DNA from: Flavobacteriales bacterium
Lineage (GTDB): Bacteria; Bacteroidota; Bacteroidia; Palsa-965
Direction: 5' to 3'
NCBI GenBank assembly: GCA_040377305.1
Contig: JBEIPA010000001.1
Coordinates: forward strand, 108,807 to 172,806
Length of the DNA stretch: 64,000 nt
The notes under the pieces are model-generated. The model was given only the letters and a program-made list of their open reading frames with translations. It had not been told where the DNA came from and made no database searches. Position numbers and translations under genes: made by a program. Positions 1-64,000 of the stretch are shown in pieces (positions within the stretch are counted from its first letter, which is position 1; each line of letters opens with the position of its first letter).

Positions 1-1449
1 GATTTCCCACCAGCGCTTGTTGAATTCATTTGCGGGAAGTTCTTTAGCATACAATTCGTACTCGAACTCACTCATGGTACCGGCTTGCCAGTTGAGCGCC
101 ACGATGTACCGCAATGCTTCTTTCAGGAGTTGCTGTGTTGTGTCAATTTGTGTTGATGCATCGACAAGACCTAATCCCTCGAGGAAAGGTTTCTGCATTG
201 CGGCCATACCGAACATAGTTCCAAGTGCTTCGTGATAAGCGCGATTAGCACCTTCACGCAGTATGAACGGCACACTATCGCTGCTGTATTGCATGTAGTA
301 ATAAATGTGACCAAGTTCGTGGTGAGTCGTTTCGTACCAGCGTGAGTTTGGTAAAACGCTCATGAGTGAACGTACATCGTTATCAAGATCCATATGCCAT
401 GCAGATGCGTGGTTGTTCTTCTTAAAGCCGGCGTTCGGACCAACAGGATACAACGATGATTTATCGTAGAATGTTTGCGGCAACGGATCGAAGCCCATGC
501 TCACGTAGAAGCTCTCTGCTTGTTTGATGATCCAGAGTGAATCATATTTCTTCTCTTCAATAATTTTGTCGAGATCAAATCCTTCAACGCTAACCATTTC
601 ACTCCAATCCTGTCCCCACTGATTCGGAAGCCAGTGCGCAGGAATGTAATCAGGAACGTCTTTCACCATGTACTTCTTCGCGAGTTCATAACGCGCCCAT
701 GTGTGAAGCTCACGGTACAACGGATAAATCTCATCGTTAATGCCACGTAGTGTGGTCATCATTTCATCAGCAGTCATTCCGTAATCGGCAACCTGGTAGC
801 TGAAGTAATCATGAAAATCCAAACCTTGCACTGTACGGTTACGCAGCATCCGAAGATTCTCCAATGGCTCATGCAGATTCTGACCTACGCTCTTCGCGCA
901 AACCCATGCATCGAGACGCTTCTGTTCGTTGTTCTCTGTATTCAGAACTTGATCAATATCATTCTTAGTAACTTCCTTTCCATTGAGCATGTACTTGAAT
1001 CCGTACATTTTTTCACTCGCTTCCGTTTCTGCCTTGATCTTCTCCTTCACAATTTCCTCTTCCGTCATCGGATTTGCTCCTGCGAAATAAAGTATGTGCT
1101 CAAGTTGCTCGACTTGTAACGCCGAAAGCTGATCCTTCTTCGCAAGAAACTCTTTCGTCAGTTCAATATTCGCTTTGCTTCCTGTATAATCTGCAAGAGC
1201 TGTTGCAGCGACTTGCGCATTATAAGATGCCACCGTATCGCCTTCAACAATGTGAGTGAGCAATTGCCATTGCGCTTCATTGGTCGCGATGGAAAGCTCC
1301 TTATACTTTACGTTGTAATCCAACAAGAAGGAATCTACACGGGAGCCGATATTGGCATCTGAGTCTTTAACCTCAGTGGGCCCGCAATTGAACAGGAAAA
1401 ATGCAGAAGCAATCGTAAGCCCCGCGAGAATAATTGGTGTCTTCTTCAT
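1..1449 (-). CDS. M2-family zinc metallopeptidase (angiotensin-converting-enzyme-like peptidyl-dipeptidase), C-terminal end cut by window edge
   Basis: Minus-strand ORF starts at ATG 1449-1447 and has no stop before position 1. The N-terminus MKKTPIILAGLTIASAFFLFNC looks like a lipoprotein signal. The zinc site HHELGHIYYYMQY matches the ACE HHEMGHIQY context. The six-frame track missed it because it has no in-window stop. Confidence 0.6.
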   Translation of the reverse strand, partial: MKKTPIILAGLTIASAFFLFNCGPTEVKDSDANIGSRVDSFLLDYNVKYKELSIATNEAQWQLLTHIVEGDTVASYNAQVAATALADYTGSKANIELTKEFLAKKDQLSALQVEQLEHILYFAGANPMTEEEIVKEKIKAETEASEKMYGFKYMLNGKEVTKNDIDQVLNTENNEQKRLDAWVCAKSVGQNLHEPLENLRMLRNRTVQGLDFHDYFSYQVADYGMTADEMMTTLRGINDEIYPLYRELHTWARYELAKKYMVKDVPDYIPAHWLPNQWGQDWSEMVSVEGFDLDKIIEEKKYDSLWIIKQAESFYVSMGFDPLPQTFYDKSSLYPVGPNAGFKKNNHASAWHMDLDNDVRSLMSVLPNSRWYETTHHELGHIYYYMQYSSDSVPFILREGANRAYHEALGTMFGMAAMQKPFLEGLGLVDASTQIDTTQQLLKEALRYIVALNWQAGTMSEFEYELYAKELPANEFNKRWWEI

Positions 1450-1560
1450 AGCTAAAAAATGAAGGTCAAATGTATCGAAGAATCCTGAAGAAATGCACGA
1501 ATTCTGCACTTGAATGATGAGCTGAAAATGAGCAGGATGTGCGGTAAATACTAGGTGCGA

Positions 1561-3531
1561 CTACTGTCCGCCGCGCTTGTAGTACTCTTTTGCGGCATTA
1601 GCAGCGCCCACCGAATCGCCCATCGCCTGATAGTTCGTGTACAGCATTTTCCACGGAGTCAGATCACTAGGATTCAATCGTGCTAAATGCTCAAATGCCT
1701 CGTTCGACTTTGCATAATCACCACTCATTCCTGCGAGATTTCCGAGTTTGTTCCAGGCCTCTATTGATGTCGAATCAACTTGTCCGGCGAATTCATAAGC
1801 GCGGATAGCATCTGCTGTGTCCTTTGCCCCGAATCGCGAATTCCCAAACTTGATGAGAATAGGTGCTGTTGTATCCGTTGCTTTCATTAGCTCCCGGTAA
1901 TAAAAACCCGCACTGTCGTATTGTAAAGTCATCATGTACGCATCACCTATATTCTCATGTGATCCGGTGTATCCAGGGAATATCTGAATCGTGCGTAACG
2001 ACCATTTTACCGACTCCCTATAATTCTTGCGACGATACTCAACGACACCAAGATTCACACACGACTGAATATCCATGGAATCAATCGCAAACGCGGTTGT
2101 GAATTCCGCATACGCCATGTTCAGCAGTTGGTTCCTGTTTACCTCAACCGTTTCGCTTTGTGCATTACCCATAAGCAAAACACCATAATTATAATGGACA
2201 CGGGCACTATTGGGAGCATGGTCAACATCGATTGTGAACAGTACAGATTCATACGCCCATGCACGACTTCTGTTCAATGTTAATCCGGTCCAAATGAGAA
2301 TCAATATTGCCGAAGCAGAAATTGCCTTAAGGTGAAATCCGGAAACGTCAAGACCCTTTGTCAATTTTAGTATCAGCCATGCGACGAAAATTGCAAAGCC
2401 GAGTGAAGGAACGAATGCAAGCCGATCACCCATTGTTTCTCCGATGATGAAAAATATATTGGAGGTGAGTGCAAATGCAATGAGGTAAAACAAAATTCCG
2501 AATGACGGTACCGGATTCCTTCTGAAATTAAGAATCGCCCATGCCAATCCACCACCAAGCAATAGCAGTGCAACGATCGCCCACGCATCCGCAAAACCAT
2601 TCACCGGAATTTCGTTGAACGAATAATTATAGCTCAGCGGATAGCCGATGATCATCTTCGCTATGTAACGACCCTGAATTCCAATCGCCGTACCTACTTG
2701 AGTCAACCACCCATCTGCCGCCAGCAAGGCATTGTGATGATAATCATAAGTGACTTTACTTGAAGGTGCACTTAGAATTACGGCACGATGATATGCAAAC
2801 CAGATCAAGCTTACGCCGAGCAGAATCGCGCCGGGTTTGATCAATTCCTTCACCGTCATTCCGCGAAATTGCATCAGCATCAGAAGCGCAATCGGCAACA
2901 TTAGCGCAGCGCCTTCCTTCGATAACAAAGCGAGAAAGAAAAATAGTGCGGAAAAATAAAGTGACGATGTAGTGTTCTTATCCTTCCATTTCAACAAAGC
3001 CCGAAATCCTAACACCGAAAACAACAACGACAAAATCTCGTCGGCACTCTTCAGGTTCGCTCCTACTTCTGTATGAACTGGCATCACCATCCAAATTAAC
3101 GTTGCAAGGAAAGCCAGCGTAACAGAATAGTCCTTGAACAGTTCGCGCAGGAAACGATACAACTGAACACACAAAAGGGAAAGAAGCACAACATGTACAA
3201 AGTGATAGAATCCTGGACTGTCGGGCCTAATTTGCCACTCCGTTGCAAAGAGCAAAAGTGAAACCGGGCGAAACAATCCGGCATTGTCATCCCAGAATCC
3301 ATCCCAATAAAATGTGGTGAGGATTTTACCGAATCCGCTAAATCCTTCTTTCACAAATTCGTTTGCAAACAACACCGCTCGGTCATCCAACGCATAATCG
3401 AATCCAACAGTTTGGATGTACAATAGAAACGCAAAAGCCCCGAGCAGATAACCGATCTTGCGATCGTCAGCCCAGAAATTTTTCTTCAATGTCGTAATCG
3501 GTCTATCAGCCTTGGCTTTCGCTTTCGCCAT
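1561..3531 (-). CDS. GT-C-fold membrane glycosyltransferase-like protein (PMT/ArnT/DUF2723-like) with C-terminal TPR repeats
   Basis: 656-aa ORF with ATG start. The N-terminal ~450 aa are polytopic membrane with an FDYALDD loop motif. The C-terminal ~150 aa are TPR-like helices (AIRAYEFAGQV, AWNKLGNLAG). Confidence 0.45.
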   Translation of the reverse strand: MAKAKAKADRPITTLKKNFWADDRKIGYLLGAFAFLLYIQTVGFDYALDDRAVLFANEFVKEGFSGFGKILTTFYWDGFWDDNAGLFRPVSLLLFATEWQIRPDSPGFYHFVHVVLLSLLCVQLYRFLRELFKDYSVTLAFLATLIWMVMPVHTEVGANLKSADEILSLLFSVLGFRALLKWKDKNTTSSLYFSALFFFLALLSKEGAALMLPIALLMLMQFRGMTVKELIKPGAILLGVSLIWFAYHRAVILSAPSSKVTYDYHHNALLAADGWLTQVGTAIGIQGRYIAKMIIGYPLSYNYSFNEIPVNGFADAWAIVALLLLGGGLAWAILNFRRNPVPSFGILFYLIAFALTSNIFFIIGETMGDRLAFVPSLGFAIFVAWLILKLTKGLDVSGFHLKAISASAILILIWTGLTLNRSRAWAYESVLFTIDVDHAPNSARVHYNYGVLLMGNAQSETVEVNRNQLLNMAYAEFTTAFAIDSMDIQSCVNLGVVEYRRKNYRESVKWSLRTIQIFPGYTGSHENIGDAYMMTLQYDSAGFYYRELMKATDTTAPILIKFGNSRFGAKDTADAIRAYEFAGQVDSTSIEAWNKLGNLAGMSGDYAKSNEAFEHLARLNPSDLTPWKMLYTNYQAMGDSVGAANAAKEYYKRGGQ

Positions 3532-3950
3532 GCGTAAATATAGTCAGAATGCTGATTTTGGCATATATCGCAACAGCTCAGCTCCAAGTAGTGATCAACG
3601 CAAAAAATTCATGGCTTATTTATTAGATTCTGCGCTATTGCAACTCTTGAATTTCAAGTGCTAACCGTTTCGGAAACTAACTTTGGCGTGATGAAAAACT
3701 GCAACTCTATGAACACTTCGAATATAGTTCGTTGCCATTGCATTCGTAATACCATTTTCTGCATTACCACTTTCCCGCCGATTCAGTAGTCTGCGGATCG
3801 CATGGAAGCATCACGCTTCTAAATCTCCGAAAGAGTCCTTTGTACCAATTGATTAACGATTTCAACTAACTGATCCGTCTTGTACGAGCCTGTTCTTCCG
3901 CGTACACGTTATTGGAGGAACGATGTTCTACGGACACAAAACATATCCGC

Positions 3951-5159
3951 ATGCTAAACACAATTGTTCTCATCATACCCCTACTCCTGCTGATTGTATT
4001 CATCGAATGGTACAGCAGTTATCGCCATGATCGCAAAACATACACCCATGGAAATTTTGCAATGAACATCACCATTGGTGCTATGGATCAGGTCGCGTCC
4101 TTATTCTATTTTACTTCTCTCTACTTCACATTAGAATTCATCTACTCGCATTTCAGAATGTGGGAATTGAATGATGTTTGGTACATCTGGATAGTCGCGT
4201 ACATTGTAATTGACTTTCTCTCTTACTGGTATCACCGTCTTTCTCATCGCGTAAATATTCTTTGGGCCGGGCATGTTACACACCATTCGTCGGAGCATTT
4301 CAATTTCTCGAATGGATTCCGCACCTCCTTCTTTCAGGGAATCTATCGCATTCTGTTCTGGAGTGTTTTGCCGCTATTCGGATTTTCTCCTGTGATGTTG
4401 ATTATCATTCTGAAAGTTTCAGGGCTTTACGATTTTCTGTTACACACAGAGTACATACCAAAACTTGGCTTTCTTGAAAAGTTTTTGATCACACCATCTC
4501 AGCATCGCGTCCACCACGGACGAAATGAAATTTACATTGATAAAAACTACGGATCAACACTCAACATCTGGGACAAAATGTTCGGCACTTTTCAGGAAGA
4601 AACGGAGAAAGTCGAATACGGAATCACAGGCGAATACAAAGACAACAATCCTTTCATGGCAATTGGGTACTATTATAATTACTTGTGGAAAGCTATGAAG
4701 ACGCAAAATACACTCTGGAATAAGATTCGTCTATTGTTCATTCCGCCCGATCAAACTCCACAGCCGGATTTGAACGTGAAACGACTATGGCCGGTAACTC
4801 CAGACTTGATCACACGACGACTGAAGAACTACGCGTACACCCAAATTCTTCTCACGGTTCCCGCACTGATTGTGATGTTGCTCTACAAAGACTTCATACC
4901 AATCTGGGAATTTGTTTTGTACGCTGCAATAGGCATCAGCTCAGTATCTGTAAGCGCTATGATTCTAAACGATAACGTTGGAAGCATTTTCCACAAAGCA
5001 GAAATGTGGCGCTTGTGGATTTCACTTTTTTGTGTGATAATTCTCTTCGCGAAAAGCGAGCAATTCTATCTACTTGGCATTGCCTTTCTGTTAATGATGT
5101 CGCTGGTTCTATTCACAACGATCAAACTCAGGAAAGATCTCGTTGAGAATCGCGGCTAA
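3951..5159 (+). CDS. fatty-acid hydroxylase / sterol desaturase superfamily membrane protein with extra C-terminal TM domain
   Basis: His boxes HRLSH, HVTHH and HRVHHG are present. The ATG at 3951 (MLNTIVLII) is preferred over the TTG at 3912 in the ORF track. The C-terminal ~150 aa add further TM helices. Confidence 0.7.
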   Translation: MLNTIVLIIPLLLLIVFIEWYSSYRHDRKTYTHGNFAMNITIGAMDQVASLFYFTSLYFTLEFIYSHFRMWELNDVWYIWIVAYIVIDFLSYWYHRLSHRVNILWAGHVTHHSSEHFNFSNGFRTSFFQGIYRILFWSVLPLFGFSPVMLIIILKVSGLYDFLLHTEYIPKLGFLEKFLITPSQHRVHHGRNEIYIDKNYGSTLNIWDKMFGTFQEETEKVEYGITGEYKDNNPFMAIGYYYNYLWKAMKTQNTLWNKIRLLFIPPDQTPQPDLNVKRLWPVTPDLITRRLKNYAYTQILLTVPALIVMLLYKDFIPIWEFVLYAAIGISSVSVSAMILNDNVGSIFHKAEMWRLWISLFCVIILFAKSEQFYLLGIAFLLMMSLVLFTTIKLRKDLVENRG

Positions 5160-5200
5160 AAAAATAATCCCTCCTGTGGAATTCTTCGGACTAATAACAC

Positions 5201-5229
5201 GAAGACACCAAGAAGATTAACTCCTTGGT
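5201..5229. terminator. 9-bp stem hairpin between convergent genes (possible bidirectional terminator)
   Basis: GACACCAAG-n11-CTTGGTGTC. The flanks are only moderately T-rich. Confidence 0.4.
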
Positions 5230-5264
5230 GTCTTGATGAACTTAGTGGTAAAAATAATCTCAGA

Positions 5265-6239
5265 CTACCAGCCGAGTATCCACGCAAAAATCAACGGTGC
5301 GCATATCGTAGCATCACTCTCCACAATAAATTTCGGAGTGTTGATGTCAAGTTTACCCCATGTAATTTTTTCATTCGGAACAGCTCCCGAATAGGAACCG
5401 TATGAAGTTGTTGAATCAGAAATCTGACAGAAGTAAGACCAGAACGGAACATCATGCCATTCCAAATCCTGATACATCATTGGTACCACACAGATTGGAA
5501 AATCTCCAGCGATACCACCACCAATCTGGAAGAAGCCTACGCCTTTACCCGACGAATTCTTGCGGTACCAATCGCTCAGCCATACCATGTAGTCAATACC
5601 ACTTTTCATGGTGGTTGATTTCAAGTCATTCTTGATACAATATGATGCGAAGATGTTGCCCATTGTAGAATCTTCCCATCCCGGAACGATGATTGGCAGA
5701 TTTTTTTCAGCAGCTGCAATCATCCAAGAATTTTTAGGATCGATTTCGTAATACTGTTCAAGTACTCCGCTCTTAATCATCTTATACATGAACTCGTGCG
5801 GGAAATAACGCTCGCCCTTTGTATCAGCATCCTTCCACAATGCGTAAATGTGCTTCTGTAAACGGCGGAATGCTTCTTCTTCAGGAATGCATGTATCAGT
5901 AACACGATTCATTCCCTTCTCAAGAAGATCCCATTCGTCCTGCGGAGTGAGATCGCGATAATTCGGAATGCGACGATAATGCGAATGCGCAACAAGATTC
6001 ATCAAGTCTTCTTCAAGGTTTGCCCCTGTGCAGGAAATGATTGCAATTTTATCCTGGCGAATCATTTCTGCCAAGGAGACCCCGAGCTCTGCAGTACTCA
6101 TTGCACCGGCCAATGAAACCAACATTTTTCCTCCTTCGAGCAAATGTGTTTCATATCCTATCGCCGCATCTTTCAATGCCGCAGCATTAAAGTGACGATA
6201 ATGGTGATCGATAAACTGGGAGACTGGACCTTTATTCAT
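5265..6239 (-). CDS. deoxyhypusine synthase family protein (homospermidine-synthase-like)
   Basis: 324 aa. Contains IISCTGANLEEDL and GGIAGD-like NAD-binding segments typical of the DHS fold. ATG start confirmed. Confidence 0.7.
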   Translation of the reverse strand: MNKGPVSQFIDHHYRHFNAAALKDAAIGYETHLLEGGKMLVSLAGAMSTAELGVSLAEMIRQDKIAIISCTGANLEEDLMNLVAHSHYRRIPNYRDLTPQDEWDLLEKGMNRVTDTCIPEEEAFRRLQKHIYALWKDADTKGERYFPHEFMYKMIKSGVLEQYYEIDPKNSWMIAAAEKNLPIIVPGWEDSTMGNIFASYCIKNDLKSTTMKSGIDYMVWLSDWYRKNSSGKGVGFFQIGGGIAGDFPICVVPMMYQDLEWHDVPFWSYFCQISDSTTSYGSYSGAVPNEKITWGKLDINTPKFIVESDATICAPLIFAWILGW

Positions 6240-6401
6240 TGCTGTGATTGTTAAAATTCAGCGCAAATGTATGTAATAAGTAGACAAGGTTTTAAGTCAC
6301 TAACTATGCAAGTCAAATACCGTTCTGGCTTGCCCACTTAATTACTTCACTACTTAAGTACTTCTCACTAACTTCGCAATGCTTTATAAGTCCACCCCCA
6401 G

Positions 6402-6605
6402 ATGAAAAAAGGCGTAGTGAAATTTTACAACCGCAAGAGCAAATTCGGCTTTATCCGCGATTCAGAAACCGGGACGGAATATTATGTTCATGGGAAAGAC
6501 ATTGCTGGACAAGTGGAAGAAGGCGATGTGGTAACCTTCGAGCTCAAAGAAGAAAAAAGAGGCCCCGCTGCGTGTAACGTAAATCCGGAAAAAACCGAAG
6601 GATAA
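6402..6605 (+). CDS. cold-shock domain protein (CspA family)
   Basis: 67 aa, GVVKFYNRKSKFGFI...YYVHG. The RNP1/RNP2-like motifs of the cold-shock domain are present. Confidence 0.85.
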   Translation: MKKGVVKFYNRKSKFGFIRDSETGTEYYVHGKDIAGQVEEGDVVTFELKEEKRGPAACNVNPEKTEG

Positions 6606-6669
6606 TACAAAACGAAGCATTCCACTTTCCAGATTTTTTGTTGACAAAATATTCACCGTTCTGAACGCG

Positions 6670-6903
6670 TTACCCAAAACGCCGTTTCTGTAACGATTTG
6701 TTTTTCAGCCGATTATTTGAATCACCCCCAAAGTATTCCCTAAGTTCTTTAGCCAAATACACCGGACGTAACCTCGGTTTAACGATAACATAAAATTCCC
6801 ATTCCGCTCCGGTATATTTTTGCCATACATTTGCAACCTGTTCTGAAGTGAACACCCTCAGGAATTGCTTTCTGCAATTGTCCGCAACCGCTTCAGCACG
6901 CAT
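6670..6903 (-). CDS. hypothetical small protein
   Basis: 77-aa ORF with ATG start in an otherwise empty gap. No recognisable motif. Confidence 0.25.
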   Translation of the reverse strand: MRAEAVADNCRKQFLRVFTSEQVANVWQKYTGAEWEFYVIVKPRLRPVYLAKELREYFGGDSNNRLKNKSLQKRRFG

Positions 6904-6998
6904 AGTACCCTATAAGGTATATCGTGTTTTAAGTTTGGTTAATAAATACAAATTCATAATAAACCGCTAGCTGTAAAAGGCTGAATCAATTTTTCGTC

Positions 6999-7925
6999 AT
7001 GAAAAAAATTCTACTCACTATTGCTGTTGCTGCTTCTGCACTAACAATGAATGCACAAACTTTCTGTACAGAGCTTTTCTTCTCTGAATATGTTGAAGGT
7101 TCATCTCACAACAAAGCACTGGAAGTGTACAATCCAACCAATGCACCTGTGAATCTTGCGAACTACCGAGTGATACGTTACAGTAATGGATCCGCAGTTC
7201 CGGTTGACAGTTTCGATCTTACCGGTACAATTGCGGCTCATGATGTTTGGGTAGTAACTAACGGACAAGCTACTCCGGATGCGCAGGGCGCTTTCTGCGA
7301 TTCTACGTTGAGGTCAATGGCAGATCAGTTGGGACCTGCACCATATGTTGCCGGTACTGCAGTAATGTTTATGAATGGTGATGACGCTCTCGGGCTTGCA
7401 CGCATTTCTCCTTACGCGATTGTCGACATCTTCGGTAAAATCGGTGAAGATCCGGGCACGAGTTGGTCGGATGTGTTTCCATATACTGATGCACAAGGTG
7501 CATGGTGGACACGTGATCATGCATTACAACGCAAACCTTCTGTTACCGGTGGAGTAACTGTAAACCCAACGGCATTTAACGTTACAGCTGAATATGACTC
7601 ACTTCCGGAAGATACCTGGACGAATCTGGGGATTCACAACTGTGTTTGTAACAACGTTGGCATTACAGAAAATAATGCGGGCGATAAAATGTCTGTTTAT
7701 CCGAATCCATCAAACGGTGAATTCGTTATCAACACCACTGAAAATATTTCACACATTGAAGTGATCAATGCACTGGGTCAAGTTGTTGTTGTAGAAGAAT
7801 TTACTTCTGCCGATCAGCAAACAACCAAGCGTGTTGACCTTACTGGCATGCCGGGCGGCATATACATGGTTCAGGTACAACTTGAAAACGGAGTTGTGCT
7901 TACTTCTAAGATCACTAAACGCTGA
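6999..7925 (+). CDS. secreted lamin-tail-domain (LTD) protein with T9SS C-terminal sorting domain
   Basis: Signal peptide MKKILLTIAVAASALTMNAQ. The LTD signature is FSEYVEGSSHNKALEVYNPTNAPVNLANYRV. The C-terminal ~80 aa are a Por/T9SS tail (MSVYPNPSNGEF...GIYMVQV). Confidence 0.7.
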   Translation: MKKILLTIAVAASALTMNAQTFCTELFFSEYVEGSSHNKALEVYNPTNAPVNLANYRVIRYSNGSAVPVDSFDLTGTIAAHDVWVVTNGQATPDAQGAFCDSTLRSMADQLGPAPYVAGTAVMFMNGDDALGLARISPYAIVDIFGKIGEDPGTSWSDVFPYTDAQGAWWTRDHALQRKPSVTGGVTVNPTAFNVTAEYDSLPEDTWTNLGIHNCVCNNVGITENNAGDKMSVYPNPSNGEFVINTTENISHIEVINALGQVVVVEEFTSADQQTTKRVDLTGMPGGIYMVQVQLENGVVLTSKITKR

Positions 7926-7952
7926 TTTTTGTACCTGCAGATGTATATTCAA

Positions 7953-7982
7953 AATGCTGACTTTATCGTCAGCATTTTTTTC
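7953..7982 (+). terminator. rho-independent terminator
   Basis: AATGCTGAC-tttatc-GTCAGCATT followed by a T7 run, directly after the stop of 6999-7925. Confidence 0.55.
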
Positions 7983-7990
7983 TGATCACA

Positions 7991-10918
7991 ATGAAAAACA
8001 TCATATCATCCGCTTTATTTGTTCTGTTCGCATTCACACTGAATGCGCAGTCAACCGTTTCCGGAAAAGTAACTGACGAGAATACCGGCGAGGCACTTGT
8101 CGGCGCAATCGTGGTTGCAGATTCGAGCAATAACGTTTCTGTTACTGACATCGATGGCAACTACAAACTCAAACTGAACGACGGAGCACATGCTTTGCAG
8201 GTTCGATACACTGGTTATACGCATACGGCTGTAACCGTGAATGTGTCCAGCAAAGACATGAACGTTGATTTGCCTGTAAAAAGCAACACACTGAAGGAGG
8301 TTCAGATTGTTGCAGACATCGTTATCGACCGTAAAACGCCTGTAGCGGTGAGCAATATCGGGGAACAGAAAATCCGCGAAGAAGCAGCAGGTCGTGACGT
8401 AACCATGTTGCTTAACTCAACTCCTGGTGCGTATGCAACAGAGCAAGGTGGTGGCGCAGGTGATTCCCGTGTTAATGTTCGTGGAGCTGATCAACGTAAC
8501 GTGGGCGTTATGGTTGATGGTGTGCCAATGAACGACATGGAGAACGGACAAGTATATTGGAGCAACTGGTCGGGTTTGATGGACGTAACCCGCACAATGC
8601 AGGTGCAACGTGGACTTGGTGCATCAAAGCTTGCCATTCCATCTGTGGGTGGTACAATCAACATTCTCACTCGAGGAATAGATCAAAAGAGAAGTTTCGT
8701 TTTCAAATCTGAAATCGGAAACAACAGCCTGCAGAAATATTACGTAGGATTCAATTCCGGCGAATTCGGAAATGGCTGGGGAATTACATTCGCGGGTTCC
8801 CGCCGTACTGCACAAGGCTGGGTTGATCAAACCTGGGATGATCAGTGGGCATATTTCGCGAAAGTTGAAAAGAGAATGGGCAATCACCTCTTCTCTGTTG
8901 GAATGAATGGAGCGCCGCAGTCTCATGGTCAGCGTTTCGATAGAATGCCGGTTGCAGTAATTGATCGCAAATACGCGGAGAGTATTGGTGCCAACGTAGA
9001 TTCTGTTTACGCCCTGAATGGTTACACGACATTATATCAAGGTGATCGTGGCCGGCAGTTCAATCCAAACTGGGGTTACATCGATTATACAGATGGTCAA
9101 ACGGGTAGATTGAATCAGAGTTCCAACTTCTATAATAAACCACTTGCAAATCTTTCCTGGTTCTGGAACCCCAATGAAAAATTCTCTCTTTCAACAGTAT
9201 TGTATTTCTCGCGCGGATATGGCGGAGGAACCAATTTCAATTCCGCGCCGAACCGCGACACAGCAACCGGTCAGTTGAATCTGAATCAGGTGTACTCGCT
9301 GAATACAACAACCTTCGATGCGCTGTATAGCACAACGGAACACAAATCAACGCGCGCACTTCTCGCCTCGATGAACAATCATATTTGGTTCGGCGGAATT
9401 ACAACGGCTCGTCTAAGCGTGAGTGAGAATCTGTCGATGACATTTGGTCTTGATGCCCGCCATTACAAAGGATCGCACTACCGTATGGTTTACGATTTAG
9501 TCGGCGGAGATTATTTCATTGATAATGCAAATAAGAATCAGCCGAACGGAATAGGGAATCTTCAGTACTCGATGAAGCAACGTGGAGATACAATTGGATA
9601 CTTCAACGATTCCTATGTCGATTGGCAAGGCCTGTTTTATCAAGCCGAATATTCCGAAGGACCGTGGAGCACCTTCCTTACTCTGACAGGTTCGTTGTCA
9701 ACTTATCAGCGTGTTGACCATTTCAAAAAACGCGACATCACTTTGGAAGATGGATCGGTTGTGCCAATGGTTGTTGGATACAATGAAGTGTATTACACCA
9801 ATGGAACAGAATCGGCACTTGCAATGAATAATGCAGTTCTCACTTCTTACGGGGACACACTCGTAATTGATAATCCTTCCGGACCGAACGATACGATTGT
9901 TGGGGCAACCGCGTACGCCTGGAATTCTGACGCGGCATCAACAGCAAGAACAGTGAAGAAAACAATTCCGGGCTTCACGATCAAGACGGGTGCGAATTAC
10001 AACCTCACGGAACATTACAACGTATTTGTGAATGTTGGCTTCATGAGCCTTGCACCACGATTCAATCAGGTGTTTGACAACAACAACCGCGTTTATCCTG
10101 GTGAGGATGATACGTTAATGTCGATCGGTGATGTACATATTCGTTCTATGCCCAGCCGTCAGCAGAAAATTTACTCTGCAGAAATCGGTTTTGGTGCGCG
10201 CTATTCTTCATTTGCTGCGAACCTGAATTTGTACTATACCAATTGGATGAACAAAGCTCCATACAGCACACCTACCACAAGTATTGCAGGTGATCCGTAC
10301 ACATATGATCTTACCGGATTGAACACCATTCTGATGGGCGTTGAGTTTGACGCAACCTGGAAACCACTCAAGCAATTGCAGATTGAAGGTTTGTTTTCAA
10401 TCGGGAACTGGAAATACAATTCGGCAGGACGTGTGTATTTGTACGATGCAAACTACGTACTTGACGATTCTATCGATTATAGTGCGAAGGGCGTTCACCT
10501 TGGCGATGCTGCTCAAACACAGTTTGGTGGATCTGTTCGCTACGAGCCAATTGAAGGTCTTTACTTTCGTGCGCGATACACCTACTTCGCGAATTACTAT
10601 GCAAGCTTTGATCCGATCATCCTGATTCCATTGTACAACTCGCAAGGAAATCTCGTTGGCGATAATCGCGACCACGATTCATGGAAGCTGCCTTCATATG
10701 GCTTGATTGATCTTTTCGCAGGGTATGAATACAGAGACTTTGTTGTAGGAGAAAAAGACAAACAGATCAAAGTCGCATTCAACTTCGGAATTACAAATCT
10801 TCTTGACACCAAATACATTTCTGATGCTCAGAACGGTGGTCAATTCGACGTAAACAGCTCACTTGTTTACATGGGATTAGGCCGCAGATGGGTTGCAGGT
10901 CTCAGATTCAGTTTCTAA
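7991..10918 (+). CDS. TonB-dependent outer-membrane receptor with N-terminal carboxypeptidase-regulatory-like domain
   Basis: 975 aa. Signal peptide, then STVSGKVTDENTGEALVGAIVV (CarbopepD_reg-like), then a plug region (NVRGADQRNVGVMVDGVPMND). The long beta-barrel ends in the aromatic ...RFSF. Confidence 0.85.
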   Translation: MKNIISSALFVLFAFTLNAQSTVSGKVTDENTGEALVGAIVVADSSNNVSVTDIDGNYKLKLNDGAHALQVRYTGYTHTAVTVNVSSKDMNVDLPVKSNTLKEVQIVADIVIDRKTPVAVSNIGEQKIREEAAGRDVTMLLNSTPGAYATEQGGGAGDSRVNVRGADQRNVGVMVDGVPMNDMENGQVYWSNWSGLMDVTRTMQVQRGLGASKLAIPSVGGTINILTRGIDQKRSFVFKSEIGNNSLQKYYVGFNSGEFGNGWGITFAGSRRTAQGWVDQTWDDQWAYFAKVEKRMGNHLFSVGMNGAPQSHGQRFDRMPVAVIDRKYAESIGANVDSVYALNGYTTLYQGDRGRQFNPNWGYIDYTDGQTGRLNQSSNFYNKPLANLSWFWNPNEKFSLSTVLYFSRGYGGGTNFNSAPNRDTATGQLNLNQVYSLNTTTFDALYSTTEHKSTRALLASMNNHIWFGGITTARLSVSENLSMTFGLDARHYKGSHYRMVYDLVGGDYFIDNANKNQPNGIGNLQYSMKQRGDTIGYFNDSYVDWQGLFYQAEYSEGPWSTFLTLTGSLSTYQRVDHFKKRDITLEDGSVVPMVVGYNEVYYTNGTESALAMNNAVLTSYGDTLVIDNPSGPNDTIVGATAYAWNSDAASTARTVKKTIPGFTIKTGANYNLTEHYNVFVNVGFMSLAPRFNQVFDNNNRVYPGEDDTLMSIGDVHIRSMPSRQQKIYSAEIGFGARYSSFAANLNLYYTNWMNKAPYSTPTTSIAGDPYTYDLTGLNTILMGVEFDATWKPLKQLQIEGLFSIGNWKYNSAGRVYLYDANYVLDDSIDYSAKGVHLGDAAQTQFGGSVRYEPIEGLYFRARYTYFANYYASFDPIILIPLYNSQGNLVGDNRDHDSWKLPSYGLIDLFAGYEYRDFVVGEKDKQIKVAFNFGITNLLDTKYISDAQNGGQFDVNSSLVYMGLGRRWVAGLRFSF

Positions 10919-10976
10919 CTTAAACGTCTAATGAAACCGCTTGCGGTTCACGAATACAAAATCGAATACTAAAAAA

Positions 10977-13169
10977 ATGAGTAAAAAATTCATCACAGCA
11001 ATTTGCATGGCATTCACAGTTGCGGTTGCAGCTCAAACTACATTGCCAACATCGTGGAGTTTTGCCACCTCCGTTTATCCCAATGGTTGGACTGCAGTAG
11101 GAACAGGATTCTACACCGGGTCGGGTAATACGCCGCCAGCTTGTCGTTTCGACAACACGGCTGACTATCTTGAAATCTGGTTTGCATCTTCAGCAGGACC
11201 GGTAACGTATTACATCAGCGGGAACAGTTTCTCCGGCGGAACATTTGAAGTACAGGAATCGCCGAACGGAACTGCCTGGACTACGATGCGCACGTTCACT
11301 ACGAATATGCCCTCGGCCTACACACAGTTTACGGATAATCCACTTGCCACCACACGTTACGTGCGTTTCTTCTATACCGTAAAACAATCTGGCAACGTAG
11401 GAGTAGACGATGTTACGATTGCAGCGGCAGCGGCAACGCCGGCTCAGGAAATTGATGTGTTTTACAACACCACTGCACTCATCAGCGGAGGCACAATCTG
11501 GATGGGTTCCCCGGTTAGCACAACTACTCCATTCGTAGTTGATGTAGAGAATAACGGAACAGTGAACACATTAAATATTGCTTCAGCAGTTCTGTCTGGA
11601 ACTAACGCTGCTGATTTCAATGTCACTGCTTTCCCTTCGACCATCGCCGCAAACGGAAACGGACAAATCACTATTGACTTCACTCCATCATCAACGGGAA
11701 CTCGTGTTGCAACTTTAACGATCAACAGTGATGATGCTGATGAGCCTGCATTTGTTGTAAACCTCAATGGTGCGGGTGGAAACTTCGCAACAGAGCCAGC
11801 TTCACCGGCAACTAATATGACTTTCACGAACATCAAGTCGTATCGCTTTCAGATGAATTTTACTGCAGCCTCTGGTTCACCGGATGGATACGTTGTTCTT
11901 CGTCGGGATGATGCCGCAGTAACTGACATTCCTGTTGATGGACAATCATACTTGACTGGAGATATGGTCGGCAACAGTAAAGTTGCTTATGTAGGAACTG
12001 CAACTTCAATATGGGCAAATTACGTTGGCGCATCACAGGATTATTTCTTCGCTGTATTTCCTTACAATGGTCCCGGTGCATTCAGAAATTACCTCACAGC
12101 AAACGCTCTTAGTGGTAACGTAATGTCAGCTGGTTCAATGTTGCCTGGTGGTTACTACAGCAGCGTCAACACATCAGCATCAACTTTCGTAGCTGATCTA
12201 ACTGCAGTTACAAATCCACACACAGATAAATTCTACAGCAACTACGGCCCGTACATGATTTCATTGTTTTGGGCACGAGACACCACAGCAGGTCAGCGAG
12301 CAGTAACCTGCGTATACTCTGGTGAAAATCAAATCTACAGTGAGCCTTGGGCTTGGACTATTTTCAGCCGGGAACACACATTCTGTCACAGCTGGATGCC
12401 AACCTACCCTTCATCAACCGGTCCAGAATACAGCGACTACTTCAACCTGTACCCTGCCAACCAGAACGATGCAAACGCTGTCCGTAGTAACTATCCTTTG
12501 GGAGAAGTTGTAACGACAACATACACCTATCTCGGTTGCAAATACGGACAAGACGCAAATGGTCGCACCGTTTTCGAACCACGTGATGAACAGAAAGGTG
12601 ATGCTGCGAGATCCATGTTCTATATGGCTACCTGTTACAACACACAATCCACTAACTGGGGATTACCGAATCCGATTTCAACGAGTATCATGTACGGTCA
12701 GGATCAAAATCTTCTGAAAGCATGGCATTTTCAGGATTTACCGGACGCACGCGAAATTGCAAAGAACGATTTCCTCGATTCATTGCAAGGCAACAGAAAT
12801 CCGTTCATCGATAGCGTGAACTATGCATGTTATATCGACTTCAACGATATGTCGAAAATCAATGGTCCAATGGTTCCCTGTGCGAACTCTTCAATCGGAA
12901 TTCTTGAAAGCGGATCTTCAGCAGTTGCGATGAACCTCGCACCAAATCCAGGCAACGGTCTGTGTTCACTTACATATAAGACTGATCGCAACGAGCAGAT
13001 TCAGATCAACGTGACTGATGTGCTCGGGAAAGTGGTTTACACCCAAACGACACAAGTGACATTGGGATTGAATGCTGTAATGTTGGATTTAGCGTTCTTG
13101 CCTGCGGGGTCGTATTTGGTGCAGGTTAAGGGTGCGTCTGTTTTAACGGACAAACTGATAATTAAGTAA
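10977..13169 (+). CDS. extracellular endonuclease I family (EndA/Vvn-like) protein with T9SS C-terminal sorting domain
   Basis: The ATG at 10977 (MSKKFITAICMAFTVAVAAQ) is preferred over the TTG at 10941. Endonuclease I motifs: REHTFCHSW (EHVxP-like), FNLYPANQNDANAVRSN, GDAARSMFYMA and NRNPFID. The C-terminal Por tail is LAPNPGNG...GSYLVQV. Confidence 0.75.
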   Translation: MSKKFITAICMAFTVAVAAQTTLPTSWSFATSVYPNGWTAVGTGFYTGSGNTPPACRFDNTADYLEIWFASSAGPVTYYISGNSFSGGTFEVQESPNGTAWTTMRTFTTNMPSAYTQFTDNPLATTRYVRFFYTVKQSGNVGVDDVTIAAAAATPAQEIDVFYNTTALISGGTIWMGSPVSTTTPFVVDVENNGTVNTLNIASAVLSGTNAADFNVTAFPSTIAANGNGQITIDFTPSSTGTRVATLTINSDDADEPAFVVNLNGAGGNFATEPASPATNMTFTNIKSYRFQMNFTAASGSPDGYVVLRRDDAAVTDIPVDGQSYLTGDMVGNSKVAYVGTATSIWANYVGASQDYFFAVFPYNGPGAFRNYLTANALSGNVMSAGSMLPGGYYSSVNTSASTFVADLTAVTNPHTDKFYSNYGPYMISLFWARDTTAGQRAVTCVYSGENQIYSEPWAWTIFSREHTFCHSWMPTYPSSTGPEYSDYFNLYPANQNDANAVRSNYPLGEVVTTTYTYLGCKYGQDANGRTVFEPRDEQKGDAARSMFYMATCYNTQSTNWGLPNPISTSIMYGQDQNLLKAWHFQDLPDAREIAKNDFLDSLQGNRNPFIDSVNYACYIDFNDMSKINGPMVPCANSSIGILESGSSAVAMNLAPNPGNGLCSLTYKTDRNEQIQINVTDVLGKVVYTQTTQVTLGLNAVMLDLAFLPAGSYLVQVKGASVLTDKLIIK

Positions 13170-13182
13170 TTACGAGGTCATA

Positions 13183-13232
13183 AAGGGACCCTTTGGGGGC
13201 GATTAGCCTTCAGAGGGTCTTTTCTTTTTTGG
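13183..13232 (+). terminator. putative terminator hairpin
   Basis: GACCCT-n22-AGGGTC followed by TTTTCTTTTTT just after the stop at 13169. The stem is weak and the loop is long. Confidence 0.35.
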
Positions 13233-13634
13233 TCCGTTATGTTGTCAAAACGAACCTAAACAGAATCCGAAACGTGTAGATAATTTGCTCTACCTTGCTT
13301 CGGTAAATACTCTGATAATCAATATATTGAGTCATCCGATTTGGACCCTTTGGGGGTACATTCTGAATGCGATGGCCCACTTTTCACCGCCCCATTCCAT
13401 TCTTTTACCCCGTTCAAATTCCCCACTTCTGTTAAACTTTCCTTCTCATCCTTTGTCCATAACTAAAACCATTTCCGCTACAGCCCGTATGAATACAGGG
13501 TTTCAGCAATTAACACTTCTGTAACCAATTGTTATCAAGACGAATATGTGAACTCTTAAAATTTGCATTTCTAAAATAAGTAGTTATTTTAGCGCGACAT
13601 TAAATAAAAATGGACAGTAGTAGTTTACGACGAT

Positions 13635-14834
13635 TTGAAGCTGAACAGACATATCCTTCTGACCGCCCTGCTTTTTTTGGGCTTCACCCTTAGTGCATTC
13701 GCATTCACAGGCACTGCATCCGTAATCATTTTCGAGAGCGATACCGCAGATCCAAAACTTACCATCACTTCCGATACAACCGATCTGGTTGCATCTGTTT
13801 CTGTTACAAAGCGCGACTCCGGCGAAACTGATCCTCCGGCTAAAACCACGCCTCCTAGCGACTCTACTGCAGAAGATGATGAAGATGTTTTCGCCAGTGA
13901 ATTCTACGGCGATTTCGACACCACTGCAGTACATTCTGAGAAATTCGACGTGCTCAGCTTCAACGACTCGGTTCTTATCGTTCTGAATGGTGAAGGACTT
14001 GGAGAATATGTTCACCCGGTGCCGGGACCAAAAACTTCTGCATTCGCATTTAGAAAATACCGTTACCATCTTGGTGTCGACGTGAATCTCGAGACTGGCG
14101 ATTCAGTTGTTTCGTGTTTTGCTGGGAAAGTTCGCATTGCTCAATACAGCAAAACTTACGGCAACCTCGTTGTTGTTCGTCATCCGAATGGTATTGAAAC
14201 GTACTATGCACACTTGTCAAAGCTTTATGTGAATCCAGGACAAGAGGTGGCGGCTGGTGAATGTGTCGGACTCGGCGGTAACACAGGACACTCGCATGGA
14301 TCTCACTTGCATTTCGAAACGCGATTCAAAGGACAGCCGTTTGATCCATCAATGATCATTGACTTTGATAACCAGTGTTTGCGTGGCGATACTTACTATT
14401 TGTCGAAATCGAACTTCAAATACATGGCCGAAGTTCACAAGGTGAAGCATTACTCAAAGAAGAAAAAGAAGACGTGGTACACTTACTACAATGCAGGTGG
14501 ACCTGAATACGCAACTGCTGCTGCGAAAGAGAACATGAATAGTGTTCCTGATCCGATTCCTGCAAACGGTATTACCCCGCCTATTCCAACAAACGATCCG
14601 ATTGATCCCAACGCTCCTAAGCCGGAAGTGAAATCTCAAGAAGTGAAGGTTGAACCTAAACCGAAGACCGAGGTTAAACCGAAGTCAACGTCGAGCTACG
14701 TGACCGTGAAGAAGGGCGATACACTTGGTGCTATTGCCGCTCGTAACGGAACAACTGTTGCCAAGCTTTGCAAGCTGAACAACATCAAGTCAACATCTGT
14801 TCTGCAGATCGGACAGAAGATTAAGATCAAGTAA
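13635..14834 (+). CDS. M23 family metallo-endopeptidase with C-terminal LysM domain
   Basis: M23 core HLGVDVN...YGNLVVVRHPNGIETYYAHL...LGGNTGHSHGSHLHFE. The C-terminal LysM is YVTVKKGDTLGAIAARNGTTVAKLCKLNNI. The only in-frame start before the signal peptide is TTG at 13635. Confidence 0.8.
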   Translation: MKLNRHILLTALLFLGFTLSAFAFTGTASVIIFESDTADPKLTITSDTTDLVASVSVTKRDSGETDPPAKTTPPSDSTAEDDEDVFASEFYGDFDTTAVHSEKFDVLSFNDSVLIVLNGEGLGEYVHPVPGPKTSAFAFRKYRYHLGVDVNLETGDSVVSCFAGKVRIAQYSKTYGNLVVVRHPNGIETYYAHLSKLYVNPGQEVAAGECVGLGGNTGHSHGSHLHFETRFKGQPFDPSMIIDFDNQCLRGDTYYLSKSNFKYMAEVHKVKHYSKKKKKTWYTYYNAGGPEYATAAAKENMNSVPDPIPANGITPPIPTNDPIDPNAPKPEVKSQEVKVEPKPKTEVKPKSTSSYVTVKKGDTLGAIAARNGTTVAKLCKLNNIKSTSVLQIGQKIKIK

Positions 14835-14989
14835 TTTCCTCTCGTTTCTTTTAACTGTGCGATTGCAGGTACGCAGTGAGTGATCACGTGCTGGCTATGC
14901 GCATTCGTTTCGTTTGGATAGCAGGTCTATGAAGTACCTCTACGTCATCCTATCATCCTATTATCCCATCATTGCACCATCAACAAGCA

Positions 14990-17101
14990 TTACTCCAGTC
15001 CTGTTTCTTTCCAGATAAACTGACACTTCACGAGGTTATAGTAACCGAACTTATCATCCTTCTCCAGTCGTAATTCATGGGAGGAAATAAATTCAATCTT
15101 ATCGTACACGCACGGCAACAGTTGATTTCCTTTCGCATCAAGCAATCCCCAGCCTGTATCAGTTTTTACCTGCATGTATCCATCAATGCATTCTGATGCC
15201 TCCTCGTATCGCGGTGTAATAAATTCTTTTCCTTTCGCATCGATGTAACCAATGAGTCCGTCTTTACGCACGCGTGCCACGCCGTCTGAGAAGGACCAGG
15301 CATACTCGTATGTGTACGGAACTTTCAATTTCATTTTATCATCAACAAATCCCCACTTCTCTTTCTTTTTCGCCGGAAATAATCCATCGCGGAAAGCACC
15401 AAGATCCTCATACTCACGAGGAACAATAATTTTTCCCGTAGTGTCGATCATTCCGAATTTGTCTTTCAGCAAAACTTTCGCGCGACCATTAACGAACGGA
15501 CTTTCTCCCAACATCGTTCGGTTGTAGTCGTACTTCAATTCCACTGCGATCTTTCCGTTGCGACGAACGTAACCGCACATATTTCCTTGCACCACAAGTG
15601 CCATCCCTTCGCTGAACGGGCCGATGTAATTGTACTCGCATGGAATGAGAACTTGACCGGTGTATGAAATCAATCCGTACATACCATCTTTCTCTACACG
15701 CGCCGATCCCTGATCAAACGGTTCCGCCCATTCATACTGTGGCGCAATTACGAGTCTTCCTTCCCGATCAACATATCCGTACATGGATGAGTCTTTCACA
15801 TAAGCAAGTCCTTCCGAAAAATCACCGACCGCCTCATACTTACAGGACACGACCTCATTGCCCATCATATCAATAAATCCTTGCTTGTCGCCCCGAACAA
15901 CGCGCGCACGGGTTTGCCTGAATTCTCCGATTCCATCGTACACAGGCTTCACTACAAAGTTTCCGGCTTTGTCTGTGATTCCCGTTTTACCATTGGAAAC
16001 AACTTGTGCTAATCCGCGATGAAACTTTTCGCCTTCATCAAACTGAAAACCGATTGCAACACTTCCGTTCTTGTTGATGTATCCGCATTTGTCATCCATT
16101 CCGGCTGCAGCAACTCCTTCTGAAAATTGATCCACCCATTCATACTTGCATTCGATCAGAATTTTTCCGGTGCTATCTGCGAACCCCCATTTTCCGTTTT
16201 CTCGAACACGATAAAACTTAGTCATCGACAGTCTTAGATCTTCGCTGATCGTTTCGCGGAAGGGAAACTCAGGATACGTAATCCAGAATTGCGCAATAGT
16301 AGTCGAACTTCCATCGGCCGTGTAGAGTGCGTACAAACTTTTCCATGCATCCGGAACATTTCTGTTTTGTGGATACGTATTTATAAATGTGTGATACTCT
16401 TCCACAGAATAATTAGGCACCGACATTTTATACACCGCATCCTCTGCTGTTCCGTGATAAGGACTGTCCGGAAAATCTGCAATGAAGCTAACGTATGACT
16501 GGAGTGATGAGTCTGCAGTTTTTGTCTCAAACAAACGACGATCGTAAGCAACTTGTGCTGCGGGAATCTGTTCTGCTTCCGGATACAATGAAATGAATTC
16601 ACTGAATGCCTCGTACGAATTTGCTTTCTCTGCTGCTGCAAATGCCAATGTATTCCTGTTTTTCACCGCGAGTGAAATCATCGGTGAACCGCAGAATTCA
16701 TCAATATAAGTGTTGTATGCCGCAACGGTATTCTTTTGTTCCGCTTCGAAGTAGCCGAGTGTATCAATTCGTTTTTCCAGGCGTACAATTACCGAATCAT
16801 TCACACCCAATTTCTGCAATCGGATTTTCTCCTTTGCACTCGAAGTTGCATACGACCATCGCGAAGAAAGAACCTGTTGGTGTGCACGTGTCACATTGTA
16901 AAATGGATTCTTGTCATTCGCATAAATCGTCGCGAGTCCGAAATGCGCTCCGGCGGGATGTCGTTTTTCCGCTTTGATAAAAAGTTCCTGCGCTTTGAAG
17001 TAATCGTAAATGCGCAAAGCCCCAAATCCTTTCTCCAGTCGCTGTGCCGACAGGATAAAAGGAGACAAGAACAAGACAAGTATGAGCGCGCGCTTCAACA
17101 T
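14990..17101 (-). CDS. WG-repeat (KWG) containing protein
   Basis: 703 aa with about twelve repeats of the form GKWGFxDxxGKxVIxPxYE. Signal peptide present. Confidence 0.8.
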   Translation of the reverse strand: MLKRALILVLFLSPFILSAQRLEKGFGALRIYDYFKAQELFIKAEKRHPAGAHFGLATIYANDKNPFYNVTRAHQQVLSSRWSYATSSAKEKIRLQKLGVNDSVIVRLEKRIDTLGYFEAEQKNTVAAYNTYIDEFCGSPMISLAVKNRNTLAFAAAEKANSYEAFSEFISLYPEAEQIPAAQVAYDRRLFETKTADSSLQSYVSFIADFPDSPYHGTAEDAVYKMSVPNYSVEEYHTFINTYPQNRNVPDAWKSLYALYTADGSSTTIAQFWITYPEFPFRETISEDLRLSMTKFYRVRENGKWGFADSTGKILIECKYEWVDQFSEGVAAAGMDDKCGYINKNGSVAIGFQFDEGEKFHRGLAQVVSNGKTGITDKAGNFVVKPVYDGIGEFRQTRARVVRGDKQGFIDMMGNEVVSCKYEAVGDFSEGLAYVKDSSMYGYVDREGRLVIAPQYEWAEPFDQGSARVEKDGMYGLISYTGQVLIPCEYNYIGPFSEGMALVVQGNMCGYVRRNGKIAVELKYDYNRTMLGESPFVNGRAKVLLKDKFGMIDTTGKIIVPREYEDLGAFRDGLFPAKKKEKWGFVDDKMKLKVPYTYEYAWSFSDGVARVRKDGLIGYIDAKGKEFITPRYEEASECIDGYMQVKTDTGWGLLDAKGNQLLPCVYDKIEFISSHELRLEKDDKFGYYNLVKCQFIWKETGLE

Positions 17102-17156
17102 TTAATGTGGCTTAAAAATACGGATTCACTTGCCGTGACTTACCTTTGAAGCCGAT

Positions 17157-17351
17157 ATGAAATTCACAGGTGGACAAATCGCATTCTTGGTATTCTTCGT
17201 CGTCGTGTTTGTCGCCGCCCAGATTTACTCCTACCGAAAGGACAAGTCATCCAACAATAAGCACTATTCCGGGTCCTGGAAAGTCCTGATTGCCCTTGCC
17301 GCGTTCCTCGCAGCCCTCTATTTCATCATTAGTTACGTGCAAAAGCACTGA
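17157..17351 (+). CDS. hypothetical small two-TM membrane protein
   Basis: 64 aa with two hydrophobic helices and an ATG start. Confidence 0.35.
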   Translation: MKFTGGQIAFLVFFVVVFVAAQIYSYRKDKSSNNKHYSGSWKVLIALAAFLAALYFIISYVQKH

Positions 17352-17504
17352 TAATCAGGGCGCTGACTTTTCGTCGACTAATTCCTACTTTTTACCGACG
17401 AAACCATTTTTTAACCTGTTATTTCTTGACATAGGCATGGAATTAGAGTAAATTCGCAGTAGATAACACACACAGTTTCTACCCCTTTATAGAAACGTAT
17501 TAAG

Positions 17505-18296
17505 ATGAAGAAATTACTTTTTTTATTGTCATTCATTGTTCCGGTCCTGGCCATCGCAGAAAATGGTACGTTGGTACTGGAGGGCAAATACCAAAACAAG
17601 AATGTGTACGTGCAGAATTCTTTCGCTGACAACGGCGTTGGTTACTGCGCTTACGAAGTTCGTGTAAATGGGGCGCCCAGCACTGATGAGGTCAATTCTT
17701 CTGCATTTGAAATCGATCTACGTAATTACGATTTGCAGGAAGGTGACGCAGTGAACATTCAGATTTTTCACAAAGACGGATGCGCACCTAAAGTTCTGAA
17801 TCCGGAAGTTTTAAAACCACGTCCTACATTCAGCACTGTAAAAATTGAGTGTTCAAATGCCGGATTGCTTACATGGACAACCACTGGTGAAACTTCTTCT
17901 ATTGCTTACATTGTTGAGCAATTCCGTTGGAACAAGTGGGTGTACGTTGGAGAAGTTCAGGGAATCGGAACACCTTCTGAGCACACCTATAATTTTCAGA
18001 CTACTTTCCATTCGGGCGAAAATCGATTCCGTGTGAAACAAGTTGGTTTCGCAAAAGAAGTGAAGTACACACCGGAAGTGAAACACACGCCAACGAACAC
18101 ATCATCACTTACGTTCACACAATCAAACGATTCAAAGAAAATTACACTCTCAGGTCCATCCATGTATGAAATGTACGATGCTTACGGCAACGTAGTACTC
18201 AAAGGATTCGGATCAGAGCTCGACATTAGCGGATTTGAAAAGGGAGTTTATTTCCTGTGCTTCGACAACAAGATCGAACAAGTAAACCGCAAGTAA
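17505..18296 (+). CDS. secreted hypothetical protein, probable T9SS C-terminal sorting domain
   Basis: Signal peptide MKKLLFLLSFIVPVLAIA. The C-terminus YEMYDAYGNVVLKGFGSELDISGFEKGVYFLCF resembles a Por tail. Confidence 0.5.
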   Translation: MKKLLFLLSFIVPVLAIAENGTLVLEGKYQNKNVYVQNSFADNGVGYCAYEVRVNGAPSTDEVNSSAFEIDLRNYDLQEGDAVNIQIFHKDGCAPKVLNPEVLKPRPTFSTVKIECSNAGLLTWTTTGETSSIAYIVEQFRWNKWVYVGEVQGIGTPSEHTYNFQTTFHSGENRFRVKQVGFAKEVKYTPEVKHTPTNTSSLTFTQSNDSKKITLSGPSMYEMYDAYGNVVLKGFGSELDISGFEKGVYFLCFDNKIEQVNRK

Positions 18297-18318
18297 TTGC
18301 CCAGGTTTTTTAAGTGTT

Positions 18319-18351
18319 AATCCCGGAGAGTAATCTTCGGGATTTTTTTTA
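18319..18351 (+). terminator. rho-independent terminator
   Basis: ATCCCGG-agagtaatct-TCGGGAT followed by a T8 run. Confidence 0.6.
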
Positions 18352-18535
18352 CCACATAGTATCATAGGAGGACTGCCTGTTTGCTAAAGGTGAATCAACA
18401 AGTTGATTCAGAACATAGATCACAAGAGAAGATCGCATCGCGATCAATTCTATGCGAACTACTGCATTCTCTAGTCTTACCATAGCCCCTTATCGGCAAG
18501 CTTAGCAAACAATGATTAAGAAGCACACTATGACC

Positions 18536-19177
18536 CTATGTGGTTAAAATCGCTTCAATCTCAGCGAACATCATCGCAGTGGCGCCCCACAAAGTCTCCT
18601 CTCCCAGAACATAACACGGCGCATCTATGAACGTGTTCACACCGATGGGAATTCTTCTGCGAGTCTTCAGTTGTTCGTCAAGAAACGTACTAAGCGGTAC
18701 TTCCAGAATAATATCCACTTCACGATCATCAGGCACGTATTGCGGCTGCTCATTCATCCACGCCACAAATGGATGCACGAGAAAATTACTCGGCGGAATA
18801 TACAGCGGTGTCAATTCACCAATCACGTCCTGCACAGAAACACTCACGCCGACTTCTTCGATCGTCTCGCGAATTGCAGTGTGAACGGGTTTCTCATCCT
18901 GCTCCTTCTTTCCTCCAGGCAATGCAAGTTGTCCGCTATGAATGCCATCATACGAAGGTCGCTTGATGATCATGGTATGCACCATTCCATCAACCGGATA
19001 AAGCAACATCATCACTGCACTCGTTTTGTAATCGGGATGCTTGTCGAGATAAGCCTGCAATGGTAATCTCGCTCGCGAACTCATCGCATCCTGGGAAGTA
19101 CTTCCCGGCAACGGCAATTTCAATCGTGCTTGTAAGGCTTCACGAAATTCAATTGGTGACGTGAGTAGATTTTTCAC
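18536..19177 (-). CDS. NUDIX hydrolase (CoA pyrophosphatase-like)
   Basis: Nudix box LPGGKKEQDEKPVHTAIRETIEEVGV. GTG start at 19177. Confidence 0.75.
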   Translation of the reverse strand: MKNLLTSPIEFREALQARLKLPLPGSTSQDAMSSRARLPLQAYLDKHPDYKTSAVMMLLYPVDGMVHTMIIKRPSYDGIHSGQLALPGGKKEQDEKPVHTAIRETIEEVGVSVSVQDVIGELTPLYIPPSNFLVHPFVAWMNEQPQYVPDDREVDIILEVPLSTFLDEQLKTRRRIPIGVNTFIDAPCYVLGEETLWGATAMMFAEIEAILTT

Positions 19178-19254
19178 ACCACGAAGCTAAGGAGATCTGT
19201 ATAGACTTTTCCTGGCGTTTTGTCTCCCAATAGCTATCGGGATTGGCGGTAAAA

Positions 19255-20226
19255 TTATTGCTGTGGAATTACCCGCACTTTATCACCGGCTCGCAACCGC
19301 ATATAACCAGTCCAACCGTTATATGTTTGTATCTGTTTCGCAGAACGTCCATACTGTTGTGCAATCTTCGTGATGTTATCTCCACGTAAGCACGTATGAA
19401 ATTCCACTCCCTGCGGACGAACAGCAAATCCCTGACGCGTTCTCACCAAATCAATTTTCTCCGCAATCAATTTCCGCGTTTGCAGATCGATAATGTATGC
19501 CGGATTAATTGCCACACCCCTGAACCGCAACTCAAAATGCAGATGTGTTCCGGTAGAATGACCGGTATTGCCTCCAAGGCCAATGAGCTGACCCGAGTTC
19601 ACGATATCGCCCGGCTTCACTTTTATTTTCCAGAGATGTGCGTATACCGTTTCGAGACCATTGTAGTGACGAATGATCACAATGTTTCCGTATCCACCCG
19701 ATTTCCCGGCGAAACGAACCATGCCCATGAACGCAGAACAAACCGAATCGCCACGCACAAGATCCACATCAATGCCGCGATGAAAAGCTGAATCTCTCCA
19801 GCCAAATCCTGAAGTCAACACACCGTTGAACGGAAACACAAACGGACCGCTAATCGCCGAAGCAAGATCGAGCGTGACCACCGTATCCGCTTTGTACAGC
19901 GAATCCGAATAGGGAAATAACATGCGTGTGTTCCAGTTGCCGTAATATCTGTTCGCCGGATAAAATGCGAATCCGCTTTCAAACTGATTCTTCGGATAGC
20001 TTGCACGCAATGAATCAATTTGATTGTTGATCATCACAAACAGCAATGAATCGTGTACATCCGCATCGAACAAAGAATCGATCATGAGCACCAGTTCCGG
20101 CTCACTCATTTCCTCGATGGAAGCTGCAATGCGTTGTTGCGCGGGCGTCAATGAGTCGCCGTTGGAAGCGCAAAGTCGTCCAAAGCTTGCCAGCAGCAAC
20201 GCCACGAATGCAAAACGAAAATTCAT
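19255..20226 (-). CDS. M23 family metallo-endopeptidase with C-terminal LysM-like domain
   Basis: HRGIDVDL...YGNIVIIRHYNGLETVYAHL...LGGNTGHSTGTHLHFE. C-terminal GDNITKIAQQYGRSAKQIQTYNG. Signal peptide present. Confidence 0.8.
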   Translation of the reverse strand: MNFRFAFVALLLASFGRLCASNGDSLTPAQQRIAASIEEMSEPELVLMIDSLFDADVHDSLLFVMINNQIDSLRASYPKNQFESGFAFYPANRYYGNWNTRMLFPYSDSLYKADTVVTLDLASAISGPFVFPFNGVLTSGFGWRDSAFHRGIDVDLVRGDSVCSAFMGMVRFAGKSGGYGNIVIIRHYNGLETVYAHLWKIKVKPGDIVNSGQLIGLGGNTGHSTGTHLHFELRFRGVAINPAYIIDLQTRKLIAEKIDLVRTRQGFAVRPQGVEFHTCLRGDNITKIAQQYGRSAKQIQTYNGWTGYMRLRAGDKVRVIPQQ

Positions 20227-20282
20227 ATTCCTCAGCGTATTTTTTTTGACTGCCTACTGCCCGACCGCCTACTTCCCAACTG

Positions 20283-21509
20283 TTATTGACATCCCGCCAA
20301 CTTCTTCTCCTCTGCGACTCCCGGATAATTCATCGCCGCGGCCTTGTCAAAATCAGCACAGCACTCTTTTTTCTTGTTCAGCTTGTAGTTTGCTTTGGCA
20401 CGGAAGAAGTAATCTTCTCCGGTTGCTCCGTTAGCAATTGCAGTCGTAAAATTATCTGCAGCTTCCTGCCATTTCTCCTGATCAAAACGAATACGACCGA
20501 GTCCGCGGGATGCTACTGCATTCTTCGGTTCGAGCTCCAGCACTTTCTTGTAATCGAGTTCGGCAAGCATGAATTTAGATTTGCCCTGCACGTAGTAAGA
20601 ATTCGCTCGCGACAATAAAGTCGGAACATCATCTTTCTTCAAAGCGAGTGCCTTCGTGTAATCTTTCGTTGCTGACGGATAATTTTTCTGTTTCGTAAAA
20701 AGATCTCCGCGCATTCTGAAAATTTCGGAATCTTTCGTTTTGTAGACATCGACAATGACGGTGTAATCTGCAATTGCTTCGACCAGTTTATTCTGTTGCG
20801 AAAAACAACTGGCACGTGCACGATACACACTTTCATCCGCGGCTTTCAACGTAATTGCTTTCGACAAATCGGCCACTGCGGGATCCAATTTCTTCTGATC
20901 GAGTTCAAGCTTGCCTCGCTCAGCGTAAGCTTTCCCAAGATTAGCATCGAGAGTAATTGCTTTATTAAAATCCGCAAGCGCTTCAACATCCTTCTTCATC
21001 TTGCGATACAATACACCACGCTCGTAAAACGTGTTCGCATTCTTCGAATCGAGCGCAATTGCTTTTGAGTAGTCGTTAAGAGCCAGCTGATCCTGATTCG
21101 TCTTTCCATACAGCTTCGCACGATTCACGTAGCTATCAACGAAATTCGGATTCAAGGTAATCGCACTCGAATAATCGGTAATGGCGAGATTGTCGTTGCC
21201 CATTTTCTCGTGACACTTTGCGCGGTAATAAAATCCAGGTGCGAAATTCGCATTCAGTTTCACACCTTGATTGAGATCGGCAAGCGCGAGATCATTCTTG
21301 CCCAACTCCATCTGGCAACGACCCCGATCAACAAAAGCCTCGAAGTAAGTCGCATCGGTTTTGATCGCAATGTCAAACTGCGCAATCGCCTCCACGTACT
21401 TCTTCTCATTCATGAGCTTCACGCCTTTTTCGTGATAGACATAGGCAGGTTGAGCGAATACGATTGTTGAAATAAAAATCCCGAGAAGTAGAAGGCAAGT
21501 TCGACGCAT
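20283..21509 (-). CDS. TPR-repeat protein (secreted)
   Basis: 408 aa. Signal peptide followed by about eleven 34-aa TPR units (AxxDxxKAIxLxP pattern). Confidence 0.8.
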   Translation of the reverse strand: MRRTCLLLLGIFISTIVFAQPAYVYHEKGVKLMNEKKYVEAIAQFDIAIKTDATYFEAFVDRGRCQMELGKNDLALADLNQGVKLNANFAPGFYYRAKCHEKMGNDNLAITDYSSAITLNPNFVDSYVNRAKLYGKTNQDQLALNDYSKAIALDSKNANTFYERGVLYRKMKKDVEALADFNKAITLDANLGKAYAERGKLELDQKKLDPAVADLSKAITLKAADESVYRARASCFSQQNKLVEAIADYTVIVDVYKTKDSEIFRMRGDLFTKQKNYPSATKDYTKALALKKDDVPTLLSRANSYYVQGKSKFMLAELDYKKVLELEPKNAVASRGLGRIRFDQEKWQEAADNFTTAIANGATGEDYFFRAKANYKLNKKKECCADFDKAAAMNYPGVAEEKKLAGCQ

Positions 21510-21684
21510 TATGAATCCAATATTTGGCTGTGATTCTTAAAGATAATTAAGGATTTGCGATAATCTGCGAATCTGCGGCAGAAAAAGGGTGTTAAGCGAG
21601 AAAACCAAAATTTTTAGTTAGCCAAAAATATACTTGACACCGCTACTAACCCCGATTACCTTTGCCGCAACTAAAACGCTAACT

Positions 21685-22713
21685 ATGAGAATTCTTAAAG
21701 GACTAGGCATTGTAGTCGGATTACTACTTGCTATTTATCTCATCCTCGCCATTTTCGGCCCAGCGAAAATGCATGTTGAACGCTCGATCATGATTAATCA
21801 GAAGTCTGACGTCGTGTTCAATGAAATCAACACGCTCAAGCAGTGGCAAAACTGGTCGTATTGGGACAACATTGATCCGAATATGCAATCAACTTACGAA
21901 GGACCAGAATCGGGTGTTGGTGCAAAACACAGTTGGACAAGCACGAACGATAGCGTTGGAAATGGTTCACTCGTGATCAAAACTTCTATGCCAAACACAT
22001 TGGTAGAGTGCGATCTTTCATTCGAAGGAATGGGAACGAGCACTAGTGGCTGGGCTTTAAAAGACACTGCAGGCGGAACATGGGTAACAGCATACATGGA
22101 TGGTGAAACTCCGTTCCTGTTTCGTCCGATGATGTTGTTCATGGACATGGAAGAAATCCTTGGAAAAGATTTTGATGCTACACTCGCAGGTTTGAAAGCA
22201 CATACGGAAGGTTTGGAATCTCCAACGATGATGGCTGAATATGTAATGCAAGAAGCCACGACTCCGGCGATGAAACTGTTGACGATTGCCGATAGCGCAA
22301 TGTCTGTGGAAGCTCTTGGCGAGAAACTCGGTGGACTCTACGGAGAAATTATGGGTGAAATGGAAAAACAAAAATTGACGCAGGCAGGTCCGGTAATTGC
22401 GATCTATGACAAAGTAGAATACGGAGCAGATGGTTCCATGAAGTTTTGGTTCAAGGCAGGAATTCCAGTTGCGAAGTCAGGAAAGAATGCAGGACGAATT
22501 ATGTATTGGGAGAACACCGCAGGAAATGCTGTGAAGTGTGACTATTACGGCGACTACTCGAACACCGGTGCCTGTCACGATGCAATCAACAAATACATCA
22601 CCGATAAAGGAAAAACGATAAACGGATCAGTTTGGGAAGTATATGTAACTGACCCAGGTGCTGAGCCCGACACGGCGAAATGGCTTACGGAAATCTACTA
22701 TCCGGTGCAATAG
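21685..22713 (+). CDS. SRPBCC (polyketide-cyclase-like) domain fused to GyrI-like small-molecule-binding domain, N-terminal TM anchor
   Basis: The ATG at 21685 (MRILKGLGIVVGLLLAIYL) is preferred over the TTG at 21634. The N-terminal half is SRPBCC-like. The C-terminal ~150 aa (PVIAIYDKVEYG...WEVYVTDP) are GyrI/AraC-effector-like. Confidence 0.5.
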   Translation: MRILKGLGIVVGLLLAIYLILAIFGPAKMHVERSIMINQKSDVVFNEINTLKQWQNWSYWDNIDPNMQSTYEGPESGVGAKHSWTSTNDSVGNGSLVIKTSMPNTLVECDLSFEGMGTSTSGWALKDTAGGTWVTAYMDGETPFLFRPMMLFMDMEEILGKDFDATLAGLKAHTEGLESPTMMAEYVMQEATTPAMKLLTIADSAMSVEALGEKLGGLYGEIMGEMEKQKLTQAGPVIAIYDKVEYGADGSMKFWFKAGIPVAKSGKNAGRIMYWENTAGNAVKCDYYGDYSNTGACHDAINKYITDKGKTINGSVWEVYVTDPGAEPDTAKWLTEIYYPVQ

Positions 22714-22830
22714 TCAATGCGGAGCCGGTGCTCGGCACGACAATTTCACTGAAATACAGCCATTTACGGCATGAAATTTGGTTTTATATCGGTAATAAGT
22801 TAGATTTACCTAAGCAAAACTCACACACAC

Positions 22831-23202
22831 ATGACACGTATTTTCGTCCTCTTCGCATTTATCCTGACTGCAACATTTGCACAGGCACAATCATCACCAG
22901 TTGCTGAGAATCCAACTGAGCGCGCACATTCGCAAGCGCTTGGATTACAGAAACAAGTTGGTTTATCTGATGAGCAACTCGTGAAAGCGGAAGCAATCTT
23001 TCTTGCACGTCACACCGAGGTTGAAGCGATCAAGAACGACGCAAGCAAAACTCAGGAAGAAAAAGACAATGCAATAACACTTGTGCGCACCGAGAAAGAA
23101 AAGGAAATACAGGCATTGCTTACTCCTGATCAGTTGATCAAGTATAACGAAATTAAAACTACTCGTCAGAACCGCAAGAAAGCTGCGAGTGGCCAACAAT
23201 AG
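22831..23202 (+). CDS. periplasmic hypothetical protein (Spy/CpxP-like LTxxQ motifs)
   Basis: Signal peptide MTRIFVLFAFILTATFAQAQ. Charged helical body containing LSDEQL and LTPDQL motifs. Confidence 0.4.
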   Translation: MTRIFVLFAFILTATFAQAQSSPVAENPTERAHSQALGLQKQVGLSDEQLVKAEAIFLARHTEVEAIKNDASKTQEEKDNAITLVRTEKEKEIQALLTPDQLIKYNEIKTTRQNRKKAASGQQ

Positions 23203-23225
23203 AAATTTAGAAAAACACACATTGA

Positions 23226-23259
23226 AAATCCTTCAAAGAAATTTGAGGGATTTTTTCTT
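23226..23259. terminator. hairpin terminator between convergent genes
   Basis: ATCCTTCAAA-gaa-TTTGAGGGAT followed by TTTTTTCTTTT. Confidence 0.5.
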
Positions 23260-24006
23260 TTACTTCGATACGCCCTGCTGAAACTTTTCCGACTGCTCGA
23301 TTGCGTCCATCAGGTCTCCAAGTATTTCATCTGAATCCTTCGTGAGATCAATGTCCATCACGTCCTTGAAACGAATGGAAAGATTCACACCTTGCTTCTT
23401 CATTTTGAGGCCGCTCTTGTCGAACGCACGACGGAATCCATCAATGACTACGGGCACAACAATCGGATTGTATTTTTTCAGAATCAGAATCACACCACGT
23501 CGTCCTTTAGCGAAAGGTTTCGTTGTTCCTTGCGGAAAGTTGATTACCCAGCCATCGCTTAATGCAATACCGATGTTGGAAATATCGTCCATGCGAACTT
23601 TCCGTTTCACATCTTCTTTGCCTTGCTTCCACGTGCGTTGAATGCTAACCGATCCGACGTAAGCAAAAATACGCGGAAGAATTCCCTTCTTCATCGTCTC
23701 TTCTGCTGCAACAAAATAACTGTTGATGCGGGGATTCTTCAGGTAGCTTTTGTCATCAATCGTATTGTATTGCCCGTTCTTCGCGGCGCAAAACACGTGA
23801 AGAAATGCGATCACATCCGCGAAGTAGGTCTGGTGATTGGAAACGAACAGCACATTTCTGTCTGGCAGATTCTTCAGTACCTCCGCACCTTCGATCGTGA
23901 TTTTGTTCTGTTTCGCATATCTCTTCCACGTCACCCGTCCGATATTCCGGATCAGGGATCGCTTTATCCAATTCAAATGTCCAAACGGGTCACGACTTTC
24001 TGACAT
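23260..24006 (-). CDS. lysophospholipid (1-acyl-sn-glycerol-3-phosphate) acyltransferase, PlsC-like
   Basis: The start was moved to the ATG at 24006 (MSESRDPF). The track ORF reaching 24444 overlaps the divergent 24134 gene. Motifs: NHQTYFAD (H-x-D acyltransferase box), FPQGTTKP (FPEGTR-like) and VPVVIDG. Confidence 0.7.
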   Translation of the reverse strand: MSESRDPFGHLNWIKRSLIRNIGRVTWKRYAKQNKITIEGAEVLKNLPDRNVLFVSNHQTYFADVIAFLHVFCAAKNGQYNTIDDKSYLKNPRINSYFVAAEETMKKGILPRIFAYVGSVSIQRTWKQGKEDVKRKVRMDDISNIGIALSDGWVINFPQGTTKPFAKGRRGVILILKKYNPIVVPVVIDGFRRAFDKSGLKMKKQGVNLSIRFKDVMDIDLTKDSDEILGDLMDAIEQSEKFQQGVSK

Positions 24007-24133
24007 ATTCTCCAAAGATACGGAGAGATCGGAGTCGGGAGTTATTCCCAAGTGTAAACAGTCTTGACTACCTGGCGATCGAACACTTTTCCTGATACAT
24101 CCGGGTCTCTCATCTCCCGTCCCACCCTTATCT

Positions 24134-25624
24134 TTGAGCGTGCAGAAAATCATCCTTCGATCCGTCGCTATCCTTGCAATCCTCACAGGTGCAATTGCAT
24201 TACTCGTTTGGTATTGGACAATGAAGCGTGACATGCCTGCACAAGCTCGTGTGATTCCGGCTGATGCAATGGCTGTTCTTACATTCAACATTCGCGAAAT
24301 CGCTGCAGATCGTTCGGGAGATGAACATTTATTTCCCGACATAATGGATAAGGCGATGATCGGAAATGAGATTGAATCGTTCTCGCGCGCAATCGATGGC
24401 AACGGAGGACAAACGGGTGTTGCTACGATGTCGGACATTCTCATGTTTGTTTATCAAACGGGCAACGAAGGTTATTTCGGAGTGGCAGTTGAACTTGAAG
24501 ACAGCGCGATGTTTGGTAATCTGATGCGCATTCACTTTGCCAAAGAATACAACATCGTTCCATTATCGATGGGCGGAATTCCGTTGATGCAATTCGATAC
24601 AACTGCGGCCGTGTTCGGTTGGACAAACGATGTAGCGCTTTTGCTCTACCCGCTCGGAAATCATGGCATCCCGCAGGTCACCGCGCAGTGCACAAAGCTC
24701 CTCAAACAGCAAAAAGAAAATTCCGTTCTCGCGAATGAAAAATTCCAGGAGATGGAAAAGCAAACGTTTGCCTTAGGATTGTGGGTGCAAACAAAATCGC
24801 TGCTCACGTTCACGGACGGCGGTTCTTTAATCGAAGCAATTACGCATGACGTGGAAACGTATAATTACCTCGCGAATTTCGAAGACGGTGAGATTCTCAT
24901 TCGCTCCGAATGGCATCTTGCCGATGAGGCGAAACGTGATATGATCAGAGAATTCGAATTTCCGTGCGACACGTCTCTCATCACCTCATTTCTGCGGGGA
25001 CGTTTCGATGTGAAATCCGATTCACTTGCAGGAGGCTCATTCGCTGATGCGGCGTTCGATAAACTTCCGATTGCAGAAGAAGATTATCCTGAACTTTTTT
25101 CTTCGATGACCGGTGATTTTATTTCTGTTGGACACAGTAAGATTGCCGGCGACGAATTCGAAACACACTGTTTCCTGTTGTCTGATCCGGCCAAAGCAAA
25201 AGCATTCATCACTTCACGCATGCAACGCGATTCGATTCCGCTGACAACATCAGGTTGGAAATACAACGTTGCTCTTGTCCAGGAGTGGAGAATGATCATG
25301 GACAACAACATGCTCACGCTCACAAATCATCCGGGTGTTGACGGAAGACCACATGCTATGACTGCGAATCTTGCAGGCTATATGGCGTGGTTCAACTTTC
25401 AGAAAATGCTGGCAGAAGCCGACGGTGGTATCTATGCATTTATTCCGCTTATCAATACGGGTGCGCCATTGCTTTCAGAACATGTTACAACGTGTAGCAG
25501 CACATTACCGGTTCAGTTCGGCAATGTTCGTCACTCAGAAATTGTTTTCCGTTTCAGGAACAGAGAAGTGAACGGACTTGTGCAGACCGAGGAGTTGGTG
25601 AGGAAGATTTACTTCGGGAAATAG
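24134..25624 (+). CDS. hypothetical signal-anchored protein
   Basis: 496 aa. The N-terminal TM segment ILRSVAILAILTGAIALLVWYW is encoded only if a TTG (24134) or GTG (24140) start is used. No recognisable catalytic motif. Confidence 0.5.
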   Translation: MSVQKIILRSVAILAILTGAIALLVWYWTMKRDMPAQARVIPADAMAVLTFNIREIAADRSGDEHLFPDIMDKAMIGNEIESFSRAIDGNGGQTGVATMSDILMFVYQTGNEGYFGVAVELEDSAMFGNLMRIHFAKEYNIVPLSMGGIPLMQFDTTAAVFGWTNDVALLLYPLGNHGIPQVTAQCTKLLKQQKENSVLANEKFQEMEKQTFALGLWVQTKSLLTFTDGGSLIEAITHDVETYNYLANFEDGEILIRSEWHLADEAKRDMIREFEFPCDTSLITSFLRGRFDVKSDSLAGGSFADAAFDKLPIAEEDYPELFSSMTGDFISVGHSKIAGDEFETHCFLLSDPAKAKAFITSRMQRDSIPLTTSGWKYNVALVQEWRMIMDNNMLTLTNHPGVDGRPHAMTANLAGYMAWFNFQKMLAEADGGIYAFIPLINTGAPLLSEHVTTCSSTLPVQFGNVRHSEIVFRFRNREVNGLVQTEELVRKIYFGK

Positions 25625-25686
25625 CGGATGCTCACATGTCAACCCTCGGTACGCCTATATTTTTTCTCAAGTTGCTCCGCAATAAT

Positions 25687-25721
25687 TTTAGGCTACTCGG
25701 TCTGACAAGGTGAATAGTTGT
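25687..25721. terminator. perfect 13-bp stem hairpin between convergent genes (bidirectional terminator candidate)
   Basis: CTCGGTCTGACAA-ggtgaatag-TTGTCAGACCGAG. Confidence 0.6.
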
Positions 25722-25790
25722 CAGACCGAGTAAACCTGAAAAACTGCAGAGCAGCGTGAACGATTTTACCGTTGTACCGAGAGATGAAAA

Positions 25791-26234
25791 CTATTCTCCA
25801 AGCGATTCCAAATTCGCCACAAACTTATGCGGCTTCCCAGCCAGCTTCGCGAAAAAAGTAGCTTCTGCTTTTTTGATTGCTGTTGAAGCACTTGTCAGTT
25901 TCTTCTTGCCGGTAATGGTAATCTGAAGAATCACCGCGCGACCATCGTTGCGATTTTCTTTTCTCGCAATGAGTTTTGCTTCCTCGAGTGTGCGAATAAC
26001 TTTCGAAGTCATCATTACATCCGTGCCGGCAGTTCTTGCGAGCAAAGTTTGTGATGGTTGTTTACCACTCGCTTCAAGCTGCTTCACCGCGTCGAGCAAG
26101 AGAAACTGGACGTGCGTTATTCCAGTTGTTTTAAGATGGTCGCGAACATGTCGCTGCCATGCATTACCGGCTTTCCACAGGAGAAATCCTGCACCGGAAA
26201 AGGAGCGCTTGGTTTTTTTGGGGCTAGAGGACAT
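25791..26234 (-). CDS. MarR-family winged-helix transcriptional regulator
   Basis: 147 aa. The wHTH-like segment is VQFLLLDAVKQL...TLLARTAGTDVMMTSKVIRTLEEAKLIARKEN...DGRAV. Confidence 0.55.
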   Translation of the reverse strand: MSSSPKKTKRSFSGAGFLLWKAGNAWQRHVRDHLKTTGITHVQFLLLDAVKQLEASGKQPSQTLLARTAGTDVMMTSKVIRTLEEAKLIARKENRNDGRAVILQITITGKKKLTSASTAIKKAEATFFAKLAGKPHKFVANLESLGE

Positions 26235-26264
26235 CTGTTGGGGGTTGGGGGTTGCTTGTCCATA

Positions 26265-26888
26265 TTAATTTCGGTCTTCGTTACTAAATCCAATTGTAAC
26301 ACCGGCACGAAAACCAATTCTCTCCAGTGTACCATCTTCAGGCAAACGGTAAATAAAACTTGCGCCAATTTGAGGTGCAATATAAATCGGAAATTTCAGA
26401 TTCGACATGAGTCGGCAACGAATCATCATTGTGCCAACCATGCGACCGTGTTCAAATCCTGTTGCACGATCTCTCCAATAATCAAAGCCAAGTGGATTCA
26501 GTGAAACGTGCATTCGCATCTTTCCATCGGTGGCATAATAACCAACACCTTCCGGAATTGCACACAAGAGCACCCCCAGATTGTTTGCCCATGGAATTGC
26601 GTTAAATACCGGGCGAGATTGTTGTTCCTGAAGTAGTTTGTAACCACCAACTAAACCTGCAGTTCCGTGAAAATAAAATCCTCCGTCTAATGCAGGTCCG
26701 ATACCGATCTGATAATTCAATGTGAAGCGTTCACCCAATCCAATGTGAAAGATGCCGCCGAATTGTTGTTGAGCACGGGAGCCAAGCTGGTAGTGTTCAG
26801 CATAGATACCACCTTCAAACCACTCCTGGGCTGAAGCACGATAACTGAGAAAAGACAAAAGCAGGAATAGGGTTAAACGCGCTTTCAT
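26265..26888 (-). CDS. hypothetical outer-membrane beta-barrel protein (PagL/acyloxyacyl-hydrolase-like size)
   Basis: ATG at 26888 (MKARLTLFLLLSFLSYRASAQ). Alternating hydrophobic beta-strand pattern with a C-terminal aromatic residue. Confidence 0.4.
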   Translation of the reverse strand: MKARLTLFLLLSFLSYRASAQEWFEGGIYAEHYQLGSRAQQQFGGIFHIGLGERFTLNYQIGIGPALDGGFYFHGTAGLVGGYKLLQEQQSRPVFNAIPWANNLGVLLCAIPEGVGYYATDGKMRMHVSLNPLGFDYWRDRATGFEHGRMVGTMMIRCRLMSNLKFPIYIAPQIGASFIYRLPEDGTLERIGFRAGVTIGFSNEDRN

Positions 26889-26920
26889 TGTTGGGTGCAA
26901 GTTAGTGAGACTTAGGACAA

Positions 26921-27556
26921 TTACGCGCCTAAAACTTCAGAAAGCGTGCCAGTATGGAGCTCATGTCCACCCTCGAACCGTACGTGTTTGTAAGTGGTGA
27001 AAAGCGTTTCAATAGTGGTAAGATTCCTTTTCTCACTAGCCTCGTCAACGTACTTATCGTGAGATGCAGTAACCACCGTCAAGGCTTTGCATCGGGCCTT
27101 GCTTTCTGCTGGTAAGTCGGGCGGAAAGAAGCCACACCAGAGAATCAGATGGTCGATTTGAGTCATCCCGAATGCAGCCCATCGCGAAACAGTTGCAGCG
27201 CCCTGCGAAAAACCAAGCACCGTAATTTTGACATCTGGCGGACAACGTAACAGTACGTCTGCAGCACATTGATCAAGCCATTGAATGTAATCCGATATAT
27301 CATCAAGGCGATCTTCTTTCGTCATCCACGAGGCAACAACTTTGTCGTAACCACCGCGGTGATAGAAACGATGCAAACCTTCGGGAGCAACAAACAATCT
27401 GGAGGCACTACTCAGGGAAGAGAATCCTTCGAGAAATTCATTTGCAAGTTGTGCATAACCGTGACACACAAAAACGACTTCGCGCACGTGTGTGCCAGGA
27501 TCTGCCGAGAGAAAATATCGTGCTGTTTTGGGAACGGTGAGTTTCTGTACAATCAT
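26921..27556 (-). CDS. alpha/beta hydrolase (phospholipase/carboxylesterase family)
   Basis: GFSQG nucleophile elbow. Acid and His residues sit in the C-terminal part (ASHDKYVD...GGHELH). Confidence 0.7.
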   Translation of the reverse strand: MIVQKLTVPKTARYFLSADPGTHVREVVFVCHGYAQLANEFLEGFSSLSSASRLFVAPEGLHRFYHRGGYDKVVASWMTKEDRLDDISDYIQWLDQCAADVLLRCPPDVKITVLGFSQGAATVSRWAAFGMTQIDHLILWCGFFPPDLPAESKARCKALTVVTASHDKYVDEASEKRNLTTIETLFTTYKHVRFEGGHELHTGTLSEVLGA

Positions 27557-27669
27557 CTACTTTCCTTTTGATCCGGCTGGAAGCTCCGAATATGTTTCGA
27601 TCAATTTAGGAATATTTCAATGAAGTATTCTCCAGGACGAATTTGCTATAAAGGTTGCCTCTCCGATTT

Positions 27670-29571
27670 CTAATTACCTGAAAAATTCATCGGCAGTTCA
27701 ATTATAAATTCGGCACCACCATTCTTCTCACTCTTAATACTGATGCATCCGCCCAAACTTTCGACCTGTGTCTTGACCATAAATAGCCCAATTCCCTTTC
27801 CTTCAATTGTCGGGTGAAATCTTTTATAAAGTCCAAAAACATCCTTGCCGTACTTGTTCAGGTCAATCCCTATTCCACTGTCCTTGAATGTAATTTTCAA
27901 TTTGCCCGATTCCATTTCACTTTTTATCCGAATAACGGGCGTATCATTTGGCTTTCTGAATTTAATACTATTCAATATAATATTATAGAAAATACTGTGC
28001 ATATAACTTTTGATACTTATCGTTCTATCAATAAGAGAAAAGTCTGTCTCGATTTGCACTTGTTCCTTTTGTATAAGATTCTGAATACTCGATCTGATTC
28101 CGTTAACAAGCTCCTCCAGATTAACCTCTGAGCGGCTTTCCGTGACGTCAAATCTTAAGTGCAGAATATCATTGATGTCCTTCACAACTTCGTCCAGTTG
28201 TTGAACTGCTGCGAAAAGGTATTCCTGAATTTCTATCCGATCCTGACCGGAAACATTCCCTTTCAAAACATTATTAATGCCCAGGATACTGGCAATCGGC
28301 GCTCGCAGGCTGTGTGAAACGATGTGCGCGAACTGTTCAAGGTTTTTGCTATGCTGAATTAAGTCGCTGGTAAGCTTAAAGCGCTCCTGTTCTGCCTGTT
28401 TGCGTAGCGTAACATCACGAATCATCATCGATGTTCTTTCCTGCCCATAGGCATCTGTAAACACTGCAGAAGTTACTTCACCCGGAAATTTACTGCCGTC
28501 TTTGCGGATAAAATTCAGTTCCCCCTTTGAACTACCCGTACGTCTTCTTTCTTCAATGAACATTTCCAGATGTGGATCAGAAGCGTCCACCAACCCCGCT
28601 CGCCCGGCCGCACAAATTTCCTGTTCCGACATTTGAAAAATGTAACACGCAGCAGGATTGGCTGAAATTATTTCCCCATTGGGAGAAGTAAGAAGGATGC
28701 CATCCATACTATTCTCGAAGAATGCACGATACTTTACTTCACTTTCACGGATTAGCTGTTCAGATACTTGCTGTTCAGTAATGTCAATATGCATGACAAC
28801 AATTCCGGAATCGCGGCTTTCATCTTCTCGTGTGACAATCACCTTAAACCATTTCGTACTATTCTGCAGGTAGTACTGATGAATGCCAGAGTAACTCTCT
28901 AATTCTCCCGATAGTATTTTCGACAACGCAGTTTCCAGTTTTTGCCCATCACCTGAAATGTTGCTGTAGCACAGTTTTATAATATCATGATAAGTACACC
29001 CAATGCCGTAGTTCAGTCGTTCAAATGAATTTGTATTGAAAAAATCCTTCCACAACTTATTTACATCACAAATGACTCCTCCTTTATCCAGCAAGACAAT
29101 ATGTGCCGGTAGATGTTGAAGTAGATCGGCATATTTTCTTTCGGAGTTCTTTAGTGTCACCGCCGCTTCCTTCCGCTCATTCTCAAGTTTGGCATATCTG
29201 AGAGCACTGAGAAAAGCCAAAGGCAAACGCTGGGGTCTGTCTTTCAGAATATAATCACTCGCTCCGTTCTTCATAACCTCTGCTGCAAATTCTTCTGTAA
29301 CAGTACCGGTTACAAGGATGAAAGGAATTTCCAACTCCGATTCCTTCAGAATATCTAATGCCTGCAGGGAATTAAATGAAGGGCAGAGATGATCACTGAT
29401 AATTATTTCCGGGGCAAATTCCTTCAAAGCATCAATATATGCAGTACGCGAATTCACAACTTTAATGTCCAGGTTAACCTTCGCTTCTTCCAATAGCTGG
29501 TCAATTAATTTAGCATCTGCCGGTAGTCCTTCCAGGTGCAGCACTCTTACAGGGTTGTTACTTGGTATCAT
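27670..29571 (-). CDS. hybrid sensor histidine kinase: N-terminal receiver domain + PAS domains + HisKA/HATPase
   Basis: The ATG at 29571 is preferred over the TTG at 29613. REC domain with VLHLEGLPADAKL...ISDHLCP. PAS repeats. H-box HSLRAPIASILG. C-terminal G1/G2 ATP-binding boxes. Confidence 0.8.
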   Translation of the reverse strand: MIPSNNPVRVLHLEGLPADAKLIDQLLEEAKVNLDIKVVNSRTAYIDALKEFAPEIIISDHLCPSFNSLQALDILKESELEIPFILVTGTVTEEFAAEVMKNGASDYILKDRPQRLPLAFLSALRYAKLENERKEAAVTLKNSERKYADLLQHLPAHIVLLDKGGVICDVNKLWKDFFNTNSFERLNYGIGCTYHDIIKLCYSNISGDGQKLETALSKILSGELESYSGIHQYYLQNSTKWFKVIVTREDESRDSGIVVMHIDITEQQVSEQLIRESEVKYRAFFENSMDGILLTSPNGEIISANPAACYIFQMSEQEICAAGRAGLVDASDPHLEMFIEERRRTGSSKGELNFIRKDGSKFPGEVTSAVFTDAYGQERTSMMIRDVTLRKQAEQERFKLTSDLIQHSKNLEQFAHIVSHSLRAPIASILGINNVLKGNVSGQDRIEIQEYLFAAVQQLDEVVKDINDILHLRFDVTESRSEVNLEELVNGIRSSIQNLIQKEQVQIETDFSLIDRTISIKSYMHSIFYNIILNSIKFRKPNDTPVIRIKSEMESGKLKITFKDSGIGIDLNKYGKDVFGLYKRFHPTIEGKGIGLFMVKTQVESLGGCISIKSEKNGGAEFIIELPMNFSGN

Positions 29572-29653
29572 GATTGGGGGTGATAATACTATTGTGTGGT
29601 ATGAGCACAGCAATCTGGGTTGATTGAGAAATTAGAAAGCGAATTTGTGATAA

Positions 29654-30079
29654 TCATAGTGAATCGGACTTGGATAGATTGGATTGAGACTGTATGATCT
29701 TCAATGTGTCAATTACCTTTTCAAGATCATGTGACTTATCGAAAAAGAAATCTGCCCCAAAACCAATACACGACTTACGGTAATGCTCGTTGGCAAAATT
29801 TGTAAATACGATCAATATGATTTCAGGATATTGCTTCCGAAGTTGGATAAGAAAACTAATGCCATTAGATTTTGGTGAATCACCCTCAAGATGAATGTCC
29901 AGAATAACAATCCTTGGCTTGGTTTCAGCTATCACAACATTGGCCGAGGAAACGTTTGGAGCGCACGCCACACATTCCACACCGACCAAAACACCCAAAA
30001 CGCTCTTCAACCGCTCAGTAATGAGTGCCGAATCATCAACAAGCACAATTTTTATTGGGCATATCCCTTCCTTCTCCAT
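29654..30079 (-). CDS. single-domain response regulator (CheY-like receiver)
   Basis: 141 aa. The motifs IKIVLVDD...ILDIHLEG...IILIVFT place the acidic pocket and a conserved Lys equivalent. Confidence 0.7.
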   Translation of the reverse strand: MEKEGICPIKIVLVDDSALITERLKSVLGVLVGVECVACAPNVSSANVVIAETKPRIVILDIHLEGDSPKSNGISFLIQLRKQYPEIILIVFTNFANEHYRKSCIGFGADFFFDKSHDLEKVIDTLKIIQSQSNLSKSDSL

Positions 30080-30174
30080 ATCCTCTGTTTCGGGTGCAAA
30101 GGACTGAATGAAGGCATCCGTTTCAGATAGGTTGGATCATGAAACTCTTGTAGTGGTTTGTACTACAAAACGGA

Positions 30175-30792
30175 TCAAACTAACTTGTTGTCCAGGGCAT
30201 ATCGCGTAATTTCGGCGTTATTGCCGAGGTTTAGTTTCTCCAGTATTCGGGCGCGGTAGGTGCTAATGGTGTTTACACTCAACACGATTTCGTCGGCAAT
30301 CTCCGACACCGTTTTACCTGAAGCGATAAGCTGGAGTACCTGCAACTCTCGATCTGACAGGGCGTCATAGTCCTGCTTTTCTCCATAAGTATCAGCTAAT
30401 TGTTCGGCTACTGAATCTGAAATATACTTACGTCCGGATAAAACTTTGTGTATAGCCGCAAGGAGTTCCTTTGTGGCGCTTTGTTTACTAAGAAAGCCAG
30501 AGGCTCCAGCCTTGAGTGTCCTGATCGCATATTGTTCTTCAGGGTGCATGCTCAACATGAGTATGGGCGCTTTTATCCCATTCGCCCTTATTTGTTTGAG
30601 CGCTTCCATTCCATTTATTCCTGGCATGGAAATATCAAGCAAAATGATATCCCAAATCTGCCTTCGGACTTCAACAAGCGCCTCATTGCCATTGGTGACT
30701 TCCGTAATGTCTGCCACAGAAAATTCTTCGCGCAATATTTGCACCAAACCTTTTCTGACTATTGCATGATCGTCTGCAATTAGAATTTTCAT
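30175..30792 (-). CDS. NarL/FixJ-family response regulator (REC + LuxR HTH)
   Basis: MKILIADDH...ILLDISMPG, then LSDRELQVLQLIASGKTVSEIADEIVLSVNTISTYRARILEKL. Overlaps the upstream kinase gene by 4 bp (ATGA). Confidence 0.85.
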   Translation of the reverse strand: MKILIADDHAIVRKGLVQILREEFSVADITEVTNGNEALVEVRRQIWDIILLDISMPGINGMEALKQIRANGIKAPILMLSMHPEEQYAIRTLKAGASGFLSKQSATKELLAAIHKVLSGRKYISDSVAEQLADTYGEKQDYDALSDRELQVLQLIASGKTVSEIADEIVLSVNTISTYRARILEKLNLGNNAEITRYALDNKLV

Positions 30793-33107
30793 AAGTGCTG
30801 ATTGTCTTTTCCTTGTAATGGTATTTCCAACGCAATCGTAACTCCACGTTGTTCTTCATTCTTGATAATTAAATTCCCGTGCAACATTAACGCGCGTTCT
30901 TTCATACCAACCAACCCCAGGGATTTTTTGTTCTTAGCTTCTTCAAGATTCAAACCAACACCGTTGTCCTTTACAATCAGTGATAAGACTCCGTTTTTTT
31001 CTTCAAGAGCAGTTTCAACAAGTGTTGCCTGACTATGCCTTGCGACGTTGGTAAGTGCTTCCTGATAAACCCTGAATATGTTAGTGACAATATTTATATC
31101 GAAGTCGCTGTCTTCTACTTCAGTCTTGAATCGCGATCTGATACCCGTTCGCTTTTCGAATTCCTGAGTTTGCCATTCGAGGGCGGCAATCAATCCCAGA
31201 TCGTCCAATATCCCGGGACGAAGTTCGGATGCAATTCGTCGTACACTTTGTATTGTGTCATCTATTAGCAAAATCATGTTTGATAGTCTTTCCTGAACCA
31301 TAACCTCACTTTGATTCTTGCTTTTTAGAATCCAGGATGTGTCCATCTTTAAGCCTGTCAATTGCTGACCCAATTCGTCATGGATTTCACGTGCAATGCG
31401 GGTTCTCTCCTCTTCTCGAACACGCTGCAAATGTCCAGTGAGTTCCTTCAACTGATCATACGATGCTTTCAACTCCTCTTCTGCCTTCAGTTTTTCGGTA
31501 ATATCATTTAGCATCACCAAAGAAGCACGTGTTCCATTATAATCTATCAAGTGACCCGTAATATCGAGAAACATCACTTCGCCACTCTTCTTCTTATGCC
31601 GCCATACTTTTTTGTGAACTCTACCGTACTGCTCCTCTGTCGTGATCACTTCCTCAAGTGCTGCGACATCCTCCAGGGGGCGGATGTCCTTAATCGTTAA
31701 GTTCAAAAATTCATCTCTTGTATAACCATACTTTAACAAAACTTCTTCATTGCAATCAATTATCTGCGTCGTTTTAAAATTCCAAATAAACATCGGTGAC
31801 GGATTATTCTCGAAGAGATTTTTATAATCCTTTTCACTTTGAATAATCTTGAGTTGCGCCTGTTTGCGTTCAGTTAGATCCTGACAAGTACCCAATGCTC
31901 GTACGGGATTTCCAAGCGGATCATAAAAAATCTTCCACCGCTCCTCTACATACTTTATAGCGCCAGACGGACTCACAGCCCGATGTTCGACAACATGCAA
32001 GAAATGTGATCCGATTGATTCCTTAAACGCATGATCAACCATCTCACGATCCAACGGGTGAACATAGTCGAGAAAATTAGGATGTGAATGCTTAAAGTCC
32101 ACGGGATCGATCTCAAAAATTTTGTAGGTCTCCAACGACCACGTCACTTCCATGGTTGAAAGGTTAGTTTCCCAACTACCAACCTTCGCTAAAGCTTGCG
32201 CTTCAATCAGTCTCGCTTCACTGACTTGCAACATCCTGGTTTTTTCTTCAACCAGTTTGTTCAGCTTCAAAGGCTGCCTTGCAAGATACCAGGCAAAGAT
32301 GCCGCCCACCAGTGAGAGAAGAAACCCAAGAATAGAAATGGCTAAGACTCCTAAAAATGCTTTTTTGTTTTTCGACATTACATGCAACTTCCACTCACCA
32401 TCTGGGATTTCAATTACAACTGACTGACCAGATTCAAACGATCTCGATTCAGGTAAAAAGTATTCTTCCTTTAATGTGGTTGGATTAACTTTTGACAATT
32501 GATACACGAATTCATTGCCCGGGAGCGTATCAATACCTGCGGCCTTCAAAAGTGTGGATATCTTAATAAGAACCGCAGCGAAGCCCTGAAACTCATTGTT
32601 AATGAAAATAGGGAGTCGACCAACGACCGCAACTCCTCCCTGCTTCAATTCGAATGGACCTGCAAAATAAAGCGACTTCATATCTATCGCCTTGTACGCC
32701 TCCTGGTTACGCAAGGAATCTTCAAGGATATTATAACCAATAGCTGCTTCATTTCCCTGTAACGGATAGACATTGGTTATTTCCCCTCCCTGGGTTAATT
32801 CAAGTGCATCGATAAATTTGTTCGATTGCAAAATGCGCTTCGCAATGGAGTCGAAATTTTTGGGAACTCCATATTCCTCCACAACAAACTTCAATGTTTG
32901 CACTGCAGCAAGATCGTAGCTCAATGCAGTTTGCAACCTATCCTTTACCGAATTTATCTCCCGAAGAATCTGATTGTGCTTTTCCTCTTTGACGATCAAG
33001 TACCGCTGATAGGATAGAAACTGAGTTAAGCCCGCGATTAATAAAAAAACGATCAGTCCCGTTAAGCGAGGAGTTTTGCTGCTTGAAGTAGTAGTGTTCG
33101 CTTTCAT
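30789..33107 (-). CDS. sensor histidine kinase (HisKA_3/NarX-type) with periplasmic sensing domain, TM segments and PAS domains
   Basis: 772 aa. H-box REIHDELGQQLTGLKMD, then an HATPase_c segment. Two TM helices flank a ~250-aa extracytoplasmic domain. Confidence 0.8.
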   Translation of the reverse strand: MKANTTTSSSKTPRLTGLIVFLLIAGLTQFLSYQRYLIVKEEKHNQILREINSVKDRLQTALSYDLAAVQTLKFVVEEYGVPKNFDSIAKRILQSNKFIDALELTQGGEITNVYPLQGNEAAIGYNILEDSLRNQEAYKAIDMKSLYFAGPFELKQGGVAVVGRLPIFINNEFQGFAAVLIKISTLLKAAGIDTLPGNEFVYQLSKVNPTTLKEEYFLPESRSFESGQSVVIEIPDGEWKLHVMSKNKKAFLGVLAISILGFLLSLVGGIFAWYLARQPLKLNKLVEEKTRMLQVSEARLIEAQALAKVGSWETNLSTMEVTWSLETYKIFEIDPVDFKHSHPNFLDYVHPLDREMVDHAFKESIGSHFLHVVEHRAVSPSGAIKYVEERWKIFYDPLGNPVRALGTCQDLTERKQAQLKIIQSEKDYKNLFENNPSPMFIWNFKTTQIIDCNEEVLLKYGYTRDEFLNLTIKDIRPLEDVAALEEVITTEEQYGRVHKKVWRHKKKSGEVMFLDITGHLIDYNGTRASLVMLNDITEKLKAEEELKASYDQLKELTGHLQRVREEERTRIAREIHDELGQQLTGLKMDTSWILKSKNQSEVMVQERLSNMILLIDDTIQSVRRIASELRPGILDDLGLIAALEWQTQEFEKRTGIRSRFKTEVEDSDFDINIVTNIFRVYQEALTNVARHSQATLVETALEEKNGVLSLIVKDNGVGLNLEEAKNKKSLGLVGMKERALMLHGNLIIKNEEQRGVTIALEIPLQGKDNQHL

Positions 33108-33296
33108 TTTGTATGAATAACGTTTACCGTGCTATCAGCGGCGTACTGACTAAGCTGCGAACCTCTGCTCCAATGCCAACATGTAACTTAAGAAAGGTAT
33201 GCGTTTTATGCCCTATTTCCTAAGCTAAACAATTAATATGCCTCTGATGGACCCGATCTGCATGCTATATCGATACCACATTACCTCGCATAAATA

Positions 33297-34508
33297 CTAC
33301 TTCTTTTCTCCTTTTGATTTCGCGCTACTATCGGCCGACTCCTCCTCATCTGTTTCAATGAAGTGCGCGCCGAGTATTTCCAATACAGGCTTCACATTAT
33401 AAATGCCGCGATTGAATTTGTTGCACAACATGACGATCGTAACATCTTCTGTAACGCCGCGATAAAATGCACTCGTGTAACCATGCCACCAACCATTGTG
33501 GAAGACGGCGCGGGCTTTATCGGGGAAATCAACGGTGCGCCAACCGTAACCGTAGTTCCAGGATTTCTTTCCAACGAGCTCTTCACTGTAGCCAGTGTAC
33601 GCAAGGTTCTGCATTTCCAGGCTCAGAACAATTCCGCGTCGTAATGCGCGATCCCACTTGAACATATCGCCGACGCTTGCATAAACTCCTTTGTCGCCCG
33701 CAACACCATCGAGAAAATCATGATCCCAGCGATTCCAGCTTTTGTAGTAGCCTCGCGCCATGTGGGGATGCGAAGAAGTATCGCCTGCTACCCAGGTATG
33801 ATTCATTTCGAGCGGATCGAAATAATTTACTTTCATGAATTCGTGGAAAGACATTTCAGAAACTTTCTCCACGATAGCTGCGAGAAGAATATACCCTGTG
33901 TTGCTGTAATCGTATTTTTCGTCGGGCTTGTGAATGGATTTTACCTTTAGACGAGTGAAGAGTGCAACCACGCTGTCGTTGGTGTAATAGTCGGGCGGAT
34001 CAACTCCTCTGTCTCGATAATACTTGTCGCAGATATTCGTGTACTTGTCCATTCCGCCCCGGTGACACAGTAATTCGTGCACGGTCAGGTTTGAATACGG
34101 AAGCTCCGGAAAAAATTTGCGAACGGAATCCTGGAGGCTCAACTCGCCACGTTGTACAAGCAACAAAACCGCGGCAGCAGTAAATTGTTTTGAAACCGAA
34201 GCAAGCTGGAAAGACGACTCAAGTGTGAGCGAATCTCTGTTCTCGTGATTTTCCCAGCCGAATGCTTTTTCGTAGAGCACGACGCCGTTCTGTGCAACAA
34301 GAACACAGCCAGAGAAGGTTCCCTCCACAAACTTCTTCGCGAAAAATGTGTCGAGGCTCGCTTGTTTCGCGTCAGCTCCTATTTTCTTCCAATAGTATTC
34401 AGTGGAATCCGGTAATGGCGTATCGATTTTCACAACCGCGGTCGATTCACCACATCCTGAAGCCAGCAGAACAAGAAATAGAAATATGGAAATTGCAAAA
34501 GCGCGCAT
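33297..34508 (-). CDS. serine hydrolase of the beta-lactamase/transpeptidase superfamily (class-C-like), lipoprotein
   Basis: SVSK (SxxK), YSN motif (DYSNTGY) and HNGW (KTG-equivalent region). Lipobox LLASGC. Confidence 0.75.
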   Translation of the reverse strand: MRAFAISIFLFLVLLASGCGESTAVVKIDTPLPDSTEYYWKKIGADAKQASLDTFFAKKFVEGTFSGCVLVAQNGVVLYEKAFGWENHENRDSLTLESSFQLASVSKQFTAAAVLLLVQRGELSLQDSVRKFFPELPYSNLTVHELLCHRGGMDKYTNICDKYYRDRGVDPPDYYTNDSVVALFTRLKVKSIHKPDEKYDYSNTGYILLAAIVEKVSEMSFHEFMKVNYFDPLEMNHTWVAGDTSSHPHMARGYYKSWNRWDHDFLDGVAGDKGVYASVGDMFKWDRALRRGIVLSLEMQNLAYTGYSEELVGKKSWNYGYGWRTVDFPDKARAVFHNGWWHGYTSAFYRGVTEDVTIVMLCNKFNRGIYNVKPVLEILGAHFIETDEEESADSSAKSKGEKK

Positions 34509-34569
34509 AAATAAAAATCCCCCGAAAGTTCCGGAGGATTTTTGACTTGTGGTGTTGATAAACCAACCT

Positions 34570-35415
34570 TTATTTCACAACCACGACTAAATATTTTGAA
34601 ACGCTCCAGAATTTCTTCTGGTCAGTGATAACCAATTTCTCTGCACGACCATCTGCACCGTCGATTCTGTATGAACCTGCAGGATGTGTAGTCACAACTT
34701 CTGCTTCTTTCGAGCTAAGTGGCACTTCCGTAATCTTGGTGATATCAACCTGCGTGAAGTAATCGACGTTCGGCTTCTCGTTCATCTTGATGGTTTTGCC
34801 CATTCCGATTACACCACCTTCAAGGCTGATGATTCCTTGTGCTTCGAGCTCTTTCTTCGTTCCGTATGCGTAGTAAGCTGTGTTCAGCTCAATTGTCTTC
34901 GCATCAGACTCTTGTTGCAACTCCTGGTAATTCATGCTCAGGTTGCTCAGCTCAAGATTTTTCTTCTCGAGATCGTCTTTCAGTTCTGTGATTTCGGCCT
35001 CACGAGTTACCAATGTGTTGTTGAGGTTGTCGATTGTAGTCTGCATAGACGCGATCTGAAGATTTGCGTTACTCAGATTCTTTTTTGCAGATGCAAGACG
35101 CTGTTTGTTCTCAACCATCATCGCATAAATTGCTTCGATGTCGGCAGTGATTTTGTCTTTACGTGAGTTAACGTCCCCTTTTGAAGTATCAGTAGCAATC
35201 ATCTTTTCCTTCTCACGGATCTCATCAAGATTAGCCTGGATGTCGTTCATCGCTCTGAAGAATGAGTCGAGTGAAGCTGCTTGTTCACTGGTAATGCCAC
35301 TGAGGCGATTAGTTTCAGCAGTCAAACTGTCCTTAACTGGATCAGTCACTGGTTTATCGTCTCCGCATGCAAACCAAAATGGTGCGATGAAGAGAATCAG
35401 AAATAGCTTTTTCAT
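34570..35415 (-). CDS. coiled-coil lipoprotein, hypothetical
   Basis: ATG at 35415 (MKKLFLILFIAPFWFACGDD). Long heptad-rich central region. Confidence 0.5.
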   Translation of the reverse strand: MKKLFLILFIAPFWFACGDDKPVTDPVKDSLTAETNRLSGITSEQAASLDSFFRAMNDIQANLDEIREKEKMIATDTSKGDVNSRKDKITADIEAIYAMMVENKQRLASAKKNLSNANLQIASMQTTIDNLNNTLVTREAEITELKDDLEKKNLELSNLSMNYQELQQESDAKTIELNTAYYAYGTKKELEAQGIISLEGGVIGMGKTIKMNEKPNVDYFTQVDITKITEVPLSSKEAEVVTTHPAGSYRIDGADGRAEKLVITDQKKFWSVSKYLVVVVK

Positions 35416-35613
35416 GGTAGATTGTTTTTTCAGTTTGGAATTCATGTAGCGCGGGGCGGTATCATGAAAGTTGTTGTTAGGTATATCTGTTGCCAAATTT
35501 ACGCGGGGGCGTTTGGCAATCGGGGCAAAATTAGATGTTTGGGGTGGATTACAGGATATGTGGCGGTTATTTCAGGACATTTAACTGCATCGTTGCTCAC
35601 CCTGGACTAAAGT

Positions 35614-35720
35614 CCATGGTTATCACGGCTTTTGCTGGTTTATAGGGCATTTTGCGTTGGCGAAATTCCCGCCAACACAAAATGCCCTGCATCCACAAAG
35701 TAAGGACGTGATAACCGTGG
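35614..35720. repeat. nested inverted repeat (~107 bp structured element)
   Basis: Inner arms GGGCATTTTGCGTTGGCG (35645-35662) and CGCCAACACAAAATGCCC (35670-35687) pair at 17 of 18 positions. Outer arms CCATGGTTATCACGG (35614-35628) and CGTGATAACCGTGG (35707-35720). Confidence 0.5.
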
Positions 35721-35745
35721 GCTTCAGCCCGCGGTTCGACGAGAC

Positions 35746-37323
35746 CTACGGCAACTCCGCCATCAAAACGAACAGTTTCTCGAATTTATCTCTGATTTCG
35801 GAGAGTTCCCATTGCGTATTGTTCCCAATCATCGCAAATGCCAACCGCTTGCCGCTTTTGGTGTCTACATATCCTGAATAAGCCCGCACGCGAGACATGG
35901 TTCCGCTTTTTGCGCGAAGATTTCCTTCTGCAGCAGTGCTATCTGCAAGTTTTCTGATTGTACCCGATTCTCCCGCAACCGGAAGTGATCGATAGAACGA
36001 CTCGAAAATGATGGTGTCTTTTGCAAACGCACGTAACATGCTTACAAGTTGTTTAGTGGTGATGGAGTTGTTTCGCGACAAGCCACTTCCATCGACCATA
36101 TACAAACCTTGTATGTCGACGTTGTGTTTTCTCCAGAACTCATAAACACAAGCTGCGCCACCAAATGTGCTGCCGTATCCTTTTTGTTTGTGCGAGATTG
36201 CGCGCAGAATAGTTTCTGCATAAAAGTTTTGTGATATCTGATTCGTGTGATAAACGAGATCACGCAGTGTTGCCGACGAAGTTGAAGTGATTGTTTTTCT
36301 TCCACCTTCCGCTTCGAGTTTCAATCCGTTGAGACGAATCAAACGGATGGTCGTTGCGGAATCACCAACCTTTATTCCGCGCTCTGCGAGTTCGTTCTTC
36401 AACAGTTGCGCACACAACAAAGCCGGATCGGGAATAGAACCTCGCGCATCGAGGTGTCCGTTCACTTCTCCTTGCACAACGCGCTCGAATTGGTAAGGAC
36501 CACCGGTTACATACGCATAAGACTTCGCGACAGAATTGTTTACGCATTGATTGTACAATTTCATCCCCGGAATTTTCGGAGAGTAACTCATGCTCACATG
36601 TCCGCCGGAACCATTCAATGAAATACTGAATTGATTTTCGTGAATGGACAATCCGCTTGGACCTGCGCCGTAATCGCTTTGCACATCTTCCCAGCACCAG
36701 CCACCCGGAGTCATATCGCGTTCGAATGCCTCTGCATCTCCGATGATGCAACCCGAAATAGAGTCAACCCCCAAATTCTGAATGGCAGTTGCCCAGTTGT
36801 TCACCACTTTCTCTACGCTGCTGCCGTATGTTTCCGAACCAAGTGTCGGATCTCCGTTTCCGCGTATGTAAATATTTCCTTTGAGCGTGTTTCCGTCTTT
36901 CGATCCGTCGTGCTGCAATGAAGTAGTGAAACGATAACCCGGTCCAAGAATGGAAAGTGCGGTTCCGGTTGTCACAATTTTCATGACCGAGGCAGGAACT
37001 AATCCTGTTGTAGAATTCCATTCGTACATCGCCGTGTCTGCATCAACGGGTCCGAGGTAATAACTCCACGTTCCTCCACGAAGCTGTGCTGCGGCATTGA
37101 TTGAGTCTTCGATGAATGCGAGTAGTCTTCCCATTGCCGAAGTGTCTTTTTCAACGGACTCCTCTTCTTGCGTAGAGTCAGCGTTCTGAGTCACTTTATC
37201 CTTGAGCGGAACTTTTTCTCCTCCCGTCATAAAAACAAAAATTGTCGCGAGGATTGCCAGAGATAAAATGGCAATGGCACCTACTTGTTTAACGGTGAGG
37301 GTTTTGTTGAGGATATGCTTCAC
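35746..37323 (-). CDS. dacB: D-alanyl-D-alanine carboxypeptidase/endopeptidase (PBP4, peptidase S13)
   Basis: SVMK (SxxK), SQN and KSG motifs in S13 order. The N-terminal TM anchor requires the GTG at 37323; the alternative ATG is at 37401. Confidence 0.7.
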   Translation of the reverse strand: MKHILNKTLTVKQVGAIAILSLAILATIFVFMTGGEKVPLKDKVTQNADSTQEEESVEKDTSAMGRLLAFIEDSINAAAQLRGGTWSYYLGPVDADTAMYEWNSTTGLVPASVMKIVTTGTALSILGPGYRFTTSLQHDGSKDGNTLKGNIYIRGNGDPTLGSETYGSSVEKVVNNWATAIQNLGVDSISGCIIGDAEAFERDMTPGGWCWEDVQSDYGAGPSGLSIHENQFSISLNGSGGHVSMSYSPKIPGMKLYNQCVNNSVAKSYAYVTGGPYQFERVVQGEVNGHLDARGSIPDPALLCAQLLKNELAERGIKVGDSATTIRLIRLNGLKLEAEGGRKTITSTSSATLRDLVYHTNQISQNFYAETILRAISHKQKGYGSTFGGAACVYEFWRKHNVDIQGLYMVDGSGLSRNNSITTKQLVSMLRAFAKDTIIFESFYRSLPVAGESGTIRKLADSTAAEGNLRAKSGTMSRVRAYSGYVDTKSGKRLAFAMIGNNTQWELSEIRDKFEKLFVLMAELP

Positions 37324-37336
37324 GATGCAAAGATAG

Positions 37337-37468
37337 ACGGCAGGCGACAGACGACAGACGGGAGTACCGTAGATTTGCCAACGAAACCCGGTTAGAAACA
37401 TCGTTCTTTTACTCGGAAAACGTTGATTTTCACCCTTTACTCCCGTCTCCCGCCTGTCGTCTGGAGAC
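37337..37468. promoter_or_regulatory. imperfect inverted repeat pair carrying the 12-mer GGAGACGGGAGT in the divergent dacB / ECF-sigma intergenic region
   Basis: Left arm ...GACGACAGACGGGAGTACC. Right arm CTTTACTCCCGTCTCCCGCCTGTCGTCTGG. The same 12-mer occurs as an inverted pair at 46141-46281. Confidence 0.35.
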
Positions 37469-37525
37469 TTTTTCGTCCCTTTGTAAAATAAACACCCACC
37501 CCACCACGACCTTCCTACCGTAGTA

Positions 37526-38116
37526 ATGAAGGACATGGTACCCATAGCAACGACAATGGCCGCAGAGCAAAACAGGCTGCTTGAAGAAACAGTACAGCGC
37601 GAAAGACGCCGTTTGCTCGAGTTCATACGAAAAAGAATTCCGCAGGAGGAAGATCCGGAAGACGTGCTTCAGGATGTATTCACTGAATTAACGGAAGCTT
37701 TCAGAATGGAACGGGTCATCGACCGTGTGTCGGGCTGGGTATATCGTGTTGCCAGAAACAAAATCGCAGATCTTTTCAGGAGACGGAGAACAGAGTCGTT
37801 GGAAGCACGATACGAAAAAGAATTTGGCGATGGAGAAGAAGGCTTAGGCTTAAACGACTTGTTGCCTGACCCGTCGGCAGGTCCGGAAGCTGAATATGCA
37901 CGCCGTGTTATTATGAGTGAGTTGATGCTTGCACTTGATGAATTACCGGAAGAACAGCGTTGGGTTTTCTGGGAAAATGAAATCGAAGAACGTCCTTTCC
38001 GTGAGCTCGCGGAAGAGGCTGGAGTGTCGCTCAACACATTACTTTCAAGAAAACGATATGCTGTTTTGTTTCTACGAGAACGTTTGCGCGGTCTGTATGA
38101 AGAGCTCGGCAACTAA
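37526..38116 (+). CDS. ECF (sigma-70 group IV) RNA polymerase sigma factor
   Basis: Region 2 is DVLQDVFTELTEAF...WVYRVARNKIADLFRRR. Region 4 is RELAEEAGVSLNTLLSRKRYAVLFLRERL. Confidence 0.85.
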   Translation: MKDMVPIATTMAAEQNRLLEETVQRERRRLLEFIRKRIPQEEDPEDVLQDVFTELTEAFRMERVIDRVSGWVYRVARNKIADLFRRRRTESLEARYEKEFGDGEEGLGLNDLLPDPSAGPEAEYARRVIMSELMLALDELPEEQRWVFWENEIEERPFRELAEEAGVSLNTLLSRKRYAVLFLRERLRGLYEELGN

Positions 38117-38273
38117 TAGTAAAGAGTACAGAGAAAAGAGGCGAGAGAAAAGAATGGTGCGGATGCGAAAAAGAAAACAACAGCCTCTCGCCGCTTTACT
38201 CTTCACTCTTTACCCGACCGAAAACGAGGTCGACAAACTAAAAGAAGTATAAACGAACTAAAATATACAACAC

Positions 38274-38666
38274 ATGAAATGGTTTTTGAGATGTATAGCA
38301 GCCGTAGTGGGATTCGCTGCACTCGCATTCGCGCTCGCGTGGATAACGATGTTGCTCTGGAACTGGTTGGTTCCTGGACTGTTCGGCGGTCCTGAAATCA
38401 GGTACCTCGAAGCTGCAGGATTAATGATTCTCGGTAGACTGCTCGTGGGTGGATTCAAAAGTGGAGGTGGGCATTGCGGTCACGGTGGTAAATGGGGACA
38501 TGGCGGACACGGTTACTGGAAACGTCGCTGGGAAGACAAGATGGCGAACATGACTCCGGAAGAAAAGGAGAAGTTCAAAATGGGAATGAACAAGTGCGGT
38601 GGTTGGGGACGTTGGAATGATTGTGAAACTGAGACGCCGAAGGCGGAGACGAACAATACGCAATAG
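38274..38666 (+). CDS. small membrane protein with His/Gly/Cys-rich tail (putative metal-binding; possible ECF partner)
   Basis: Two N-terminal TM helices, then GGGHCGHGGKWGHGGHGYW...NKCGGWGRWNDCE. Confidence 0.5.
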   Translation: MKWFLRCIAAVVGFAALAFALAWITMLLWNWLVPGLFGGPEIRYLEAAGLMILGRLLVGGFKSGGGHCGHGGKWGHGGHGYWKRRWEDKMANMTPEEKEKFKMGMNKCGGWGRWNDCETETPKAETNNTQ

Positions 38667-38710
38667 TCAATACGCAATGCGCAGTCACTAATCTGAGACT
38701 GGAATTAAAA

Positions 38711-38750
38711 GAAAAAGGTTCGAGAGTCAAATCTTCGAACCTTTTTCTTT
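38711..38750. terminator. bidirectional rho-independent terminator
   Basis: AAAAAGGTTCGAG-n9-TTCGAACCTTTTT flanked by A-rich and T-rich runs, between convergent genes. Confidence 0.7.
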
Positions 38751-38761
38751 TTGCGCTTTGG

Positions 38762-40270
38762 CTATTGCGTATTGCTCATTGGATCGCGCTTGCGCGAAAG
38801 TGCAAACATCACAAAAGCCAACGTTATCAACGATACAAAAAACGTAAGCATGCTGCTGTTTGCTTCCGATGTTTGTTCAGGTTCAAAATCCCCGAACGGA
38901 ATGATGCTTCCCTGTTTCGAGCTCTGGTGTTTTTTGTCGAGATACTGATCGAACTCTTTCGGATAATCGTAATGCGTGGTGATATCGCGACCAGTGAGCC
39001 ACTGATACGTGTATAATTCATTCCAACGACGCTTACCCAGTTCCACCAGATACTCTTGTCCTTTTTCGCAGGTGTAATCCGTACTGTACGGCGGGTTCGT
39101 GAGAATATATCGTCCCTGGAATCGCACCTTATTTGCAGTTTCCTGAAATAACAAATCCTGTGGAAAATGTTCGCGATCATACGTGAGGTGCAGACGTGTG
39201 AAGTACACGAAGCCTTCGTACGTTTTAGCTTGCGTGTGATAGTCCGTGCTTTTTAGTTCAAGCCAATCTACACCCGCATCTTTCAGATCAGTTACAACAG
39301 GTGGATCACCAACGCACGGATCACAGAATTGATTTTGCGTTGGAGAAACATCCCAACCGTATTCGAGGAAAACGGTATTCTTTCCCTCGCGACTCCATGC
39401 TTTGTTGTAGAGATCACGATAAAATTCACCGAACTCGTTGCGAACAAACAGCGGCACTTTAAAGTCGGTTGGAATAAGCGAAGTGCGATAGTTTGTTGTT
39501 TCGATGCGTCCAACTTTGGAGTACATGTACACAACAAGATCCTGTACGCCGTTTGCGTTTGCCATTCCCAGGCGAATCGGCAACATGAATTTTGGTGAGG
39601 TGTATGTAATCTGTAGTGGCTTCAATGGCACAGCTCCAGCCGCGGTGTAATTTTCGAGATTCACTTTCGCCACGAAAAACTTCATGTTCGTTTTGATGTA
39701 CGGATCGAGAACTTCTTTTGCACCGACCGGCATTTTATAACCGTTGTCAATGAGCCATTCTTCTAATCCACCAGATTCAAGTGCAGAAAGAATAAGAATA
39801 TCATATTCACCAACGGTGTATTTCGCTTCCACGGTTACGCCGTAGGATTTTTCCTCCATCGGTGCCGCATTTCCATCGCTGTAACCATAAGCTGCAGATC
39901 TGGTTTTCTTAGCCCCGTAGTGTGGTTTGTATTTCGGAGGAGTGTAACATGGATTCTGATCGTAGTACTCCACCAGACGTGGTGAAGAATACAAATCAAG
40001 TTTATCGAACAACGCGCGCTCTGCAACTTTGATATCGCCTTCCTGCAATACCACCGGAACCGGAACGACCATTGCAAAATCCTTCACGTCGCCTTCAAAA
40101 TCACTCGACATGGTTACGGTTTGCTTATCACCATTCTTCGCAATGATAACCTGCGATGTTTTGTTGAATAGTTTGATGTCTGCTTTTGCAACATAAAATC
40201 CGCAGAAGCTGTAGCCGATGTTGCTTGTGAACACTATAGCTGCGAGAGTGAGGATGAGCGTCTTTTTCAT
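38762..40270 (-). CDS. tandem paralogue 1 of 4: secreted protein with C-terminal TM anchor, unknown function (tentatively DUF2330-like)
   Basis: 502 aa. Signal peptide, SFCGFYVAKAD, VVPVPVVL, KFMLPIRLGMANANGVQDL and QFCDPCVGDPP conserved with the other three copies. The C-terminal segment FFVSLITLAFVMFALSRKR is a TM helix with a basic tail. Confidence 0.85.
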   Translation of the reverse strand: MKKTLILTLAAIVFTSNIGYSFCGFYVAKADIKLFNKTSQVIIAKNGDKQTVTMSSDFEGDVKDFAMVVPVPVVLQEGDIKVAERALFDKLDLYSSPRLVEYYDQNPCYTPPKYKPHYGAKKTRSAAYGYSDGNAAPMEEKSYGVTVEAKYTVGEYDILILSALESGGLEEWLIDNGYKMPVGAKEVLDPYIKTNMKFFVAKVNLENYTAAGAVPLKPLQITYTSPKFMLPIRLGMANANGVQDLVVYMYSKVGRIETTNYRTSLIPTDFKVPLFVRNEFGEFYRDLYNKAWSREGKNTVFLEYGWDVSPTQNQFCDPCVGDPPVVTDLKDAGVDWLELKSTDYHTQAKTYEGFVYFTRLHLTYDREHFPQDLLFQETANKVRFQGRYILTNPPYSTDYTCEKGQEYLVELGKRRWNELYTYQWLTGRDITTHYDYPKEFDQYLDKKHQSSKQGSIIPFGDFEPEQTSEANSSMLTFFVSLITLAFVMFALSRKRDPMSNTQ

Positions 40271-40372
40271 TCGGCGGTCGGGTTTATGATATGATGATAG
40301 AATGATCGGATGATAGGATAGGTCGAGTCAAATATTCACTACACTCTATCATTCAATCATCCCACAATCTTA
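40271..40372 (-). promoter_or_regulatory. conserved inter-paralogue element: upstream arm GATGATTGAATGATAG plus about four tandem ATCATNNN octamers ending ~10 nt before the start codon
   Basis: Gene-sense reading: ...GGGATGATTGAATGATAGAG...CCTATCCTATCATCCGATCATTCTATCATCATATCATAAACC-ATG. Confidence 0.5.
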
Positions 40373-41875
40373 TCACTGATTCGGTACTGTTTCTTTTAGC
40401 TTGCGCTTACGCGAAAGAGCAAACATCACTCCTGCAAATGCAAGTACTGAAGTGAAAAATGTAATCATATTGCTTTCCGATTTCGTGGCATGCTCGGGTG
40501 TGAAGTTCTCCAAATCAACCAAGGCTCCCTGTTTCTTCGGAGCGCCGCCGGTTAGAAACTGATCGTATTCTTTCGGATAATCTGCATGCGATGTGATATC
40601 GCGACCCGTGAGCCACTGATAGGTGTACAATTCATTCCAGCGACGTTTCCCGAGATCCTTGATGTAAGTCTGTCCTTCTGCACACGACAAATCTCCGCTG
40701 GCCGGATGCGTGATGATGTAGCGGCCCTGAAACTTTTCTTTGTTCGCCGTTTCCTGAAACAACAAATCCTGCGGAAAGTGCGCACGATCATATTTCAAAT
40801 GCATGCGCGTGAAGAAAACATTACCTGCATACGTTCTTGCTTGTGTGTGGTAGTCCTGAGTTGCCAGTGTAAGCCAATCTACTCCTGCTTCTTTCAGATC
40901 AGTTACCATTGGAGGATCGCCCACACACGGATCACAAAACTGGGTTTGATTCGGAGAAACTTCCCACGCGTATTCGAGGAACACGGTGTTCTTTCCTTCG
41001 CGTGTCCAGGCTTTGTCGTAGAGATCCCGATAAAATTCGCCGAATTCATTCTGCACAAACAGTGGTACTTTGAAATCGGTTGGAATGAGTGAAGTGCGAT
41101 AATTGGTTGTTTCGATTCTTCCGATTTTCGAATACATGTAAATCACGAGATCCTGTACACCATTTGCGTTTGCCATCCCCAGTCGGATTGGCAACATAAA
41201 TTTTGGCGATGTGTAAGTAATTTGAAGCGGATCGAGATCAACCGAACCTTTATTGGCGAACTTCTCGAGATTCACTTTACACACAAAAAACTTCATGTTC
41301 GTTTTGATGTACGGATCCAAAACTTCTTTTGCACCAACAGGCATTTTGTAACCGTTGGCGTTGAGCCACGTTTCAAGTCCTCCCGATTCTTTCGCCGACA
41401 AAATCAAAATGTCATACGTTCCGATCTGGTACTGCGCTTCAACCGTAACTCCGAGCGTATCTGCAGCATAACCAAAGTTCATCATCGGTGCTGCATCGAA
41501 AGAAACTTCACTCAGAAGTACTCCTTCATTGTAATACTCAGGTTCCACGTAACAGGGAGTCTGATCGTAATAAGAAACCAATCGTGGAGATGAATAATCT
41601 TCCAGTTTTCCGAAGATGCTTTGATTCACCGTTCGGATATCTTTCTCCTCCAGCACAACCGGAACTGGAACGACCATGGCAAAGTCTTTCACCTCTCCTT
41701 CAAAATCACTCGACATCGTAACGGTTTGCTTGTCGCCATTCTTTGCTATAATTACCTGTGAAGTCTTGTTGAACAATTTCACATCAGCTTTCGCCACGTA
41801 AAATCCGCAGAAACTGTAGCCTATGTTGCTGGTGAACACTATGGCAGCTAGAGTAAGTATGAGTACTTTCTTCAT
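40373..41875 (-). CDS. tandem paralogue 2 of 4 (same family)
   Basis: 500 aa. Near-identical scaffold to 41975-43477 except for the cassette segments. Confidence 0.85.
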   Translation of the reverse strand: MKKVLILTLAAIVFTSNIGYSFCGFYVAKADVKLFNKTSQVIIAKNGDKQTVTMSSDFEGEVKDFAMVVPVPVVLEEKDIRTVNQSIFGKLEDYSSPRLVSYYDQTPCYVEPEYYNEGVLLSEVSFDAAPMMNFGYAADTLGVTVEAQYQIGTYDILILSAKESGGLETWLNANGYKMPVGAKEVLDPYIKTNMKFFVCKVNLEKFANKGSVDLDPLQITYTSPKFMLPIRLGMANANGVQDLVIYMYSKIGRIETTNYRTSLIPTDFKVPLFVQNEFGEFYRDLYDKAWTREGKNTVFLEYAWEVSPNQTQFCDPCVGDPPMVTDLKEAGVDWLTLATQDYHTQARTYAGNVFFTRMHLKYDRAHFPQDLLFQETANKEKFQGRYIITHPASGDLSCAEGQTYIKDLGKRRWNELYTYQWLTGRDITSHADYPKEYDQFLTGGAPKKQGALVDLENFTPEHATKSESNMITFFTSVLAFAGVMFALSRKRKLKETVPNQ

Positions 41876-41974
41876 GACGTAAGTTTATGATAGGATGATA
41901 GAATGATCGGATGATTGGATAGGTCGGGTGATCGTACTAACTCCATCCTATCATTCAATCATCTGATAATCCCA
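41876..41974 (-). promoter_or_regulatory. conserved inter-paralogue element (copy 2)
   Basis: ...CCTATCCAATCATCCGATCATTCTATCATCCTATCATAAACTTACGTC-ATG, with the upstream inverted partner GATGATTGAATGATAGG. Confidence 0.5.
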
Positions 41975-43477
41975 TCATGAATTCGGCACTGTTTGTTCCT
42001 TTGATTTCCGCTTACGCGATAAAGCAAACATTACTCCGGCAAACGCAAGAACAGAAGTAAAGAAACTAATCATGTTGCTTTCCGATTTCGTTGCATGTTC
42101 CGGTATGAATTCCTCAGGTGTCAAGAATGAACCTTGTTTCTTCGCCGCACCACCCGTTAAATACCGATCGAACTCCTTCGGATAATCGTAATGCGCAGTA
42201 ATATCGCGACCAGTTAGCCACTGATAGGTATAGAGTTCATTCCAACGGCGCTTTCCAAGATCCTTGATATACGTTTGCCCTTCTGCACAAGAAAGATCTC
42301 CGCTTGCCGGATAGGTGATAATGTAACGACCCTGAAACTTTTCCTTGTTCGCTGTTTCCTGGAATAACAAATCCTGCGGGAAGTGTGCGCGATCATACGT
42401 GAGGTGCAAACGCGTGAAGAACACATTACCTGCGTATGTTCTCGCTTGCGTGTGGTAATCCTGAGTCGCCAGTGTAAGCCAATCTACTCCGGCTTCTTTC
42501 AGATCAGTTACCATCGGTGGATCACCAACGCACGGATCGCAGAACTGTGTTTGATTCGGAGAAACTTCCCATGCGTATTCGAGAAACACGGTGTTCTTTC
42601 CTTCCCGTCCCCAAGCTTTATTGTAGAGATCGCGATAGAACACACCGAACTCATCTTTCGCAAACAGAGGCACTTTGAAATCGGTTGGGATTAACGAGGT
42701 GCGATAATTAGTCGTCTCGATGCGACCGATCTTTGAATACATGTAGATGATCAAATCCTGAACCCCATTGGCATTCGCCATTCCAAGTCGGATCGGCAAC
42801 ATGAATTTCGGCGACGTGTAAGTAATTTGAAGTGGATCGAGATCAACAGAACCTTTGTTCGCAAATTTTTCAAGATTCACTTTGCAAACAAAGAACTTCA
42901 TATTGGTCTTGATGTACGGATCGAGAACTTCCTTAGCACCAACCGGCATTTTGTATCCGTTGTCGTTGAGCCACGTTTCGAGTCCGCCCGATTCCTTTGC
43001 TGACAAGATGAGAATATCGTACGTGCCGATTTGGTATTGAGCTTCAATAGTTACACCTAAACTTTGAGTTGTAGTCACATTCGCGACACTCATTCTCATC
43101 ATTTCCGGAGCTGCAGCAACCATATCGTAATCGTAATCGTCCCGCTCAACGTAACAAGGTGTTTGATCGTAATACGATACCAATCGTGGAGCGGAATAAT
43201 CTTCCAGTTTTCCGAAGATGCTTTGATTCACTGTGCGAATATCTTTCTCTTCAAGAACTACAGGCACGGGAACAACCATCGCGAAATCTTTTACTTCGCC
43301 TTCGAAGTCGCTCGACATGGTTACTGTTTGCTTATCGCCATTCTTCGCGATAATCACCTGAGACGTTTTGTTGAAGAGCTTTACATCCGATTTCGCAACG
43401 TAGAAACCACAGAAGCTGTAGCCCATATTGCTGGTGAATAGGATAGCGGCGAGGGTGACGATAAGTATTTTTTTCAT
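41975..43477 (-). CDS. tandem paralogue 3 of 4 (same family)
   Basis: 500 aa. Confidence 0.85.
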   Translation of the reverse strand: MKKILIVTLAAILFTSNMGYSFCGFYVAKSDVKLFNKTSQVIIAKNGDKQTVTMSSDFEGEVKDFAMVVPVPVVLEEKDIRTVNQSIFGKLEDYSAPRLVSYYDQTPCYVERDDYDYDMVAAAPEMMRMSVANVTTTQSLGVTIEAQYQIGTYDILILSAKESGGLETWLNDNGYKMPVGAKEVLDPYIKTNMKFFVCKVNLEKFANKGSVDLDPLQITYTSPKFMLPIRLGMANANGVQDLIIYMYSKIGRIETTNYRTSLIPTDFKVPLFAKDEFGVFYRDLYNKAWGREGKNTVFLEYAWEVSPNQTQFCDPCVGDPPMVTDLKEAGVDWLTLATQDYHTQARTYAGNVFFTRLHLTYDRAHFPQDLLFQETANKEKFQGRYIITYPASGDLSCAEGQTYIKDLGKRRWNELYTYQWLTGRDITAHYDYPKEFDRYLTGGAAKKQGSFLTPEEFIPEHATKSESNMISFFTSVLAFAGVMFALSRKRKSKEQTVPNS

Positions 43478-43579
43478 GACACTGTAAGTTGATGATGGAA
43501 TGATAGAATTATTGGATGATAGGATGGAACGAAGAACAACATAAACTACATCCTATCATTTAATCATCTGAGCATCCTA
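43478..43579 (-). promoter_or_regulatory. conserved inter-paralogue element (copy 3)
   Basis: Same architecture (…ATCCTATCATTTAATCATC… / …GATGATGGAATGATAGAATTATTGGATGATAGGATGG…). Confidence 0.5.
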
Positions 43580-45088
43580 TCATGTTTGTGAGGTAGTTTG
43601 AGACTTTGCCTTCCGTTTTCGCGATAACGCAAACATCACTCCTGCAAATGCAAGTACAGAAGTGAAGAACGTGATCATATTGCCTTCAGACTTTGTTGCG
43701 TGTTCCGGCACGAAAGACTCGATTGACATGAACGAACCTTGTTTGGTTTTTCCACCGGTTGATTTGATGTGCTGATCATATTCCTTCGGATAGTCGTAGT
43801 GCGCAGTAATGTCGCGACCGGTAAGCCACTGATACGTGTAAAGCTCGTTCCAACGGCGCTTACCAAGCTCCTTCACATAAGTCTGTCCCTTTTCGCACGA
43901 GAAATCTCCGCTTGCCGGATGAGTAATGATGTAACGACCCTGAAATTTTTCTTTGTTCGCTGTTTCCTGGAACAACAAATCCTGCGGGAAGTGCGCGCGA
44001 TCATACGTAAGATGCATACGTGTAAAGAACACATTGCCTGCGTACGTTCTCGCTTGTGTATGATAATCCTGGCTCGCAAGTTCAAGCCAATCAACGCCAG
44101 CTTCTTTCAGGTCAGTTACCATTGGAGGATCGCCAACGCACGGATCACAAAACTGCGTTTGATTCGGAGAAACTTCCCACGCATACTCGAGGAATACGGT
44201 ATTCTTTCCTTCGCGGCCCCAAGCTTTGTTGTACAGGTCGCGGTAGAATTCGCCAAACTCATTCTGAACAAACAACGGAACTTTAAAATCGGTTGGAATC
44301 AAAGACGTGCGATAGTTTGTTGTTTCGATACGACCGATCTTCGAATACATGTAAATGATCAAATCCTGAACTCCATTCGCATTTGCCATTCCGAGTCGAA
44401 TCGGCAACATGAACTTCGGTGATGCATACGTAATCTGAAGTGGATCGAGATCAACGGAACCTTTGTTTGCGAATTTTTCCAGATTCACTTTACACACGAA
44501 GAATTTCATGTTCGTTTTGATGTACGGATCGAGCACTTCTTTAGCGCCCACCGGCATTTTGTATCCGTTGTCGTTGAGCCACATCTCTAATCCGCCCGAT
44601 TCTTTCGCTGATAAAATCAGGATGTCATAAGTTCCAATTTGGTATTGCGCTTCTACAGTTACCTGGTAGTCGTCAGCCAACTCCTTGCTTACGCTTTTCA
44701 TTTCCATTCTGTCGATAGACGCTCCCGCAGCCATAGGATAGTTGTAATACTCCGGTTCTACGTAACAGGGGTTCTCATCGTAATAAGAAACGAGTCGCGG
44801 GGCTGAGTAGTCATCAAGTTTGGCGAAGATGCTCGCTTGCACAGTTCGTATGTCTTTCTCTTCGAGAACTACCGGAACAGGAACGACCATTGCAAAATCC
44901 TTCACGTCGCCCTCGAAGTCGCTCGACATGGTAACGGTTTGCTTCTCGCCATTCTTCGCGATAATAACCTGCGATGATTTATTGAAAAGTTTCACGTCTG
45001 CTTTTGCAACATAAAATCCGCAGAAGCTATAGCCCATGTTGCTGGTGAACACAATGGCTGCGAGAGTGAGTATCAGTACTTTTTTCAT
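43580..45088 (-). CDS. tandem paralogue 4 of 4 (same family)
   Basis: 502 aa. Confidence 0.85.
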   Translation of the reverse strand: MKKVLILTLAAIVFTSNMGYSFCGFYVAKADVKLFNKSSQVIIAKNGEKQTVTMSSDFEGDVKDFAMVVPVPVVLEEKDIRTVQASIFAKLDDYSAPRLVSYYDENPCYVEPEYYNYPMAAGASIDRMEMKSVSKELADDYQVTVEAQYQIGTYDILILSAKESGGLEMWLNDNGYKMPVGAKEVLDPYIKTNMKFFVCKVNLEKFANKGSVDLDPLQITYASPKFMLPIRLGMANANGVQDLIIYMYSKIGRIETTNYRTSLIPTDFKVPLFVQNEFGEFYRDLYNKAWGREGKNTVFLEYAWEVSPNQTQFCDPCVGDPPMVTDLKEAGVDWLELASQDYHTQARTYAGNVFFTRMHLTYDRAHFPQDLLFQETANKEKFQGRYIITHPASGDFSCEKGQTYVKELGKRRWNELYTYQWLTGRDITAHYDYPKEYDQHIKSTGGKTKQGSFMSIESFVPEHATKSEGNMITFFTSVLAFAGVMFALSRKRKAKSQTTSQT

Positions 45089-45209
45089 GACCCTTTAGTT
45101 TTATGATCGAATGATTCAATGATTTGATGATCGGATTGGATACGGTACAACAGAAACTCCATCCTATCAATCTATAATCATATCATGCTAATTATTCGTG
45201 GTATTGAGT
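45089..45209 (-). promoter_or_regulatory. conserved element upstream of first paralogue (copy 4)
   Basis: Gene-sense: ...ATCCAATCCGATCATCAAATCATTGAATCATTCGATCATAAAACTAAAGGGTC-ATG. Confidence 0.5.
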
Positions 45210-46073
45210 TTATTTAGACCAGGAGAATTTATCTCCTTTGAAAATTTTATCGAGCACAGGAACGAGTGGTGACAAGAAGAACAATGCCCACACTGGAGGC
45301 GCAGAATACACCCACCATTTCGTTGCCATGTAGTATGCCAGAATGCCAACTCCAACAGCCCATATCAATCGTGCTTTTTGTGAAGCAGGAGTCTGAACCG
45401 GATCAGTGATCATGAAGAAGGTGAAGAGCAGCAACGAACCGTTCGTTAATTGATGCGTAAAGAAATCCATCGGCCAACCGAGGTAAAGAATGTTGCGCGC
45501 AAACATTAACCCGAGGAACGTAAGCAAGAATGCAAACGCTGTATCGAGACGTTTAACGCGCAACAGCACAACCAAACCTGTAAGGCCTACAACAAACAAC
45601 AACAAACCGTCACTTCCCCACTGTCCAGGAGAAATCCATGAGTCACCTGTAAGCAGGACTGTTACACAGATTCCAAAGTTTGTTGGATTGAAAATATGTT
45701 TGCCATTATATTTTAAAAAGAACTTGCTTCCGATGGAGAGCACTGCACACAACACGAATGTCCACACACTGTTTGCCTGCATCATCAAACAGATACTCAT
45801 TGCACTTACGAGTGCACTCTTGAGTCCTGTCCAATCTTTCGTCTTGAACTGTATCCAAAGTGCCTGCACTGCGAGACAAGAAAGAATCACGATGTTCACC
45901 CGCATGATTGGGATCGTCCAATCCAACACGAAAATCCCGTACAACAGGAAAGACAGTTGGAACAGAATCTGATAATGGCGGGCATCACTTCGAAACCATT
46001 CGAGAACGTTAGTTACGGGCTTAATCGCCGTTTTTAGGGCGTTTTGGGCGACGGGTAGAGATTGAGTTTCCAT
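45210..46073 (-). CDS. polytopic membrane protein, possibly NqrB/RnfD-like
   Basis: The ATG at 46073 (METQSLPVAQ) is preferred over the longer track ORF. About eight TM helices. The FFMITDPVQTP motif is reminiscent of the Rnf/Nqr D/B subunit signature, but the protein is shorter than canonical members. Confidence 0.35.
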   Translation of the reverse strand: METQSLPVAQNALKTAIKPVTNVLEWFRSDARHYQILFQLSFLLYGIFVLDWTIPIMRVNIVILSCLAVQALWIQFKTKDWTGLKSALVSAMSICLMMQANSVWTFVLCAVLSIGSKFFLKYNGKHIFNPTNFGICVTVLLTGDSWISPGQWGSDGLLLFVVGLTGLVVLLRVKRLDTAFAFLLTFLGLMFARNILYLGWPMDFFTHQLTNGSLLLFTFFMITDPVQTPASQKARLIWAVGVGILAYYMATKWWVYSAPPVWALFFLSPLVPVLDKIFKGDKFSWSK

Positions 46074-46140
46074 TGGATTAGTATTAATTCCGCAAGTAGG
46101 ATGCGGGGCTTTAGCTGATTCCATAAAAGGTACAAAAAAA

Positions 46141-46281
46141 GATGGGAGTCGGGAGATGGGAGACGGGAGTGAAAAGCTGCAGGGCCAACGCGATTGCATT
46201 GGAATCATTGATTTCCAAATTCATGGCGAATAATTAGATGCCGGATATGCGTCTTCCTACTCCCGTCTCCGATCTCCTAAC
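46141..46281. repeat. second inverted pair of the GGAGACGGGAGT 12-mer, in the 5' region of the membrane-protein gene
   Basis: Left arm GATGGGAGTCGGGAGATGGGAGACGGGAGTG. Right arm CTACTCCCGTCTCCGATCTCC. About 85 bp apart. Confidence 0.4.
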
Positions 46282-46749
46282 TCAATACTCGTCTGCTTTC
46301 AACACTTTCTTCACCCGTGAGCCTTCTTCATTGAAGCACTGCACATAATACACGCCGACCGGAAACCCGCGGAAGTCAACCTGGAAAAGCTGATGCGTGT
46401 TTACGAAAAATCCATAGCTGTAGTATTCTTTTCCGAAGCGATCAAACACTTTTACGTAAACCACTCCCGGAACCTTTACCCAGATGTCCATTGTAATTAA
46501 ATCGACTGGGGGATTCGGTGTGTACCAGAAATCTATCGGATCGCAAATGGTGTTGGAGTTCCAGTATGTTAATCCTGCATTGTTCGAAAAGCAATCATTC
46601 TGATAGGTGAATCCATCGCAACCACAAACCGGTTCGTAGCGCGGATCACAATAACCCCCGTATACAACTTGTGTAGAGTCGTAACACCCTTGCGCTTTCG
46701 CAAAATGACATACGACAATCAACAATACCGCAAAAGTCCAACGGATCAT
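46282..46749 (-). CDS. Kazal-type serine-protease-inhibitor domain protein with T9SS C-terminal sorting domain
   Basis: Kazal core CDPRYEPVCGCDGFTYQNDCFSNNAGL...C. The C-terminal Por-tail-like segment is DIWVKVPGVVYVKVFD...GVYYVQC. Signal peptide present. Confidence 0.6.
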   Translation of the reverse strand: MIRWTFAVLLIVVCHFAKAQGCYDSTQVVYGGYCDPRYEPVCGCDGFTYQNDCFSNNAGLTYWNSNTICDPIDFWYTPNPPVDLITMDIWVKVPGVVYVKVFDRFGKEYYSYGFFVNTHQLFQVDFRGFPVGVYYVQCFNEEGSRVKKVLKADEY

Positions 46750-46870
46750 GGTTTAAAGATACGAAGTCATTGAGTCAGGACGAACACTTACTCAATGAAA
46801 GTGCACACAAAAACAAACTGTACAATGTTAAAATGCATCCGATCGTTATTTGTAGTAAACCCACTGCCCT

Positions 46871-47602
46871 ATGAACCGCTACCTGTTTGTGCTGTGCGCA
46901 CTCCTCTCCTGCTCTGCTGCTAAAGAAAGCCCTGCGAGAACTTTTCAGAAGAAACTCGATAAAATGTCGGTTACCGAAGTGAATGAAACCTACACTTCTA
47001 TCTGTGACCGGCTCGAAGTGAGCAGAAAATCAATGGCCGCCGAATTAAAAAAAGCGACGACTAAAGATGCCAGAACAAAAATCTACGAGCGTGCGCGACA
47101 ATTGCTTATCACGACTTTATCGGATAGTATGTTCGTGTGTTGGTATGGAACGGAGTGGGACTTTAACGGAATAACAACTCAACCACGAACAGGAGAAATT
47201 GCCTGTGGATATTTCGTAACGACATTAGTCGAAGATGCGGGATTCAAAATCGGTCGTGTGGAACTTGCACAATGCGCCTCGCAATCCATGATTAACACAC
47301 TATGTCCTGCAGCCGACAGAAAAGTGATCACCGGAGGAAAAGTCGATAAAGTGAAAGAACACCTGCTCGCCAAAGATGACGGCATCTTCATTATCGGTCT
47401 TGATTCACATACAGGTTTTGTTGTGAAGAAAGGCACGGAACTGCGCGTAGTGCATTCCAATTACACCATGGCATCGGATGGAGTGATGAGTGAACCATTC
47501 GACAACTCCTCTGTTATTCAGAATAACGGCTATTTCGTTATCGGGGATTTTATGAACAGCGATAGCACCATGATCAAATGGCTGAATGGAACGGACTACT
47601 AA
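46871..47602 (+). CDS. hypothetical lipoprotein with Cys...His dyad (possible papain/NlpC-like fold)
   Basis: Lipobox LLSCSAA. EIACGYFVTT ... GLDSHTGFVV ... HSNY has the Cys-then-His order of permuted-papain hydrolases. Confidence 0.35.
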   Translation: MNRYLFVLCALLSCSAAKESPARTFQKKLDKMSVTEVNETYTSICDRLEVSRKSMAAELKKATTKDARTKIYERARQLLITTLSDSMFVCWYGTEWDFNGITTQPRTGEIACGYFVTTLVEDAGFKIGRVELAQCASQSMINTLCPAADRKVITGGKVDKVKEHLLAKDDGIFIIGLDSHTGFVVKKGTELRVVHSNYTMASDGVMSEPFDNSSVIQNNGYFVIGDFMNSDSTMIKWLNGTDY

Positions 47603-47712
47603 ACGAATTGAATACGTAAGCCAGTGCAGTGATTAACTTTTCACGTGCAACCGGCTAGCGTAATAATAAATCCGTTGCGAATTCGGTGCGAAGAATTCTG
47701 TAATTTTAGCAG

Positions 47713-48417
47713 ATGAGAAAAGTTGTTGCTCTTGCATTCTGTCTGATTGTTTTGTGGAGCTGTCGCAAAGAAGACACGACAAACGAGCGCTATCCCGTGA
47801 CGCAACATTACTATCTCTATTACAATTCTTTCACGGATAGTACCACATTCAAAGCAACATTTTATCATCGCGACACTAAAACAATGCTGCCTTCCGGATA
47901 TTCAATAACGGTGAATGATTCGGTGATGCCTATGTTACAGAATCCGGCTCAGCCAGTGAATCCTTCCACCGGACCGAATTATTATTACGAACGTCGTGAA
48001 GCCGGATCAAGCGGCGCCATTTTCAAATTCAGACGGCCCGACGGCTCTGTAGTACCGAATACAATTCCGGCAAACTATGTGCAGTCGATTACGTTTGATT
48101 CTATATTCACCGCAATATCAAGATCTGATACTTTATTCATTCTGGTTGTTACAGACACATTGAACACAGATGAATCAATTACAGTTTCAATTTATCAGGA
48201 CGATAACCACTTTACATATGAGACGATTGCGTGGCAGCCCGGTGATTCGGTAATTACGATATTCCCATCACAAATGTCAACCCTGTTTACAGGCCCGGCC
48301 GATATTACCATAAGTCGCAACAGTCCGGTATTGCCGCTTCAACTCTCAGACGGACTTGCCTCCGGAGATATGCGCGCCGTTGTATTTGCAACGCAAGAAG
48401 TCAGCATTGTTCAGTAG
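47713..48417 (+). CDS. hypothetical lipoprotein
   Basis: Lipobox LWSCRKED. No recognisable domain. Confidence 0.45.
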   Translation: MRKVVALAFCLIVLWSCRKEDTTNERYPVTQHYYLYYNSFTDSTTFKATFYHRDTKTMLPSGYSITVNDSVMPMLQNPAQPVNPSTGPNYYYERREAGSSGAIFKFRRPDGSVVPNTIPANYVQSITFDSIFTAISRSDTLFILVVTDTLNTDESITVSIYQDDNHFTYETIAWQPGDSVITIFPSQMSTLFTGPADITISRNSPVLPLQLSDGLASGDMRAVVFATQEVSIVQ

Positions 48418-48422
48418 ATCAA

Positions 48423-49439
48423 TTAAACCCGCACCCCTAACAACAGGATGTCGTCGGTTTGCTGATGACCTTTCATCCAGTCATCCATGCGGCTTTTGAC
48501 AGTACGTAATTGATCAGACGGCGAAGTGCGAGAAATTTCCTCCAGCATCTTTTTCATTCTTTCCTTCTGAAATTTCTTTCCGTCGGGACCACCAAACTGA
48601 TCGGGAATTCCATCGCTACTCATGTAGAACATATCGCCTGCTCCAAGTGCAATACGATGAGTTGGCGGCGGAGACTTTACGTGATCCTGCATGGAACCGA
48701 CAGAACATTTCATTCCCTTTGTTTCCTGTAATGCGCCATTCGAAACGATAAGCAACGATGTCCCGGCACCAGCATAAGTCAACTCACGTGACATGCGATC
48801 GTAAATGCACAGCCCTACTTCCATTCCATCATTCAGCTCATTGTGTGCACGCTGCTGCCCGAGCGAATCTTTCACTTCCGCATTCATTGCATCTATAATC
48901 TGTGAAGGATCGAGGCTCCCTGTTTTCTCCAATGCATTGCGTAAAGCGTTATGTCCGATGAACGTGAGAAACGCTCCGGGAACTCCATGGCCCGTACAGT
49001 CGATTGCCGCAATCACAACTTTTCCTTTGTGCTCCTGCACGAAGTAAAAATCTCCGCCAACTATATCGCGTGGACGCAGGTAGAAAAAACTTTCAGGTAG
49101 AATTTTTTGTAAGTCATCTGCTTCCGGTTCCAGTGCCTTTTGCAATCGGCTTGCATACCGAATGCTATCGAGAATATCCTTATTCTGTTCCTCGATTACT
49201 TTGTTCTTTTCCTGCAATTGCTTAGCAGTTTTGCTCTTCAATCGGAAGCGGCTCCATGCAAATAATCCGGCGACAATTACACCGCCGAAAATTGCGAGGA
49301 AAAAATTCCGGTGTACGGAAGGATAACACACGAACTCATGCTCTTCACCGGAGAACGCGCCGAAAACTCCGCCTTCAGCAAAAAGCGTTACAGGTAAGAC
49401 AGAAAACAGAACCAGGAAATATTTGAATGATCGCAGCAT
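48423..49439 (-). CDS. membrane-anchored PP2C/SpoIIE-family serine phosphatase
   Basis: Two N-terminal TM helices and a coiled coil. The PP2C core is DIVGGDFYFV...AAIDCTGHGVPGAF...SDGIPDQFG...TDDILLLGV. ATG 49439 chosen. Confidence 0.75.
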   Translation of the reverse strand: MLRSFKYFLVLFSVLPVTLFAEGGVFGAFSGEEHEFVCYPSVHRNFFLAIFGGVIVAGLFAWSRFRLKSKTAKQLQEKNKVIEEQNKDILDSIRYASRLQKALEPEADDLQKILPESFFYLRPRDIVGGDFYFVQEHKGKVVIAAIDCTGHGVPGAFLTFIGHNALRNALEKTGSLDPSQIIDAMNAEVKDSLGQQRAHNELNDGMEVGLCIYDRMSRELTYAGAGTSLLIVSNGALQETKGMKCSVGSMQDHVKSPPPTHRIALGAGDMFYMSSDGIPDQFGGPDGKKFQKERMKKMLEEISRTSPSDQLRTVKSRMDDWMKGHQQTDDILLLGVRV

Positions 49440-49473
49440 TTGCACGTATTTTTGAAAGCCTCAAGTTAAGTGT

Positions 49474-50631
49474 ATGCAACGGATTTCAAAAGAACAAGCA
49501 CAATCAATTCTCCTTTCGGCACAAGGTTTCTCCAAACCCAATGCATTCGGAAAAGGCATTGCAGGTGCACACGAAACTGTTCAGCATCTCGGTTATGTTC
49601 AACTTGACACACTTGCAGTAGTAGCCCGTGCACACCACCATACGCTCTGGTCACGAAACAACTTGTACAACGAAGAAAATCTGCATCAACTTCTCCGCGA
49701 AGGAAAAGTATTCGAATACTGGAGCCATGCAGCTTCTTATTTGCCCATGGACGATTTCAGGTTTTCATTGCCGCGAAAAGCACTATACCTCTCCGGACAT
49801 TCACACTGGTTTTCGAAGAATAAGAAACTGATGAAGTATGTGCTGGATCGGATTCGTGCAGAAGGTCCGTTGCAGTCGAAAGATTTTGCAAGCGACCGGA
49901 AGCGTGGAAGTTGGTGGGACTGGAAACCAGCAAAGATTGCACTTGAGCAGTTGTTCATGGAAGGTTCTCTCATGGTCAAATGGCGGAATGGATTCCAGAA
50001 AGTGTACGATCTCACCGAACGCGTTGTTCCTTCCCATGTTGAATGCACCAAACCTTCGAACAATGAATACGCAGAATATCTTGTGCGTTTCAACCTGCGC
50101 GCCCTGGGAGTCGCTACTCTGAAAGATTTCACACATCTGCGTCGCGGAATGCAAAGCACGGTTGCACTAGCTGTGAAGCGCATGATCGCAAGCGGCGAAA
50201 TTACTGAGCTGCAAATCGAAGGCTTAAAAGAATCATGGTTCGCTTTTCCGGCAACACTGAAGGTGAAACAGAAATCACCGAAAGGAACTTTTATCCTGAG
50301 TCCGTTCGACAACCTTGTGATACGACGCGAACGCCTGCAAAAGCTGTTCGGCTGGGAATTCAATCTTGAATGCTATTTGCCCGAACACAAGCGAAAATTC
50401 GGCTACTTCTGTCTACCGGTTTTGCACAACGGAGAATTTGCAGGCATGTTCGATCCGAAAGCAGATCGTGCAACAAACATATTTCACGTAAAGAAGCTGC
50501 ATTTGAATATTAAGCCTTCTGCTGAATTCAGATCGTCCTTCCTGAAATCGCTGGAAGATTTCTCCGCATTCAACAACTGCGACCGGATTGTATTTGACAG
50601 ACGTAGCGACAAGAAGTTGATTACTCCATAA
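49474..50631 (+). CDS. winged-helix DNA-binding protein of the YcaQ/AlkZ (DUF1006) interstrand-crosslink DNA glycosylase family
   Basis: The N-terminus AQSILLSAQGF...VQHLGYVQLDTLAVVARAHHHTLWSRN is typical of the family. Confidence 0.55.
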   Translation: MQRISKEQAQSILLSAQGFSKPNAFGKGIAGAHETVQHLGYVQLDTLAVVARAHHHTLWSRNNLYNEENLHQLLREGKVFEYWSHAASYLPMDDFRFSLPRKALYLSGHSHWFSKNKKLMKYVLDRIRAEGPLQSKDFASDRKRGSWWDWKPAKIALEQLFMEGSLMVKWRNGFQKVYDLTERVVPSHVECTKPSNNEYAEYLVRFNLRALGVATLKDFTHLRRGMQSTVALAVKRMIASGEITELQIEGLKESWFAFPATLKVKQKSPKGTFILSPFDNLVIRRERLQKLFGWEFNLECYLPEHKRKFGYFCLPVLHNGEFAGMFDPKADRATNIFHVKKLHLNIKPSAEFRSSFLKSLEDFSAFNNCDRIVFDRRSDKKLITP

Positions 50632-50636
50632 AACAA

Positions 50637-50667
50637 AACGCCGCGAATTTCTTCACGGCGTTTTTCA
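50637..50667. terminator. rho-independent terminator between convergent genes
   Basis: AACGCCG-cgaatttcttca-CGGCGTT followed by TTTTT. Confidence 0.6.
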
Positions 50668-50722
50668 TTATACGATTATTAGTTATCGCCAGTCGCAGAT
50701 TGAAACCGCGCGGCAGTCCAAA

Positions 50723-53700
50723 CTATTTCTGAAGAATCACTTTCTCGTGCTGCTTCAAATCTCCTGCAGTAATTACGATTGTATATGCACCGTCTGCGAG
50801 TCCTGAAAGATCCAGTTGCGTAACCTGACTTCCGTTCGATCCGCTGTTTTCTTTCTTCGCCATTACAATACGTCCGGTTGCGTCCATCACTTCGTATGTG
50901 ATTCCTTCCGAAGAAGAAGGCGTTACGATCGTGATCAGACTTGTCGTCGGATTCGGGTAAAGCTGAACAGGGAATGACGCATTGTGATCATTCACTCCAT
51001 TCACGATAAGATCTTCGAGGTTCGACTCAGACGTATTGATGTTGCGCGTTGGTGTACAACTCACTTGCCAAACCGTTTGGATACGGTAGCGACATTGCGT
51101 TACGGTAACTGGCGGTGTCCAATCCGTATACACGAAGTTGGTTCCCGGTACAGAGTCAATCACTTCCCAGTTACCCGCGAGTGTTGAATCACGCAGGATG
51201 CGGTAGTAGTCAACAGTCTGCCCTTCATACATCGTCCAGTTGAGGTTTGCTTCTCCACCTACGCCAATACTTGCCTGCATAAACAGTGTGCGGTGGTGGT
51301 TGCTAAGCGGACTTTCATTTCCGCAGCTGTCGATTGCTGAGATCTTGTAACGCTGGAATGTCGTGTTTGGGTTCGCAATCGGAACATAAATGCTGTCAAC
51401 GAACAATGACAGTGAATCGTAATCGACTGTTCCAACAACCTGATATGTGTTTGACGTGATCTCGCGATAGATGCGGAATGAATCAATATCAGTTGCGGTT
51501 GGTTTCTCCCACATGATATTGTTCCAGTTCGAGGGACCATCAACAGTAACCATACAAATGTCAACAGGCGTTACTGCATCCACTGCAAAGTTGAGGAAAG
51601 CTGAATCACCGGATCCGCAACCATTTACACCATATACAACAACAGCACCAGATGAAGCCGATGAAACAAAGTCAACCGTAATGGTATTTGTTCCACTTCC
51701 TGATACAATTGTTGAACCTGCAGGTAAGTTCCAGGTATAAGTAGTCGCGTTCGTGATTGCAGGAACGGTGAATGTTACTCCTGTTGCTGCCGGACATATT
51801 GCAATATTCCCGGGACCGGAAACAGTTCCAGCTCCAACTGGCAATGGATTGACGGTCACTTGCAACGTATCAGCTGCAACTCCAGTTCCGCAGGCATTGT
51901 TTCCGTTCACATATACTGCTCCGCTTTGTGAATTGAGATTAAACGTAACAGTAATTGAATTCGTATTAGCACCTGCTGTTACAATTGCACCCACCGGCAA
52001 GGACCAGATGTAGTCTGTAGCATTTGCTGCAGCAGGGACAGTGAATACAACTGCGGTGTCGCCTTCACATACTGTAGCCGGACCAGAGATTGTCGTCGTT
52101 GTATCAGGCAGTGGATTTACAGTGAGTGTAATTCCAGGCCCCATTGCGCCGTTACCGCAAACGTTCGTACCATAAACCGTAACCGGTCCTGAAGACGCAG
52201 TTGGCGAGAAATCCACAGTGATCGAATTTCCGTTGTCAACTACAATAGTTGCACCAACTGGTAATGTCCAATTGTAGTTCGAAGCGCCTGTGATTGAAGT
52301 AACGCTATACTGCACTCCCGTAGCACCCGCACAAACCGTAGTTGGTCCGGTGATGGCTGTAGAAGAATCAGGGAGTAATCCAACCGTGATTGCAAGGTTA
52401 GCTGAAGTTCCGGTTCCGCATGAATTCACTCCAGAAACCGTAATGTTACCCGAACCTGTTGCGTTTGTAAAATCAGTGGTAATGGAGTTCGTACCCGCAC
52501 CGTTTGTAATCACAACGCCCGGAGGCAATGTCCAGTTGTACGTTGTTGCGTTGAGGATAGACGGAACAGAATAAACCACACCGGTTGTGCCTTCACACAC
52601 GGTTGTGTTTCCGCTGATTGTTCCTGCAACGTCCGGAAGTGGATTCATTGAAATTGTTAATCCTACAGACGAAGATCCTGTTCCGCATGAGTTCGTTCCG
52701 ACAACATCTACCGTTCCACCGGATGCATTTGCAGAGAAATCAACAGTAATGGTTGATGCATTCGGGTTACCAACAATCGTTGCTCCCGGAGGTAATGTCC
52801 AGGTGTACGAAGTTGCATTCGCAATTCCGGATGTGCTGTAAACCACACCTGATTGACCCTGACAAACACTCAATGGTCCACTGATGCTGGATGTTGTACC
52901 TGGAAGCGGAAGCACAGTCACGTTGAACGGAGCTGAAGAAGCACCAACACCACACGTATTTGATCCCTGCACTTGTACAAACCCCGAAGTAGCAACGTTG
53001 CTAAAGTCAACAAGAATATTGTTTGTACCCGAACCGCTGGCAATTGTTGCACCAGAAGGCAACGTCCAATTGTAGCTGGTCGCATTTGCAATTGCAGCCA
53101 CAGAGAACGGAACCAAAGTTTGTCCCTGACACACGGTTGAAGTTCCGGATACAGCACCAGCAGAAGCCGGGTAAGGAGCAATTGTAATGGTGTGAGTCAC
53201 TTGGCTGTTACCTGCAGCGTTATCGGTGATTGCAAGCGTAACTGTAAACGAGCCCGGACCTGTGAACTGAATGTTCGACGGGTTCTGCTGTGTCGATGAA
53301 GATGGATTTGGTGTTGTTGGTCCACTGAACGTCCAAGTCCACGAGGTAATAGTTGTGCTTGGTGCAAACGATTGATCCGTGAACGAGATGTTGTTTATCT
53401 GTGAAGGTGTTGCACAGATTGTTGAAGGTGCCCATGTGAATTGCGCAGTAAGCGGACATGAACCCATGGTGATTATCACGTTATCTGTACTTGGCGCACA
53501 CGTTCCGTTTGTAATTGTCCAACGGAGCGTTACAATATCTCCGGTTGTCAGACCATTCAGTGTTGTGTTCGCTGCGTTGACGTTAGTGATGTTACCATTT
53601 GTGATCGAAGGATCATTGGTTGCAAATACCGACCATTGTCCCGTACCTACAGTAGGCACATTCGCTGCTAGAGTTGCGGTTCCGATACAAATATTCTGAT

Positions 53701-56700
53701 CGGGTCCTGCGTTAGAAGTAGACGGCAATTGGGATACAGTTACTGTAAATGTGGTGGTTGTGATGTTGTTATTCGTTGCACCATCGTTTACTGTTACCGT
53801 AATAACTGCGGTTCCGTATTGACCAACAACTGGCGTATATGTCATCGATCCATTTGCATTCGGACTTGTGTATGAAACGGTAGGGTTAGGAATCAAACCC
53901 GGATTGCTTGAAGCAGCTGTAACAGTAAGCGTTTGCGTTTCACCAGCAGAACCGGTGCCCACACCACCAAAGTTTACAACCTGTACACCCGAGTTCTGGC
54001 ATATTGCTGAAGGGTTTGAAATTGCGCCGATTGTTGGAGGTGTGTTCAGTGTAGCACCGCTTGTAGTTGCTGACGTCAATAGATAATTGTTCGTACATCC
54101 TGAACCATTCGAGTTGTATTCATACACCGCGAAGTAATAATTGGTGTTTGAAGTCAGTCCGGTTATAGTCACGGAATTCCCTGTGCCGTTGTAAACGCAA
54201 TAGGTTGCTCCTCCAAGGTTAGTTCCGCTGCCGAAAACTGTGTTTGCTGCATACCCCATTCCATCGAACGGTGTATTTACAATCGGACTACCCTCACGTG
54301 CAACAACCACACGACTAAATCCATTACCTGCGGTAAAGTTCAGTGTCATGGCGGTTTGCGTCTGTCCGGTAAGGGTCAATGCACTCGCCGGAGTAGTTGG
54401 TTCGGAAGCAAGCGGATCAAGGTCGTTCGTGAGCACATAAGTACTGCCCGCGGTTGAAGAAGCAACAATATCCTGCTTGCCATCCATATTGAAATCTCCG
54501 GAATTCAACTGGAATGATGCACCCGGCAGAGTATAGTCAATACGTGCCGCGAATGTATAATTGCCCGTTGCTTCAAAAACAGAAACAGTAGTTCCGCTAG
54601 AATATCCAACGGCGATATCGTGACGCCCGTCTCCATCAAAGTCGTTACATGTTAAGCCATAACAGTTCGCATTTGCGACCGCCAGCGAACCAGAAAAAGT
54701 GAAACTGATAGCAGCAGTAGAATTGTTCTGGTAAATGCGAACCGAAGTATTGTTACATCCTACTGCAAGATCAGGTTTGCCATCGTTGTTAAAGTCGCCT
54801 GCTGCGATTGACATTACATTAGCACCACCTGTTGTTGTAAATGTTTGTGCTGCTCCGAAAGAAATGTTGCCAACAGTACTGTTGTTCTCCATGGCAACAA
54901 AGCTGTTCGTATTCATGTTGCCATAAACGATATCCGCTTTGCCATCAAGATCCATGTCGCGTGCAATAATGGAATACGGTGTACCTGCTGTTGCAAAATC
55001 CTGACGCGCAGCAAAAGTCAGATTGAAATTTGTACTTGTATTACGGTACACGCTAATGAGGTTCCACGATCCGTCGTAGCCAACGAGAATGTCAAGCTTG
55101 CCGTCACCATCGAAGTCTGCAGCTCTCACCTGTCCTGGTGTAGCCGAGAGAGGAAGATCAACTCTACCGCCCGTAAATGAGAAACCTGATCCGCGATAAA
55201 CCGAGATTGTATTATTCGAAAGCTGACTCACAATCTGGTCATTCTTTCCGTCTCCGTCCATGTCAGCAACTTCAACATAATACGAATTGTTCGGAACGTA
55301 ATTCGTGTAGTTCACGAAAGTTGGAGGATTGATTCCATTCGCTGACTGCCCGATGAAGCCATTGACGTAACTTGATCCATACCCAGCGATGTACATATCC
55401 GTTTTACCGTCGCCGCTTCCATCTTTTAACGCAATTCCATATGTGTTTCCGTATGACGAAATTGTACTTGTGGTAAACGAACTGACGTTAATCGGGTTCG
55501 AACAAGACGACGTGATGTTGAACTCACGCGTATATGTTGCGGTTAGTCCATTCACTTGTACTGACACCGGATTATTATTTGCACCATAAGGTGCTATAAC
55601 CTGAAGCTGAGTTGCGGTTGCAGAAGAAACAGCTGCTCGTGTTGCGCCGAAGTAAACGAAATTATCGTTTGCATTTGTACTGAAGTTTGTTCCCGTTATT
55701 GTAACCAAAGTACCAGCGGAACCGGATGTAGGCGACATGAGCGTTATAGTAGGAACAGACTGCGCACCGGTTTGTGTTTCCACTACATACATTCTAGGTG
55801 TATCGTAGTTGTAGTTGTTGCCGGATCCGTAATCGTACTCCGTAATAGTAAAGGTATAGTAGCTGTTAGGCGACAATCCGTTAACCGATGCAGTATTGTT
55901 AAAGCCGTTATAAATCGTGTACGTATTGTTTCCAATCCGTGTTCCGCTTCCAAATATGGAACTTGCGTTGTACGAATAAAAATCACTTGGTTGTGACACT
56001 GGAGAACTTGACCAAACCCAACCGCTGCTACCCGTATAGGAAGATGCGACCGCAGTCGTCATGTTCATCATAGTGCCCGTAAGATTGGCCAGAGTCTGCG
56101 ACGTATTAGCAACAGAACTACCACCACTCATACCTTCATCCATTCTCCAGTAACCAATAAGATTACTCTCATATCCATACAACGAAATCCAGCGATCATA
56201 ATCAATATTGCCGCCTGACCGTGCAGTATTCCACACGCGTACCTCGTCGATCAAACCACTCCAGTAAGTACTTGCTGTTGGTGTACTTGCGGTGCCAACA
56301 TCCGCACCAATCATAAAGGAGTTGTTGTATGCGTAAGTAATAGATGCGTTTAATCCTGCGTCATTAATACCATATTGGGCCCCATCGATGAACGAACGTA
56401 AGTATCGACCATCGTATGTCATTGAGAAATGGTGCCATCCCGGGGTCAGGTTTGTTACGCTGGTATATAATTGTCCCCATCCGCCATTTCGGTAAGCTGA
56501 GAAATACATATTACTTCCGATCTGCGCCATGTAATATCCACCGTTCTCTCCGTTACCAGCGAGGTATTGTGATGTTACTGATGTATTCCAGTTCGTACGA
56601 TATGCCCAGGCTTCAAGAGTTACATTACTCGGCTGAAGTGTTGTACTCCACGGTACGTTTATGTAATCGTTCGATCCGTCGAACATTAATGCTGTTGGTC

Positions 56701-57985
56701 TGCGACCTGGCTTACAAGTTACCGTGCGCGCCATTCCTGTTCCAGCAGTCCAGTTCATATTCATACCAGTTGGAGTAACAGAACTGAATGAGATACCTGA
56801 CGATGCAACGATCGGATGTGTGGCATTTGTTGTACGGTAATTGTAGCCGTAACCTGAATAATAATTCGTAGTTGGATTATACGTACCTGTAGATCCGTTG
56901 TAGTCAAATACACGAATGGTGTAACTTGTTTCCTGCGAGAGGTTATTTACACGAACGGAATTTCCTGATCCGTTGTAGACAACATAACTGTTACCAATCA
57001 TTTGACCGGAACCGTAGTTGGAATTCGCCGTGTAAATTGTTGCGTCAACAGGAACGTCAAACGATGAAGTACTATTCATCAATACAAGATGATTCGCACC
57101 ACCGCCGGTTAAAGCGTTACACCAACTCAGTGTAAATGCATCGTCTTCTGCGTCGCGGGTTTCCACATTCGTCACAGCAGCAGTTGGTTCACTGGCCAGC
57201 GTTGTGAATCCTTCGGTAGGATAACTTGTAAGGAGATAGTTGTTCTGGCCCGATGTTCCGTCGAACGTAAAGGCATTCGCAGTATAATTCGTTTGAGGGG
57301 ATAGCCCGGTTACGTTTACGCTGGTCAATGTTCCGTCATAAACAACGTAAGAATAATAAAACGGCGACCCGAGCGCATCCCCTGATCCATAAATCGAAGA
57401 AGCATAATAATCAATACCATCGGTTGGGCTGTATGTATTTGTAGTTCCATAACGTACGCCAACTAATTCACGAGAACCACTTCCTGCAGTCCAGCTTAAC
57501 GTAGCACCGCTGCTCGTAAAGTTGGATGATGTAAGAGCAGTACACTGAGTCACCGGTTGCGCAACCAGTGCGTACTGTCCATCACTTCCATAAGGTGAAG
57601 TCGTGAAATTCGGTGATGTTGAAGTTCCTGTGTACTCCCAGACAGCAACCGTGTAATAGCTTCCCGACGTTAAACCATAAATCGTAAGTGAACTAGCCGT
57701 CCCTTTATAAACTGCATAGTTATTGTTTCCGATGTTTTGTCCAGAACCAAAAGTTGTGCTTGTTGGTGTGTAGTTGGTGAAATCTACCGGATAGGAAACA
57801 CTATTCGGAGAGGCTCTAACAGTGACTAAACGTCCGGTTCCTGAACCGTTGGTCCAACTAACCGTAAATTGGGTTGTCTGAATATTAGTGAAAACGAAGT
57901 TCGAGGCTGCAGTCAGCTGCGCTGAAACTTCAACACTAATGAACAAGAAAATAAAGAGCGCGAGGAGGGTACGAATTTGTTTCAT
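50723..57985 (-). CDS. giant (2420 aa) T9SS-secreted adhesin-like surface protein: FN3-like repeats, LamG domain, IPT/TIG, seven FG-GAP repeats, PKD domain, seven PKD-like ~77-aa repeats, FN3, T9SS C-terminal sorting domain
   Basis: Signal peptide. FG-GAP motifs DMDGDGKNDQIV, DFDGDGKLDILVG, DFNNDGKPDLAVG, DFDGDGRHDIAVG, DFNMDGKQDIVAS. LamG region LMFDGSNDYINVPW...GLIDEVRVWNTARS. PKD motif WTWTFSG. Repeats with the Cys pattern TVCxGxTGVxYSV...NWTLPxGATI...G.N.CG.G. The C-terminus is YPNPTTSLITIV...GAYTIVITAGD. Confidence 0.85.
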   Translation of the reverse strand: MKQIRTLLALFIFLFISVEVSAQLTAASNFVFTNIQTTQFTVSWTNGSGTGRLVTVRASPNSVSYPVDFTNYTPTSTTFGSGQNIGNNNYAVYKGTASSLTIYGLTSGSYYTVAVWEYTGTSTSPNFTTSPYGSDGQYALVAQPVTQCTALTSSNFTSSGATLSWTAGSGSRELVGVRYGTTNTYSPTDGIDYYASSIYGSGDALGSPFYYSYVVYDGTLTSVNVTGLSPQTNYTANAFTFDGTSGQNNYLLTSYPTEGFTTLASEPTAAVTNVETRDAEDDAFTLSWCNALTGGGANHLVLMNSTSSFDVPVDATIYTANSNYGSGQMIGNSYVVYNGSGNSVRVNNLSQETSYTIRVFDYNGSTGTYNPTTNYYSGYGYNYRTTNATHPIVASSGISFSSVTPTGMNMNWTAGTGMARTVTCKPGRRPTALMFDGSNDYINVPWSTTLQPSNVTLEAWAYRTNWNTSVTSQYLAGNGENGGYYMAQIGSNMYFSAYRNGGWGQLYTSVTNLTPGWHHFSMTYDGRYLRSFIDGAQYGINDAGLNASITYAYNNSFMIGADVGTASTPTASTYWSGLIDEVRVWNTARSGGNIDYDRWISLYGYESNLIGYWRMDEGMSGGSSVANTSQTLANLTGTMMNMTTAVASSYTGSSGWVWSSSPVSQPSDFYSYNASSIFGSGTRIGNNTYTIYNGFNNTASVNGLSPNSYYTFTITEYDYGSGNNYNYDTPRMYVVETQTGAQSVPTITLMSPTSGSAGTLVTITGTNFSTNANDNFVYFGATRAAVSSATATQLQVIAPYGANNNPVSVQVNGLTATYTREFNITSSCSNPINVSSFTTSTISSYGNTYGIALKDGSGDGKTDMYIAGYGSSYVNGFIGQSANGINPPTFVNYTNYVPNNSYYVEVADMDGDGKNDQIVSQLSNNTISVYRGSGFSFTGGRVDLPLSATPGQVRAADFDGDGKLDILVGYDGSWNLISVYRNTSTNFNLTFAARQDFATAGTPYSIIARDMDLDGKADIVYGNMNTNSFVAMENNSTVGNISFGAAQTFTTTGGANVMSIAAGDFNNDGKPDLAVGCNNTSVRIYQNNSTAAISFTFSGSLAVANANCYGLTCNDFDGDGRHDIAVGYSSGTTVSVFEATGNYTFAARIDYTLPGASFQLNSGDFNMDGKQDIVASSTAGSTYVLTNDLDPLASEPTTPASALTLTGQTQTAMTLNFTAGNGFSRVVVAREGSPIVNTPFDGMGYAANTVFGSGTNLGGATYCVYNGTGNSVTITGLTSNTNYYFAVYEYNSNGSGCTNNYLLTSATTSGATLNTPPTIGAISNPSAICQNSGVQVVNFGGVGTGSAGETQTLTVTAASSNPGLIPNPTVSYTSPNANGSMTYTPVVGQYGTAVITVTVNDGATNNNITTTTFTVTVSQLPSTSNAGPDQNICIGTATLAANVPTVGTGQWSVFATNDPSITNGNITNVNAANTTLNGLTTGDIVTLRWTITNGTCAPSTDNVIITMGSCPLTAQFTWAPSTICATPSQINNISFTDQSFAPSTTITSWTWTFSGPTTPNPSSSTQQNPSNIQFTGPGSFTVTLAITDNAAGNSQVTHTITIAPYPASAGAVSGTSTVCQGQTLVPFSVAAIANATSYNWTLPSGATIASGSGTNNILVDFSNVATSGFVQVQGSNTCGVGASSAPFNVTVLPLPGTTSSISGPLSVCQGQSGVVYSTSGIANATSYTWTLPPGATIVGNPNASTITVDFSANASGGTVDVVGTNSCGTGSSSVGLTISMNPLPDVAGTISGNTTVCEGTTGVVYSVPSILNATTYNWTLPPGVVITNGAGTNSITTDFTNATGSGNITVSGVNSCGTGTSANLAITVGLLPDSSTAITGPTTVCAGATGVQYSVTSITGASNYNWTLPVGATIVVDNGNSITVDFSPTASSGPVTVYGTNVCGNGAMGPGITLTVNPLPDTTTTISGPATVCEGDTAVVFTVPAAANATDYIWSLPVGAIVTAGANTNSITVTFNLNSQSGAVYVNGNNACGTGVAADTLQVTVNPLPVGAGTVSGPGNIAICPAATGVTFTVPAITNATTYTWNLPAGSTIVSGSGTNTITVDFVSSASSGAVVVYGVNGCGSGDSAFLNFAVDAVTPVDICMVTVDGPSNWNNIMWEKPTATDIDSFRIYREITSNTYQVVGTVDYDSLSLFVDSIYVPIANPNTTFQRYKISAIDSCGNESPLSNHHRTLFMQASIGVGGEANLNWTMYEGQTVDYYRILRDSTLAGNWEVIDSVPGTNFVYTDWTPPVTVTQCRYRIQTVWQVSCTPTRNINTSESNLEDLIVNGVNDHNASFPVQLYPNPTTSLITIVTPSSSEGITYEVMDATGRIVMAKKENSGSNGSQVTQLDLSGLADGAYTIVITAGDLKQHEKVILQK
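51560..53175 (-). repeat. seven tandem ~230-bp coding repeats (PKD-like Ig units) inside the giant gene; boundaries approximate
   Basis: Repeated protein units each ending ...NWTLPxGATIxxGxGTNxITVDF...G.NxCG.G. They explain the cluster of antisense ORFs in the six-frame track. Confidence 0.5.
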
Positions 57986-58182
57986 GTATTAGGCCAGGTT
58001 GAATGGGGCTTAAGTGTATTAGGTTTTAACAAAGGAAAGGTACTAATTTGTCTGTTTTGTGTCACCCATTCACCGTTAAAACGAAACAATTCATCGAAGG
58101 TTTCAGTGAACTTATGAGCAATTGCTGAAAACACCGCATCTCTTTATTTTTACCTTTGTTTCAGCGCAAAATTCCGCCAAAA

Positions 58183-61100
58183 ATGCCCATCCGTCGGTTG
58201 TTAATTTTATTGTCTTTTTTGTTGTCGGCGGCGTGGCTTCAGGCGCAACAATACAATCTCAAAGTTTATGGAACCCGTGACGGTCTGGCTAATTCCATCG
58301 TTAAGGCCATCTACATGGATTCCAAAGGGTATCTATGGTTTGGCACGCAAGGTGGATTGAGCCGTTTCGACGGACAAACGTTCGTAAACTACAGTGACAA
58401 AGATGGGTTGCCAGGGAATGACATTACCTGTGTTACTGAAGACAAGAAAGGTAATATCTGGATTGGCACTTATGGTTTCGGTATTGCGAAATTTGACGGA
58501 CAGAAGTTCACCGTTTACAATGACACGTCGGGATTAAGCGACAATACCGTTTACAATATTCTGTGTGACGATCAAGGAATTCTGTGGATCACCACCTTTA
58601 ATGGCGGCATCAACAAGTACGACGGATCGACTTTTACTACATTCGGAACAAAAACCGGATTACTAACGGACCAGTTTCTGAAGTGCGGTCAGGGTCGCGG
58701 GGGAAACATCTGGTTCGGTACCAAAGGGAAGGGCGTTTATCGCTACGATGGAACCAACTTCGTTAACTACGGAACATCTGACAGTCTAAGTTCGCCATCC
58801 TACTACTGCGCTTACACAGATACAAAAGGCCAAACATGGTTTGGGTCTTTGAAGAGCGGAATCGATGTTGTGAATTCCGACTACAAATTCTCCCACATGG
58901 ATTTGCCGGAAGTTGAAGGCGGACTCATTTCTGCGATTGTAGAAGATCGTCGTGGTAATATGTGGATCGCAGGTAAGAAAGGTTTGCTCAAATACAATTC
59001 ACGTGAGCGGATGCTTTTCACAGAAAATCATGGTCTGCCTTCGAATTCAATATATGCAATCTGCGAAGATTACGAAGGCAATATTTGGGTTGGAACGTCA
59101 GGTGGTGTTTGTCTTTTCCGCAATGAAGCATTCGTTACCTATACCGAGCACGAAGGACTAACAAAAAGTAAAGTCACGGCATACTTCAACGACAGTAAAG
59201 GCAATTGCTTTGTTGGAATGTATGGCGGTGGTGTTGGAATCCTTAAGGACAATACAATTACACCGCTTCCGATTAAGGAACTTGATGGACAACTCGTGAT
59301 GGCATTTTCAGAAGATGCCTCAGGACAAATCTGGGTTGGTTCCGAAGGTAATGTGAACGGCGTTGTAGTCATTGCACAGAAAGGTGACACATGGGGATTG
59401 GTCAGGACAATTCCGATTATAGAAGGAAGAGGACTGAAAACAATTCCTAGAATAATACGCGATCGAAATAACAATATGTGGGTTGCGTCTTATGGTGCCG
59501 GTGCAGTTTGCTTTAAGCAGGACGGATCCTACTCTTTGTATCGCGACAGTATGAATCTTCCGAGCGGAAATGTTTTAACCGTATACGAAGATCAGATCGG
59601 TAACATCTGGCTCGGAATGTATCAGGCAGGGATTGCTAAGATTGATATGAGCGGGAAAGTTACGCTCATGGATGAAGATGACGGACTTGGAGATAATTCG
59701 ATCTGGTGTATCTCAGAAAGTCCATCCGGAGAGATTTTATTCGGCACGAACGATAATGGAATCAGTATTTACAACGGATCGACATTCACAACCATCAACT
59801 CCTCGAATGGCTTGTGTTCCAATTTGATCTACGCCTTGGTAATCGACAAAGAAAACAGAATCTGGGCCGGAACGAATAAGGGCGTGAACAGAATTTCTCT
59901 TGGAAAAGATTTCGCTGTAACCGCTGTGAAATATTTTGGTGAGAAAGAAGGTTTACGCGGAACCGAAGTTTCACAACACTGTCTTTACATTGACCCGAAC
60001 AATTTACTCTGGATCGGAACAGAAAACGGTTTGATTCGTTACAATCCGATTTTTGATTATGTCAATGACAATCCACCGAAATTACAACTCAACAACATTC
60101 GCCTCAATTATAACGTGGTTGACTGGACGAAGTATGTTGATTCCGTTGACACGCGTACATTATTGCCAGTAAATCCTATTCTTAGTTATCGCGACAATCA
60201 CTTAACGTTCGACTTCCAGGCATTGACCACTGACTTTGTGCAGTATCAGTTCATGCTCGAAGGACTCGACACTGAGTGGTCTCCATGGACATCGAATACG
60301 AGTGCTTCGTATCCGAACATTCCATCCGGCCGAACATACACCTTCCGTTTGAAAGCGGTGAACAGTGATGGCTTTGAGAGCAAAGATGTAATATCGTATA
60401 CGTTCACGATTGAACCGCCGTTCTGGGAAACGTGGTGGTTTTATACTTTATGTGTGATTGTAGTACTCCTCGGTGTTGTGTCCTTCATTCGCTGGAGAAC
60501 TTCACGACTTGAGTTGGAGAAAAAGGTTCTCGAAGAAAAAGTAGAAGAGCGAACTCACGAGTTGAGTCTTGCAAACACGCAGCTTTCTGCAGCATATAAT
60601 GACATTACTGACAGTATCAACTACGCGAAACGTATACAGCAGGCCATGTTACCGCCTGCATCTGAAATCAGAAAAGTTCTTCCTGAGCATTTCATCTTTT
60701 TCAAGCCACGTGACATTGTGAGTGGTGACTTTTATTGGTTCTTCCAGAAAGAAAACAGAACATATATCGCTGCAATTGACTGCACAGGTCACGGTGTACC
60801 GGGTGCGTTCATGAGTATCATAGGCAATTCATTGCTGAATGAAATCATGAATGAAGAAGAGCTAGTTGATCCGGCTTCGATTATGAATTTGTTGCGCGAG
60901 AAACTGATTGTTTCACTTCGCCAGCAAGGAACTGATGCGGAAAGTAAAGACGGAATGGACATGGTGATGGCGTGCATTGATCGCAACAGCAACGTGGTAA
61001 CTTTTGCTGGTGCGAATAACCCGTTGTACCATTTCTCCGGAACCACATTTACAGAGTACAAAGGAGACAAGATGCCGATTGGTGTTTACACGGGAACCGA

Positions 61101-61353
61101 CCGCTCATTTACAAACAAGGAAATTCCACTGGTAAAAGGTGATGTAATCTATCTGATCACAGATGGTTATCCGGATCAGTTCGGCGGCCCTGCAGGAAAG
61201 AAATTCCTTTACACGCGCTTCAAGCAATTCCTGGCAGAGATTACCAATGCGCAGATGTCATCGCAGAAAGACACAATCGGCAGTCGCTTTGATGAATGGA
61301 AGGGTATGAATGATCAGGTCGATGATGTGCTTGTAATTGGCATCAGATTATAG
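58183..61353 (+). CDS. sensor protein: periplasmic two-component-regulator-propeller (Reg_prop/Y_Y_Y) repeats – TM helix – coiled coil – SpoIIE/PP2C phosphatase domain
   Basis: The ATG at 58183 (MPIRRLLILLSFLLSAAWLQAQ) is preferred over the TTG at 58156. About 13 repeats of the form GxxWxGTxxGGLxxYDG. TM helix WWFYTLCVIVVLLGVV. PP2C core DIVSGDFYWF...AAIDCTGHGVPGAFMS...TDGYPDQFG...VDDVLVIGI. Confidence 0.8.
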   Translation: MPIRRLLILLSFLLSAAWLQAQQYNLKVYGTRDGLANSIVKAIYMDSKGYLWFGTQGGLSRFDGQTFVNYSDKDGLPGNDITCVTEDKKGNIWIGTYGFGIAKFDGQKFTVYNDTSGLSDNTVYNILCDDQGILWITTFNGGINKYDGSTFTTFGTKTGLLTDQFLKCGQGRGGNIWFGTKGKGVYRYDGTNFVNYGTSDSLSSPSYYCAYTDTKGQTWFGSLKSGIDVVNSDYKFSHMDLPEVEGGLISAIVEDRRGNMWIAGKKGLLKYNSRERMLFTENHGLPSNSIYAICEDYEGNIWVGTSGGVCLFRNEAFVTYTEHEGLTKSKVTAYFNDSKGNCFVGMYGGGVGILKDNTITPLPIKELDGQLVMAFSEDASGQIWVGSEGNVNGVVVIAQKGDTWGLVRTIPIIEGRGLKTIPRIIRDRNNNMWVASYGAGAVCFKQDGSYSLYRDSMNLPSGNVLTVYEDQIGNIWLGMYQAGIAKIDMSGKVTLMDEDDGLGDNSIWCISESPSGEILFGTNDNGISIYNGSTFTTINSSNGLCSNLIYALVIDKENRIWAGTNKGVNRISLGKDFAVTAVKYFGEKEGLRGTEVSQHCLYIDPNNLLWIGTENGLIRYNPIFDYVNDNPPKLQLNNIRLNYNVVDWTKYVDSVDTRTLLPVNPILSYRDNHLTFDFQALTTDFVQYQFMLEGLDTEWSPWTSNTSASYPNIPSGRTYTFRLKAVNSDGFESKDVISYTFTIEPPFWETWWFYTLCVIVVLLGVVSFIRWRTSRLELEKKVLEEKVEERTHELSLANTQLSAAYNDITDSINYAKRIQQAMLPPASEIRKVLPEHFIFFKPRDIVSGDFYWFFQKENRTYIAAIDCTGHGVPGAFMSIIGNSLLNEIMNEEELVDPASIMNLLREKLIVSLRQQGTDAESKDGMDMVMACIDRNSNVVTFAGANNPLYHFSGTTFTEYKGDKMPIGVYTGTDRSFTNKEIPLVKGDVIYLITDGYPDQFGGPAGKKFLYTRFKQFLAEITNAQMSSQKDTIGSRFDEWKGMNDQVDDVLVIGIRL

Positions 61354-61430
61354 AACGCGGATTTTTGACGTACGCAGTGTGCTATTCTTTTAAAGCGATT
61401 TCCCGGGTAAATTGAAAGTGTCTGAATTGG

Positions 61431-61468
61431 ATCGACGCGGTTTTTTTTTTGCGCGCAAAAAAATCGCC
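61431..61468. terminator. T10-GCGCGC-A7 palindrome between convergent genes (weak, A/T-stem hairpin)
   Basis: ggTTTTTTTTTTGCGCGCAAAAAAAtcgcc. Confidence 0.3.
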
Positions 61469-61571
61469 AACTAACCAGCTTCTCTCATAAAATCTAACAA
61501 CTGAACGGAGTATTTATCGGACTGATCCAACTAGAAACGCTAACAAGTAACGTACATAAAAATCCGCGTTC

Positions 61572-62126
61572 CTATTTCCGCCATGAGTAAACATTCTTCA
61601 CCGCTACCCACTTCCCATTCTTCCACTGAAAAAGTGTTGCGCCACCGTTCCCGCACATTGCACCACACTGGAATGCAGTATACACTATTGCAGACATTCC
61701 GTCTTTCGACATAAGCGGTTTGCTAACCTCGAAGAAACCATGATTCTGTTTTTTGAAATATGCTGTCCATGCTTTCTTCGCTTTCTTGGCGCTCAGCGCA
61801 CTGTTGGGCAAAATAGCTGATGCCAGAACAACAGCACCTGCAATTGAATCTTTACTCCACAACGCGTGCTCATTCTTGTTCAGTTGCTGACGCATGTATG
61901 CCATATCACCTGAAGTGATAAAGTTTCCGCGCACAAGATCATTCAGGAATGAAGAATCACCATCCGCATCACCCGACAAGTAGCACATCACTGAATCGCG
62001 CAGCAGGAATGTGTCCGGTGCTGTTGCGTTTTGCAGTGCGGTTTTTAGGAGTGTAGTGCGGGATTGGGAGTATCCCTGGATTGCGAAAGCTGCAATGATG
62101 GTAATGAGAATAGAAATTTTCTTCAT
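61572..62126 (-). CDS. hypothetical secreted protein
   Basis: 184 aa. Signal peptide MKKISILITIIAAFAIQGYSQ. No recognisable domain. Confidence 0.45.
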   Translation of the reverse strand: MKKISILITIIAAFAIQGYSQSRTTLLKTALQNATAPDTFLLRDSVMCYLSGDADGDSSFLNDLVRGNFITSGDMAYMRQQLNKNEHALWSKDSIAGAVVLASAILPNSALSAKKAKKAWTAYFKKQNHGFFEVSKPLMSKDGMSAIVYTAFQCGAMCGNGGATLFQWKNGKWVAVKNVYSWRK

Positions 62127-62163
62127 GCAGCAAAATTAGCAATTATCAAGTGTGTTAACCTTT

Positions 62164-63606
62164 TCAGAATCTGCACTTGTACAACTTCAGACTCAACTGA
62201 GTCGAGTTTTCAGGAATTGTTAATGCGTACAGGTAAAAGTATCCGGCATATGCATACTGCAAGTGAAATGTAGAGCCGATATCTGCTCGTCTTTGCCTTA
62301 ACATTAACTCTTGGTCCCTACTAACCGGTCTACCGTAGAGCGAAGTCATTCCAGACTTCATGTGGAGTGTGGTGGATAAATTATATTTTTCCACAACTCG
62401 ATTATCCGATAGTAGCTCGTAACAGTACAACCTTTGCCAACTGGAAACGACGAACTGCAATTTGCTTTTTTCATTAGGGTTTATCATAATATAATCTGGC
62501 AAAGGCTCAGCCCTTACCTCCTTAGGCTTGAATGGAGAAATAATGGTATCAAAAGCGATTCCCTTATCACCAAACCTTTGGATGTGGACCGAATGGTCTG
62601 TAACCCACCCCAGAGAATCCAATTCATGGAAATAAACAGAATACCGTATGTCTGGTTGGCAGTCAGCACCCGAAACATCAAGAGCACCCGCATAAAAATT
62701 GCTGCCACTTAAGTAAGAGTATCGAAGACCCGAAGGCTGTCCCGGCGTGTTATACTCGAAAAAATTAATTCTCCCGCAACTCAATACATAAGGGTTCCTG
62801 AAAATAAATTTAGGTGGATCGATAATGGCACTCATGGTCACTTTGCCATCTTGAAAAACAGCCACCTTGCTGACATCAGTCGCTAGGTTTCTTTTGCTCT
62901 TCTTCGGAATATAGACCAGGTGAACATAAACATGATCAGAAAGATTACTGGTATGGATGAGATCAACACTACTAAGATAATGGCCATCCACGTCTTCCAG
63001 AACAACGTCCTTTCCAAACACTTTCGCTAAACTCAAATCAAAGACCTTCATGATAGGCCAATAGCTCGAACCTGTAACATCACCTGTGGCGGGACTTCTA
63101 TTTAGATCTCCTTCCCTAAAAGTCAGATACAGAAAATTGTTAGCTACGATAAATCTCAGATTCTGTCGCAACATCCATCGGTCGTAAATTATCCTAGTAG
63201 TGGCAGATTTACGACTAACATCGTATGTAATGAGTGCAGCTTCTCTGGTTTTAGCCATCTGAGGCATAACTAAAAAGTACACGATATTTCCATTTACGTA
63301 CTTATATACATCCAACACACGGAATGGTAGATTTACAACAGTGGTAGTTTGTCTGAATGCAGTATCGAAATGGCAAAGCAGAAAATTTTTAGAGGTAAAG
63401 AACATCCCCATTCCAGAAGAACCGGTATTCTGCTCTGCACCATAAAGAATGAACCCACTCTCACCACAGGTCACCATATCAGCTGCGCCATCAACACTTC
63501 CCCACGCAAACATTGTAGTGTCCCAACTAAGGGAGTCAACGATTTGAGATTTAACATTGACTCCTAGAGTCAACATCAGTACAAGAACAAGGAGATATTT
63601 TTTCAC
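62164..63606 (-). CDS. hypothetical secreted protein
   Basis: The GTG at 63606 gives MKKYLLVLVLMLTLGVNVKSQ as a signal peptide. The ATG at 63660 would add 18 non-signal residues. No recognisable domain. Confidence 0.4.
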   Translation of the reverse strand: MKKYLLVLVLMLTLGVNVKSQIVDSLSWDTTMFAWGSVDGAADMVTCGESGFILYGAEQNTGSSGMGMFFTSKNFLLCHFDTAFRQTTTVVNLPFRVLDVYKYVNGNIVYFLVMPQMAKTREAALITYDVSRKSATTRIIYDRWMLRQNLRFIVANNFLYLTFREGDLNRSPATGDVTGSSYWPIMKVFDLSLAKVFGKDVVLEDVDGHYLSSVDLIHTSNLSDHVYVHLVYIPKKSKRNLATDVSKVAVFQDGKVTMSAIIDPPKFIFRNPYVLSCGRINFFEYNTPGQPSGLRYSYLSGSNFYAGALDVSGADCQPDIRYSVYFHELDSLGWVTDHSVHIQRFGDKGIAFDTIISPFKPKEVRAEPLPDYIMINPNEKSKLQFVVSSWQRLYCYELLSDNRVVEKYNLSTTLHMKSGMTSLYGRPVSRDQELMLRQRRADIGSTFHLQYAYAGYFYLYALTIPENSTQLSLKLYKCRF

Positions 63607-63785
63607 TGTAAGCAAGTTAGTAAGGCTACATATTCCTTCTATACTGCCCACCAACTTCAAACATCGGTTCCATAATCAGTGCAAGCGAACAATACTTCAC
63701 CGCTTGAATTAACTTACCAATACCATTCTGGACAATACAGCGAGAAACAAAGCGAATTTCCTTTTGATGCTAAATTAGCAATTAT

Positions 63786-64000
63786 CAAGCCGCTTTGCGC
63801 TGATCTGCCGTCCACAGATGTGGCCATAATTCGGATGATTTGCAGAAGCCATGTTCAACCGGATTCTGGCGAATGTAATTTAATACACGCGACACATCTT
63901 GTTCCCCTGCCAGATGAATGCGGCAAACTGAACTCTGAAACAATCTGCCCTTTCGGAAATGCCGTTTGTTAATTGCTTTGGCGTAACCGTTTTGAAAATT
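63786..64000 (-). CDS. IS200/IS605-like (Y1/RAYT-type) transposase, C-terminal fragment; start lies beyond window edge
   Basis: Minus-strand frame open from the window edge to the TGA at 63786-63788. Translation is ...YAKAINKRHFRKGRLFQSSVCRIHLAGEQDVSRVLNYIRQNPVEHGFCKSSELWPHLW. The LNYIRQNPVEHGF segment resembles the conserved YIxxNPVKAGLV C-terminal region of IS200-like transposases. Confidence 0.4.

Follow-up and report, generated by a model that had tools for sequence, protein, structure and literature searches.

The DUF2330 array and its spacers

The window analyzed here, a 64-kb stretch (64,000 nt) of a Bacteroidota genome, contains four DUF2330 paralogues in tandem, and a conserved imperfect palindrome of 8-base repeats is found in each of the four spacers. 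Por_Secre_tail domains and the names of neighboring proteins point to Bacteroidota or Bacteroidia. The spacers (40271-40372, 41876-41974, 43478-43579 and 45089-45209) were read and aligned. In gene sense, all four lead from the upstream stop codon through three to four copies of ATGATNNN, a loop of 19-21 nt, four to five copies of ATCATNNN and a further 8-12 nt to the ATG. The elements in the window are the following:

40343..40376, minus strand: stop-proximal arm of spacer 1, in gene sense GTGATAAG ATTGTGGG ATGATTGA ATGATAGA GT; contains the TGA stop (40373-40375) of gene 40373-41875
40323..40342, minus strand: loop of spacer 1, weakly conserved
40282..40322, minus strand: start-proximal arm of spacer 1, in gene sense CCTATCCT ATCATCCG ATCATTCT ATCATCAT ATCATAAA C; a short leader separates it from the ATG of gene 38762-40270
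41943..41978, minus strand: stop-proximal ATGATNNN arm of spacer 2; its first unit contains the TGA stop of gene 41975-43477
41883..41923, minus strand: start-proximal ATCATNNN arm of spacer 2, four perfect units plus CTATCCA
43549..43583, minus strand: stop-proximal ATGATNNN arm of spacer 3; its first unit contains the TGA stop of gene 43580-45088
43488..43527, minus strand: start-proximal ATCATNNN arm of spacer 3
45159..45186, minus strand: degenerate ATGATNNN arm of spacer 4 (RnfD-like gene to first paralogue), about 22 nt past the stop of 45210-46208
45099..45139, minus strand: start-proximal ATCATNNN arm of spacer 4, four perfect units
14943..14980, minus strand: solitary copy; its minus-strand reading is the ATGATNNN arm, 9 nt past the stop of the WG-repeat gene 14990-17101 (minus strand)

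A scan of the window for the three-unit pattern ATCATNNNATCATNNNATCAT with up to two mismatches yielded 19 matches (0.52 ± 0.75 expected), a number reached in none of 100 shuffles, and the exact two-unit pattern was matched 13 times (0.34 expected). This confirmed the common architecture that an earlier reading of the sequence alone had ascribed to the four spacers. Matches to the octamer pattern were confined to these spacers and to positions 14944-14980, i.e., the window holds five copies of the element, four of them in one array. TRF reported period-8 arrays at 40286-40319, 41887-41920, 43492-43526 and 14945-14972, with 4.2-4.4 copies and 77-84% matches; the units are therefore not near-perfect. 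By the scan and the TRF period, the element is a long simple sequence repeat in the sense of Mrazek 2007, i.e., a unit of 1-11 nt repeated over a greater length than expected by chance.

The final full 8-nt unit ends 12, 8, 11 and 11 nt before the ATG in spacers 1-4, so that the distance of 8-12 nt given by the sequence-only reading was correct. That reading had also described the first arm as the inverted counterpart of the repeat block. The arm is more than the GATGATTGAATGATAG noted there: it is itself a degenerate array of three to four ATGATNNN units that reaches the upstream gene. In spacers 1-3, the first unit encloses the upstream TGA stop, as it does in the majority of the orthologous copies; in spacer 4, the arm begins past the stop. 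The start-proximal arm and leader contain 2-6 G per approximately 50 nt and no AUG. Across 11 copies from five genomes, the number of units (about four), the final ATCATAAA unit and the distance to the ATG were all constant.

A related string at 14941-14975 had been reported to recur far from the array. The octamer arm was indeed found there by the 19-match scan and by TRF, but only this arm of the solitary copy is intact, its partner being vestigial (about 14912-14925). Since it is located between two convergent genes, the solitary copy lies upstream of no gene.

Three further ideas about the spacers were rejected. The (ATGATNNN)n array encodes ATG-ATN-NNA-TGA mini-ORFs with ATGA overlaps, suggestive of a mini-ORF relay, and an upstream ORF of 22-27 codons with an ATGA overlap to the downstream start is present in spacers 2, 3 and 4 and in L202_a. 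Since it is missing in spacer 1, L001_a and L001_b, the mini-ORFs were treated as a by-product of composition. An inversion switch was ruled out because the loops comprise only 19-21 nt. Resemblance to Fur or DnaA boxes was dismissed by eye: the ATGAT blocks do not abut the ATCAT blocks but are separated from them by about 20 nt, and the repeat has a period of 8 instead of 6.

Conservation, folding and expression signals

The arms were 0.76-0.82 identical between copies, as compared with 0.45-0.53 for the loops and 0.48-0.55 for the leaders. At four-fold synonymous sites, identity was 0.38-0.49 among paralogues and 0.40-0.50 among orthologues, and these sites and the loops were near saturation. 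Thus, the claim that each paralogue has its own conserved leader was borne out. Orthologous spacers were 0.70-0.84 identical. The start-proximal arm was the better conserved one (0.79-0.82, with four near-perfect units in most copies, vs 0.76 for the stop-proximal arm). Within the units, the ATGAT and ATCAT cores were conserved in 10-11 of 11 copies and the spacer triplets in 4-8 of 11, a pattern of conserved cores and variable spacers that is equally expected of a protein-binding array.

The sequence-only reading had proposed a long stem-loop. When the sense strand was folded, spacers 1-3 gave z-scores of -3.1, -3.2 and -1.65, in line with this proposal, but spacer 4 (+0.2) folded no better than shuffles and the variable triplets were mostly mismatched between the arms. 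No covariation was detected in the ATGAT/ATCAT family (75.0% of cells pair, vs 75.3 ± 0.9% in column shuffles), nor was there a sense-strand bias (23 G-U vs 32 A-C cells). RNAalifold retained only an inner helix of 9 bp, which is invariant and universal across the copies. A long conserved hairpin as a demonstrated feature was therefore rejected. Searches of the spacers against Rfam gave no match below E = 0.7, and the hits were spurious miRNA models; with no curated family, no covarying pairs and a paired fraction equal to that of shuffles, the spacers do not qualify as a structured cis-regulatory RNA.

Access to the start region was assessed in five spacers between paralogues, all with an arm abutting the stop. 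When positions from stop-12 to stop+15 were forced to be unpaired, the mean unpaired probability of positions -30 to -1 rose from 0.33-0.46 to 0.54-0.75. The arm of spacer 4 is too distant from the stop for such coupling.

On the gene strand, no TAnnTTTG box (the Bacteroidetes -7 box) was found between 38 and 47 kb. Sigma-70-type sites were not convincing either, with 10 found and 15.2 expected in the array region. None of the four spacers contains an intrinsic terminator: the loops are 19-21 nt long, the arms are A+T-rich and no T-run is present. The spacers thus appear to be intercistronic, with neither promoter nor terminator signal. In Bacteroidia, Shine-Dalgarno sequences are not used, mRNA structure tunes initiation and AUG is depleted at positions -21 to -1 (PMC6847099). 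The G-poor, AUG-free start-proximal arm and leader fit this mode of initiation. A translational-control hairpin occluding the RBS region, another suggestion made from the sequence, is compatible with the geometry and the folding, but the lack of covariation and strand bias speaks against it and an RBS of the Shine-Dalgarno kind does not apply in this class (PMC6847099), so that it is possible but unproven. A literature search for DUF2330 returned no paper.

Distribution and the wider class of palindromes

The element was detected in four of the seven distinct arrays that are close orthologues; among 80 distant DUF2330 loci, none carried it. It was missing from L002, L201 and L206 and from the 80 distant loci despite conserved gene order, and the genes neighboring the array, among them an ECF sigma gene, were kept in relatives lacking the motif. 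The relatives' arrays comprise three or four paralogues. Spacers without the element were often filled by other palindromes: in L201 and L206, each spacer between paralogues contains a palindrome of another kind, even though the four paralogues of the window have their positional orthologues in L206 D1-D4 (0.87-0.89 identity), and some spacers of L203 and L205 contain one of the CAACTAC type. MITEs have terminal inverted repeats, target-site duplications and near-identical dispersed copies; here, orthologous sites with and without the element exist, no target-site duplication or sharp end was recognizable, and the loops of the copies have diverged. Most likely, the copies were already present in the ancestral four-gene array and were retained through selection on the arms. 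Beyond these loci, more than 118 stretches with ATCATNNN arrays were found, about 60% of them from Bacteroidota among the titles listed. Palindromes of the type GAATGAT/ATCATTC are carried by L007, L028 and L096 (Dyadobacter or Cytophagales). In 100 such arrays, the ATCAT orientation preceded ORF starts in 25 cases vs 14 for the ATGAT orientation, a modest bias.

The same architecture, built from other units of 7-8 nt, was observed in neighboring, unrelated intergenic regions. A strict detector of simple repeats (at least 80% identity over three units) recovered only 9 of 88 intergenic regions. Because it was too strict for degenerate arms, it was replaced by a scan for inverted repeats, which covered the 78 intergenic regions of the window and five related contigs; 25 of these contained an inverted repeat of 20 nt with at least 16 complementary positions. 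About 14 of the 25 combine a long loop with repeat-like arms, the purine-rich arm coming first in nearly all of them, and arms of this class abut stop codons. The sister elements in the window are:

46146..46283, minus strand: GGGAGNN / NNCTCCC heptamers; 36-nt arms, 78% complementary, with a 66-nt loop
38651..38777, no strand assigned: CAATACG-type heptamer arms enclosing a bidirectional terminator (38707-38751)
38119..38213, plus strand: AGTAAAG/AGAG-type arms, directly past the TAA TAG stop of the ECF sigma gene 37526-38116
37341..37463, no strand assigned: AGACGAC/GGGAG-type arms; located where the S13 peptidase and ECF sigma genes diverge
24020..24135, no strand assigned: GGGAG type, exactly between divergent TATCTTTG boxes (24013-24020 on the minus strand, 24129-24136 on the plus strand)

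One arm of the 46146..46283 element abuts the stop of gene 46282-46749, and between the other and the RnfD-like gene lie a T-run and a TACCTTTT box. The convergent genes at 38651..38777 both end within the arms, with an identical 12-nt sequence, AATACGCAATAG (38655-38666 and 38762-38773). The element at 24020..24135 is probably untranscribed since it is located between two divergent TATCTTTG boxes. In one sister family, the arms have changed together: GGGAG/CTCCC in three genomes corresponds to GGTAG/CTACC in L203 in three unit-equivalent pairs. A literature search yielded no account of palindromes with repeat arms in Bacteroidetes.

REP/BIME elements of enterobacteria and pseudomonads share several of these properties. 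They are imperfect intergenic palindromes near gene 3' ends, often just past stops and within operons, they comprise several families per genome with inverted unit pairs and variable linkers, and orthologous sites differ by their gain, loss and replacement; stabilization of mRNA or effects on translation of the adjacent gene are usually ascribed to them. The arms described here likewise abut or contain stops, in spacers free of promoter and terminator signals. However, a REP unit is a single palindrome of 20-40 nt with a GTAG/CGTC head (PMC3733652), whereas the present arms are degenerate tandem arrays of 7-8 nt units with no such head, and the lineage is Bacteroidia. REP elements are also dispersed in many copies per genome and have a cognate RAYT transposase; the present element is not known to be linked to one.

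Arrays of the TAACTGA type, known from Beggiatoaceae, Cyanobacteria and a few Bacteroidetes (MacGregor 2015, PMC4679880), and long simple repeats are also similar. They consist of tandem intergenic units of 7-8 nt in fixed orientation, many of them ending a few nucleotides before a start codon, as in four of the four DUF2330 spacers; translational control has been proposed for them, and they are enriched in Bacteroidota and similar lineages. Unlike TAACTGA, which precedes many unrelated genes, the octamer precedes only the DUF2330 paralogues in the 64-kb window, with one copy that precedes no gene. Its units differ in sequence and are impure (a 5-nt core plus three variable positions), an inverted partner array is located at the upstream stop, and the element is conserved between genomes rather than variable in copy number.

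Possible roles of the spacer element

The best reading of these results is an interchangeable, structure-type intergenic palindrome, which is REP/BIME-like and simple-repeat-like and not specific to DUF2330. We consider it very probable that the spacer element is a member of this generic class and not a specific operator. The two arms are opposed arrays of one degenerate 8-nt unit, ATGATNNN at the upstream stop and ATCATNNN at the downstream start. In this lineage of Bacteroidia, many intergenic regions are filled by simple-repeat-armed palindromes of several unit families, which substitute for one another at orthologous positions.

A function in RNA would have a parallel in the rpmI-rplT and atp operons of E. 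coli, in which translational coupling is brought about by intercistronic mRNA secondary structure: a stem sequesters the downstream initiation region until it is opened by ribosomes that complete the upstream cistron. The spacers have a similar geometry in that the 5' arm contains the stop and about 12-17 nt separate the end of the 3' arm from the ATG. In contrast to the E. coli cases, no Shine-Dalgarno sequence is available for masking, the stem consists of modules with mismatches and is devoid of covariation, one of the four spacers does not fit, and coupling is inferred from sequence. If the array is transcribed as an operon, the element would most likely act in vivo as an intercistronic stem-loop of stacked 5-bp AUGAU/AUCAU helices, the upstream stop region pairing with positions of about -50 to -12 relative to the next start, a tract that is poor in G and free of AUG. 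Ribosomes terminating at the upstream stop would disrupt the outer helices and thereby make the initiation region of the next cistron accessible. The stem may additionally protect or process the mRNA. A role of the element in coupling or stability, exerted as an RNA stem-loop, is a tentative proposal, which we hold somewhat less likely than its contrary; the full explanation, i.e., an interchangeable palindrome class that forms RNA stem-loops in intercistronic spacers, is plausible at slightly below an even chance. The missing covariation and strand bias count against the stem-loop, as does spacer 4 with its poor folding and distant stop. Moreover, some members of the class cannot be RNA hairpins, since the 24020-24135 element lies between divergent -7 boxes, and others flank a terminator between convergent genes.

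DNA that maintains itself without a host function is a somewhat unlikely alternative. Slippage would create and homogenize the units, template switching or arm-to-arm conversion would keep the arms complementary and extend them to coding sequence, and families would spread or convert between intergenic sites, with factors such as AUG avoidance near starts shaping only their orientation. Such a process is consistent with an architecture found irrespective of intergenic context (between co-directional, convergent or divergent genes and between promoters), with arms that run into coding ends, as for the identical AATACGCAATAG of two convergent genes, and with presence, absence and replacement at orthologous sites, including the replacement that occurred in parallel throughout the inter-paralogue spacers of L201 and L206. 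It also fits the single substitution repeated across several units and both arms in L203, the ATCAT family being free of covariation and strand bias, and the abundance of ATCATNNN arrays elsewhere; polymerase slippage is the origin proposed for heptamer simple repeats by Mrazek 2007, as summarized in PMC4679880. However, the arms are far more conserved between genomes than loops and synonymous sites, which homogenization within an element does not explain, and unit number, final ATCATAAA unit and ATG distance are constant. The units are too impure for efficient slippage, and the marks of recent mobility, target-site duplication and near-identical dispersed copies, were not seen. The steady number of about four degenerate units in 11 copies also makes phase-variable repeats or recombination hotspots that switch expression or paralogue copy number extremely improbable, close relatives of phase-variable loci being expected to differ in the number of near-perfect units. 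Arrays of three or four paralogues among relatives are the one observation pointing to the recombination hotspot suggested by the sequence-only reading, and some pathogens owe phase variation to short tandem repeats located close to start codons (PMC4679880); yet spacer identity (about 0.75-0.8) is no higher than coding nucleotide identity (0.69-0.79), so that the spacers appear not to be preferred crossover substrates.

A DNA operator, i.e., phased sites for a cooperative regulator that is bound in both orientations and controls each paralogue, is improbable, although the unit has operator-like features. Both arms contain an invariant 5-bp core and a variable 3-bp spacer and are conserved independently of pairing, AT(C/G)AT is nearly palindromic, and the ECF sigma gene is a conserved neighbor. 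Ribbon-helix-helix repressors bind tandem units of 7-8 bp, for instance MetJ its 8-bp met-boxes and the omega repressor its heptads in direct and inverted arrays, and the 8-bp-phased boxes of ParG are a further precedent; the tandem units, conserved core (10-11 of 11 copies) and direct plus inverted orientation are common to these arrays and the spacers. In contrast to these arrays, no promoter-like element overlaps the octamers and, among eight neighbors analyzed with Pfam, the sigma factor was the only DNA-binding regulator, leaving no cognate regulator gene. The motif is not inherited together with its presumed targets: L002, L201, L206 and the 80 distant loci lack it, and neighboring genes persist there. 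The sequence-only suggestion of a shared regulator site with a regulon thus receives no support from the promoter-free spacers, from the only other copy in the window, which precedes no gene, or from the absences in three of seven close and 80 of 80 distant loci. In addition, positional orthologues of the paralogues carry other palindromes, and unrelated intergenic regions nearby share the architecture; each of the several unit families would need a protein of its own. A specific operator or regulon is therefore not supported. Scarcely more credible, and if anything a little less so, is a function of the start-proximal (AUCAUNNN)n tract alone. As a leader devoid of structure and of AUG and poor in G, it would recruit a partner to single-stranded RNA, for which the 30S subunit (through S1), Rho (through YC dinucleotides) and proteins of the KH or cold-shock type are candidates; the complementary arm would be an incidental feature or modulator. 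The better conservation of this arm, its low G content, its fixed distance to the ATG and the excess of ATCAT before ORF starts would suit such a leader, and S1, Csp or CsrA were proposed as binders of TAACTGA heptamer arrays abutting start codons (PMC4679880). Against it, the stop-proximal arm is conserved too, the solitary copy at 14943-14980 keeps the stop-proximal orientation with no start codon close by, and the orientation bias elsewhere is modest.

The interchangeable palindrome class may extend beyond the DUF2330 array. In a broader and rather unlikely scenario, this Bacteroidia lineage, and probably other Bacteroidota, would possess undescribed modular palindromes with arms of short tandem units in at least a fifth of their intergenic regions. 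These would start at stop codons, change all units of both arms in concert and replace one another with the architecture kept; in operons, they would serve as a general device for handing over ribosomes between cistrons or would set the stability of mRNA segments. If functional, the class would be a Bacteroidia counterpart of REP/BIME on a different principle, with simple-repeat arms evolving in concert, and could bear on internal cistron initiation and balance in Shine-Dalgarno-blind bacteria. If it is a mutational or selfish by-product, it is still relevant to annotation, as motif scans would mistake the arrays for regulatory sites. The practical message is a negative one: the spacer element should not be taken as a regulon-defining operator. 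Gene callers were also seen to extend ORFs into the ATG-rich arms, with calls of 517 aa and 559 aa in L202 and L206.

Architecture and conservation of the octamer element

Por_Secre_tail domains and homologue names assign the organism to Bacteroidota/Bacteroidia. The four tandem paralogues, of about 500 aa apiece, match Pfam DUF2330 with E = 1e-67 to 1e-70 and lie between the following features:

38707-38751: strong bidirectional terminator, 3' of the paralogue array
38762-40270, minus strand: DUF2330 paralogue 4 (Pfam)
40373-41875, minus strand: DUF2330 paralogue 3 (Pfam)
41975-43477, minus strand: DUF2330 paralogue 2 (Pfam)
43580-45088, minus strand: DUF2330 paralogue 1 (Pfam)
45210-46208: RnfD-like gene, upstream of the paralogues
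46282-46749: small Kazal/Por_Secre_tail protein gene, upstream of the paralogues

Spacers 1-3 (40271-40372, 41876-41974 and 43478-43579) separate the paralogues, and spacer 4 (45089-45209) separates the RnfD-like gene from the first of them. All four share one order in gene sense: the upstream stop codon, three to four degenerate ATGATNNN units, a loop of 19-21 nt, four to five ATCATNNN units, 8-12 nt and the ATG. The final unit of the start-proximal arm is ATCATAAA or ATCATCAA. The sequence-only reading had described a repeat block before each ATG with an inverted upstream arm. Its coordinates and description hold, since a three-unit pattern with up to two mismatches matched the 64-kb window 19 times versus 0.52 expected, an exact two-unit pattern 13 times versus 0.34 expected, and TRF detected period-8 arrays. 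It had overlooked that the distal, stop-proximal arm is an octamer array as well, and that in spacers 1-3 the upstream gene has its TGA stop within the first unit of this arm. Pattern matches in the window were confined to the four spacers and 14944-14980. The distant related string reported earlier is indeed a copy of the repeat (14943-14980), reduced to one arm with only a vestige of the other. Its flanking genes, which encode an M23 peptidase and a WG-repeat protein, converge on it, with the stop of the WG-repeat gene 9 nt away; the copy therefore precedes no gene.

The DUF2330 paralogues are old, with identities of just 0.38-0.49 at four-fold degenerate sites. Compared with three related metagenomic contigs that carry the element ahead of the first paralogue, the spacers at this position were 0.70-0.84 identical, and the four-fold sites of the adjoining gene 0.40-0.50. 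Aligned across five genomes (11 copies), the stop-proximal arm had a mean pairwise identity of 0.76 and the start-proximal arm 0.79, versus 0.45 for the loop and 0.55 for the leader. The 5-nt cores (ATGAT, ATCAT) were conserved in 10-11 of the 11 copies, the three spacer positions of the unit far less. Judged by these identities, the octamer element is conserved beyond neutrality, which bears out the conserved element proposed for each spacer.

In perfect ATGATNNN units, three-codon mini-ORFs (ATG ATN NNA TGA) are chained by ATGA stop/start overlaps; this holds for spacers 2-4 and for 847-969 of the related locus L202. There, an upstream ORF of 22-27 codons also begins near the loop, and its stop overlaps the downstream start as ATGA. 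This ORF is missing from spacer 1 and from the related locus L001 and is therefore probably compositional. Public gene calls stretch DUF2330 paralogues 5' into the ATG-rich arm or spacer in three related loci (L202 2507-4060, L206 5607-7286, L207 540-2219). The resulting 517 and 559 aa, versus about 500, are an annotation artefact due to these elements.

Replacement in orthologous arrays

Seven distinct orthologous arrays with 71-89% protein identity to the window paralogues and conserved gene order (Por_Secre_tail protein, RnfD-like, three to four DUF2330, small protein, ECF sigma factor, S13 peptidase) formed the close set. The octamer element was found in L001 (four copies, two good and the others decayed), L202 (3/3), L203 (1/3) and L205 (1/3), and was missing from L002, L201 and L206; in 80 loci further away in sequence (44-57% identity), no DUF2330 gene had it upstream. 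The four L206 paralogues are positional orthologues of those in the window (identity 0.88, 0.89, 0.87 and 0.87). All three L206 inter-paralogue spacers, like those of L201, carry a different palindrome (..CTCTGCGGTAAAAAG...TTTTTACCGCGAAG..; ..CCTCCGTGAGATCCTCCTTTTCTCTGCGGTAAAAAG..TTTTTACCGCGAAGCTCACAGAGG..), with the pyrimidine-rich arm first:

L201, 7856-8000: different palindrome, inter-paralogue spacer
L201, 9483-9605: the same
L206, 5657-5783: different palindrome, inter-paralogue spacer
L206, 7287-7408: the same
L206, 8912-9027: the same

Some L203 and L205 spacers hold a CAACTAC/GTTGGTAG-type palindrome. The gene strand showed no Bacteroidetes -7 box (TAnnTTTG) at 38-47 kb, and the four spacers contained no terminator and no Rfam match. 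The comparative evidence thus speaks against a regulator site for the DUF2330 genes. The earlier regulatory reading is supported only in part: the conserved arms stand, a shared regulator site is not supported, and the presence of the motif in orthologous arrays is divided.

Within L201 and L206, one palindrome type occupies all spacers of the array despite saturated synonymous sites of the paralogues. The cluster at 35746-46749 (Kazal/Por_Secre_tail protein, RnfD-like membrane protein, DUF2330 genes, then a convergent ~130-aa protein and ECF sigma factor, then S13 D-Ala-D-Ala carboxypeptidase) is kept in all close relatives (L001, L002, L201, L203, L205, L206), with three or four DUF2330 paralogues. 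A literature search found nothing on DUF2330.

Folding and candidate roles

The long RNA stem-loop proposed earlier was upheld in part. Sense-strand folding was better than in shuffles for spacers 1 and 2 (z = -3.1 and -3.2), marginal for spacer 3 (z = -1.65) and no better for spacer 4 (z = +0.2); the antisense strands folded similarly. RNAalifold retained only one invariant inner helix of 9 bp (AUGAU.GGAU with AUCC.AUCAU) and found zero covarying pairs. With the whole stem kept in register, 75.0% of cells paired versus 75.3 ± 0.9 in column shuffles, and the variable triplets were mostly mismatched. G-U cells (23) were not above A-C cells (32), and therefore neither strand is favoured. Selection for pairing is not supported in this family; the spacers pair because each arm repeats the near-palindromic core AT(G/C)AT. 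The octamer palindrome qualifies as a hairpin weakly, not demonstrably.

Four consecutive ATCATNNN units occur in at least 118 stretches of species-representative genomes. Among the matches listed, about 60% of 80 titles were Bacteroidota, judged from names, and most arrays were plain intergenic simple repeats; an inverted ATGAT-type array lay within 160 nt upstream in 7/103 and downstream in 2/103. Also among the matches listed, an ORF start followed the array in 25/100 for the ATCAT orientation versus 14 for ATGAT, and an ORF end preceded it in 43/100 for ATGAT versus 29. This bias is modest and has the same direction as in the window. The start-facing ATCAT orientation is AUG-free and G-poor (2-6 G per about 50 nt), and the stop-facing ATGAT orientation is AUG- and stop-rich. 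In Flavobacterium johnsoniae, initiation dispenses with Shine-Dalgarno pairing, mRNA structure tunes it, and AUG is depleted at -21..-1 (PMC6847099), which offers a simple reason for the orientation of the arms. TAACTGA heptamer tandems abutting start codons, with proposed translational control, are known from Beggiatoaceae, Cyanobacteria and five Bacteroidetes (PMC4679880); the 2007 survey of 'long simple sequence repeats' by Mrazek et al. is summed up in the same paper.

The spacers carry a selected modular palindrome that spans the distance between the stop codon and a point about 12-17 nt short of the following start, and that is exchangeable for other palindromes. It is very probably a generic structural palindrome, not a specific operator, akin to REP/BIME-like palindromes and simple-repeat arrays, in a variant not seen before. 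On an mRNA in which the spacers would be intercistronic, stacked AUGAU/AUCAU helices could link the stop-codon region with the stretch preceding the next start. A ribosome at the stop was simulated by partition function with stop-12..stop+15 forced single-stranded. The mean unpaired probability of -30..-1 climbed from 0.33-0.46 to 0.54-0.75 in five inter-paralogue spacers with the arm abutting the stop, and was unaffected in the spacers that follow the RnfD-like gene and whose arm starts ~22 nt past the stop. These calculations support the tie as plausible. A terminating ribosome might then unfold the stem, giving translational coupling; alternatively, the stem may serve mRNA stability or processing, as proposed for REP elements. 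Such an RNA mechanism is put forward tentatively.

A host-neutral, self-maintaining DNA palindrome, formed by slippage and template switching or conversion, would account for the occurrence in all genomic contexts, for arms that invade coding ends and for replacements in parallel, but leaves the far higher conservation of arms than loop between genomes unexplained; it is considered somewhat less likely. A MetJ- or omega-type operator array on the DNA is improbable given the comparative evidence, and slightly more so is a role confined to the single-stranded tract next to the start; the former could draw on the conserved arms, the latter on the AUG-free orientation. Phase variation or a recombination hotspot is hardly to be expected.

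A wider class of repeat-armed palindromes

Nearby unrelated intergenic regions hold elements of the same build, with two inverted arms of degenerate 7-8 nt tandem units of other sequence:

46146-46283: sister element, unit GGGAGNN
38651-38777: sister element, unit CAATACG
38119-38213: sister element, unit AGTAAAG / AGAG
37341-37463: sister element, unit AGACGAC / GGGAG
about 24020-24135: sister element, unit GGGAG

A 20-nt inverted repeat with at least 16/20 complementary positions was present in 25 of 78 intergenic regions of the window and five related contigs; in just two of those 25 did the top-scoring of 10 shuffles attain 16. About 14 of the 25 had long loops and repeat-like arms, with the purine-rich arm first in nearly all, and arms of the class begin a few nt from stop codons. 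The octamer element offers a way into an apparently undescribed class in Bacteroidia; a literature search turned up no account of palindromes with repeat arms in Bacteroidetes.

At 38651-38777, the arms enclose the terminator shared by the 130-aa protein gene and the last DUF2330 paralogue. These unrelated convergent genes both end inside the arms, in an identical 12 nt, AATACGCAATAG (Asn-Thr-Gln-stop; 38655-38666 on the plus and 38762-38773 on the minus strand), which suggests that arm sequence was copied into the coding end of each gene. The element ahead of the RnfD-like gene has arms that are conserved from genome to genome and an unalignable loop of 66 to about 270 nt. With arms excised by hand and joined by an artificial linker, both L203 arms showed GGTAG/CTACC versus GGGAG/CTCCC in three other genomes. 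This double change at three unit-equivalent pairs reflects either concerted compensatory evolution or joint replacement of both arms. The GGGAG-type palindrome at about 24020-24135 is bracketed exactly by divergent Bacteroidetes-type -7 boxes TATCTTTG (24013-24020, minus; 24129-24136, plus), and therefore the promoters are themselves part of the symmetry. This element is probably not transcribed; a role in RNA thus cannot hold for all members of the class.

The heptamer arm at 46146-46171 (plus strand) reads GGGAGTCGGGAGATGGGAGACGGGAG, a canonical G3-N4-G3-N4-G3-N4-G3 quadruplex motif, with its C-rich complement in the partner arm (46248-46283). Small palindromes of a further type, GGGCTTCAGCCC / GGGCTAAAGCCC / GGCTGAAGCC, turn up repeatedly, both between genes at several sites and within loops of the larger palindromes (window 35599-35735, L001 5422-5790, L203 14543-14861) and look like another dispersed repeat family.
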